This document shows positions 1 to 32,000 of a DNA stretch of 32,000 nt, one piece after another. The notes beneath the pieces were generated by a model. That model made no database searches. It saw nothing but the letters and a program-made list of their open reading frames with translations, and was not told the origin of the DNA. The position numbers and the translations under genes were made by a program. Source of the stretch: Bacteroidota bacterium (lineage in GTDB: Bacteria; Bacteroidota; Ignavibacteria; UBA10030; UBA8401); NCBI GenBank assembly GCA_035506275.1, contig DATJPT010000011.1, forward strand, positions 25,513 through 57,512. The letters are read 5' to 3'. Within the stretch, counting starts at the first letter, position 1, and each line of letters starts with the position of its first letter.

Positions 1-201
1 TTTGCATGCGGGTCGTGTTACGGCGCCGCTGATTCGCCGGCAACGAATGGTATGAATTTCGCGATCCTCAGCATGATCGGGGTGACCGGAGGAGTTCTCG
101 CGGCGATGACCTCCTTCTTCCTGTATTTGCGCAAACGTGCACGGCTGTACCTTGCGGCCGAATCCGAACACCCGACACATGAAAATGGAGGTATTCACTA
201 A
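1..201 (+). CDS. 3' end of an unidentified membrane protein (gene starts upstream of the window)
   Basis: Frame 1 is open from the window edge to TAA at 199-201. The translation ...FACGSCYGAADSPATNGMNFAILSMIGVTGGVLAAMTSFFLYLRKRARLY... has one C-terminal hydrophobic helix followed by a basic stretch. Its stop directly abuts the ATG of the oxidase subunit II gene, so it is probably co-transcribed. Family not recognised. Confidence 0.4.
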   Translation, partial: FACGSCYGAADSPATNGMNFAILSMIGVTGGVLAAMTSFFLYLRKRARLYLAAESEHPTHENGGIH

Positions 202-1170
202 ATGAGAGAATTTCTGCACCTTCCCGTCGACGGTTCTGCGCACGGGCCGGCAATCGATAATATGCTGGCCGTCATCCACTGGCTCATGCTTGTGCTGTTT
301 GTCGGATGGGGAGCGTTCTTCATCTATACGCTCATACGATTCCGGCAAAAGAAAAATCCGGTCGCCGATTATGCTGGAGTGAAAAGCCATTTGTCGAGCT
401 ATCTTGAGGTCGCCGTCGCTCTTTTCGAGGCAGTTCTTCTGATCGGATTTGCTGTCCCGCTCTGGGCAAAGCGTGTGAATAATTTCCCGGAGGAGAAAGA
501 CGCCACGGTGGTCCGCGTCGTCGCCGAACAGTTTGCATGGAACGTCCATTATCCCGGGAAGGACGGAGTGTTCGGACGAACCGATATTTCTCTCGTCTCG
601 GATGACAATCCGATCGGACTCGACCGGACCGACCCGAATGCGAAAGATGATATTACGACGATCAATCAACTGCACGTTCCGGTGAATAAACCGGTCATCA
701 TCCGCTTATCGACGAAGGATGTTATTCACAGCTTCAATTTGCCGACGATGCGCGTGAAACAGGATGCAATTCCGGGGCAGGTCATACCACTCTGGTTCAC
801 TCCTACGAAAACTACGGACCAGATGATCGCTGAGATGGCCGAACCGTTTCAGCTTACCGCGGGCGATACATCGTCGAAATTGTTCGAGCGGATCGCGATC
901 CGGAATTACGTCGGCACAGACAGCGCCGTTATCGTCAAGAAAGGGGACGTGTTCACTCCGGATGTTGTGAAGCCTCTCCTCGATGCCGGTTATACCCAGG
1001 TGCTTGCAGCGCCGAACGTGACGACAGAAATTGCCTGCGCTCAATTATGCGGACTCGGCCACTACCGCATGCGCGGATACCTGAGCGTCGACACACAAGA
1101 AGCCTACGACGCATGGATGGCGGATCAAATATCTCAACTTCCGCGCGATTCCACGACGGCGGCAAAGTAG
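202..1170 (+). CDS. coxB: heme-copper (cytochrome c/quinol) oxidase subunit II, CuA cupredoxin type, with an atypical insertion
   Basis: Two N-terminal TM helices (AVIHWLMLVLFVGWGAFFIY, LEVAVALFEAVLLIGFAVPLW) are followed by a cupredoxin domain. It carries the CuA ligand pattern: His in DVIHSFNLP and CAQLCGLGHYRM (C-x3-C-x3-H-x2-M). It sits in a ctaA/ctaB/SCO1 context. Confidence 0.85.
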   Translation: MREFLHLPVDGSAHGPAIDNMLAVIHWLMLVLFVGWGAFFIYTLIRFRQKKNPVADYAGVKSHLSSYLEVAVALFEAVLLIGFAVPLWAKRVNNFPEEKDATVVRVVAEQFAWNVHYPGKDGVFGRTDISLVSDDNPIGLDRTDPNAKDDITTINQLHVPVNKPVIIRLSTKDVIHSFNLPTMRVKQDAIPGQVIPLWFTPTKTTDQMIAEMAEPFQLTAGDTSSKLFERIAIRNYVGTDSAVIVKKGDVFTPDVVKPLLDAGYTQVLAAPNVTTEIACAQLCGLGHYRMRGYLSVDTQEAYDAWMADQISQLPRDSTTAAK

Positions 1171-1189
1171 CTTACGAAGGAACGGACTC

Positions 1190-2215
1190 TTGCAATACGA
1201 TAAAAGCCTTCATCGGTTTTCAGTGTTCACCGCTTGCTGCACCTTCTGCCTGGTCATCGCCGGCGGATTGGTGACCAGTACCGGCTCAAGCCTCGCCGTT
1301 CCCGATTGGCCCCTTTCGTACGGGATGGTGATGCCCCCGATGGTCGGCGGAATCCTGTATGAGCACGGCCACAGGATGATCGCTTCATTCGTCGGATTGC
1401 TGACGATCATTCTTACGGTCTGGCTGTGGAAGAAAGAAGAACGCCGCTGGGTAAAGTTTCTGGGGATCGCAGCGCTCGGAGCAGTGATCGCGCAGGGGCT
1501 GCTCGGCGGGTTGACGGTGATCTTTCTTCTGCCGACCGCTCTCTCTGTTTCGCACGCCACGCTTGCCCAGACTTTTTTCGCGATCGTCTGCACCATCGCC
1601 TTGGTAACCTCTCGTTGGTGGAAGAATGACGCTGCGAGTATTTCGCAATCTGCGGATCCGTCGCTTTTCAGGCTTTCGATTGTCTTGATCCTCTGCGTCT
1701 ATATCCAGCTAATTCTCGGCGCGCTCATGCGGCATACCGGGTCGGGACTTGCGGTCACTGACTTTCCGTTAGCCTATGGGCAGATCTTTCCGTCGCTCTC
1801 GGGTGAATCTGTGGCCAGGTACAATCAAGAGCTCATCGATTCCAATCAACGCCTTTTTGCCGATGGTCCGGTGACTTCGGCTCAGATCCTGATCCACATG
1901 CTCCATCGATTCTGGGCTCTTGCCGTCTCGGCCGTCGCAATAACATTTTCGGTCAGGATCATGAGCGCGAAGCAAATGCCGCCGCGGATCAAAATGTTAG
2001 GACGAATTCTTGTTTATCTGATCATTGCGCAGCTTTTTCTGGGAGCCTTCACGGTTATTTCTCAAAAGGCAGTGGATGTCACGACGGCACATGTTGCAAC
2101 GGGCGCATTGATTCTGGTGACCTCGGTACTGCTGCTGTTCCATCTTGCGAGGGTCTATCAGGTTCAGGTCAAGAGATTCTCTTTTGTCTATTCAGCAGAG
2201 AGAGCGATAGCATGA
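1190..2215 (+). CDS. ctaA: heme A synthase (COX15/CtaA family)
   Basis: Polytopic membrane protein with the internally duplicated CtaA pattern (GGLVTSTGSSLAVPDWPLSYG ... YEHGHRM, and again LMRHTGSGLAVTDFPLAYG ... HMLHRFWA). TTG start as given in the ORF track. The stop overlaps the ctaB ATG (ATGA at 2212-2215). Confidence 0.85.
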   Translation: MQYDKSLHRFSVFTACCTFCLVIAGGLVTSTGSSLAVPDWPLSYGMVMPPMVGGILYEHGHRMIASFVGLLTIILTVWLWKKEERRWVKFLGIAALGAVIAQGLLGGLTVIFLLPTALSVSHATLAQTFFAIVCTIALVTSRWWKNDAASISQSADPSLFRLSIVLILCVYIQLILGALMRHTGSGLAVTDFPLAYGQIFPSLSGESVARYNQELIDSNQRLFADGPVTSAQILIHMLHRFWALAVSAVAITFSVRIMSAKQMPPRIKMLGRILVYLIIAQLFLGAFTVISQKAVDVTTAHVATGALILVTSVLLLFHLARVYQVQVKRFSFVYSAERAIA

Positions 2216-3159
2216 ACGGCGACGCAGAAGTACTTCAGCAAGCGTTTCCATATTCACGTCCTGCGTGGAAAGTTGCTGCCGATTTCATCGAGCTGATGAA
2301 GCCGGAGCTGACGTCGCTCTCTGTCCTCACCGCGGTCTGTTCATTTTATCTGGGGCATACCGGTCAATGGAACGTCGGTGAATTGTGGCTCCTTTCCCAT
2401 CTCGCTCTCGGAACGACTCTCGTCGGCGGGGGAGCGGGGACATTGAACCAGTATCTGGAGCGGAATTATGATTCGCTGATGAAACGGACAGAAAGACGTC
2501 CGCTTCCTTCGGGACATCTTCTGCCGGGGACGGTTCTTCTTTTCGGGATCTTTTTATCGAGCATCGGCCTTCTTGAATTGACATTTTTTGTCAATGTGCT
2601 CACCGGTTTTCTCGGAGTCGTTACGTTGACAACATATCTGTTTCTCTATACTCCCTTAAAGAGGATTTCTCCCGTTGCGACGACGATCGGCGGAATTCCG
2701 GGAGCGCTTCCACCGCTGATGGGATGGGCCGCGGCCCGGAACGAGATAACGTTCGCGGCCATGGTGCTTTTCGCGATCCTCTTTTTTTGGCAGATGCCTC
2801 ATTTCTTTTCGCTCGCCTGGCTTTATAGAAAAGATTATGCGAGGGCGGGATATAAGCTCTTGACCGTCGTCGACCGGAACGGCGCGCGAACATCGCGCCA
2901 CATTCTCGGCAATTGCGCAGCGCTCATTCCATTGAGCCTTGTCCCTTCCGTCATCGGTATGACCTCAATTTCTTATTTCATCGGCGCCTTGGTAGCAGGA
3001 ATCGGTTTCCTTTTTTTTGGGATCATGTTCGCTGTAACCTTCGCCGCAGATCAAGAGGAGAACCCCGCCAAAACGAATCAATCCGCTCGTCGGTTGTTTT
3101 TTGCTTCGCTCGTGTACCTCCCGGTCTTGTTTTTCCTCATGGTGATCGATAAAGTATAA
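2212..3159 (+). CDS. ctaB: protoheme IX farnesyltransferase (heme O synthase, UbiA family)
   Basis: Multi-TM UbiA-type prenyltransferase with NQYLERNYDSLMKRTERRPLPSG and a second Asp-rich region. WQMPHFFSLAW is typical of CyoE/CtaB. Translationally coupled to ctaA. Confidence 0.9.
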   Translation: MNGDAEVLQQAFPYSRPAWKVAADFIELMKPELTSLSVLTAVCSFYLGHTGQWNVGELWLLSHLALGTTLVGGGAGTLNQYLERNYDSLMKRTERRPLPSGHLLPGTVLLFGIFLSSIGLLELTFFVNVLTGFLGVVTLTTYLFLYTPLKRISPVATTIGGIPGALPPLMGWAAARNEITFAAMVLFAILFFWQMPHFFSLAWLYRKDYARAGYKLLTVVDRNGARTSRHILGNCAALIPLSLVPSVIGMTSISYFIGALVAGIGFLFFGIMFAVTFAADQEENPAKTNQSARRLFFASLVYLPVLFFLMVIDKV

Positions 3160-3268
3160 CGCGGATGCCGTCGGGGACCGTCCCGCGCTGCTGAGGCGAG
3201 ACAATACCATGGCCTGAGGCTTCTCGTCTATTTTTTTTCTATATTATTCTTACTCTTTCATTCTGATA

Positions 3269-4213
3269 ATGGCTCCGATCGTTAAAATATCAAATCTCAC
3301 CCACGACTATCCGGGGCGGAGAGCGCTTAACAACATCACCTTGGAAATACATCAGGGAGAAATCTTCGGGCTCCTTGGCCCCAACGGCGGCGGCAAGACG
3401 ACGATGTTTAAGATACTCTCGACGGCGATTGCTCCTTCGGGGGGGAAGACGGAAGTGTGCGGCCACGATGTCGTTCACGAACCTGCCGCGGTCAGAAAAC
3501 AGATCGGCGTCGTTTTCCAGTCTCCGAGCCTTGATCTCAAATTGACGGTAATGGAAAACTTGCGCTTCCAAGGGCTGCTCCAGGGGTTCCATGGAGCGGC
3601 AGCCAAGCGGAGAATCAACGAACTTCTCGCCGGTCTGAAGCTTGGGGACCGAAAGGACGATCTGGTGGAAACGCTCTCCGGGGGTTTGCGACGACGCGTC
3701 GAAATTTGCAAAGGCCTGTTTCACACTCCGGCTCTTTTACTCCTCGACGAGCCGAGCACGGGACTTGACCCGGCCGCCAGAAGAGATCTGTGGGCATATC
3801 TGCTTCAGATCAGAAAAACCGACGGGATCACGATCATTGTTACCTCGCACATTCTGGAGGAGGCCGAACACTGCGACCGTTTGGCGATACTCGATAAAGG
3901 AAACCTTGTCGCTCTTGGGACGCCGGACGGGTTAAAGAAGAAGGTCGGCGGAGAGATTATTTCCATCGTCACCAACGCGCCGGAAGAACTTCAAACCCTG
4001 CTGAAGAAAAAATTCAAGCTTACGTCGACGATCGTGGACGGCACACTTCGAGTTGAAAAAGCAAAGGCACATCAATTTGTTCCCAAGATCATCGAGGCCT
4101 TTCCCGGAAAAGTGAATGCCGTTGCAGTCGGATTGCCGACGCTCGAGGACGTTTTTATCCATGAAACAGGGCATAAGATGCACCCGATCGATTCCGACGA
4201 GGCGGAGGGATGA
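3269..4213 (+). CDS. ABC transporter ATP-binding protein (ABC-2/DrrA-like exporter ATPase)
   Basis: Walker A GPNGGGKTT, ABC signature LSGGLRRR, Walker B LLLLDEPSTGLD, H-loop VTSHIL. Confidence 0.9.
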   Translation: MAPIVKISNLTHDYPGRRALNNITLEIHQGEIFGLLGPNGGGKTTMFKILSTAIAPSGGKTEVCGHDVVHEPAAVRKQIGVVFQSPSLDLKLTVMENLRFQGLLQGFHGAAAKRRINELLAGLKLGDRKDDLVETLSGGLRRRVEICKGLFHTPALLLLDEPSTGLDPAARRDLWAYLLQIRKTDGITIIVTSHILEEAEHCDRLAILDKGNLVALGTPDGLKKKVGGEIISIVTNAPEELQTLLKKKFKLTSTIVDGTLRVEKAKAHQFVPKIIEAFPGKVNAVAVGLPTLEDVFIHETGHKMHPIDSDEAEG

Positions 4214-4989
4214 ACTTTAAGGACCAAGTGCTGCTCCCGGCTTATGCGCTTTGGATGCGCGAACTCATCAGATTTTTCCGCCAACGGTCAAGGATGATCG
4301 GGGTTATCGGATCGCCGATCCTTTTTTGGTTCTTCATCGGATCGGGGCTCGGCACTTCCTTTAAGACAACATCTTCTCTTGGGGGGGCGAATTACCTCGA
4401 ATATTTTTATCCAGGGACGTTACTATTGATTATGTTGTTCACTGCAATCTTTTCCACGATATCGATCATCGAGGACAGGTCCGAGGGGTTGCTTCAATCC
4501 GTGCTTGTTGCCCCTGTCTCTGGGGCCAGCATTGCACTCGGCAAGATCCTTGGAGGCACAACGCTCGCGGTGATCCAAGCGGTCATTTTTTTGGCTCTCG
4601 CGCCACTGGTTGGTTTTTCTTTTACACTTCTCCAATTTATCGCGCTTTTGGTGTTGCTCATTGCGATAGGGTTCGGTCTCACGGGACTTGGATTTCTCAT
4701 CGCATGGAGAATGGAATCGACGCAGGGATTCCATGCGATCATGAATTTGTTTCTTATCCCATTGTGGCTTCTCTCCGGATCGCTCTTCCCGATGGAAGGG
4801 GCGCCCGGATGGCTGAAATTCGTCATGGCCGTCAACCCGCTGACATACTCAATTTCTTCTACGCGCATGATGCTCTACCACCGGGTATCGAGTCAAGCGT
4901 CTGATTTTCTTGTCGCATGTAGTATCATTCTCATCTTTTGTTTAGCTGTCTTCTTAGGGTCAATGATATCAGTTAGGAATAAAGCATGA
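4210..4989 (+). CDS. ABC-2 type transporter permease
   Basis: About six hydrophobic segments in 259 aa. ATGA overlap with the upstream ATPase gene. This is the typical pairing of an ABC-2 permease with a DrrA-like ATPase. Confidence 0.8.
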   Translation: MNFKDQVLLPAYALWMRELIRFFRQRSRMIGVIGSPILFWFFIGSGLGTSFKTTSSLGGANYLEYFYPGTLLLIMLFTAIFSTISIIEDRSEGLLQSVLVAPVSGASIALGKILGGTTLAVIQAVIFLALAPLVGFSFTLLQFIALLVLLIAIGFGLTGLGFLIAWRMESTQGFHAIMNLFLIPLWLLSGSLFPMEGAPGWLKFVMAVNPLTYSISSTRMMLYHRVSSQASDFLVACSIILIFCLAVFLGSMISVRNKA

Positions 4990-5615
4990 AAGCCTCGGAC
5001 GCTTCATTTCGATCGATTTTTCTTTGGGGGTTTTTAGGGTTTGTCATTGTTGCGGTTGTGTTCTCGTTTTTGTACACGCAGCTAAAGGCCCCGCCGAAGA
5101 ACGCATTGCCCCGACTCAGCATTGTTCCCGATGTGACCCTTACTGAACGGAGCGGCGAGAAACTTCCGTTATCGGACTTGAAAGGGAAGGCCTGGATCGC
5201 CGATTTTATCTTTACAAACTGCGGCGGGAGCTGCCCCATTATGTCGAGCACGATGGCCAGCTTCCAGGAACAATTAAAAAATGAGAAGAACGTGCTTCTG
5301 GTCTCGTTCAGCGTCGATCCGAAACGGGATACTCCTGATGTCCTTAGAGATTATGCAGAGCTCTATAAAGCCTCGCCGTCACGCTGGTTATTTCTCACCG
5401 GAGAAAAAGAAAAGATAAATTTCCTGACGCGCGACGGATTCCACCTCGCCGTCGCCGCGGATTCCGGCTCCGCTATCGAGCCGATCATTCACAGCACGAT
5501 GTTTGTCCTGGTCGACAGGCAGGGGGTCATTCGCGGATATTACGACTCGAGCGACGAAAAGTCCCTGGAAAAGATCGTCGCCGATGCGAAAGATCTCGCT
5601 TCGGAAAAAAATTAG
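4986..5615 (+). CDS. SCO1/SenC family copper chaperone (thioredoxin fold, membrane anchored)
   Basis: N-terminal TM anchor (IFLWGFLGFVIVAVVFSFLY), copper-binding CxxxC in FIFTNCGGSCPIM and a downstream conserved His (IIHSTMFVLVD). ATGA overlap with the permease gene. Confidence 0.85.
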   Translation: MKASDASFRSIFLWGFLGFVIVAVVFSFLYTQLKAPPKNALPRLSIVPDVTLTERSGEKLPLSDLKGKAWIADFIFTNCGGSCPIMSSTMASFQEQLKNEKNVLLVSFSVDPKRDTPDVLRDYAELYKASPSRWLFLTGEKEKINFLTRDGFHLAVAADSGSAIEPIIHSTMFVLVDRQGVIRGYYDSSDEKSLEKIVADAKDLASEKN

Positions 5616-5619
5616 CACC

Positions 5620-6033
5620 ATGGATCTGAAGATCTTCCCGACCATCAATGCAATCCTGAATGGAGCGACGGCCCTTCTTCTTGTCGCCGGCTATCTATTG
5701 ATCCTGAATAAGAAGCGCTCGATCCACAAAAAGGTCATGCTTGCCGCATTTGCAACGTCGATCACGTTTCTGATTTCTTACCTGTATTACCACGCTCACG
5801 TTGGTTCAGTTCCATTCAAGGGGGCCGGTTTCATTAGGCCGGTCTATTTTACCATCCTTATCTCGCATACGATCCTTGCCATGGCCATTGTCCCCATGGC
5901 GATCGTGACGCTCACTCGGGCCCTCTCGTCGCGTTTTGACAAGCATCGAAAGCTTGCACGATTGACATTGCCGTTATGGCTCTACGTCTCTGTCACCGGT
6001 GTAGTGGTGTATGTCATGCTCTACCATTTGTAA
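5620..6033 (+). CDS. DUF420-type small membrane protein (CtaM-like oxidase accessory protein)
   Basis: Four hydrophobic segments in about 137 aa, starting at the internal ATG at 5620 just after the SCO1 stop. The sequence pattern (FPTINAILNG..., YHAH...) and the placement beside SCO1/ctaB are typical of DUF420 proteins. The 5503-5619 part of the track ORF overlaps SCO1 in another frame and is discounted. Confidence 0.7.
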   Translation: MDLKIFPTINAILNGATALLLVAGYLLILNKKRSIHKKVMLAAFATSITFLISYLYYHAHVGSVPFKGAGFIRPVYFTILISHTILAMAIVPMAIVTLTRALSSRFDKHRKLARLTLPLWLYVSVTGVVVYVMLYHL

Positions 6034-6056
6034 CCCAGACTATCGTCAAGAAGAAC

Positions 6057-9029
6057 GTGAGCGGATTCAATAACATAGGGTCCCGGGTTTCGTTCCTTCT
6101 TTATCTTTTCTTCACGGGCGTTTCGCCTTCCTTCGCTCAAGTATACCCGTTCGACCATTACACCTCAAAAGACGGATTGCTGATGGATTACGTCATCGCC
6201 CTATGCTGCGACTCTCGCGGATACGTCTGGGTCGGAACAAATGACGGCGTGAGCCTCTACAATGGGGAGGTTTTTCGGAATTTTACAGTCGCCGACGGGC
6301 TGTCGTACAGCCGTGTCAATTGCATCGTGGAAAGCCGGGCTCACCCCGGCACGATATGGATTGGGACAAACGGAGGAGGCATAAGCAAATGGAGGAGTAA
6401 CAAGTTCCAGACATACCGAATTAACGGAGAACATTCTTCCAACATTATCACTGCGTTAATGGAGGACCGCCACGGCGTACTCTGGTGCGGGACGGACAAT
6501 GGGTTGTTTACGCTGGCAGATAATGAGTGCAGACGGATACGTCCGGCGGTCATAAAGGGGACGGTGGTCGGAGTTGCCCAATCACCGGACGGAACGATAT
6601 GGGTCCTTATGTCCGACCAGCTTTATGCTTTCCCTCCAGATTCTGATGATCCGCGGGTCGTCAATCTTCACTGTAAGCCTGCGATAGTTCCTCAATGTAT
6701 ATATGCATCTGATGATACGACGTTCTGGATCGGAATGTCGAATGGCGGGATCGTGCAAATGCGCGACGGTGAAATTCTGCGCAGGCTCGTCATAAAAAAT
6801 GCTATCATCAATGTTATGCTGGACGATCGCGACGGCCTTTTGTTCGGGACGACAAGGGGGATTTATCGTCTTCCGGATACCGGCTCTGCGCCCATTCCTT
6901 TTTGTTCGACTTCGAACGGTTTGCCGGAGGATTTTATTTCCTCCGCCGCTATTGACATGGAAGGAGATCTGTGGCTCGGCCTGGGGAGCAAGGGAGTTGC
7001 GAAGCTGGCGAACCGGACCGTGTTTACGTATCCGCTTAGCGGCCTGATATTCCCGCCCAACGGCTCTGCGGCCGCAATGGATCAGGATGAACACCTGTGG
7101 GTTGCCTCGTGGAATGGGATCTATGAATTATGGAAGGGAAACAATGCTGCATGGCAGTCGACGCTGCATAAAGAGTTAAGCGATGTCACTGATCAAAAAC
7201 CATACACAGTATTGTTCGACCCCCCCTCCTCATTGTGGGCGGGTTTCCAGGGGGGGGATATCATCTGTTTCGCGATCGGATCACGGAAAGAAGGTCCGTC
7301 CTCACTGACTATCCAGCACCGGTGGCGTCAAGGGAGCGAATATCGTTCCGGGGGGATGCCGATTTTTTTGTTCAAGGACAGGGAAGGATATCTTTGGTGC
7401 AGCATTTCCGACAATCGCGGTCTCTATCTTTTTGATCCAAAGCGGGCGAAGCCTTTTTTGCGATCGTACACGGCGGAAGACGGAATGCCGGATAATTCAA
7501 CGCGGGCGATTTGTGAAGACCGTGAAGGCAACTTTTGGTTCGGGGGCTACGACAACGGCTTGACGTTTCTTCCCTCATCAAAGAAATTTCAAGGCGGAGG
7601 CAGGCGGTTCACGAGTGAGGATGGGCTTCCGAACCAATCGATCCGTTCGATCCTCCAAGACAGCGCGGGGGTCATCTGGGCCGGGACACGCTACGGGGGT
7701 ATAGCATACCTCCGCGACTCCATGTTCCACCCACTTTCTTTGAACGAGGGCCTTCTGAGCACTGCAGTGTGGTCGATGATCCTCGACGCCGATAGGCACC
7801 AGTGGTTAGGTACCCAACTGGGGTTTCAGGAAATGACGGCTTCCAGCATGATCAAGTTTCATTCAAAAAAAGAGCTGAGCGGGCCTCCGGTCTATGCCTG
7901 CGGAGAAATGAAAGACGGGGTGTTGTGGCTCGTGACCGATGCGGGCATAACGTTTTACGACCGCCGGCATGACGTGTCGGGGAATATCCCTCCTCCGGTC
8001 TATATTTCGCGCATTCTTGTCAGCGGCGTGGAGGTAGACGCCGATTCATCTCATGAATTTGCCTACGACCAGAATAACATTTCGCTCGACGTCATCGGTT
8101 TGAGCCTGAAGGACGAAAAAGCGGTCCAGTATCAGTACAAGCTTTTGGGGGCCGACACCGGATGGAGCGCTCCAACGCGAAATCATCTCATCATGTTTGC
8201 TGCTCTGTCGCCCGGGAATTATTCCTTTATGGCGCGGGCAATCAACGGGAACGGGACGGTGAGTACCCAAGCCGCTACTTTCTCGTTCAGAATTGTTCCG
8301 GCTCTTTGGAGGCAATGGTGGTTTATTGTTTCCAGCGTATTGATTGTCGTTGCGGTTTCCTTCCTTTTGGTGAGGTCCCGTGTGAAACGGTTGATCGAAA
8401 TTGAGAGGATCAAATCACGCCTTGCGGCCGATCTGCACGACGACATTGGCGCAGGCCTGACGCGTATCGCGATACTCTCTTCCGTCATCGAGCGGGACAT
8501 GCCGGGCAAGGCGGGCGTTGATCCGGGCGAAAGCACCGCCGGTGAATCGCTAAAAAGGATCGGGGACACCGCCCGCGATCTTGTCGAATCGATGAGCGAT
8601 GTTGTATGGTCGCTCGGTTTGACAGAAGAGCCTCTTGAGCGCTTGGTTCAGCGCCTTCGCTTGTTTGCATTTGAGGCGTGTGAAGCAAAGAACATTGTGC
8701 TAAAATTCACCATCGACGACAACATCTTTGCCCTTCATTTCCCTCCTGAGCGTGCGAGGAATATTTTGCTCTGCGCCAAGGAAGCGATCACCAACATCGT
8801 CCGCCATTCCGACTGTTCGGAAGCGAACATGGAATTTTTACAGGACGGAAACCGCGTTGTGCTGACTGTGACCGACGACGGGAAAGGTTTCCAGGCCGGC
8901 GGTTCGCATACAGGGCACGGATTGACGAACATGAAAAAGCGCGCCGAGGGCTCAGGTGGCTCGTTCACGATGATTTCGCAGGCAGGGAAGGGGACTCGAA
9001 TTCAAGCGATATTCCCCGCCGCCCCATAA
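6057..9029 (+). CDS. sensor histidine kinase with periplasmic two-component-regulator propeller repeats and a Y_Y_Y domain (HisKA_3/NarX-like core)
   Basis: Signal/anchor FLLYLFFTGVSPSFAQ. Many W-x-G-T/GGL repeats (VWVGTNDGVSLY, IWIGTNGGGISKW, LWCGTDNGLFTL, FWFGGYDNGLTFL, IWAGTRYGGIAYL...). Y_Y_Y-like YQYKLLGADTGWS. TM helix WWFIVSSVLIVVAVSFLLV. H-box LAADLHDDIGAGLTRI. ATPase G-boxes DDGKGF and GHGLTNMKKRAEGSGGSF. The start is uncertain: GTG at 6057 avoids overlap with the upstream gene, whereas the track start at 5976 overlaps it by 58 nt. Confidence 0.85.
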   Translation: MSGFNNIGSRVSFLLYLFFTGVSPSFAQVYPFDHYTSKDGLLMDYVIALCCDSRGYVWVGTNDGVSLYNGEVFRNFTVADGLSYSRVNCIVESRAHPGTIWIGTNGGGISKWRSNKFQTYRINGEHSSNIITALMEDRHGVLWCGTDNGLFTLADNECRRIRPAVIKGTVVGVAQSPDGTIWVLMSDQLYAFPPDSDDPRVVNLHCKPAIVPQCIYASDDTTFWIGMSNGGIVQMRDGEILRRLVIKNAIINVMLDDRDGLLFGTTRGIYRLPDTGSAPIPFCSTSNGLPEDFISSAAIDMEGDLWLGLGSKGVAKLANRTVFTYPLSGLIFPPNGSAAAMDQDEHLWVASWNGIYELWKGNNAAWQSTLHKELSDVTDQKPYTVLFDPPSSLWAGFQGGDIICFAIGSRKEGPSSLTIQHRWRQGSEYRSGGMPIFLFKDREGYLWCSISDNRGLYLFDPKRAKPFLRSYTAEDGMPDNSTRAICEDREGNFWFGGYDNGLTFLPSSKKFQGGGRRFTSEDGLPNQSIRSILQDSAGVIWAGTRYGGIAYLRDSMFHPLSLNEGLLSTAVWSMILDADRHQWLGTQLGFQEMTASSMIKFHSKKELSGPPVYACGEMKDGVLWLVTDAGITFYDRRHDVSGNIPPPVYISRILVSGVEVDADSSHEFAYDQNNISLDVIGLSLKDEKAVQYQYKLLGADTGWSAPTRNHLIMFAALSPGNYSFMARAINGNGTVSTQAATFSFRIVPALWRQWWFIVSSVLIVVAVSFLLVRSRVKRLIEIERIKSRLAADLHDDIGAGLTRIAILSSVIERDMPGKAGVDPGESTAGESLKRIGDTARDLVESMSDVVWSLGLTEEPLERLVQRLRLFAFEACEAKNIVLKFTIDDNIFALHFPPERARNILLCAKEAITNIVRHSDCSEANMEFLQDGNRVVLTVTDDGKGFQAGGSHTGHGLTNMKKRAEGSGGSFTMISQAGKGTRIQAIFPAAP

Positions 9030-9047
9030 CTACATATCTATGCAGTT
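9028..9047. promoter_or_regulatory. 7-2-7 inverted repeat AACTACATA-TC-TATGCAGTT (copy 1), candidate response-regulator operator
   Basis: Near-perfect palindrome (one mismatch) overlapping the kinase stop codon and 49 nt upstream of the response-regulator ATG. An almost identical 19-20 nt sequence recurs at 9839-9858. Confidence 0.4.
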
Positions 9048-9095
9048 GCCTCGCCGTAGGGAAAACAGTAGATTCCTTTTGCCAAATTTCCAACA

Positions 9096-9758
9096 ATGAA
9101 GACAAACTCGAGAGCAACGGACGCTGATGACGTCATCCGTGTCGCCGTTATCGATGACGACGATGAGATGCGAAAAGGGATCCGAATGATCATCGACCAG
9201 GCGGAAGGCTTTGCCTGTGCCGATTATACAAGCGGATCGACCTTTCTTGAGACCTTTGATGAAAACCCGCCCGATGTCGTGCTGATGGACATCGGCATGC
9301 CCGACAAGTCGGGCATTGAATGGGTTGAGATCCTCAAAGAACGCTATCCGCATATCCAGTGCCTGATGCTGACCGTCCACAGTGACGAAGAGAAGATATT
9401 CCAATCACTACGAGCGGGAGCGGTGGGTTATCTGCTCAAGACGACAACACCCGAGAAGCTTCTCACGTCCATCAAGGAAACGTACGCGGGCGGAGCGCCG
9501 ATGTCGGGAGAAGTCGCACGGAAAGTATTGACATATTTTCAGCAGCCAAAGCCATCAACGGTCTTCTCCACGCTGTCTCAGCGGGAACTCGACGTTCTTC
9601 TCGCGTTAACGGAAGGATATACATACAAGGTCATTGCAGATAAGTTATTTGTCAGCGTGAATACCGTCCGCTTTCATCTCCGCAATATTTATGCAAAGCT
9701 CCATGTTCGATCCCGCACCGAAGCGGTGGCAAAAGCATTAAAAAACAAGGCCCTCTAA
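9096..9758 (+). CDS. two-component response regulator, NarL/FixJ (LuxR-type HTH) family
   Basis: REC domain (VAVIDDDDEMR, phospho-acceptor context VVLMDIGMPDKSG, LTVHSDEE, GAVGYLLK). C-terminal LuxR HTH (LSQRELDVLLALTEGYTYKVIADKLFVSVNTVRFHLRNIYAKLHV). Confidence 0.9.
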   Translation: MKTNSRATDADDVIRVAVIDDDDEMRKGIRMIIDQAEGFACADYTSGSTFLETFDENPPDVVLMDIGMPDKSGIEWVEILKERYPHIQCLMLTVHSDEEKIFQSLRAGAVGYLLKTTTPEKLLTSIKETYAGGAPMSGEVARKVLTYFQQPKPSTVFSTLSQRELDVLLALTEGYTYKVIADKLFVSVNTVRFHLRNIYAKLHVRSRTEAVAKALKNKAL

Positions 9759-9838
9759 TGCACCGGTATCGATGTGTTCTTTCTGCCCCTCAACAGCCTC
9801 AACCTGACCTCCATCACAATAATCACCGGTTGTAAGAA

Positions 9839-9858
9839 AACTACATAGATATGTAGTT
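9839..9858. promoter_or_regulatory. 7-2-7 inverted repeat AACTACATA-GA-TATGTAGTT (copy 2, perfect palindrome), candidate operator
   Basis: Perfect 9-bp arms with a 2-bp spacer. Located in the 330-bp intergenic region between the response regulator and the T9SS-secreted protein gene, about 230 nt upstream of the latter's ATG. Confidence 0.4.
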
Positions 9859-10088
9859 GTAACACCTTCCGGTATATGGTATTTTTCCTATACGTTCATC
9901 CCCGTAGAATATTGCCGGCCCCAAGCCGCAAGTTGTCGCCATATCCGAGTCAGAAAGAGATTTTAGCGCTTTCCAATGATGGATCGCTCGATCCGATTCG
10001 ATGCATTCATTGGAAGAATAGATTCCAAGAAAGTTTAGGCAGGTAATAAAGAGGTAGCTCATATCAACCATATGGAGGGATCAGATCC

Positions 10089-11864
10089 ATGAAGAACCTT
10101 TTCCGTTTTCTGTTTGCGCTCCTTTCGCTATTCTGGGGCTTCAGCTCTGTGTTTGCCCAGTGGGCCAGCGATCCGTCTAAGAACACTCCTGTCGACACTG
10201 GTGGCCATACGGCAGCTGATGTGGTAATGTTGAAAGACGGCAACGGAGGAGCTTTCATCGTTTGGGATGATCTGCGCGAGGGAGATAAGAATCCAAAGAT
10301 TTTCGCCCAACATCTGGATAAGAATGGCTATGCGGTGTGGGCTGCCAACGGCGTGGAAATCTCTCCCCCCGGCCTCATTCAGGCCCATCCTCAGGCAGCC
10401 GCGGTTGGAGACGGCGGAATTATTGTCTCGTGGGAGGAGGACTACAGAGATTCCGCGCTCGGAAGCGCCGCTCCGGCGATTTTTGCCCAGCGTATCAGTG
10501 TTCACGGTACGCGAATGTGGAGAGATTCTGCCTTGCAGATCGCAGGTCCGCTTCCCTTTCAGCTCTTCTATCCACTCGGCGTAACGACTGCGTGTACTTC
10601 GGACGGTTCTGGAGGCGCCTACGTTGCCTGGGCTAATCTTTACAGCGGGTTTCAGAATCTGGTCATCTCCCGGATTGACAGCTCGGGCAACATCCGGTGG
10701 TCATCCTCGGCAATGAACGGCTTTAGCGGCGGTGCCTTGCCGGTCGGTGGCTATGACGATTTGCGGCTTTTGCAGAACGGAACCTCCGGCGTAATCATTG
10801 CGTGGACCGATGTGCGAAACGCTTTCTCAACTGGAATTTCCCTGTTCGCGCAACGACTCGACAGCGCCGGTAATCGTCGTTGGGATACGACGGGGGTTGC
10901 CCTCGCGCCGAAGCCTTCGTTCCTGCAAGAGCAAGCAAACGAAGTGATCGCCTCTGATAATGCTGGCGGCGTCATCTATGCCTGGGAACAATCGCAAAGC
11001 GGATCATCCCCCCATGGATATGCAGGTCGTGTCAATGCGTCCGGAGCGCTCACCTGGATTTCGCCTTCAGATTCACTCGGAGTTATGGCGGACTCCAATA
11101 AATCGACCGGCCAGGAAAATTTATCGTTAATTCCGGACGGAAGCGGCTCAGTCCTTCTGACGTGGTCAGATGGCGAGAACTATGCGTATGTTCAGAAAAT
11201 TGCCTCCGACGGATCGTTGCCGTGGGGAGGGAACCCTCATGCTTTCGCTGCAAACACCAGCGCTGAAGTGTTGACGACAGACGGCAGCGGAGGCGCGATC
11301 GTGGCCTGGAGTCAAGGCCTGCAAAACGGCGTCAACATTTTTGCTCAACGGGTGAATAGCAGTGGGCAGCCCGTGTGGTCGAACGCTACCAACAACAATG
11401 AGGGCAATCCCGTTTCTACCACCCCCTCCACGTTCCAGACGAAACCTGTCATCGTCTCCGATGATGCGGGAGGAGCGATCGTGGCTTGGTACGATCTCCG
11501 CGCCTCGTCATTCGGCGGACCGGCCGATATTTATGCCCAGCACGTATCGAGCAGCGGCAGCGTGACGAAAGTAAATCCACACGCCTCGGCCGTGGCGACC
11601 GAATTTTCTCTCCAGCAAAACTATCCTAACCCGTTTAATCCCTCGACGCAGATTCAATTTTCCGTTCCCTCTGACGGGCGAGCGGTATTGAAGGTCTTCA
11701 ACATTCTCGGACAGGAAGTTGCAACATTGTTTGATGGAGCTGCAACGGCCGGGGAATCCCATCAAGTGACGTTTGATGCTTCGCGGTTAGCCAGCGGAAT
11801 ATATTTTTCGCGGCTGGAATTTGGCGGGAAGATGCAGATCAGGAAGATGTTGCTCCTGAAATAG
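10089..11864 (+). CDS. secreted repeat (beta-propeller-like) protein with a T9SS C-terminal sorting domain
   Basis: Signal peptide MKNLFRFLFALLSLFWGFSSVFAQ. Eight copies of a 45-60 aa repeat (D-G-x-GG-a-h-V-x-W ... I-F/Y-A-Q-R/H-h-x-x-x-G-x-x-x-W). The C-terminal about 85 aa (FSLQQNYPNPFNPSTQIQFSVP...GIYFSRLEFGGKMQIRKMLLLK) match the Por secretion tail pattern. Confidence 0.8.
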   Translation: MKNLFRFLFALLSLFWGFSSVFAQWASDPSKNTPVDTGGHTAADVVMLKDGNGGAFIVWDDLREGDKNPKIFAQHLDKNGYAVWAANGVEISPPGLIQAHPQAAAVGDGGIIVSWEEDYRDSALGSAAPAIFAQRISVHGTRMWRDSALQIAGPLPFQLFYPLGVTTACTSDGSGGAYVAWANLYSGFQNLVISRIDSSGNIRWSSSAMNGFSGGALPVGGYDDLRLLQNGTSGVIIAWTDVRNAFSTGISLFAQRLDSAGNRRWDTTGVALAPKPSFLQEQANEVIASDNAGGVIYAWEQSQSGSSPHGYAGRVNASGALTWISPSDSLGVMADSNKSTGQENLSLIPDGSGSVLLTWSDGENYAYVQKIASDGSLPWGGNPHAFAANTSAEVLTTDGSGGAIVAWSQGLQNGVNIFAQRVNSSGQPVWSNATNNNEGNPVSTTPSTFQTKPVIVSDDAGGAIVAWYDLRASSFGGPADIYAQHVSSSGSVTKVNPHASAVATEFSLQQNYPNPFNPSTQIQFSVPSDGRAVLKVFNILGQEVATLFDGAATAGESHQVTFDASRLASGIYFSRLEFGGKMQIRKMLLLK

Positions 11865-11899
11865 AGCAATTTCGTGGAATCGCATTGGCAGGAAAAGAG

Positions 11900-11936
11900 A
11901 AGGCTGTTCATCCGATTGAACAGCCTTTTTCCTTTT
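11900..11936. terminator. bidirectional intrinsic terminator between convergent genes
   Basis: Perfect 11-bp stem AAGGCTGTTCA / TGAACAGCCTT with loop TCCGAT. It is followed by a T-rich run (TTTCCTTTTT) on + and preceded by an A-rich run (GGAAAAGAG) that serves the - strand. Confidence 0.6.
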
Positions 11937-12764
11937 TCAAAGCTGCATGATGATCTTTGAAAGGAGGGAAGAAAAGTTGTGCTTCACCTTATTTGCTACC
12001 TCCCGCACTTCATCATGGTTGAGGGTGCTGGGAGCAAGTCCGGTAGCCAGGTTTGTGATGCAGGAGATGCCGAGCACTTCCATTCCGTAACTCGACGCGA
12101 GAATCACCTCCGGCACCGTCGACATTCCAACCGCATCGACTCCCCATGAGGCCATCATCCTGATCTCGGCGGCGGATTCGTACGACGGCCCTTTCGTCCA
12201 GCAATAAATCCCTTCCTTCACAGGAATATTGTGTTCAGAGGCTACTTTCCTGGCGAGAGCGATGAGATTCGGGCTAAATTCCGGGCGGGAAATTCTTGCC
12301 TTCTCATTTGCACGCGAAATAAGCGGGTTTTCAAACGATAGATTGACGTAATCGCTGATGATCATAAGGTCGCCGGGGATGAAGCTCGCATTCACTCCTC
12401 CGGCCGCATTCGTGACCACAAGCGTTTTTGTTCCCAACCTCCGAGCCACTTCGATCGGATAAACGACGATGTCGGTGTCGTTGCTCTCATAGAAATGAAT
12501 TCTTCCCTGAAAGACCAGGAGGCCGGCAGAAGAGTTCTCGGCCGATTTGAGTTTTCCAAAAAGGAGCCTGCCTGCGTGTCCTTCAACGGAAGAAACCGGA
12601 TAGTAGGGAATGTCTTTTGTTTCGAGAGAAATCTTCTCGGTGAGGAGATCTCCGAAATCGCCAAGGCCGGAGCCGAGAATGACGCTGATCGGGGGGAGGG
12701 TGCCTACTTTTGCCTTAATGTATTCAACCGAAGCTGCAATGTGCTCATTGTAATCTCTATTCAT
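11937..12764 (-). CDS. punA: purine nucleoside phosphorylase (PunA/PNP-I, trimeric-type family)
   Basis: ILGSGLG, GHAGRLLFG, FQGRIHFYE, LVVTNAAGGVN, GPSYESAAEIRMM...GVDAVGMSTVPEV and CITNLATG are all characteristic of inosine/guanosine PNP. Confidence 0.85.
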   Translation of the reverse strand: MNRDYNEHIAASVEYIKAKVGTLPPISVILGSGLGDFGDLLTEKISLETKDIPYYPVSSVEGHAGRLLFGKLKSAENSSAGLLVFQGRIHFYESNDTDIVVYPIEVARRLGTKTLVVTNAAGGVNASFIPGDLMIISDYVNLSFENPLISRANEKARISRPEFSPNLIALARKVASEHNIPVKEGIYCWTKGPSYESAAEIRMMASWGVDAVGMSTVPEVILASSYGMEVLGISCITNLATGLAPSTLNHDEVREVANKVKHNFSSLLSKIIMQL

Positions 12765-12818
12765 AGATGCAGCGGTTTATTCTGAACGTTTTTTTTGCGG
12801 TCAAGAACAATGCCCGCT

Positions 12819-13391
12819 TCAATCTTTCGGCGGTTCGAAGCAGTTGCGGCACCGCGCCTCGTACACATCTTTGGCTCCGACAACAACGCGTTCGTGAGAC
12901 TCGGAAGTGCGCTGGGTCCGGTCGGCAGGATTTCCGCACACAACGCAGATTGCAAGAGTTTTCGTAATGTACTCCGCCACAGCAAGAAGCTGCGGCATCG
13001 GTTCGAATGGCTTGCCGCGGTAATCCTGGTCGAGCCCCGCCACGATCACGCGCTTTCCGGCATTCGCGAGACGTTCGCACACATCGACGATGGTCGGAGC
13101 AAAGAACTGCCCTTCGTCGATGCCGATCACTTGAGCGTCGGCAGACTGTTTCAATATTTCCTCGGGCGTATCGACGACTGTCGAAACGAGCGACTGTTCG
13201 CTGTGCGACACGATATGGCTGGAGCTGTAGCGATTATCGATGCGCGGCTTGAAGATCATGACCTTTTGCCGGGCGATCTGTGCGCGGCGCATGCGGCGGA
13301 TCAGCTCTTCGGTCTTTCCGCTGAACATGCATCCGGCGATGACTTCGATCCATCCGGTATTTTTCGGTGAAGAATGAGGGGCGTCTTCCAT
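12819..13391 (-). CDS. tdk: thymidine kinase
   Basis: From the internal Met (CAT at 13389-13391): [33 protein letters not shown] (P-loop), [25 protein letters not shown] and the zinc ribbon CVVCGNPA...ARCRNCF. The length of 191 aa is typical. The upstream 87 codons of the track ORF have no support. Confidence 0.9.
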
Positions 13392-13504
13392 GAGAAAAAA
13401 TATTCTGATATATGGCTGCTGAATTGTGGAAAAATATAGAAAAATGAGGACGGAAATGCAAGGAATGATTGAGAGCCGACCTGCAACGGGAAATGAGAAA
13501 GAAA

Positions 13505-14761
13505 TTATTGAAGCGTGATCTTCGTGATCTCCGGCGGGCAGTTGACTCTGAACGGAACACCGACGGTTCCGATTCCGCGCGTGACGTACATTTGTGAATT
13601 TCCCAGCTTGTAGAGTCCCCAGACATATTTGGAGAAGAGCGCTGCAGGACAAACGATCAAATTTCCAACCTTGGCAAAGACAATTTGGCCGCCATGGGTA
13701 TGACCGGCGAGGGTAAGGTCGATGTTATGATCCGCGAACGATTCAAGGTAATACGGTTTATGGCAAAGCAGGATCCTCGGGTTTGGATTCTGGACGGAGG
13801 ATAACGCTGTGTGAAGATATTTTTCCGGCGTTCCTTCGATGGGTATATCGTCGACTCCAACAAGGTTGATGAACGAATTTCCCTTCGTAATTCTAACGGC
13901 ATCATTCCGCAAAAGCTTGATCCCGCATCCGTCCACTTCCTTCGCAACGACGTCGACATTGGCGTAATAGTCGTGGTTCCCCAGGCAGCCGAAGACACCA
14001 TATGGGGCGTGAAGAGAGGAAAATGCTTCAACGAAAGGATAGACCTCTTCAGTTTGGCTGTTAACAAAATCCCCCGGGACAAAAATGACATCGGTCTTAA
14101 GCCCGTTGAGTGCGGCGACATAATCATCCATTTCCGGTTTCGTCATGAATGCGCTGGAATGAATGTCGCTCATCAAACCGATAGTGAATCCCTTGAATTC
14201 ATCCGGCAAATTCTGGATCCGAACCGTCCGCTCAATGATGTCGTAATCATTCCGGTCGATGATGCCCTTGGTCGCTCCGGCAAAAGAATATCCCGACAGG
14301 GCAATAGCTCCGGTTCTCAGGAAGGTCCGCCGCGATCCATCGAATCTCTGGAACTTCTGTGTGGATTTCATGACAATAATTTTTTCTTTCACGGGGGCGA
14401 ACATTTTCCCTACATGCAACAGGGCCGTGAACGGCATTCGAAGAATTCGTACAATCGATAGGACCACGAAGAGAAAAAACGTCGCTCCTTGCCACACGTA
14501 AATCGGGTAAGCTATGCCGTAGAAGAACCAATGCGGCAGTTCATTCGTGAATGAGTGGATGAAGAGAAGAGGAAGGAACGCGAGATTGAAAAACCCGAAG
14601 ACGTACGGCACTGCTTTTGCGAACCAGCGGGGGGCCGTTGAAAAGCTCTTAACGAACCTTTCTGTTTTCCTATACAGAAACCATTGGATAGTAAAAATTA
14701 AGATCGGAAAGATGACTCGAAAGAAAAAATAAAGGGGTGTTCCGCTCATTGTCGACCGCAA
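13505..14761 (-). CDS. membrane-anchored metallophosphoesterase (calcineurin-like, YkuE/YaeI-like)
   Basis: About four N-terminal TM segments, then the phosphoesterase motifs SDIH, GDFVN, GNHD and GHTHGGQ. Confidence 0.8.
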
Positions 14762-14895
14762 TTGTGCAAGGAACTGGTTTTCTTTATCATTTTAATATAA
14801 TAAAATTACGCAAATTTTCCCTCGCATAAACGTAGGGACCAGCGTTTAGAATGATAACAAGTGTGGTGAAGGTTTGGTTTCGTTAAAAATTCTCC

Positions 14896-14924
14896 TTGAT
14901 TCTTGGCATTTCTTTGGCTATTTT
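14896..14924 (+). promoter_or_regulatory. sigma70-like promoter candidate for secG (TTGATT-17-TATTTT)
   Basis: -35-like TTGATT at 14896-14901, a 17-nt spacer and -10-like TATTTT at 14919-14924, in the AT-rich divergent intergenic region. Called by sequence pattern only. Confidence 0.3.
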
Positions 14925-14980
14925 TATAGAGTTTAAGTACCCGCACTGCGGGGTTTTTTTATTTTGGAGGATTTCGAGAT

Positions 14981-15322
14981 ATGTATACCTTTTTCATCGC
15001 AATTGAGATCATCGTTTGTGTCCTTTTGATCGGCGTTATTCTGATGCAAAATAGCAAAGGGGGAGGGTTGGCGGGAGCGTTCGGAGGGGGCAATTTTGGA
15101 ACGGTCTTCGGAGTTCGCAGGACCGCCGATTTCCTGACCCGGGCGACGACAATATTGGCGACGACGTTCATAGTTCTCGCGCTCATCATCAACCTCTTTT
15201 TCTTGCCAGGGAAAAGCGCCTCCTCAAAAGAAAGCGTGATTCAGAGCGGGCAAACTTCGGTTCCTCCTGCGCAGCTTCCTCCGCAAAGCCAGCCGGCGCC
15301 GGTCAGCGCTCCTGCAAAGTAA
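14981..15322 (+). CDS. secG: preprotein translocase subunit SecG
   Basis: IVCVLLIGVILMQNSKGGGLAGAFGG...FGVRRTADFLTRATTILATTFIVLALIINL is the canonical SecG pattern. GGAGG lies 10 nt upstream of the ATG. The C-terminal tail is Pro/Gln-rich. Confidence 0.85.
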   Translation: MYTFFIAIEIIVCVLLIGVILMQNSKGGGLAGAFGGGNFGTVFGVRRTADFLTRATTILATTFIVLALIINLFFLPGKSASSKESVIQSGQTSVPPAQLPPQSQPAPVSAPAK

Positions 15323-15340
15323 AACTGCGTAGCGTCATTT

Positions 15341-15413
15341 GCACCCATGGCTCAATTGGTAGAGCAACTGACTCTTAATCAGTGGGTTCCAGGTTCGAGT
15401 CCTGGTGGGTGCA
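15341..15413 (+). tRNA. tRNA-Lys (anticodon CUU)
   Basis: Hand-folded cloverleaf. Acceptor GCACCCA/TGGGTGC, D arm GCTC-AATTGGTA-GAGC, anticodon stem ACTGA/TCAGT with loop CT-CTT-AA, variable GGGTT, T arm CCAGG-TTCGAGT-CCTGG, discriminator A. CCA is not encoded. Confidence 0.95.
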
Positions 15414-15555
15414 CTGAAAATCCCCCAGAGTAAATCAAGGAGGTGGTTTCTGGTCTACTTACGGTAATCAGATATCAGCGTAGATTTCAGTTTCCCCCGG
15501 TGCTTTTCCCCGCGGTTTTGTTTCACCGCTCCCGCGAAGAACCTTTCCGTCATTT

Positions 15556-16530
15556 CTACTTGTTCGGCTCCAGGTCCTGCTTCAGATATCGCTCCATGAT
15601 TCGCTTCATGAATTCTTCTTTATTGATCGTCATGAGGATTTCGGCGTTCGGCGGTCGTGTACTGTCGATCATGGTGTACCCTGCATCGTCAACATGGATA
15701 TGAGCTTTCCGGCTCGTGAAAAGTTCCGGCCAGAGGACGTAGCCAACTGCAACCACATCGTACAAAGTAGGGTCGGCGTTTGCAAAGCTCTCGTACAACC
15801 AGAGAGAATATAGCCCGCACAGCGCATTTGTCAAAGGCGATTGGCGCATAAGCAGTCTGTTCCGGTTTGCTTCATTCAACTTCACAAATGTCGTCACATC
15901 CAGCCCCGCGAACGTTTTCTTTGCATCCGCTGCGACAAACGCTTTCGAGGCCTCGATGTCGGCCCTTACATTCCACTCGGCATCCGGTATCGGCCCGCCG
16001 TTGTATCCCATGTAAAACGAGCCAAACATCGAGACAATTTGTTTGGCAAGTTTCAGCGCACTTTTATCCTTCTTAATGACCTCTTTGATGTTGCAGACAG
16101 GGCCTACGGTGAAGAGAACAACTTCGTTGGGATACTTTTTCAGACTGGAGATGATGAAATCTGCCGCGTTCATATTCGACGGGGCTACTTTGTCAAATCC
16201 ATCGGACCAATAGAATTGATTGGAGCGTCCGGCAATTTCCTTGTCGACGCCGACTATTCCGGGGGTTGGAGCGCCGACGAAAACCGGAATAGAGTCTTTC
16301 CCGGCTTCATATAGAAGCTTGCAAAGAGTTCTTGCACGCAGCGGCGTGTTGCCATGGTCGACAACGAAGCCAAGGACATCGAATTCCGGGCTGTTGAGGA
16401 TAAGCGCGACGGCAAAAGCGTCGTCGATGTCTCCGCCGATATCGCAGTCGAAAATTATTTTTTGCTTTTCTTTTCCCGATACAAAAAGAGGAATAAAAAA
16501 AATGCTCAAGAGAAAGAGTGTCTTTTTCAT
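15556..16530 (-). CDS. nucleoside hydrolase (inosine-uridine preferring, IUNH family) with an N-terminal signal peptide
   Basis: From the internal Met (CAT at 16528-16530): signal peptide MKKTLFLLSIFFIPLFVSG, then IIFDCDIGGDIDDAFAVALIL (the DxDxxxDD Ca/ribose site of nucleoside hydrolases). The track ORF's upstream 53 codons run through hairpin-rich leader sequence and are discounted. Confidence 0.85.
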   Translation of the reverse strand: MKKTLFLLSIFFIPLFVSGKEKQKIIFDCDIGGDIDDAFAVALILNSPEFDVLGFVVDHGNTPLRARTLCKLLYEAGKDSIPVFVGAPTPGIVGVDKEIAGRSNQFYWSDGFDKVAPSNMNAADFIISSLKKYPNEVVLFTVGPVCNIKEVIKKDKSALKLAKQIVSMFGSFYMGYNGGPIPDAEWNVRADIEASKAFVAADAKKTFAGLDVTTFVKLNEANRNRLLMRQSPLTNALCGLYSLWLYESFANADPTLYDVVAVGYVLWPELFTSRKAHIHVDDAGYTMIDSTRPPNAEILMTINKEEFMKRIMERYLKQDLEPNK

Positions 16531-16614
16531 TTTGATGTCCTGTTGTTCAATATCTTTCAGGGAGCGACCAGATCGACGCTGAAGGTAGCGGAAGGGGATA
16601 TAAGAAGCAACAAT

Positions 16615-16694
16615 AAAAAACCCGGTGTTGGGGGGAACACCGGGCTTGACCCTTTCAAGGTGCAACAATGAGGGGAGGCATCGTTGCACAGGTC
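16615..16694 (-). ncRNA. candidate small RNA or transcription-attenuator leader with three hairpins (two C-rich loops) and an intrinsic terminator
   Basis: Read on the - strand, downstream of a TTGACA-17-TAATTT promoter-like element. Hairpin 1 is GTGCAACGATG-[CCTCCCCT]-CATTGTTGCAC (11 bp with one G.U, 16689-16660). Hairpin 2 is CTTGA-[AAGGG]-TCAAG (16659-16645). Hairpin 3 is CCCGGTGTT-[CCCCCC]-AACACCGGG followed by TTTTTT (16644-16615). The 5' end is estimated. Confidence 0.4.
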
Positions 16695-16700
16695 AAAATG

Positions 16701-16729
16701 AAATTAGGAAAATGAAAAACCACTGTCAA
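16701..16729 (-). promoter_or_regulatory. sigma70-like promoter candidate (TTGACA-17-TAATTT) driving the hairpin unit and nucleoside hydrolase
   Basis: On the - strand: TTGACA at 16729-16724, a 17-nt spacer and TAATTT at 16706-16701. Confidence 0.4.
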
Positions 16730-16977
16730 GCAGGCGCAATGCGCGATTAACTATATTGCAAGAGAGTATTCGGCGACACTAACATCCGTTCTACATCTAG
16801 AACATTAAAGGTGAGGAAAAACGTTCCGCTGCGAACGCAGAATTTGCTCGGCGGGTTTAACATATCTCGCTCGCGGATCTGGCTCATTTTCAACAAACCC
16901 ATGGCAGGATTGGGCAAAATCGACCTCACGAGGGCCTGTAGGCCCATCGCAAGCGGTTTGCAATACCTAGTTTCTCC

Positions 16978-17005
16978 TTGACAAAACTAATTTTTCTTTT
17001 ATATT
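16978..17005 (+). promoter_or_regulatory. sigma70-like promoter candidate (TTGACA-16-TATATT) for the five-gene stator/rotor operon
   Basis: TTGACA at 16978-16983, a 16-nt AT-rich spacer and TATATT at 17000-17005. It lies about 135 nt upstream of the first ATG (17143). No other gene lies between. Confidence 0.45.
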
Positions 17006-17142
17006 ACAGCAGATTAGGAGATAGTTTGCAAGAAGTATTTAAATTGATTGCGGTAATTACTTCTAAAATGTAGTGCTGTTTCTTGGGATGCGCTGTAGGC
17101 GTTGTTTAATTCTTTTCCAATCACAATGAGCAGACAAACATC

Positions 17143-18270
17143 ATGCAATCGCGGCGCAATTATCTTCTGGTAGCATTATTGTTCGTCTTTGCAGTCTCCT
17201 TTCTCTCCTACACAAGTAAAGCCCAGCAGCAACCGCCAACTCAAGATTCTCAGTCAGAAACAAAAGGGGTATCGATTGAGAACTCGAAGCTTATCTCTAT
17301 TTTCCCAAAATTTGATATTGCGCTTGATACCGCGCTGTCTTCAATGACACCGGTTCTGAGGGAAGTCAGTCCAAGCATCAGAACGCTGCTCCTTTACAAG
17401 ACAAAAGTCCGGTGGCCGTTCAAGGAAGAATTGTCGTATTCAGAGATCCAGTTTCTCTCGAGCTATTTTGAGGGGAAATTAAAAAATGCTTTGACCAAAG
17501 ACCACCGTTTCGCTACAGTGGGCGCACAGGATTTGAAAACGCTTTCGTTCAAAGCAACCGACAGCACGCTCCAGGTGAAGAACACCTACACCGAGGATGA
17601 AATTCGCACCTATGCGAAAGCCCACAATGTCGACGGTATAGTCTCAACCGACGTGTTGGTTTCATCCAACCAGATCATCATGTTTGTGAATATCAACGAC
17701 CTGAACGGCATCACGGTCTGGAGCAAAGAGTTGAAGGCCGACTATCGTGTGCTCCCTTCGGATGCGGGGGCGGAGCTTGCCGCTGAATATGCGTTGAAGC
17801 GAAAAACGGGGCTTATTGAAAATTACCTCACGTTTGGCTTCAATCTAGGGTCCTCGTATACGCTTGGCGTCAAAGACAGCGGGAACAACGTCGGTTATTA
17901 TTCTGTCGGCTACCGGCTGAACGAGATGGCGACCATTCTGAACTTCCTGAAGTTCTATCTTGACGGCCGTTTAATGGGAACCTCTAAATACGGGTTGATG
18001 GGAATCATCGCTATGCCGGGATTTTCGTTCGAGATCATTGGGAACGATCAAATCGGTCCGGGAATTTTGATGCTCGACGTGGCGGGAGGGTTCAACATTT
18101 CCTTCAAGAACAGCGGCATCGCAGAGTCGTACTACGGAGGACTGTCGCTGCGGCTGAGCCGCAACATCGGCATTACCGGTTTCTACAACATGATCTCCAT
18201 CAACAAGACCTTCGACCATTCGGATGTTGCCGGACCGCTCTACGGTATCCAAGTGAATTTTGTTCTGTGA
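17143..18270 (+). CDS. secreted protein with an LpoB/FlgO-like N-terminal alpha/beta domain and a Gly/aromatic-rich C-terminal region (putative outer-membrane beta-barrel); operon gene 1
   Basis: Signal peptide MQSRRNYLLVALLFVFAVSFLSYTSKAQ. The N-domain ends in ...AKAHNVDGIVSTDVLVSSNQIIMFVNINDLNGITVWSKE, the pattern seen in LpoB/CsgG/FlgO-type periplasmic domains. The last 170 aa or so form alternating hydrophobic strands rich in G/Y/F (YLTFGFNLGSSYTLGV, VGYYSVGYRLN, GFSFEIIGN, GLSLRLSRNIGITGFYNMISI, LYGIQVNFVL). No family was recognised by name. Confidence 0.6.
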   Translation: MQSRRNYLLVALLFVFAVSFLSYTSKAQQQPPTQDSQSETKGVSIENSKLISIFPKFDIALDTALSSMTPVLREVSPSIRTLLLYKTKVRWPFKEELSYSEIQFLSSYFEGKLKNALTKDHRFATVGAQDLKTLSFKATDSTLQVKNTYTEDEIRTYAKAHNVDGIVSTDVLVSSNQIIMFVNINDLNGITVWSKELKADYRVLPSDAGAELAAEYALKRKTGLIENYLTFGFNLGSSYTLGVKDSGNNVGYYSVGYRLNEMATILNFLKFYLDGRLMGTSKYGLMGIIAMPGFSFEIIGNDQIGPGILMLDVAGGFNISFKNSGIAESYYGGLSLRLSRNIGITGFYNMISINKTFDHSDVAGPLYGIQVNFVL

Positions 18271-18295
18271 TGAACATGCTCATCGAGGATAGTTT

Positions 18296-19003
18296 ATGAA
18301 AAGAGTTTTAGGTGTCTCATTAATGGTATGGTCTTTAGCGCTGGGTGCCGCGGCTCAGGAAAATTATAGCGCACCGTCCGATTCGGCATCGAAGAGCGCG
18401 GCGAAAGTTCAGCCGGCCTCTTCCAAGGAGACCGGAACTCCATCCGCTCCCGCTTCGGTCAAACTGAATACACCGACGCTCAACATGGATGTCCTGCTCG
18501 ACCTCTACAATAAGGACATCGACTTCACGATCGATTATTCGGGACAAGGGCTTCGGAAGAACGTCCAAGGAGGAAATGAGGAAGAAGAACAGCCAAAGCA
18601 AACTCCTGCACGAAAGAAGAGCACGAACGGCGCGGCCGATGAATTGCTGAAGCCTCAAAAGGAAGATCTCGCATCGGACATTCAGGACATCGTCGACACC
18701 TCGAACGTCAAAAAGAAACAGCCGCGGCAGGGGACGTACACAAAGGACGATGCCGATTACAACAGGGCGCTCAACAGTCTTCAGGAAGCGCAGACACTTT
18801 TCTCCGAGCGCCGGTATGCACAGGCGCTCGCTGAAATCAATAAATCAGTGGATGCCGCGCCGAACATGGCGCTTGCGTACGCCGTACGCGGATCGATTTA
18901 CTACATGCTTCGGCAGTTCCCCGAGGCGAAGCAGAGTTGGGAAAAAGCTCTCGAGCTCGACCCGTCGATGGACAATGTGCGGGCCATACTTTATCGGATG
19001 TAA
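18296..19003 (+). CDS. secreted TPR-repeat protein with a long low-complexity K/E/Q/S-rich linker; operon gene 2
   Basis: Signal peptide MKRVLGVSLMVWSLALGAAAQ. Disordered-looking region of about 130 aa. C-terminal TPR units (YNRALNSLQEAQTLFSERRYAQALAEINKSVDAAPNMALAYAVRGSIYYMLRQFPEAKQSWEKALELDPSMDNV). Confidence 0.7.
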   Translation: MKRVLGVSLMVWSLALGAAAQENYSAPSDSASKSAAKVQPASSKETGTPSAPASVKLNTPTLNMDVLLDLYNKDIDFTIDYSGQGLRKNVQGGNEEEEQPKQTPARKKSTNGAADELLKPQKEDLASDIQDIVDTSNVKKKQPRQGTYTKDDADYNRALNSLQEAQTLFSERRYAQALAEINKSVDAAPNMALAYAVRGSIYYMLRQFPEAKQSWEKALELDPSMDNVRAILYRM

Positions 19004-19021
19004 TTAACTGAAAGGCCACGT

Positions 19022-19870
19022 ATGAATTCAACTTTTATCGGTTATGTCCTTTTTGCTATTGCTGCGTATGTGCTTTTGATCATCGGCGCAGAGTCGGAGA
19101 CGGTCGATGCTCTGCAGAAGGGATATGTTCCGGAATCGCTCATTCATTATATCCACATCCCCGGCATCATCTTCGTTTTTTTCGGCGTCAGCTCTTCGAT
19201 GATGATCAGCTACAATTTCCGGGAGTTGTTTGGAGCCGCGCGTGCTCTCTATTTTGTGTACATACGAAACAGGATCAATTTCCTGGTCTATCTCGAGACC
19301 ATCAAGGATATTGCCCAATACTCCAACACACACGACATTGAATCCCTCGAGGATTATGCCAATCAGATAAAGTATCCTTTTTTGCGCGACGGCGTTCTTA
19401 TGCTTGTCAACGGCTATAAGAAGGAAGAGATCAAAGAGATCCTCGATGCCAGGATTGATAACGAGGCACAGCGTGAATCGACGGATGTCAACGTCTTCCG
19501 GGCGGCAGCCCGTTATTCCCCGGGCTACGGCATGCTTGGCACGACGGTGGGTCTGATCCAGATGTTCTCGACAAAGATCGATGCTGCAGCGGGCTTCGGC
19601 CCGATTCTGCAGGCATTGGCCGTCGCCTTTACGACGACGCTGTACGGCTTGTTTCTGTCCAACTTTATCTTCGCGCCGTTCGCCGATAAGATCGAGAAAC
19701 GGACCGATGAGGAGGCCCTCCTGAAAAGCATGATCGTTGAAGGCCTTTGTCTGATCAAGGACAAGAGACATCCGGTCTTCATTCAGGACAAGCTTTCGTC
19801 GTATATCCCGCAGAGCCGCGCATTGTCGGTGCCGTCAGTATCGCAGCTTTCACCCGAAGGCGGAGCGTAG
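19022..19870 (+). CDS. motA: MotA/PomA-type stator proton (ion) channel subunit A; operon gene 3
   Basis: Four-TM architecture with a cytoplasmic loop of about 100 aa between TM2 and TM3. This fits flagellar MotA, not the 3-TM ExbB/TolQ. It aligns by eye to MotA: ...ESLEDYANQIKYPFLRDGVLMLVNGYKKEEIKEILD..., TM3 SPGYGMLGTTVGLIQMF and TM4 AFTTTLYGLFLSNFIFAPFADKIEKR. Both MotA-type conserved prolines are present. Confidence 0.85.
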   Translation: MNSTFIGYVLFAIAAYVLLIIGAESETVDALQKGYVPESLIHYIHIPGIIFVFFGVSSSMMISYNFRELFGAARALYFVYIRNRINFLVYLETIKDIAQYSNTHDIESLEDYANQIKYPFLRDGVLMLVNGYKKEEIKEILDARIDNEAQRESTDVNVFRAAARYSPGYGMLGTTVGLIQMFSTKIDAAAGFGPILQALAVAFTTTLYGLFLSNFIFAPFADKIEKRTDEEALLKSMIVEGLCLIKDKRHPVFIQDKLSSYIPQSRALSVPSVSQLSPEGGA

Positions 19871-19874
19871 GCGT

Positions 19875-20543
19875 ATGAGACGACGCGACAGAAAAAAGTC
19901 GGAAGAACAGCACTGGCAAGTCAGCTATATCGACTTGTTGACGGCGATGCTTGCATCGTTTACGCTGCTGTTATCGCTGTCGATTCCCGACCAGTCGAAA
20001 CTCGACAGCCTGGCTTCATCCGTCACCGAAGCCGCGAAACAGCAAGCAAACCTTGGAACGCTGTCGAGAGAGCTGATGACCACGATCGAAAAGAACTCCT
20101 CGTTGAAAGGACAGGTCAACGTCGTGATGACCGACGCCGGCATCGAGCTGAGGTTCGGCAGCAATCTGCTGTTCCCCCCCGGGAAAGCTGCGCTGCGGCC
20201 GGAAGGATACGACGCTATTTTCAGCATCGGAAAGATCCTGGGCTATTTCGTCAAGGCTCGCAACGCATTTATATCGGTGGAAGGGCATACCGACGATACG
20301 CCATTGCGGAGCACCGTGGAATTCCGGTCGAACTGGGAGTTATCGTCTGCCCGAGCAACGGAAGTGGTTCACTACCTCCAGGACACGGTAGCGATCGAAG
20401 GGAAGCGCCTGTCGAGTACCGGCTTTGCCGATGCACGTCCTCAAAACAAAGAAAAAGACCCTGTGACCGGACAGTTTACCGAGAAAGCCCGGAACGACAA
20501 CCGCCGAGTTGTCATTCGGATTTACTACCACAACGACGTTTAA
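19875..20543 (+). CDS. motB: MotB-type stator subunit B with an OmpA-like peptidoglycan-binding domain; operon gene 4
   Basis: N-terminal WQVSYIDLLTAMLASFTLLLSL (the single TM helix preceded by the invariant channel Asp, as in WKIAYADFMTAMMAFF of MotB). C-terminal OmpA-like motifs VEGHTDDTPL, SNWELSSARATEVVHYL, GFADARP and NRRVVIRI. It starts 4 nt after motA. Confidence 0.85.
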   Translation: MRRRDRKKSEEQHWQVSYIDLLTAMLASFTLLLSLSIPDQSKLDSLASSVTEAAKQQANLGTLSRELMTTIEKNSSLKGQVNVVMTDAGIELRFGSNLLFPPGKAALRPEGYDAIFSIGKILGYFVKARNAFISVEGHTDDTPLRSTVEFRSNWELSSARATEVVHYLQDTVAIEGKRLSSTGFADARPQNKEKDPVTGQFTEKARNDNRRVVIRIYYHNDV

Positions 20544-20580
20544 AGACGAAATTGCTATTTCAAAACATCCTGGAACACAT

Positions 20581-22389
20581 ATGAAAACTCGATTGACAAA
20601 GATTATCCTTCTGCTTGCGGTGGTAGCGCAGGCGAAGTTGTTTGCCGTCGACCTTGAGCTTGAGAAGAAAAAAATGGAACGGGATCTGGAGGACCGCATC
20701 TCAATGGAGATCCGCCGGTACTTCTCGGACCTCAATTTTCTCGTGACCGCGGAAGTGACGCTCGTCGATCTTTCGACGCCGGCAAAGTCCAAGGGAGACA
20801 ACAGAGATTTCCTTCTTCCCGGCGTTTCAGGATTCCAGGCGCAGCCGCAGACATCGGACGAAGTTGAAAAGCCGCAGTTCGGCGTCGAGTCGATCGTCGT
20901 TAAGATGCTCATCGATAAGAATCGAACCCCTGAAGAGAAAGACCTGCTGACGAACATCGCGTTCTACACCGGCAAGTTGAACAAGGTCCGGGGCGATCGG
21001 GTCGACCTCCAGGAGATGTCGTTCCCGGCCAGCACATTGCAGATTCAGCGCGAACAGCAGAAGGCCGAACAGGAAAAACAGATACAGCAGCTCGAAAAAG
21101 AAAAGCAGGACGCAGAATTGCGTGCAGGGGAAAAATCCTCGAACGATCTTACGCCGGCAAAGCCGCAGGATTCTTTTTTTAACCCCACAACGCTGCTGTT
21201 GATTGCGCTCGGTGTGCTCCTGCTGATTCTTATCGTTGTCCTTCTTTCACGAGGGAAGAAAGAATCTTCCGCGGAAGCGATGATGCAGCAGTCGCCGCAG
21301 GCCGAGGAGCTTCCCGCCGTCTCTGCTCAACAGGCCATTGCCGATTCGAACGCAGAATACCAGGAAGCCATAGAGGTCGATAAGGTGAAATCGAACCTCA
21401 TCGTCTCATGCGCCGGGGAATCAGATCTGACGTCGCACGTCATCAGGGACATGATCGCGGATGCGAATCAAAAAGAGAGGCTGACCGTCATCATCGGTCA
21501 ACTGGGAAATAACGTCCTGCAGGTGATGCGCGATCATTTTTCCATCGAGGAGATGAAGGCGCTTCAGGCATTGACGCTGGAAAAGCGCGAAAGCACGCCG
21601 GCCGAAGCGCGAGAGGCGCTGACGTTCTTCCAGAATCAGCTCGCCGTGAAAAGATTCTCGGAAGCCGGAAATTCGAAGCAGAACCCGTTTGCGTTTCTCG
21701 AAAAGTTATCCGAGCCTCAACTGTACCTGCTGATGAAGGACGAACCCCCGGGAATAATCGCCATTATCTTGTCTCAGTTGACGACGCCGATCGCAAGCTC
21801 GATGCTGAAGAATTTGCCGTCGATGCAGCAAGGAGAGGTTGCACTGGAGCTTGGAAAACTCCGCCGGCTGACGTCGGACACGTATGTCTCCGTGGCAAAG
21901 CAGCTTGCTGCAAAGGCCGCCACGATCCCGGTGATCAACAACGTCCAGGTTCAGGGAACGGACCTCCTTCTCGACATCTTCGATAATATCGATGAATCGG
22001 CCGAATCCTCGATCATTGAATTCATTAAAGTGGTGAACCTGGACCTCTACCGCGAGATCACGAGCCAGCGCGTTTCCTTCAACGCGATCAATCAGCTGGA
22101 TGAAAGGGTTCTTCGTCAGATCGTCAAGGATATCTCCGGCGACGAGATCGCGATCGCCCTAAAGAATGCTCCTCATGAAATTTCCGAGCGGTTCCTCTCG
22201 GTGCTTCCTTCAAAGTCAAGGATCATTCTCGAGGACCGGCTGAATTCTATGAAAGCGGTCTCGCCGGACGATGAATTGAAGGCGCGCCGGCGAATTACCC
22301 GGATGGTCAGGCAGTATATCAAGGCCGGCGGTGTCCAGGCAGCTTCCCTCGAAACGGGGGAAGAAACCGAAGAAGCACAGGTTCAATGA
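20581..22389 (+). CDS. bitopic membrane protein: N-terminal signal/anchor, FliF/YscJ-like ring-building-motif periplasmic domain, coiled-coil linker, TM helix and cytoplasmic three-domain FliG-like module; operon gene 5
   Basis: Start taken at ATG 20581 (MKTRLTKIILLLAVVAQAKLFA). The periplasmic part has an alpha-beta-beta-alpha-beta pattern (LERDLEDRISMEIRRYFSDLNFLVTAEVTLVDL ... VESIVVKMLIDKNRTPEEKDLLTNIAFYTGKLNKVRGDRVDLQEMSF). A Q/E/K-rich linker follows, then the TM helix TTLLLIALGVLLLILIVVLLS. The cytoplasmic region aligns by eye to FliG. The M domain is LSEPQLYLLMKDEPPGIIAIILSQLTTPIASSMLKNLPSMQQGEVALELGKL (cf. EHPQ-tIALiLs-L-p--Aa-vL--Lp). The C domain is FNAINQLDERVLRQIVKDISGDEIAIALKNAPHEISERFLSVLPSKSRIILEDRLNSMKAVSPDDELKARRRITRMVRQYIKAG (cf. 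FEDI-KLDDRSIQRVLREVD--DLALALKGAS-EL-EKI--NMSKRAA--L-EDLE-MGPVR--DVE-AQQ-I----RRL). Confidence 0.75.
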   Translation: MKTRLTKIILLLAVVAQAKLFAVDLELEKKKMERDLEDRISMEIRRYFSDLNFLVTAEVTLVDLSTPAKSKGDNRDFLLPGVSGFQAQPQTSDEVEKPQFGVESIVVKMLIDKNRTPEEKDLLTNIAFYTGKLNKVRGDRVDLQEMSFPASTLQIQREQQKAEQEKQIQQLEKEKQDAELRAGEKSSNDLTPAKPQDSFFNPTTLLLIALGVLLLILIVVLLSRGKKESSAEAMMQQSPQAEELPAVSAQQAIADSNAEYQEAIEVDKVKSNLIVSCAGESDLTSHVIRDMIADANQKERLTVIIGQLGNNVLQVMRDHFSIEEMKALQALTLEKRESTPAEAREALTFFQNQLAVKRFSEAGNSKQNPFAFLEKLSEPQLYLLMKDEPPGIIAIILSQLTTPIASSMLKNLPSMQQGEVALELGKLRRLTSDTYVSVAKQLAAKAATIPVINNVQVQGTDLLLDIFDNIDESAESSIIEFIKVVNLDLYREITSQRVSFNAINQLDERVLRQIVKDISGDEIAIALKNAPHEISERFLSVLPSKSRIILEDRLNSMKAVSPDDELKARRRITRMVRQYIKAGGVQAASLETGEETEEAQVQ

Positions 22390-22410
22390 TATTGTGCAGG
22401 TTTTGTGCAA

Positions 22411-22445
22411 GGAGGAGCACTTGTTTCAGGTGCTCCTCTTTTTTT
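22411..22445 (+). terminator. Rho-independent terminator closing the stator/rotor operon
   Basis: Perfect 9-bp GC-rich stem GAGGAGCAC / GTGCTCCTC (22412-22420 / 22430-22438) with a 9-nt loop, followed by seven Ts (22439-22445). It lies 22 nt after the stop codon. Confidence 0.8.
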
Positions 22446-22485
22446 GGGGATTTTTTCCTATTTCAGGATTGTTAAAATAGTAGTG

Positions 22486-23472
22486 ATGAACGATCGCACA
22501 GCATATACTCCGCCGGCCCGCTCGCCAGCCTTCAATGAAGAGTTGCTCCTTCTGGAGCAGGGTGATGCGGTCGTCGATTTTTCCGGCCACGGGATTCTTC
22601 GGCTTGAAGGAAAAGATTCGCTCGATTTTCTTCACAGAATCTCTACAAATGATCTGAAGGATCTTCGCCCGGGACAATCAGTACAGACGGTGCTCACGAC
22701 GGAAAAGGGGAGAGTCATCGATTCAATCGTCGTACATCATGCGGGAGACTTTCTCGTGGGGATAACCGGCAGAGGTGCAGGGATGCAGGTCCGGCAATGG
22801 CTCGAGAAGTTCATCATTATGGAAGACGTGAAGATTGTTGACCGCACAGGAGATGGCTTCCTCTTTGCTCAAATGAATTCCCCCAGCGCCGATGAGCATT
22901 CGTTCGATGCAGACCAAAGAAGCTGCTTCCATTCACCGTATTTCGGCGGGAAAGCGATTTTCTATTATTGGGATGAGGCGATTGAGCCGCCGCCTGTAGT
23001 TGATCAATTAGTTGAAAAAAAAGTAAGCCGTGAAGCTTTTGAACTCTATTGTATTGAGCATGGCATCATTCAAAGCGAACCTGAGGTATTGCTTGAATGT
23101 AATCCGCTGGAGCTGAACCTGTGGGACCAGGTGAGCTTCACCAAAGGCTGTTACATCGGCCAAGAGGTTGTTGCGCGGCTTGATACGTATAAAAAAGTCC
23201 AGCGGACGCTTTGCAGAATTCATGTCGAACCGGAATTCTCTGACGCAACAAAGCATCGACTTTTTTCACAGCAAAAGGAAGTAGGAATTCTGTTGAATAA
23301 TGGGGTCTTGACAGGCAACGGGGATCATCGGATTGCGCTCGCTGTTATCAGAAAAGAATATGCACTCCTAGGTGCGCGATACTTGGTTGACAACAGCAAG
23401 ACATCGATCACGATCGGCCGGATATTCGATCACAATGGAAAAATAAATGGAAACAATCACAATAACTGCTGA
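22486..23472 (+). CDS. ygfZ: YgfZ/GcvT-like folate-binding protein (Fe-S cluster repair / tRNA-modification associated)
   Basis: GcvT-type fold signature with the YgfZ motif VSFTKGCYIGQEVVARL. Start taken at ATG 22486 (MNDRTAYTPP...), because the track's upstream 27 codons cover the terminator. Confidence 0.75.
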   Translation: MNDRTAYTPPARSPAFNEELLLLEQGDAVVDFSGHGILRLEGKDSLDFLHRISTNDLKDLRPGQSVQTVLTTEKGRVIDSIVVHHAGDFLVGITGRGAGMQVRQWLEKFIIMEDVKIVDRTGDGFLFAQMNSPSADEHSFDADQRSCFHSPYFGGKAIFYYWDEAIEPPPVVDQLVEKKVSREAFELYCIEHGIIQSEPEVLLECNPLELNLWDQVSFTKGCYIGQEVVARLDTYKKVQRTLCRIHVEPEFSDATKHRLFSQQKEVGILLNNGVLTGNGDHRIALAVIRKEYALLGARYLVDNSKTSITIGRIFDHNGKINGNNHNNC

Positions 23473-23950
23473 CGGGAAAAAGGAAAAATACGCTGAGCTG
23501 TATCCTCAAATTGCGGCGCTCGTCGAAGATGAAAGCGATCTCACGGCAAATATGGCGAACGTCAGCGCGGCTTTGAAATCGACCTTTTCGTCGTATTCAT
23601 GGGTCGGGTTCTACCGCGTTGTCAACGGAGAGTTGGTGCTCGGGCCGTTTCAGGGGAAAGTCGCCTGCGTCCGGATCAAGATTGGAAGCGGCGTGTGCGG
23701 GACGGCGGTCAAAGAAAGGAAAACGATCATCGTTCCCGACGTAGAGAAATTTCCAGGGCATATTGCCTGCGACCCCGAGTCCAAGTCGGAAATTGTTGTT
23801 CCTCTCCTTGCCGGAAGCCGGATTTTTGGCGTCATTGACGTGGACAGCAACCACCTCAATTCGTTCGACGGAACAGATAAAGTCCAGCTCGAAAGAATAG
23901 CGGAGATCATAACCAAGAAATTCGTTCAATCACCCCAAGGCACCAATTGA
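23447..23950 (+). CDS. msrC: GAF-domain protein, free methionine-(R)-sulfoxide reductase (MsrC/YebR) family
   Basis: The single GAF domain of 167 aa has the fRMsr pattern: WVGFYRV...LVLGPFQGKVACVRIKIGSGVCGTAVKERKTIIVPDVEKFPGHIACDPESKSEIVVPL. Confidence 0.8.
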   Translation: METITITADGKKEKYAELYPQIAALVEDESDLTANMANVSAALKSTFSSYSWVGFYRVVNGELVLGPFQGKVACVRIKIGSGVCGTAVKERKTIIVPDVEKFPGHIACDPESKSEIVVPLLAGSRIFGVIDVDSNHLNSFDGTDKVQLERIAEIITKKFVQSPQGTN

Positions 23951-24795
23951 CGACAGAAAAAAAGAAGCAACAGCGTCCGTTACATGCGTACAAGAATCTT
24001 TCGTTCCTGAACAGCAAGGATGCCCGTGCAATAAGGATTCTTTCTGAATTTCTCGAGCCGCTCAGCCGGTTCAAATATTTTGGCGTCAAGGATATCATCG
24101 TCTTCTTCGGCTCGGCGAGGATTCAATCCCCAGACGCAGCCCAGAAGAAGCTCTCGGAGGTGACAGCAAGGCTCAAGAAGAAAAAGGTAGAGGTTCTTGA
24201 ACGGTCGCAAGAGTACCGGAGGGCTGCAAAGTCGCTAGAAATGTCCGCTTACTATGAGGATGCTTTGGAACTTTCATTCCTTCTGACGAAATGGTCCCGG
24301 TCGCTAAAAGAGAAGGGACGGTTCGTTGTTTGCACGGGCGGCGGACCGGGAATTATGGAGGCTGCCAATCGAGGGGCTTCACGGGCGAAGGGGCGCTCAA
24401 TCGGCCTGAATATCGGCTTGCCGTTTGAACAATTGCCCAATCCCTACATTTCTCCGGAGTTGAACTTTGAATTCCATTACTTTTTCATGCGCAAATACTG
24501 GTTCATGTATTTAGGTAAAGCACTGGTCGCCTTCCCGGGAGGGTTCGGAACGCTCGATGAACTTATGGAGCTTCTGACCCTGCTCCAGACTAATAAGATC
24601 AAGAAAAAAATGACCGTGATACTTTATGGAAGGGAATATTGGGAGCATGTGATAAATTTTTCATATCTTGAGGAATGCGGGATGATCGGCAAAGACGATA
24701 TTGAGTTGTTCAGGTTTGCCGACTCTCCGAAGGAAGCGTTTGGCCTATTGAAAGAAGGTCTGAATAAAAATTATCCAGAAAATTCAATTTGGTGA
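23947..24795 (+). CDS. LOG-family (TIGR00730-type) nucleotide 5'-monophosphate nucleosidase, long form
   Basis: IVFFGSAR, CTGGGPGIMEAANRGA and AFPGGFGTLDELMELLTLLQ are the LOG/PpnN-type motifs. The TTG start overlaps the upstream stop. Confidence 0.8.
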   Translation: MTTEKKKQQRPLHAYKNLSFLNSKDARAIRILSEFLEPLSRFKYFGVKDIIVFFGSARIQSPDAAQKKLSEVTARLKKKKVEVLERSQEYRRAAKSLEMSAYYEDALELSFLLTKWSRSLKEKGRFVVCTGGGPGIMEAANRGASRAKGRSIGLNIGLPFEQLPNPYISPELNFEFHYFFMRKYWFMYLGKALVAFPGGFGTLDELMELLTLLQTNKIKKKMTVILYGREYWEHVINFSYLEECGMIGKDDIELFRFADSPKEAFGLLKEGLNKNYPENSIW

Positions 24796-25656
24796 ATGAA
24801 ACGACTTGAAAAAATAGATCTAACTCGAGTTAAATCACTGATTTATCTGTTAGATGATGAAGATGAATCGATATATTTTTCAGCCAAGGATCATTTGCTT
24901 CAGTCCGGAGAACAGGTCTTGCCAGTCCTGGAGAGTTACCTTCAAACTGACGATTCGTTGATGCAGAAGAGGCTGCGGGAGATCTTTGACGAGATCTCTC
25001 TGAATGCTTTTAAGGAGCAGTTGCGCCGGTTCTGCGCAAAACACAAGGATGATCTTGATCTCGAAGAAGGAGCATTCTTGATCGCGAAACACGCTTTCCC
25101 GAGTGTGGATATGAGGGTGTACGCCGACCTTCTCAATTTTTTTGCAGCTGAGCTTCAGCCCCGTTTGGATCCGTCCGAGCAGCCTGAAGAGCTTGCCGTC
25201 AAGATCGGCGCTTATTTTTCGCATGAAAAAGGGTTCAGCGGCAATGAGTCGGATTACTACAATACTGAAAATCATTACATCAACAAGGTGATCGAGACGA
25301 AGCGGGGAGTCCCTATCACGCTTTCGGTGATCTATATGCTCGTTCTGCGCCGATTGAATTTTCCCGTCGAAGGCATTGGAATGCCGGGGCACTTCATTGT
25401 CAGGTACAATTTTGGAAACAAGTCGCTGCTCGCAGACCCTTTTAATGGCGGAAAAATCCTCTCGATCGACGATTGTAAAAAAAGTTTAGGTAAACTAGGC
25501 TATACTTTTCAGAAAGAATATCTTGAGCCCGTTTCAAGCAGACAAATTCTTGAACGAATGTTGCGTAATTTAGTGTTGGTATTCGATAAAGAAAATCAGA
25601 CCGCAAAAATGCAATCCCTCTTGCAGTGTATTGATATTCTTCACAGGAATGTTTAG
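24796..25656 (+). CDS. SirB1/YchA-like transglutaminase-fold protein with a C-terminal TPR-like region
   Basis: YYNTENHYINKVIETKRGVPITLSVIYMLVLRRLNFPVEGIGMPGHFIVRY matches the SirB1 N-terminal (transglutaminase-like) pattern. The ATG abuts the upstream stop. Confidence 0.7.
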   Translation: MKRLEKIDLTRVKSLIYLLDDEDESIYFSAKDHLLQSGEQVLPVLESYLQTDDSLMQKRLREIFDEISLNAFKEQLRRFCAKHKDDLDLEEGAFLIAKHAFPSVDMRVYADLLNFFAAELQPRLDPSEQPEELAVKIGAYFSHEKGFSGNESDYYNTENHYINKVIETKRGVPITLSVIYMLVLRRLNFPVEGIGMPGHFIVRYNFGNKSLLADPFNGGKILSIDDCKKSLGKLGYTFQKEYLEPVSSRQILERMLRNLVLVFDKENQTAKMQSLLQCIDILHRNV

Positions 25657-25667
25657 ATTTGCTATGA

Positions 25668-26033
25668 GGGGGTGAATGGTTTCGACGGGGTAGAAGATGG
25701 TTAGACATAAGCATACCGTGCTCTCCGAGTCGCACGTAAATAAAGCGGAACCAACTTAAGTGCAGACTACAACTACGCACTCGCTGCTTAACTAAACCTT
25801 AAGCTGCGCATCTTCATAAGGCCCTACCTGACTGGTTTTATGCAAGGTGTCGACTTTAGTCGGGCGTGCTAATGCCAACGCTGGAGAGGTATTAGTGAAG
25901 TTCTATCCCAGATAGCTTTGAGAGTGATGAGTTCGTCCGTCAACTCACGGCGAATGGTTCACGAGATGAACTGAGTATGGAGAAGGTCTAATGGTCATCA
26001 CTCCGGACCGGGGTTCGAATCCCCGCACCTCCA
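25668..26033 (+). ncRNA. ssrA: tmRNA (SsrA)
   Basis: 5' end GGGGGTGAATGGTTTCGACGGGG. 3' end GGACCGGGGTTCGAATCCCCGCACCTCCA, giving a tRNA-Ala-like acceptor (GGGGGTG/CACCTCC with G3.U70) and T arm. The internal tag reading frame ends ...GCA GAC TAC AAC TAC GCA CTC GCT GCT TAA (25762-25791), i.e. ...ADYNYALAA. The resume codon is not certain. Confidence 0.9.
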
Positions 26034-26065
26034 CGAGAGTTTTCAGAACCGTATTAGCGCATCCG

Positions 26066-26947
26066 ATGGATCAGCAGAGTATCCGTCATATTGATTTTAT
26101 GAAAATGTCCGGAGCAGGAAATGATTTTGTCGTTGTGGACAACCGCAGCGGCATTGTTTCTGCTCCCGACGTCTTTGCACAGCAGGTATGCGACCGAAGA
26201 AGAGGTATCGGCGCAGACGGACTGTTATTGCTTGAACCAAGTGCAAAGGCAGATTTCCTGATGAAGTATTACAACGCAGACGGAAGCTACGGGGGCATGT
26301 GCGGCAACGGCGGTCGGTGCATCAGCCGGTACGCATACCTAAAGCATCTTGTCGTTAAGCCCGAGATCAGGTTCGAGGCCTTGGAACATATTTATGCCGC
26401 TTCAGTTTTGCACGACCGGGTAAGACTTGAGATGAAAGACCCCACGGACTTTCGCATGGATCAAGACGTTGAAGTGGCCGGCCGTCTGGTTCATTTTCAT
26501 TTTGTGAATTCGGGTTCTCCGCATTGCGTTATTTTTCTTGAAGAGAACAGGAGCCTGGGACCCGATCTCGATAGTGTCGATGTTCAGGCAATCGGGAAAG
26601 AAATCCGATACCACAGATCTTTCTCTCCCGCCGGTACCAACGTGAATTTTATTGAGAAAAATATTTCAGGAGCTTATGTAATAAGAACTTATGAGAGGGG
26701 AGTTGAAGCAGAGACTTTAGCTTGCGGGACCGGCTCTGTTGCGGCGGCCCTGATTATTCATGAGGTCAAAAATGCGCCAGCTCCCGTTTCACTTCAAGTT
26801 CGGAGTGGCGAATCGTTGGAAATCGGCTTCCAAAAGAACGGGGACCGAAAGTACCACGAAGTGTCATTGAGCGGCAGCGCTCATGTTGTCTTTAGTGGGA
26901 AAATATCTTATGAATTCTCTTCTCAATCCATCGTCGACTTCGATTAG
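26066..26947 (+). CDS. dapF: diaminopimelate epimerase
   Basis: FMKMSGAGNDFVVVD, first catalytic Cys context YYNADGSYGGMCGNGGRC, SGSPHCVIF, and second catalytic Cys context ERGVEAETLACGTGSVAAA. Start taken at ATG 26066, because the track's earlier start lies inside the tmRNA. Confidence 0.9.
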   Translation: MDQQSIRHIDFMKMSGAGNDFVVVDNRSGIVSAPDVFAQQVCDRRRGIGADGLLLLEPSAKADFLMKYYNADGSYGGMCGNGGRCISRYAYLKHLVVKPEIRFEALEHIYAASVLHDRVRLEMKDPTDFRMDQDVEVAGRLVHFHFVNSGSPHCVIFLEENRSLGPDLDSVDVQAIGKEIRYHRSFSPAGTNVNFIEKNISGAYVIRTYERGVEAETLACGTGSVAAALIIHEVKNAPAPVSLQVRSGESLEIGFQKNGDRKYHEVSLSGSAHVVFSGKISYEFSSQSIVDFD

Positions 26948-27849
26948 TGCTCCCGACCTATCTCATTCTTAACCCTCGTTCAGGCCGCGGACGAAGTGAG
27001 GAACTGATCCCGTCCATTCGCGACCATTTTAAGGCAAAGAACATTCCGTTTGACCTACACGTTACGATGTGCCAGGGTGATGCTACGAAGGTCGCTGCTG
27101 AGATGAGCAAGCATTATCCAATTTTTGTAGCGGCCGGCGGCGACGGAACAGTGAACGAAGTGGTCAACGGCATCGCAGGGACAGATTGTGCACTCGGCAT
27201 ATTGCCCCTCGGGTCCGGGAACGATTTCGCAAGGACACTCGCTTATTCTAAACGATTAAGCAACTCGTTACAATCAATTACGAGACAATCGATTAAAACG
27301 ATTGATCTCGGTTATATTGAAGTAGTAAATTCGTCCGGACGAACAACGGAGAAGTTCTTTATCAATTCTGTCGGAATTGGATTAGATGCACAGGTTGCAC
27401 ATGAAGCGGGACGAATTTCTTGGGTCCGCGGTCTTGCAAAGTACGGTATAGCTGCGATAAAGGTGTTGGCTAGTTACAAAGCGGAAGCTTCAACGGCAAT
27501 CAGTCCCGAATTCGAGAGCACGGGAAAACATCTGCTGATATCGATAGGCAACGGCAAAAGCTCCGGGGGCGGGTTTTTTCTGACGCCGGATGCGATCCTC
27601 GACGATGGAATGTTGGATGTTTGCCTCGCGAAGAACCTTTCTATGTCAGAGATTTTAAGAATTTTTCCTTTTGTGCTCATTGGAAGGCATGGCAGGTTTG
27701 GGAAGATCGAGCTCAAGAGGACAAAAAAACTCTCAGTTGCATCAAACACGGATCTGCCGGTTCATGTGGATGGTGAGGTCTTAGGATTAGATATACGAGA
27801 AGTGAGACTGGAAGTAAAGGCTGCCGCAATCAAAGTCCTGGTTCCTTAG
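26947..27849 (+). CDS. diacylglycerol-kinase-family lipid kinase (YegS/BmrU-like)
   Basis: LILNPRSGRGR, AAGGDGTVNEVVNG and PLGSGNDFAR are the DAGK catalytic-domain motifs. GTG start as in the track. Confidence 0.8.
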   Translation: MLPTYLILNPRSGRGRSEELIPSIRDHFKAKNIPFDLHVTMCQGDATKVAAEMSKHYPIFVAAGGDGTVNEVVNGIAGTDCALGILPLGSGNDFARTLAYSKRLSNSLQSITRQSIKTIDLGYIEVVNSSGRTTEKFFINSVGIGLDAQVAHEAGRISWVRGLAKYGIAAIKVLASYKAEASTAISPEFESTGKHLLISIGNGKSSGGGFFLTPDAILDDGMLDVCLAKNLSMSEILRIFPFVLIGRHGRFGKIELKRTKKLSVASNTDLPVHVDGEVLGLDIREVRLEVKAAAIKVLVP

Positions 27850-27856
27850 GCTCCCA

Positions 27857-27887
27857 ATAACACATATTACGATATAATATGTGTTAT
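27857..27887. terminator. 13-bp perfect inverted repeat between convergent genes (terminator-like hairpin without a U tract)
   Basis: ATAACACATATTA-cgata-TAATATGTGTTAT, located between the lipid kinase stop (27849) and the purL stop (27914). The absence of a flanking T/A run lowers confidence. Confidence 0.4.
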
Positions 27888-27913
27888 GTAAAGTTATCCT
27901 TTTCCTGAACAAA

Positions 27914-30181
27914 TCATTTTGCTTTCTTGCCGCCGTCCATTATTTCTCCAATCGAATCAAAATAAGTCGTCTCGGTGCCCTTCCTGCTCAGACTAATTTT
28001 CGCACCAATTCGAATCTGCTGATCTGCGGTCACTTTTCCAATGTGCGTGAATGCTATCTGATTTCTTACGCAAGCCCTTTCTATAGCAGCTCTATGCAGA
28101 GGATTTGCAGAAATGACTATTCGGCTTTGTTCTTCCCCAAACAGCAGGAAGTCTTCACGCAGTTGATGTTGCGGGATGATCACGTGACATCCAATGGTTT
28201 GACGCGGGCTTGTGATCACGGCCTCGATCAAACTGATCGCGAGCCCCCCCTCAGAAATGTCATGTGCCGACTGTATGAGGCCGGATTCGATAAGCTGAAG
28301 GATGCAATCATGCAGTCTTTTCTCTTCGTCAATGTCGAAGTATGGCGCATTATTGCCAATATTGCCGAAGATCTCTTTCAGATATTCGCTTCCATTAATG
28401 TCTCCCCGCATTGGTCCCAGCAGAATAACATCATCGTCGGCGTCATTGAACGCGCTTGTTGTAACACGGTTCTCGCCCTCGATTAGGCCGACCATGCCGA
28501 TCACAGGCGTTGGATAGATTGCTCCCAGCGGATTCTCATTATAGAAGCTCACGTTACCGCCCGTCACCGGCGTTTGAAAAGTCCTGCATGCGATTGCGAT
28601 CCCTTCGACAGCTTCTTTGAACTGCCAGTAAGATTCAGGTTTGTATGGATTCCCGAAGTTCAGACAATTGGTAATGCCGAGCGGCTTGCCTCCGGAACAA
28701 ACTACATTCCTGGCAGCCTCTGCTACCGCAATTTCTGCTCCAAGCTTAGGGTTTAAGTACACGTACCGTGCATTACAATCGGTCTTCATTGCAAGGAACT
28801 TATCGGTCCCATCGATCCTTATAACCGCGGCGTCAGAACTCGGCCCAACCCGTGTTCCCGTCCGCACCATTGAATCGTACTGCTCATAGACCCAGCGCTT
28901 GCTGGCGATGTTCGGGCTGCCGAGCAACTTCAGAGCGACGGCATTCAGGTCTTGAGGTTCATGGATGGAATCAAATATTGACTCGGCTGGGCTTTCAATA
29001 TAGCCGGGCTTTTTTGTTTCACGTTGATAGACCGGAGCACCGCCGCCGAGCACCAACGATTCAGCTGGAACTTGTGCTTTCAATTCCCCCTTATGAAAAA
29101 TTGATACAAGTCCGTCATCAGTCACCTCGCCGATCACGACCGAGTGAAGGTCCCACTTGTCAAATATTTCGTGCACCTTTTCTTCGTATCCGCGTTTGAC
29201 CACGAGCAACATTCGTTCCTGCGATTCCGACAACATTATCTGGTATGCCGACATATCCGTTTCGCGCACGGGAACCTTGTCGAGGTCGATCCGCATCCCC
29301 GACTTTCCTTTTGCGCTCATCTCAGTCGTTGAACAGGTAATTCCGGCAGCGCCCATATCTTGTATGCCCACAAGCAAGTCAGCCCGGATCGCTTCAAGCG
29401 TTGCCTCGAGCAAAAGCTTCTCGGTGAACGGATCGCCGACCTGGACAGAGGGGCGCTTGCTCTCCGATGCCTCGGAAATTTCTTCTGAAGCAAACGTAGC
29501 GCCATGAATTCCGTCCTTGCCCGTCGATGAGCCGACAATCATGACCGGATTGCCGACGCCCTTAGAGATTGCGGATGCCACTTCAGCGTGTTTTACGATC
29601 CCAACCGCCATTGCATTCACCAGGGGGTTTCCCTGATAACTTTTGTCGAAGTAAACTTCACCGGCCACCGTCGGCACGCCGAAACTATTACCATAATCCC
29701 CTATTCCTTTGACGACTCCGCGAAATAATTGTCTGGCTTGCTCGTCTGATAACTCACCGAACCTCAGGGAATTAAGAGAGGCAATCGGGCGTGCTCCCAT
29801 AGTAAAGATATCTCGCATAATGCCGCCGACGCCTGTTGCCGCTCCCTGATAAGGCTCAACGGCAGATGGATGATTGTGGCTTTCAATCTTGAATGCAACG
29901 GCGAGTCCGTCACCGATGTCAACCAGCCCGGCGTTCTCTTCTCCAGCGCTCACGAGCAGCCGGCCTCCAGATCGCGGGAGTGTTTTCAAGAGTGCGATGG
30001 AATTTTTGTAGCTGCAGTGTTCACTCCACATGACACTGTAGATGCCAAGTTCAGTGTAGGAAGGAGTTCGACCGAGTAGATTAATAATTTTCTGGAACTC
30101 TTCTTCTGTGAGTCCATGCTGAAGAGCTACATCCTTGGTTACGACCGGTTCCTGATGTAAAACTGTACCCATGTTGCTCAA
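27914..30181 (-). CDS. purL: phosphoribosylformylglycinamidine synthase subunit PurL (FGAM synthase II)
   Basis: 755 aa with the small-PurL pattern: [56 protein letters not shown], the duplicated AIR-synthase-like halves, and GGNVSFYNE. Confidence 0.9.
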
Positions 30182-30187
30182 TGACCT

Positions 30188-30685
30188 TTATTCAATGATG
30201 AGAAGTAGTGCCCCTTTATCTACAACTTGCCTGTCTGTGACGAGAACCTTTTTGACTATCCCACCATGAGCTGACCTTATCTCATTCTCCATTTTCATAG
30301 CTTCGAGGATCAAAAGTCCGTCGCCCAGCGATATTTTCATTCCTTCCTTAACTTCGCAGCGAACTACCATTCCGGGCATCGGCGACCGTACTTCGATCTG
30401 TGAATGAGTCTTCTGAGCATGATTATTTCCAAACCCAGGGGATTTTTTAGTAGAAGGTTCAATGTCTAAGATGTATTTTTTTTGATTGATTAGCACCGAG
30501 TATTGTAAATTATTTCTAGATATCAGTCCCCTGAACAGTTTTCCGCCGATCGATACGGTGCAACAGCCAGCGGCAGCGCTGAGGACTTCAGCTTGACATT
30601 CCTTGTCATCGAGCGCGAGCGAACCGTCGGTCCCAAAGGTCCAACTGTATTTCCTGCCGTTGACAACAGTGGTGACATTCGCCAT
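30188..30685 (-). CDS. biotin carboxyl carrier protein (biotinyl domain protein)
   Basis: C-terminal biotinyl domain with LLILEAMKMENEIRS (AMKM biotinylation motif). Directly abuts the biotin carboxylase gene. Confidence 0.8.
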   Translation of the reverse strand: MANVTTVVNGRKYSWTFGTDGSLALDDKECQAEVLSAAAGCCTVSIGGKLFRGLISRNNLQYSVLINQKKYILDIEPSTKKSPGFGNNHAQKTHSQIEVRSPMPGMVVRCEVKEGMKISLGDGLLILEAMKMENEIRSAHGGIVKKVLVTDRQVVDKGALLLIIE

Positions 30686-32000
30686 TTATAGCTCTTCGTA
30701 TCTTAGGGTTTTCCATTTACTTGGAGCAAGCATCCGATTTCCAATGCCGGGCGTTGCTTCGCCAGAGGATGAATGATAATCAAATGCTGCAATGTATGAG
30801 GCAGCCAATTCTTCCTCGTTCGTGCGAGGCTCTTCGGCCGGCCGAAAGTGCTTTTCGACGAACCGGATGTCGTAGTCCCCCTTCATGAAGGCCGGATGTT
30901 TCACCACAAATGAGCAAAACGGAATCGTTGTGCTTACTCCGGAGAGAACGTACTCCGAAAGAGCCCTATCAAGTCGTCTAATAGCTTCCTTCCGGTCAGA
31001 CCCCCAGACGATGAGTTTTGCAAGAAGCGGGTCGTAAAAGTGAGGGACAGTTGTTCCCCTCATCACACCGGAATCGTTCCTGATTCCATATCCTCCGCTG
31101 GGAGCATATTCTTCAATCGTGCCGGTCGACGGAAGAAAGTTCTCGAACGGATCCTCCGCACATATTCTGCACTCAATGGCGTGTCCCCGCGGGACGAGTT
31201 CTTCCTGCCTAAACGGCAGCGATTCCCCTTCTGCGATCCGGATCTGAGTTTTCACCAAATCGATTCCATAGACGAGCTCAGTAACCGGATGTTCAACTTG
31301 AAGACGCGTATTTATTTCTAGAAAATAGAATGAGTTATCTGAATCCACTAAAAATTCCACTGTGCCAGCATTAACATATCCAGCACTCCGAGCAGCAGCA
31401 ACAGCAGCGTCTCCCATTGCTGACCTCAATGAGTCGGACAGCCGAGAGCTCGGACACTCTTCGACGAGTTTTTGGTGTCTTCTCTGGATTGAGCATTCCC
31501 TCTCTCCTAAGTGGACGATATTACCGTGCATGTCCGCCAGAATTTGAATCTCTACGTGGCGCGGATTAGATAGGTATTTTTCGATGAAAACATCGCCGCT
31601 ATTAAAGGCCTTGGATGATTCAGACTGTGCTTGCAGCAAAGCTTGCTCGAGATCCTCTTCCCGGTCGACTTTCCGCATCCCTTTTCCTCCGCCACCGTGC
31701 ACCGCTTTGAGGAGCACCGGGTATCCGATCTCTTTAGCGGCCTTACTCGCTTCCCTGCTGTTTTTTACGGCTGTCGTGGTTCCTGGGACGATCGGAACTC
31801 CCGCTTCCTTCATGAGATTCCGTGCCGACGTTTTGCCGCCGAGCGCTTTCATTGCTGAAGCTGGCGGCCCGATAAAGGTCAGGCCGCTGGCAATCACGGC
31901 GCGAGCGAACTCGGAATTCTCTGACAGAAAACCATATCCAGGATGAACCGCATCGCAGTTTGCTTTTGCAGCGATGGCTAGTATCTTCTCAATATTTAAG
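30686..32000 (-). CDS. accC: biotin carboxylase subunit of an acetyl/acyl-CoA carboxylase (5' end beyond the window)
   Basis: ATP-grasp biotin carboxylase motifs: GYPVLLKAVHGGGGKGMR, ECSIQRRHQKLVEE, FLEINTRLQVEHPVTE. The frame stays open to the window edge (...HPGYGFLSENSEFARAV...), so the gene is truncated here. Confidence 0.9.
   Translation of the reverse strand, partial: LNIEKILAIAAKANCDAVHPGYGFLSENSEFARAVIASGLTFIGPPASAMKALGGKTSARNLMKEAGVPIVPGTTTAVKNSREASKAAKEIGYPVLLKAVHGGGGKGMRKVDREEDLEQALLQAQSESSKAFNSGDVFIEKYLSNPRHVEIQILADMHGNIVHLGERECSIQRRHQKLVEECPSSRLSDSLRSAMGDAAVAAARSAGYVNAGTVEFLVDSDNSFYFLEINTRLQVEHPVTELVYGIDLVKTQIRIAEGESLPFRQEELVPRGHAIECRICAEDPFENFLPSTGTIEEYAPSGGYGIRNDSGVMRGTTVPHFYDPLLAKLIVWGSDRKEAIRRLDRALSEYVLSGVSTTIPFCSFVVKHPAFMKGDYDIRFVEKHFRPAEEPRTNEEELAASYIAAFDYHSSSGEATPGIGNRMLAPSKWKTLRYEEL

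Follow-up and report, generated by a model that had tools for sequence, protein, structure and literature searches.

The locus considered here raises the question of what a stator and a rotor of flagellar type are doing in an operon set among housekeeping genes. A sequence-only reading of the window (i.e., the whole 32,000-nucleotide stretch of DNA analysed) had described five co-directional, closely spaced genes with unrelated housekeeping flanks, a TTGACA-16-TATATT element ahead of them, a strong terminator closing them and no rod, hook, filament, type III export gate, FliM/N or chemotaxis genes in the 32 kb, and this description was reproduced. The ORF list placed g1 to g5 on the + strand with intergenic gaps of 25, 18, 4 and 37 nt (Table 1); the start of g5 is an ATG, and an in-frame TTG upstream of it at 20509 would give an overlap with g4. 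The upstream flank is a nucleoside hydrolase gene (IU_nuc_hydro) on the opposite (-) strand and the downstream flank encodes a YgfZ-like GCV_T protein, and no flagellar or chemotaxis family was found among the ORFs scanned, which covered most of the window.

The promoter element has 11/12 matches, but matches of this quality were no rarer than in shuffled sequence. Its support came from conservation, since TTGACA-16-TATATT and the ~135-nt leader that follows were kept in 10 relatives in which the DNA farther upstream was unrelated. The leader motif TTGCAAG..TTTAAATTG.TTGCGGTAATT is a possible operator; an Rfam search of the leader gave no match and a covariation analysis of it found no covarying structure. 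The terminator hairpin (22409-22441, followed by a T-run) had a calculated folding energy of -23.1 kcal/mol (z = -4.75) and was still present in L012, a relative from which the module is deleted.

Table 1. Coordinates of the features of the five-gene operon (positions in the window; aa, residues of the respective product)
Feature	Position	Strand	Details
Sigma-70-like promoter element TTGACA-16-TATATT	16978-17005	+	11/12 matches (no rarer than in shuffled sequence); near-invariant in 10 relatives
Conserved ~135-nt leader	17006-17142	+	sequence conservation in relatives
g1	17143-18270	+	375 aa
g1 parts			signal peptide; predicted alpha/beta periplasmic domain aa ~49-221; predicted 8-strand C-terminal barrel aa 228-374
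g2	18296-19003	+	235 aa
g2 parts			signal peptide; low-complexity region; C-terminal TPR repeats aa ~150-231
g3	19022-19870	+	282 aa
g4	19875-20543	+	222 aa
g5	20581-22389	+	602 aa
g5 RBM3-like periplasmic domain	20653-21024	+	aa 25-148; AF2 secondary structure, Foldseek, hhalign
g5 TM helix	21184-21252	+	aa 202-224; RGKK on cytoplasmic side
g5 helical region (FliF C-terminus + FliG_N)	21322-21675	+	aa 248-365
g5 FliG middle + C-terminal domains	21691-22335	+	aa 371-585; torque helix LPSKSRIILEDRL
Intrinsic terminator	22409-22445	+	15-bp stem + U-run

The products had also been named in the sequence-only reading, g3 as a flagellar-type MotA with four transmembrane helices, g4 as a MotB with the channel Asp and an OmpA-like anchor, and g5 as a ring-building motif joined through a TM helix to FliG N, M and C domains, and these assignments were upheld by profile and fold searches. 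The product of g3 matched MotA_ExbB (1.9e-21) and, among NCBIfam models, scored 150 bits with MotP and 133 bits with PomA as opposed to 14 bits with TolQ, all under the equivalog cutoffs; its best PDB relatives were MotA1 (9lu9, 3e-28) and PomA (8bri, 6e-27), with no ExbB or TolQ among them. Both channel prolines are retained, PomA E96/E97 are kept as E/D, and R88/K89 are replaced by N/T, the equivalent of E. coli MotA R90 being lost in the window's lineage. The product of g4 matched MotB_plug (1.1e-9), OmpA (2.7e-15) and, under threshold, NCBIfam MotD (127 bits); its channel Asp is D20 (nt 19932-19934), and SYIDLLT aligns with YADILT of B. subtilis MotB. The pair is a flagellar-type MotA/MotB stator, with channel Asp, two channel prolines, plug and peptidoglycan-binding domain.

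The product of g5, taken here as the rotor protein, is a single polypeptide with a periplasmic part that is like FliF RBM3 and a cytoplasmic part that corresponds to FliG N, M and C. FliG_M (7e-12), FliG_C (2e-19) and T. maritima FliG MC (6.9e-22) were matched by profile, FliG_N was matched below threshold in 28/28 family members, and Foldseek aligned 304-331 columns with full-length FliG (3hjl, 8umx), one match of the model extending over 317 columns. In the AF2 model (pTM 0.28, with low confidence for the collar-like loop, aa 65-97), the topology of aa 25-148 was alpha-beta-(insertion)-beta-alpha-beta, similar to that of FliF RBM3 except that the collar insertion is shortened. Motifs RDxxLPGVxGF and RGDxV are conserved in this domain, and P80, G81, R137, G138 and D139 are invariant. 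Foldseek matches to FliF RBM3/S-ring structures (8z5v, 3e-3; 6sd1, 4.9e-3; 8z4d, 9.7e-3) had a probability of 1.0 and high rmsd, while Pfam YscJ_FliF_C was matched by 14 of the 28 family members, all below threshold. A periplasmic coiled coil (aa 152-181), the length of which differs between lineages, precedes the TM helix; P0034-36 and P0050 have an extra ~70-100 aa in the spacer.

A split variant of the module in Marinimicrobia/Calditrichaeota shows g5 to be a natural fusion of FliF and FliG; in it, MotA-MotB and two TPR genes are followed by separate genes for a FliF-like protein (536-576 aa; YscJ_FliF_C, 2.8e-4) and a FliG with N, M and C domains (305-324 aa). The N-terminal profile of g5 was collinear with the split FliF-like proteins (E 1e-8 to 2e-12; 95% hhalign probability for the RBM region) and profile 246-308 matched their C-terminal end, while profile 306-375 gave a weaker, non-significant match to the N-terminus of split FliG. 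When the N-terminal half served as the sole query against 1.84 billion representatives, 16 proteins were recovered, all full-size or fragments, and FliG_M and FliG_C were present in each of the 10 that were checked. Judged from these sequences, the fusion is a coherent family. It lacks FliF RBM1/2, which house the export gate, and the FliG motif that binds FliM; EHPQ is missing from fused and split forms alike, g5 having DEPPG in its place and RVSF in place of MFXF. The position of FliG D289 is occupied by R and, given the loss of the MotA R90 equivalent, the canonical charge pairs are only half kept.

Assignment of g1, like that of the g5 N-terminus, required structure prediction and fold search, as no Pfam or NCBIfam family was matched. 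Foldseek with the AF2 model (pLDDT 70) gave LpoB (4q6l, 4.9e-5, TM 0.64) and next NspA/OmpA/OmpX, which agrees, at the fold level only, with the signal peptide, LpoB-like domain and barrel proposed earlier; aa ~49-221 are predicted to adopt a periplasmic LpoB/TolB-N-like fold and the C-terminus an OmpA/OmpX-like outer-membrane barrel. A g1 HMM recovered the counterpart gene in remote modules (2e-9 to 9e-4). The product of g2, earlier called a periplasmic TPR protein, matched TPR_2 (3.8e-10) and TPR_1 (7e-9) and, with its signal peptide, is secreted, its predicted location being the periplasm. A TPR gene was found in nearly all annotated variant modules, and g1 and g2 accompany the stator and rotor genes across phyla.

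Conservation of the five genes as a unit was evident from their co-occurrence, in two main orders, in several phyla. All five components were found together in more than 40 loci labelled Ignavibacteria/Bacteroidota, Fibrobacterota (including one Fibrobacteraceae MAG) and, in one case, Gammaproteobacteria. The order g1-g2-g3-g4-g5 was seen in Ignavibacteria/Bacteroidota-labelled loci, one of them at the same chromosomal position with 47% identity, the order rotor-OMP-TPR-MotA-MotB in Fibrobacterota, the Fibrobacteraceae MAG and other lineages, and yet another order in the Gammaproteobacteria MAG. Annotated flanks were housekeeping genes; those of the distinct contexts included no flagellar or chemotaxis gene, and in every annotated context the nearest 10 kb were free of flagellar genes. 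Reading frames were intact across phyla at 21-47% identity, and dN was 0.03-0.16 for g1-g5 as opposed to 0.52 for the adjacent ygfZ (dS saturated), values that show strong purifying selection on all five genes. In L012, the module was deleted as a unit, leaving a pseudogene scar, which indicates that it is dispensable. Several neighbours were each noted in one lineage only: the module lies directly downstream of ftsQ-ftsA-ftsZ in L015/L029-32, is headed by a SPOR-domain protein in L053 and adjoins SpoIID in L055, while the rotor of a remote variant, P0159, carries a LysM domain. Some variants adjoin Wza/Wzc genes, and the module of the Fibrobacteraceae MAG adjoins a Fib_succ_major gene.

Resemblance of g1 to LpoB and the TolB N-domain, a CpoB-like TPR protein in g2, the differing length of the g5 periplasmic helix and the fts, SPOR, LysM and SpoIID hints would fit a Tol-Pal-like transducer. 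In such a device g5 would be a TolA/TonB-like energised adaptor (a monomer or small oligomer) instead of a spinning ring, pulled or cycled through FliG_C by MotA rotation so as to perform conformational work on g1 and g2 and coordinate peptidoglycan and outer membrane, e.g., at division. This seems unlikely, since the stator is not of TolQR type, Tol and Ton are coupled via TM helices whereas g5 has a FliG domain, RBM domains build rings and the nearest structures are S-rings of MS-rings, and the neighbourhood hints are lineage-specific. More doubtful still is the idea that these genes form or modify part of the motor of a real flagellum whose regulon lies elsewhere in the host. As an accessory or alternative set, they could add a second stator on a scaffold of its own, comparable to PflA/PflB, FlgO/P/T or MotX/Y. 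MotA, MotB and FliG are all of flagellar type, TPR scaffolds and outer-membrane-linked discs serve stators in Campylobacter, Helicobacter and Vibrio (PMC12054838), and flagellar genes are present in Ignavibacteria relatives (PMC3362086, PMC6338057). However, g5 carries an RBM and a membrane anchor of its own, is unable to bind FliF in the ordinary manner, has neither the EHPQR of canonical FliG nor the RBM1/RBM2 of canonical FliF, and is far from canonical FliG (91 bits with TIGR00207, cutoff 227 bits), and the annotated contexts are free of flagellar genes. The module also occurs in a Fibrobacteraceae MAG, and Fibrobacter in culture are not known to be flagellated. It is found, too, in Marinimicrobia, a phylum whose sole isolate, which may or may not carry the module, is non-motile (PMC11652737).

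The scar in L012 and the partly altered interface residues might suggest that the module is a functionless, decaying remnant of a flagellum since lost, but this is very improbable and already largely refuted: purifying selection exceeds that on the neighbouring housekeeping gene, frames, promoter and leader are conserved, and the non-flagellar partners g1 and g2 were acquired and are themselves conserved. An anti-phage system, Zorya-like or otherwise MotAB-based, can scarcely be entertained. The product of g4 matched ZorB models (2e-23), as would any MotB, but g3, at 282 aa, has neither the long ZorA tail nor a ZorA match, no ZorC/D-like effector was found, and the module is passed on at a syntenic site of the chromosome, not in a defence island.

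With moderate confidence, we favour a self-contained, envelope-spanning rotor-stator machine, i.e., the torque-generating core of a flagellum without the flagellum. By likeness to FliF and to engineered FliF-FliG fusions, which assemble into rings (PMC11481574; 10.1101/2023.02.06.527414), g5 would form a ring in the membrane by oligomerising via its RBM; peptidoglycan-anchored MotA5B2 units of g3 and g4 would unplug upon docking and, turned by ion flow, push on the charged FliG_C helix of g5; and motion or force would pass through the variable-length coiled coil and RBM ring to g2 and g1 and from there to the peptidoglycan or the outer membrane. We infer a rotary or force-transducing action on this basis. 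Counting against such a machine are the weak FliF-RBM3 match (Foldseek E ~3e-3 with high rmsd; Pfam below threshold), the half-kept MotA-FliG charge pairs and the one relative that lacks the module, and LysM on the P0159 rotor is hard to reconcile with a rotor that turns freely against the peptidoglycan. Some hosts, e.g., Ignavibacteria relatives, may have full flagellar regulons, so that co-operation with a flagellum is conceivable. Our best guess is that the output is an envelope process (e.g., a cell-wall, division or outer-membrane process, or surface polymer handling) and not filament propulsion; variants have LysM or SPOR partners or adjoin ftsQAZ or Wza/Wzc. No description of the five-gene module was found in the searchable literature, and its composition, together with its recurrence across several phyla, suggests an undescribed ion-driven envelope machine.

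The five genes of the module, g1 to g5, read in one direction and are as tightly packed as the sequence-only reading had claimed, the ORF coordinates giving the same four gaps. For g5, the mechanical ORF list gave a TTG start at 20509, overlapping g4; the ATG was adopted, which agrees with the N-termini of all g5 homologues in the alignment and yields the gap that had been read between g4 and g5. The promoter element proposed in the same reading, TTGACA-16-TATATT, was an 11/12 match to a pattern that is no less frequent in shuffled sequence. In an upstream alignment of ten relatives, however, the element and a leader of approximately 135 nt were nearly invariant while the DNA farther upstream was unrelated, and because of this near-invariance the element was accepted as the operon promoter. 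The leader, strongly conserved in relatives, holds an imperfect palindrome, TTGCAAG-N..-TTTAAATTG.TTGCGGTAATT. Since a search of the long upstream region for riboswitches or regulatory RNA gave no match in Rfam and no covariation with RNAalifold, the leader could be a protein operator. The strong intrinsic terminator noted at the end of the operon consists of a 15-bp stem and a U-run (-23.1 kcal/mol, z = -4.75). The genes on either side of the operon were also as described: a minus-strand nucleoside hydrolase precedes it and a YgfZ-like protein follows. Elsewhere in the window lie genes for cytochrome-oxidase assembly, an ABC transporter, a two-component pair, nucleotide salvage and a T9SS-tailed protein, with SecG, DapF, PurL and similar housekeeping genes, a tRNA and a tmRNA. 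In agreement with the earlier statement that flagellar and chemotaxis genes are missing, neither the ORFs scanned in the 32-kb window nor the annotated flanks of distinct relatives included a gene for a type III export gate, rod, hook, filament, FliM/N or chemotaxis.

Coordinates of the features described in the window and at related loci
Feature	Sequence	Position	Strand	Remarks
Protein with Por_Secre_tail domain	window	10089-11864		T9SS C-terminal sorting domain
tRNA-Lys(CTT)	window	15341-15414		97% identical in L012
Region compared with L012	window	15557-23600
Hairpin	window	16618-16647	-	12-bp GC-rich stem and T-run, kept in L012
Promoter	window	16978-17005		TTGACA-16-TATATT
Leader	window	17006-17142		imperfect palindrome
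Leader and g1 ATG left in L012	window	17008-17149		77% identity
g1	window	17143-18270	+	ORF; 25-nt gap to g2
g2	window	18296-19003	+	ORF; 18-nt gap to g3
g3	window	19022-19870	+	ORF; 4-nt gap to g4
g4	window	19875-20543	+	ORF; 37-nt gap to g5
g5	window	20581-22389	+	ORF, ATG start
g5 coiled-coil spacer	window	21034-21180		g5 aa 152-200; columns 200-300 of alignment A1
tmRNA	window	25668-26036		160 bits, tag ADYNYALAA
L012, module lost	CAWJKX010000228.1	3100-4720
L015, module after ftsQ-ftsA-ftsZ	L015	2864-6223
L050, split form	CP070638.1	5261-12652		closed 3.4-Mb genome
L052, rotor with LysM	L052	6666-8891
L053, SPOR/Sel1 and Wza/Wzc/Wzy	L053	3191-17415
L055, SpoIID neighbour	L055	2483-3559

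Two other features of the window were noted. The T9SS-tailed protein implies a type IX secretion system in the host, as would fit an organism of the FCB group. The minus-strand hairpin lies immediately 5' of where the nucleoside hydrolase probably starts (MKKTLF..., near 16530), inside a mechanical GTG-extended ORF; it gave only sub-threshold sRNA matches, apparently terminator-driven (ar14, 34.9 bits against a cutoff of 58.8), and may act as an attenuator or terminate a small antisense transcript.

Database searches agreed with the description of g3 as a four-helix flagellar-type MotA and of g4 as a MotB with a channel aspartate and an OmpA-like anchor. Thus, g3 matched MotA_ExbB in Pfam (1.9e-21) and, in NCBIfam, MotP, PomA and MotA with 150, 133 and 121 bits, as opposed to 14 bits (E 0.024) for TolQ, the scores remaining below the equivalog cutoffs throughout (150 vs 394 bits). 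The solved relatives of g3 are all flagellar stators, namely Paenibacillus MotA1 (3e-28), Vibrio PomA (6e-27) and the MotA proteins of Clostridium, Bacillus, Aquifex and Campylobacter. The protein has four TM helices and a flagellar-type cytoplasmic domain and retains the two channel prolines, and g4 contains a MotB plug (1.1e-9), an OmpA-like domain (2.7e-15) and the channel aspartate D20 within SYIDLLT. Judged from these matches, g3 and g4 appear to belong to the flagellar-type stator class (MotAB/PomAB, the 'FIT' clade of PMC12505986), defined by an A subunit with four TM helices, a cytoplasmic torque interface of about 100 aa and two channel prolines and by a B subunit with the Asp, a plug and a PG-binding domain.

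The rotor protein, g5, matched FliG_M (7e-12) and FliG_C (2e-19) in Pfam and FliG-MC of T. maritima (1lkv, 6.9e-22). A model built from 28 homologues (pLDDT 68, pTM 0.28) predicts a hydrophobic helix, a periplasmic alpha-beta-loop-beta-alpha-beta domain with a 36-residue loop and a coiled coil, followed by one TM helix, RGKK, about 115 helical residues and FliG M and C. Foldseek against the PDB placed full-length FliG first (3hjl, 2.6e-10), and since this alignment spans 317 columns, the FliG N domain is covered too; some twenty FliF RBM3 or S-ring entries, including 6sd1 and 8z5v, came after it (E 3e-3 to 2e-2, probability 1.0). The insertion sits between the first two strands of the RBM3-like domain, which matches the place where, in published MS-ring structures, the beta-collar breaks RBM3 of FliF. 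This ring-building motif (RBM; aa 25-148) is the only one in g5 and lies between an N-terminal signal or anchor and the single TM helix; a FliF has two TM helices and RBM1-RBM2-RBM3, whereas g5 is without RBM1 and RBM2 and gave no PF01514 match. YscJ_FliF_C was matched below threshold in 14 of the 28 fused proteins. The coiled-coil spacer between RBM and TM helix differs in length by about 70-100 residues between lineages, being long in the g5-like proteins P0034-36 and P0050, and could set the distance of the ring from the inner membrane.

A split form of the module, with separate FliF-like and FliG genes, was recovered by a metagenome scan with the family alignment (L038-41, L048, L049 and later L050). 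Its gene order is lipoprotein, TPR, second TPR, MotA, MotB, a FliF-like protein of 536-576 aa and a FliG of 305-324 aa with N, M and C domains, its flanks are housekeeping genes, and the labels of the genomes, from a profile search that included the FliF-like proteins, were Marinimicrobia, Fidelibacterota and Calditrichaeota; one of them is closed (L050). The 536-aa protein fell just short of the threshold for Pfam YscJ_FliF_C ('flagellar M-ring protein C-terminal'; 2.8e-4), and the FliF-like protein has a collar-sized insertion of about 100 aa. A profile of g5 residues 1-365 was collinear with the split FliF-like proteins (E 1e-8 to 2e-12) through, in order, helix and strand 1, strand 2-helix-strand 3, the TM helix and the last 60 or so residues, and hhalign gave 95% probability for the RBM region; the remainder of the profile aligned far more weakly, and not significantly, with the beginning of the split FliG. 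On account of the collinear match, the hhalign result and the YscJ_FliF_C matches, g5 corresponds to the C-terminal half of FliF, with RBM3, TM2 and the FliG-binding tail, fused to a FliG. Neither the fused nor the split form has the other half of FliF (TM1 proper, RBM1 and RBM2), which accommodates the export gate. The proposal that g5 unites a FliF-like RBM, a TM helix and FliG N/M/C domains was thus upheld by profile and fold searches, the RBM at the level of fold only.

The product of g2, described earlier as a periplasmic TPR protein, indeed has a signal peptide, a low-complexity stretch and TPRs at its C-terminal end. No Pfam or NCBIfam family was found for g1, scanned singly and over 20 homologues. 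An AlphaFold model of g1 (20 homologues, pLDDT 70) shows a signal peptide, an alpha/beta domain resembling LpoB (4q6l, E 4.9e-5, TM 0.64) and also the TolB N-domain, and an eight-strand barrel resembling NspA, OmpA and OmpX; the LpoB-like domain and barrel-like C-terminus assigned from sequence therefore stand at the level of fold. The g1 HMM picks out genes of about 360 aa in remote modules (2e-9 to 9e-4), whose products finish with an aromatic outer-membrane signal.

Residues at the interface between rotor and stator were partly retained. With its N, M and C domains and charged torque helix, g5 has the features of a FliG; the equivalents of E. coli K264, R281 and D288 are K, K and D, while D289 is R and R297 is S. 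In g3, the positions of PomA E96/E97 (E. coli E98) are E/D and those of R88/K89 (E. coli R90) are N/T. Of the established charge pairs, R90-D289 and E98-R281 (PMC7564593), one persists and both partners of the other have changed. The split-form MotA retains ARKG, which is lost in the fused lineage. This charge pattern, from a handful of columns, would fit a working, re-tuned interface; co-variation of MotA R90 with FliG D289 was suggestive, too thin to claim. The FliM-binding EHPQR is DEPPG in the window, DEPAG or DESPG in relatives and AEPPR in the split form, as compared with ERPQ in a control FliG, encoded in a normal fliF-fliG operon of Lachnospiraceae, and the MFXF hinge of g5 is RVSF.

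Conservation of the five genes as a unit, on which the sequence-only reading had made its proposal depend, was evident from tblastn of the five proteins against 13 genome and 33 metagenome loci, where g1-g2-g3-g4-g5 occurred together wherever the contig was long enough, and from remote modules. In an Ignavibacteria-labelled MAG with 47% g5 identity, the module occupies the matching chromosomal position (CtaA-CtaB-ABC-SCO1 ... SecG / module / YgfZ-LOG-transglutaminase-DapF); other lineages have quite other flanks, as in L015, where the module directly follows ftsQ-ftsA-ftsZ. A phmmer search of 1.84 billion representative proteins with the non-FliG half of g5 gave 16 matches, and FliG_M and FliG_C were found in 10/10 of those scanned, so that the fusion forms a family that is rare yet coherent. 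Rotor, ~360-aa protein, TPR, MotA and MotB follow one another in this order in Fibrobacterota L014, in the Fibrobacteraceae MAG L057, where the module adjoins a Fib_succ_major gene, and in L056 and L058; L054 has the same order, its third gene having no recorded TPR match. In L053, a Gammaproteobacteria-labelled MAG, a SPOR/Sel1 protein heads the module and is followed by MotA, MotB, a 372-aa protein, TPR and rotor, with Wza/Wzc/Wzy genes after them. The rotor of L052 bears an N-terminal LysM domain, and SpoIID is a neighbour of the module in L055. Among 100 non-redundant flank proteins compared with NCBIfam, the best 25 families were two-component regulators and YgfZ, so that no flagellar family is recurrent, although single ones may be present.

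Values of dN between the window and its relative L001 were 0.11, 0.16, 0.05, 0.03 and 0.07 for g1 to g5 and 0.52 for the adjacent ygfZ-like gene, the neighbouring gene serving for comparison since dS was saturated and dN/dS ratios were uncomputable for most pairs. By this measure of substitution, the module is evidently under selection. In L012, the module is gone while the hydrolase (82% aa identity) and ygfZ are intact. What is left is a scar in which the leader and g1 ATG run directly into the final 79 codons of g5, where stop codons have appeared; the terminator is retained, and a copy of the promoter lies about 270 nt farther upstream, separated from the leader by an unrelated insert. The structure of the scar indicates that the module was lost in one piece. 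The module is dispensable.

The closest relative of the module is the flagellar motor core, with which it shares homologous families (MotA/PomA, MotB with Asp, plug and OmpA-like domain, FliG N/M/C and an RBM3-like domain) and a topology in which stator and FliG_C face each other in the cytoplasm. Unlike the flagellum, however, it is without RBM1 and RBM2, no gene for an export gate, rod, hook, filament, FliM/N or Che protein lies close by, its EHPQR and MFXF are altered, FliF and FliG are one polypeptide with a collar insertion of only ~36 aa, it is constantly accompanied by an outer-membrane barrel/LpoB-like protein and by a TPR protein, and every score against flagellar families is under the NCBIfam equivalog cutoff. 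Lacking the FliM-binding motif, a full FliF and neighbouring export and axial genes, it does not classify as a flagellum. Engineered FliF-FliG fusions of Salmonella and Vibrio alginolyticus (PDB 8z4d/8z4g), in which FliF is covalently joined to FliG as in g5, assemble into MS-rings (PMC11481574; 10.1101/2023.02.06.527414), and g5 matched 8z4d by sequence (2e-6) and by fold; those fusions are laboratory constructs with full-length FliF whereas g5 is natural, has no counterpart to the N-terminal half of FliF and occurs apart from all other flagellar parts. The high-torque scaffolds of Campylobacter/Helicobacter (PflA/PflB TPR and FlgP disc) and Vibrio (FlgO/FlgP/FlgT H-ring and MotX/Y T-ring) likewise pair a periplasmic TPR and an outer-membrane-associated protein with a MotAB-type stator, around which they are probably placed, but are add-ons to a complete flagellum; sequence comparison with the module detected no relationship, the sole match being FlgT_M (0.036) in 1/20 g1-family members. 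The membrane-anchored alpha-beta-beta-alpha-beta RBMs of SpoIIIAG/SpoIIIAH and SctJ/SctD also carry an insertion between strands and build large periplasmic rings; in contrast with the module, these are static conduits with no MotAB stator or FliG coupling.

The earlier view that the module is none of the named MotAB-like systems was borne out. Tol-Pal (TolQ-TolR-TolA-TolB-Pal-CpoB) resembles it as a five- or six-gene operon that spans all envelope layers and has an ion-driven 5:2 motor. Among its parts, too, are a long periplasmic helix on a membrane anchor, a domain of TolB-N/LpoB fold, a TPR protein and a PG binder of OmpA type. The module differs in its flagellar-clade stator, in coupling through a FliG domain and in lacking TolA domain III, the TolB propeller and the Pal lipoprotein; with 14 bits for TolQ, no TolA, TolB or Pal family match and only the g1 domain sharing the TolB-N fold, identity with Tol-Pal was rejected. 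Also rejected were ExbBD-TonB (no ExbB, ExbD or TonB matches), GldLM/PorLM (no Pfam or NCBIfam matches, and four TM helices in g3 against two in GldL of this T9SS motor, which also has the periplasmic GldM shaft), Zorya, with its long-tailed ZorA and effector genes (in PADLOC, g3 did not match ZorA and the matches of g4 to ZorB were generic), AglRQS/Glt (a single GltJ match, E 0.051, across a low-complexity stretch) and the TPR/OmpA/MotA-family clusters from cellulose-adhesion proteomics of Fibrobacter succinogenes, which are of ExbBD/TonB type.

The module is conserved and selected, and is rated here as rotor-stator machinery outside a flagellum. A role inside an ordinary flagellum is argued against by a g5 with its own membrane anchor, no RBM1/2 and altered EHPQ(R) and MFXF, and by the annotated contexts of distinct relatives, none of which holds a flagellar gene within 10 kb. 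The presence of the module in a Fibrobacteraceae MAG argues in the same direction, cultured members of this family being, to our knowledge, non-flagellated, as does its presence in Marinimicrobia, counted at phylum level, of which a single isolate exists, a non-motile one (PMC11652737). The chief reservation is that the module may work together with a flagellum encoded elsewhere; flagella are indeed encoded by relatives of the Ignavibacteria lineage (PMC3362086, PMC6338057). A Tol-Pal-like, non-rotary action also stays alive because of the LysM-bearing rotor variant, on account of which at least some versions may not spin freely. There is a substantial chance that the module is a distinct rotary machine.

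Of the parts of the module, g5 is a membrane protein that offers FliG_C to the stator in the cytoplasm and carries the RBM3-like domain on a helical periplasmic stalk of variable length, g3/g4 are a PG-anchored, plug-gated flagellar-type stator, g2 is a periplasmic TPR protein and g1 is an outer-membrane barrel with an LpoB/TolB-N-like periplasmic domain. In the mechanism proposed for them, g5 would form a ring, the stators would dock, open, turn and push it, and motion or force would pass on to g2 and g1. Hints as to the output, each from one lineage (ftsQAZ, SPOR, the LysM rotor, SpoIID, Wza/Wzc/Wzy), point to cell wall, division or surface polymers. The literature searched, including that on FliG/FliF/MotAB outside flagella and on FliF-FliG fusions, contained no description of the module, nor was it mentioned in a paper on MotAB evolution (PMC12505986) or a survey of flagellar loss (PMC12199754), and it is apparently undescribed. 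The full proposal, a previously unrecognised, free-standing, ion-driven rotary machine with a FliF-FliG fusion ring, flagellar-type stators and periplasmic coupling to an outer-membrane barrel, serving a non-swimming purpose in non-flagellated bacteria such as Fibrobacteraceae and Marinimicrobia, is put forward tentatively, its chances falling somewhat short of even. Such a machine would have arisen by reduction of the flagellar basal body or else be a surviving relative of a pre-flagellar rotor-stator core.

FliG and FliF, the MS-ring protein, are seen as specific to the flagellum, and the known non-flagellar 5:2 motors (Tol, Ton, GldLM, Agl and Zorya) all use other coupling partners. A rotor and stator kept together and provided with their own envelope partners would be a new use of the rotor-stator principle. 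The module would give a minimal five-gene system for torque generation and MS-ring assembly without an export apparatus, and would bear on the evolution of the flagellar motor from, or its degradation to, functional sub-assemblies. Matches to motA, motB and fliG in 'non-motile' genomes need not be relics.

Follow-up and report, generated by a model that had tools for sequence, protein, structure and literature searches.

Fusion of the flagellar rotor proteins FliF and FliG into one polypeptide has been described before. Chlamydiaceae encode a natural FliF-FliG fusion (Bergeron 2016, PMC4768692), and the FliF-FliG fusions of Salmonella, engineered or spontaneous (cited in PMC4768692), assemble rings and support motility. 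The FliFG fusion of Vibrio also forms rings (PMC11481574; PDB 8z4d/8z4g). FliG-type torque rings are not known outside flagella, and the other motors of the MotAB family (Exb, Tol, Gld, Agl and Zor) drive different partners. We found no description of a MotAB-linked FliF-FliG fusion family in the literature searched.

The window, i.e. the whole stretch of 32,000 nucleotides that was analysed, contained one such gene. Through the ORF, Pfam, family profile, AlphaFold and Foldseek analyses, we identified a 602-aa FliF(RBM3)-TM-FliG fusion protein (20581..22389, + strand) that runs from an ATG at 20581 to a stop at 22389. A longer reading from a TTG start at 20509 would overlap motB, and the fusion homologues all start with MK at the place corresponding to 20581. 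From its N-terminus, the protein has a signal peptide or anchor followed by a periplasmic RBM3 homologue, then a helix rich in Q, E and K, a single strong transmembrane (TM) helix and, finally, FliG N-, M- and C-like domains. In the N-terminal segment (residues 1-23; 20581..20649, +), residues 5-23 are hydrophobic with a KD19 maximum of 2.03 and an A-Q-A motif, and short hydrophobic N-termini with small-residue motifs are common to all fusion homologues. This segment is likely a signal peptide with a probable cleavage site at A-Q-A, or an uncleaved anchor; the cleavage is inferred from sequence alone. The helical linker (residues 151-202; 21031..21186, +), recognised by its composition and a model helix at 153-183, is very variable in length among the homologues, with insertions up to about 80 residues in P0034, P0035, P0036 and P0050. 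The single TM helix (residues ~203-226; 21187..21258, +; model helix 202-226) reached a KD19 of 3.41, and nearly all family members have one TM helix at the corresponding position. It is followed by RGKK, and by the positive-inside rule the C-terminus is cytoplasmic. The fusion is a single-pass inner-membrane protein with an exported RBM3 homologue and a divergent but apparently complete cytoplasmic FliG (N-like, M and C).

The periplasmic ring-building domain (residues 25-150; 20653..21030, +) was recognised through structure models, Foldseek, the family profile and Pfam matches in relatives. Its AlphaFold model showed a helix (to 47), a strand (53-63), a low-confidence loop (64-99), a strand (100-111), a helix (117-130) and a last strand (140-145), the latter with an RGD...FP motif. 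The 38-residue insertion between the first two strands bears a near-invariant LPG motif. In the Foldseek search of this model against PDB, the best 16 of 16 matches were FliF S-ring/RBM3 chains (E about 1e-4, TM 0.43-0.55). A profile built from 36 family sequences matched PDB FliF chains with E values of 9e-7 and 1.3e-6, the RGD...F(P) motif being common to both, and matched SpoIIIAG (5wc3) only with 1.7e-3. The match to Salmonella FliF fell in two pieces, 235-280 and 368-439, which are RBM3a and RBM3b flanking the beta-collar. The long collar itself is absent: the gap between the two Salmonella matches is about 88 residues (FliF 281-367), against the 38-residue loop of the fusion, which stands in place of the collar and has pLDDT <50 in the models. 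Pfam YscJ_FliF_C gave 14.7 bits in the window protein, below the cut-off of 23.8, and 26-33 bits, above it, in distant relatives. No match to RBM1-RBM2 (Pfam YscJ_FliF, SctJ-like) was found in the fusion, whose periplasmic part ahead of the linker is only about 125 residues long. The domain thus has the ring-building-motif fold, specifically that of FliF RBM3.

The cytoplasmic part begins with a helical FliG_N-like region (residues 249-365; 21325..21675, +), defined by the Foldseek alignment to 3hjl and by Pfam in orthologues. In flagellar FliG, the N-terminal domain is the one that binds FliF. Pfam FliG_N (PF14842) had no direct match in the window sequence (residues 245-370), and reached 31-32 bits, above its cut-off of 25, at the matching place in P0053 and P0055, two orthologues at 42-43% identity. 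The middle domain (residues 372-449; 21694..21927, +) matched Pfam FliG_M (PF14841) with 45.8 bits against a cut-off of 25, and is the most conserved segment of the fusion (dN 0.017-0.05). Through its alignment to Thermotoga maritima FliG, we found that the FliM-binding EHPQR motif is absent and is replaced by E388-P-P-G391, with Glu423 for the motif Arg. The close family conserves EPPG...E, with strict invariance only at E388 and G391. The C-terminal torque domain (residues 460-585; 21958..22335, +), with the torque helix at 542-560, matched Pfam FliG_C (PF01706) with 70.2 bits against a cut-off of 23.3; the family profile matched the PDB FliG structure 1lkv with an E value of 6e-32, and Foldseek aligned the domain to FliG_C 1qc7 with TM 0.89 and rmsd 1.6. 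The full model aligned with full-length FliG 3hjl over 323 columns of 321 (E 3e-11). The NCBIfam fliG equivalog model TIGR00207 scored 91.5 bits in the fusion, below its cut-off of 226.7. In E. coli numbering, three of the five torque charges are kept (K264 as K528, R281 as K545 and D288 as D552) and two are lost or reversed (D289 by R553 and R297 by S561). K528, K545 and D552 are near-invariant in the close (Bacteroidota/Ignavibacteria) family, but not in distant lineages. An MgtE_N identity for the cytoplasmic part was rejected, as this family scored only 15 bits while FliG_M and FliG_C exceeded the Pfam cut-offs.

These results can be set against an earlier note on the same DNA, made without database searches. 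Its claim of a natural FliF-TM-FliG fusion held and its structural interpretation was supported, though such a fusion is not unprecedented, Chlamydiaceae (PMC4768692) and Planctomycetaceae (beside fliH/fliI) having one. The nucleotide ranges it gave for the topology correspond to residues 28-148, 200-223 and 266-582 and agree with the hydropathy, and the alpha-beta-beta-alpha-beta order it proposed was present in the AlphaFold model. All the peptides it quoted are present with one slip, the first helix being MERDLEDRISMEIRRYF and not LERDL...; EPPG at residues 388-391 and the torque helix LPSKSRIILEDRLNSMKAV at 542-560 stand as it gave them. The alignments and charge mapping also confirmed the replacement of EHPQ by EPPG and the rearranged charges of the torque helix. 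Of the outcomes that it said would refute it, a cytoplasmic part related only to MgtE_N with no FliG_C match was not the case, given the Pfam scores and the full-length alignment to 3hjl; nor was the ring-building fold missing, which was identified as FliF RBM3 by both Foldseek and the family profile. Its third, a frameshift hiding two genes, was excluded by the conservation of the reading frame.

The fusion was found as a single uninterrupted ORF in 21 species-level genome loci, whose hosts are metagenome-assembled genomes (MAGs), and in more than 100 protein clusters. There are 58 full-length fusion clusters with 42-89% identity, and the N-domain is borne by 148 clusters (at 50% identity), of which 145 were examined and at least 116 also carried FliG segments after one TM helix. 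It might be argued that a flagellum was lost and the gene is its decaying remnant, or that two separate genes were joined artificially by an assembly error or a frameshift; only MAGs are known for the hosts, and of the flagellar parts list only a fragment is present. Against this, the orthologues show no frequent frameshifts or stops, dN/dS is 0.005-0.05 with saturated dS, indicating purifying selection in every folded domain of the fusion, and the family motifs LPG, RGD and EPPG are near-invariant. A remnant or artefact is all but excluded.

The fusion gene is the last of five genes in operon-like order, namely those of an outer-membrane-like protein, a TPR protein, MotA, MotB and the fusion. 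A sigma-70-like promoter match (TTGACA-16-TATATT, 11/12) is located at 16978..17005 (+) and precedes the first gene by about 140 nt; it is a consensus match only, such matches being no more numerous in this region than expected from shuffling. The first gene (17143..18270, +) encodes a 375-aa exported protein of unknown family. It carries a signal peptide, its N-terminal alpha/beta region is conserved, and its C-terminal half consists of alternating hydrophobic strands and ends in an invariant F-V-L. No Pfam, NCBIfam or PDB match was found for it even at E 10, and none of its 52 homologues (0/52) has a Pfam domain in the homologous part. It possibly represents an outer-membrane beta-barrel partner, although this is a putative assignment inferred from the sequence only. 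The second gene (18296..19003, +) encodes a 235-aa exported protein composed of a signal peptide, a low-complexity linker and a C-terminal TPR module (TPR_2, 39.5 bits). A weak hairpin with a T-run at 22434..22450 (+), 45 nt past the fusion stop codon, resembles a terminator by pattern match only.

The third gene (19022..19870, +) encodes a MotA-type stator A subunit resembling PomA/MotP (MotA_ExbB, PF01618, 76.6 bits). It scored 120-150 bits with the NCBIfam MotP/PomA/MotA models, below the equivalog cut-offs, and its best PDB matches were flagellar PomA/MotA stators (E 1e-27 to 1e-28, over residues 39-269). The acidic pair E96/E97 of PomA is conserved here as E110 (22/24 sequences) and D/E111 (19/24), and the FliG position that partners it, R281 in E. 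coli, corresponds to K545 of the fusion. Where PomA has the basic R88/K89, this MotA has N102/T103, and the pair is not basic in the family. The fourth gene (19875..20543, +) encodes a MotB-type stator B subunit with a plug (MotB_plug, PF13677, 38.1 bits), a TM aspartate and an OmpA-like peptidoglycan-binding domain (PF00691, 56.9 bits); the channel Asp is kept in the alignment to Bacillus subtilis MotB (SYIDLLT against PYADILT). A Zorya-like anti-phage module, or another defence module built on a MotAB-like ion channel, could be suspected here, as MotB matches the PADLOC ZorB models (E 2e-23). This match, however, reflects only the general homology of MotB proteins; none of the other four proteins of the cluster matches a PADLOC model, no ZorA/C/D/E is present, and the locus lies in conserved housekeeping synteny rather than in a variable island. 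We regard a defence module as very unlikely.

Of the 21 genome loci, 19 have the gene of MotB, of MotA or of both next to the fusion gene, and the available sequence of the remaining two begins at the fusion gene. The 375-aa gene stands beside the other four in 17/21 loci, which are all those reaching far enough upstream, and all five genes are present in 16/16 loci whose sequence covers the whole cluster. In more distant loci the downstream synteny is gone and the cluster is retained. The cluster is thus conserved as a unit across Bacteroidota/Ignavibacteria-type MAGs. A Fibrobacterota contig carries the same cluster genes in shuffled order, with a weak homologue of the 375-aa protein (E 3e-5). 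In several unassigned lineages the cluster recurs with other gene orders and extra partners, the fusion, MotA and MotB being beside TPR-bearing partners. Homologues of the 235-aa TPR protein were found in clusters L022, L023, L024 and L027, and in L028/L029 a partner of about 990 aa ends in the same TPR module (34% identity, E 6e-6). The fusion of the L028/L029 subfamily also has an N-terminal LysM domain on its periplasmic side. Around the fusion gene of the distant cluster L023, no MotAB was found in 10 kb of upstream sequence or in the roughly 5.6 kb that follow before the contig ends.

Beyond the fusion and MotAB, we found no further flagellar gene in the window. Export-apparatus, rod, hook and FliM/N genes were revealed neither in the window nor in ten distant contexts, loci L022-L029 contained no other flagellar gene except FlbD, and a neighbourhood of the fliE/fliG/fliH/fliI type was absent from the window and loci L001-L029. 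The fusion might still be the joined MS-ring and FliG of a genuine but divergent flagellum, the remaining genes of which are elsewhere in the genome. The stator is of the flagellar type, and some Ignavibacteria carry flagellar genes. A real FliF-FliG fusion also occurs beside fliH and fliI on Planctomycetaceae contigs. That protein (P0267, loci L030/L031) is a natural single ORF of 920 aa; in contrast to the present fusion, it still contains Pfam YscJ_FliF (RBM1/2), and its gene precedes fliH and a type III ATPase gene, which makes it a flagellar-operon fusion. RBM1/RBM2 domains hold the export gate, and these are missing from the short periplasmic part described here. The replaced FliM-binding motif, the low TIGR00207 score and the non-flagellar nature of the conserved neighbours, with export, rod, hook and FliM/N genes adjacent in 0/10 independent contexts, also argue against this explanation, and we consider it unlikely.

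As neither a switch complex nor a type III export gate was found in the window or the other loci examined, we inferred a non-flagellar rotary machine without FliM/FliN rather than a flagellum. We lean towards reading the cluster as such a machine, ion-driven and with the fusion as its rotor; its ring formation, rotation and output are all inferences, and the claim of the earlier note that the rotor is driven by the adjacent MotAB also remains inferred, on the basis of homology and of the linkage of the genes. In this view, the RBM3 domains would oligomerise into a periplasmic ring like those of FliF, whose ring has about 33-35 subunits, and this would automatically set an equal number of FliG units as a cytoplasmic ring below the membrane. 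MotA5B2 stators, held to peptidoglycan by the OmpA domain of MotB and gated by its plug, would let ions flow and push on the torque helix of FliG_C, so that the ring would turn. The TM helices and the helical stalk would carry the torque to the periplasmic ring, from which it would reach the TPR protein and the outer-membrane-like protein, giving an envelope or surface output of unknown kind.

The homology, the conserved architecture, the MotAB linkage, the stator features, the precedent of other fusions and the non-flagellar context tip the balance modestly in favour of the motor. Against it may count the short, low-pLDDT replacement of the beta-collar, the two lost or reversed torque charges and the non-basic pair in MotA. 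The LysM domain of L028/L029, if it binds peptidoglycan, would also not fit easily with a ring that turns freely, and MotAB is missing from the available sequence around the L023 fusion gene. It remains possible that the protein is a static FliG-like docking platform, i.e. a ring fixed in the envelope, or a smaller oligomer, that merely recruits and activates MotAB units, with the TPR and outer-membrane partners receiving the work of these units as in Tol-Pal or TonB systems. In one subfamily the fusion bears a LysM domain at its periplasmic end, which suggests attachment to the wall; Tol/Ton-like envelope systems typically have TPR and OmpA-type partners, and the torque-helix charges are canonical only in part. 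However, the stator is of the flagellar clade with plug and peptidoglycan anchor, and with both partners anchored there would be no relative movement; RBM3, the FliG_N-like region, FliG_M and FliG_C are the exact torque path of the flagellar rotor, each under strong purifying selection; and no elongated B-subunit partner like TonB or TolA is present. The motor therefore stays our preferred reading. A bolder form of it, for which we see slightly more reason to doubt than to accept, is a self-contained and widespread non-flagellar rotary nanomachine, in which a one-protein RBM3/FliG ring would be turned by flagellar-type MotAB and coupled via a periplasmic stalk and the TPR protein to an outer-membrane protein, without type III export apparatus, rod or switch.

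If the motor reading is true, the torque path alone (RBM3 ring, TM helix, FliG N-M-C and MotAB stator) can persist under selection in the absence of export machine, rod and filament. In the bolder form, the cluster would represent one of two things: a surviving instance of a rotor-stator module that can be separated from the flagellar export core, with a bearing on the origin of the flagellar motor, or a radical re-use of this module for an unknown surface or envelope function. It would offer a concrete object for testing the modular origin of this motor and, with FliF:FliG 1:1 by construction and no switch, a minimal rotor for structural and biophysical work. It would also point to an unknown energy-dependent envelope function in Bacteroidota/Ignavibacteria-like bacteria, Fibrobacterota and other uncultured bacteria.

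Comparing with known systems, the cluster shares with the flagellar core (FliF, FliG and MotA/MotB of Salmonella, PomAB of Vibrio) the RBM3 domain with RGD..F, the TM helix and FliG M and C behind an N-like region, together with a flagellar-clade MotA and its acidic pair, the MotB plug, channel Asp and OmpA domain, and the equivalents of FliG K264/R281/D288. It differs in having one polypeptide instead of two, no RBM1/RBM2, EPPG...E instead of EHPQR, a loop of 38 residues where FliF has a beta-collar of roughly 110, and a long, variable helical stalk from ring to membrane; FliM/FliN, export gate, rod, hook and filament genes are not nearby, and the partners are a TPR and an outer-membrane-like protein. 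The Salmonella and Vibrio fusions likewise join FliF covalently to FliG at 1:1, but are laboratory-made from full-length FliF and FliG within a complete flagellum. ExbBD-TonB, TolQR-TolA, GldLM, AglRQS and ZorAB also couple an inner-membrane 5:2 motor of the MotAB family to an envelope-spanning output; according to the reviews PMC9389320 and PMC12505986, none is known to have a FliG-type ring as the driven partner, and the present stator falls in the flagellar clade and not with Exb/Tol. The sporulation ring protein SpoIIIAG has an RBM3-type fold with an insertion between the first two strands, but no FliG part and no stator, and is less similar to the N-domain than FliF is. The Chlamydiaceae fusion, which combines a shortened FliF periplasmic region, a TM helix and a FliG-like cytoplasmic domain in an organism or locus without a full flagellum, is about 330 aa long, has RBM2 and an unassigned RBM with only the FliG middle domain, and was discussed with type III secretion and not MotAB (PMC4768692), whereas in the present family RBM3 is the only ring-building motif, the FliG part comprises an N-like region, the middle domain and the torque domain, and stator genes are adjacent.

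The fusion gene (20581-22389, + strand) encodes 602 aa from an ATG at 20581; the homologues do not use the alternative TTG start at 20509, which overlaps motB. Hydropathy analysis revealed a short N-terminal hydrophobic segment with A-Q-A (residues 5-23) and one strong transmembrane (TM) helix at about residues 203-224 (KD19 3.41), followed by RGKK, and the segment that links the periplasmic domain to the TM helix is rich in Q, E and K. In the AlphaFold models (pLDDT 70 for the full-length fusion and 73 for the N-domain), residues 25-145 were composed of helix-strand-loop-strand-helix-strand, followed by a further helix (153-183), the TM helix and a cytoplasmic part made up entirely of helices. 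The earlier note had read this ORF as a FliF ring-building motif joined through one TM helix to FliG. This observation was confirmed, and all the peptides it quoted were found in the fusion with one letter wrong (MERDL, not LERDL). Its structural interpretation is supported; domain homologies, topology signals, conservation and gene linkage are each shown here.

The periplasmic domain is a homologue of FliF RBM3. In the window fusion alone, YscJ_FliF_C of Pfam scored 14.7 bits, which is sub-threshold, and a PDB search with the N-domain profile of the close family (the Bacteroidota/Ignavibacteria-type fusions) gave no match. The N-domain profile recovered 148 clusters (50% identity), and the equivalent region of several distant members passed the YscJ_FliF_C cut-off with 26-33 bits. 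With a 36-sequence broad-family profile, FliF chains were matched at E 9e-7 (whole domain) and 1.3e-6, and SpoIIIAG came next at E 1.7e-3. The match to Salmonella FliF falls in two pieces, 235-280 and 368-439, which are the RBM3 halves flanking the beta-collar, and an RGD...F(P) motif is common to the fusion family and FliF in the profile alignment. The best 16 Foldseek PDB matches of the N-domain model were all FliF S-ring/RBM3 structures (16/16), and the full fusion model gave the same FliF matches. RBM1 and RBM2 are absent from the fusion, and where FliF has its beta-collar (about 110 residues) the fusion has a 38-residue loop, modelled with low confidence, in which an LPG motif is near-invariant.

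An OsmC/Ohr fold for the N-domain was rejected, as it ranked below every FliF Foldseek match; OsmC/Ohr proteins are also cytoplasmic thiol peroxidases, whereas the exported N-domain has no cysteine. A weak PDB match of the linker and TM helix to the C-terminal part of FliF (E 0.036) was out of register with RGD, probably compositional, and was discarded. Among homologues, the helical linker from RBM3 to the TM helix (21031-21186; columns 200-300 of alignment A1) differs in length by as much as about 80 residues (P0034, P0035, P0036 and P0050) and behaves like an adjustable stalk, whereas canonical FliF has only a short linker at this position.

In the cytoplasmic part, FliG_M (45.8 bits) and FliG_C (70.2 bits) were both above the Pfam gathering scores. 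Thermotoga maritima FliG was matched at E 6e-32 with a 19-sequence family profile, and full-length Aquifex FliG aligned end to end with the full fusion model (323 columns of 321, E 3e-11). FliG_N was not detected directly in the window fusion by Pfam, and it was above the cut-off at the equivalent position in the orthologues P0053 and P0055 (42-43% identical). The option that MgtE_N is the nearer family was rejected (15 bits vs 70 bits for FliG_C). The part is homologous to FliG yet not an orthologous FliG: TIGR00207 reached only 91.5 bits against a cut-off of 226.7, and E-P-P-G...E stands where FliG has the EHPQR motif that binds FliM. Database names of the homologues are "FliG C-terminal domain-containing protein" or "flagellar motor switch protein FliG". 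Torque-helix residues were mapped by alignment to T. maritima FliG with E. coli numbering carried over. K264, R281 and D288 correspond to K528, K545 and D552 of the fusion, which are near-invariant in the close family and not in the distant lineages; D289 corresponds to R553, a reversed charge, and R297 to S561.

We found 58 full-length fusion clusters at 42-89% identity from Bacteroidota/Ignavibacteria-labelled MAGs and metagenomes, a Fibrobacterota homologue (21% identical), and 21 species-level genomes with the fusion gene. FliG segments, scored with local HMMs from the family alignment, followed one TM helix in 116 of 145 representative N-domain clusters, and most of the other 29 were short fragments. 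Searching for homologues with a 98-sequence alignment of the family brought back little beyond the close family and added no taxonomic breadth. Against the closest orthologue, dN/dS was 0.005-0.05 in all folded domains, with dS saturated, and FliG_M was the most conserved segment. The objection that the ORF is an artefact or really two genes was not upheld, since the ORF is kept in relatives and dN/dS is low.

The fusion gene is the last of a five-gene cluster on the + strand with spacings of 4 to 37 nt, preceded by genes encoding a 375-aa exported protein (17143-18270), a 235-aa TPR protein (18296-19003), MotA (19022-19870) and MotB (19875-20543). Pattern matching alone placed a strong sigma-70-like sequence about 140 nt 5' of the cluster and a weak hairpin with a T-run 45 nt past its last gene. 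The 375-aa protein matched nothing in Pfam, NCBIfam or the PDB, also when a 14-sequence profile was used at E 10, and its homologues carry no Pfam domain within the homologous part. By eye, its conserved N-terminal half (17143-17800, residues about 50-210) has a strand-helix-strand pattern and may resemble CsgG/FlgO/LpoB-type alpha/beta periplasmic domains, a likeness unsupported by profile or PDB search.

The remaining window encodes housekeeping functions, among them cytochrome oxidase assembly, an ABC transporter, a two-component system, a T9SS-sorted protein, thymidine kinase (TK), SecG, nucleoside hydrolase, a YgfZ-like protein, GAF, LOG, DapF and PurL. The cytochrome oxidase-related genes (202-5615) encode a COX2-like protein, CtaA, a UbiA-family prenyltransferase (probably CtaB), an ABC-2 transporter pair and SCO1/SenC; from this gene content we infer an aerobic or microaerobic host lifestyle. 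At 5976-9758, a 1017-aa sensor kinase (Reg_prop beta-propeller repeats, Y_Y_Y domain, HisKA_3/HATPase) is followed by a LuxR-type response regulator. A 591-aa protein (10089-11864) has at its C-terminus a sorting domain for type IX secretion (Por_Secre_tail, 37 bits), so the host probably has a T9SS. On the - strand, the longest ORFs of TK and the upstream metallophosphoesterase (12819-13652 and 13505-14761) share about 150 nt; since the TK Pfam match begins only at residue 100, the true TK start probably lies 3' of the one in its longest ORF.

In 19 of 21 genome loci the fusion gene lies next to MotB and/or MotA, and in the other two the available sequence begins at the fusion gene. The complete five-gene set occurs in all 16 loci whose DNA covers the full cluster, and more distant loci keep the cluster after loss of synteny in the housekeeping genes downstream. 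The Fibrobacterota contig has the same set reordered (fusion, 297-aa protein, TPR, MotA, MotB). Among the distant variants, locus L027 encodes a multi-RBM3 and TPR protein, a TPR protein, the fusion, MotA and MotB. L024-26 encode an AAA protein, a fusion with C-terminal TPR, a 985-aa protein, FlbD, MotA and MotB. L028 and L029 encode an approximately 990-aa protein, a LysM-bearing fusion, MotA, MotB and a two-component system. L023 has TPR and RBM-like neighbours, and no MotAB in the 10 kb upstream of the fusion or, on its downstream side, in the approximately 5.6 kb before the contig ends.

A divergent true flagellum seems unlikely: no flagellar genes beyond the cluster were found across the 32-kb window, and no export-apparatus, rod, hook or FliM/N genes in the Fibrobacterota, L027, L024-26, L028/29 and L023 contexts. 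FlbD, immediately 5' of motA (L024:14999-15214, L025:6613-6828), was the sole other flagellar-family gene in any context examined; it is a small protein of flagellar stator operons. That the cluster is the relic of a lost flagellum we regard as very improbable.

Extra proteins also lie beside the fusion, with two or three tandem RBM3-like domains and TPR in L027 (9998-11599, P0072) and with an RBM-like domain and a C-terminal TM in L023 (8725-9993); they hint at stacked periplasmic rings. In the LysM subfamily (L028:5844-8267, L029:10001-12226), LysM is N-terminal to RBM3, the preceding protein ends in the TPR module of the window's TPR protein, and MotB is followed by an AraC-type response regulator and, in L028, also a histidine kinase. 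A putatively wall-binding LysM on a supposed rotor is unexplained.

The nearest solved structures to MotA were flagellar stators (E about 1e-27): Paenibacillus MotA1, Vibrio PomA, and Clostridium and Bacillus MotA. In MotB, plug, channel aspartate and OmpA-like domain are all retained. A defence system of the Zorya type is very unlikely and was rejected, as PADLOC showed only generic MotB/ZorB similarity. MotA conserves the acidic pair that corresponds to PomA E96/E97; in the flagellar motor this pair faces FliG R281, which is K545 in the fusion. The basic pair R88/K89 of PomA is N/Q-T in the window family, paired with FliG D-R or E-H, and the RR of MotA and the EE at the D288/D289 positions of the fusion seen in L024-26 are both lost. 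These charge swaps may suggest a co-evolving interface, but the Fibrobacterota pair does not fit. This pattern rests on only two or three lineages, and for covariation between MotA loop and torque helix the independent lineages are too few.

We favour, with modest confidence, a non-flagellar rotary machine; rotation and output are inferred, and whether the host has flagella is undetermined. RBM3-driven ring assembly would place FliG units 1:1 beneath the membrane, and peptidoglycan-anchored MotA5B2 units would turn the ring via FliG_C. The TM helices and variable helical stalk would transmit torque to the periplasmic ring, from which it would reach the TPR protein and the 375-aa protein, taken to be outer-membrane-like, without FliM/FliN switch or export gate. 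Candidate outputs may be surface movement, secretion or assembly of a surface structure, or envelope maintenance. The main rival, a static platform merely recruiting stators, draws support from the LysM subfamily, but a peptidoglycan-anchored stator and strong selection on every torque-path element fit it poorly, and we consider it less likely. There is a substantial chance that the cluster encodes a new kind of rotary machine.

In the full-text literature searched, an RBM3-only/full-FliG fusion that is linked to MotAB, a TPR protein and an unknown partner was not described, and targeted term searches within individual papers on stator evolution, the ancestral flagellum and the Fibrobacter envelope gave none either. 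The search yielded only flagellar FliF-FliG work and the Chlamydia fusion, and absence there is no proof of novelty. The Fibrobacter succinogenes cellulose-adhesion complex (TPR, OmpA, MotA/ExbB) was rejected as a counterpart, being an ExbB-ExbD-TonB cluster without FliG. Covalent FliF-FliG fusions are functional in Salmonella, and those of Vibrio assemble into rings (PMC4768692, PMC11481574). The natural fusion described in Chlamydiaceae is very different, with RBM2 and FliG_M only and no MotAB link (PMC4768692). A 920-aa Planctomycetaceae protein, P0267 (L030:10001-15111, L031:10001-15111), joins YscJ_FliF, FliG_M and FliG_C in one ORF directly 5' of fliH and the type III ATPase gene; it is a natural full-length FliF-FliG fusion in a real flagellar operon, in contrast to the window-type contexts. 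The nearest described object to the fusion cluster is the flagellar FliF/FliG/MotAB core.
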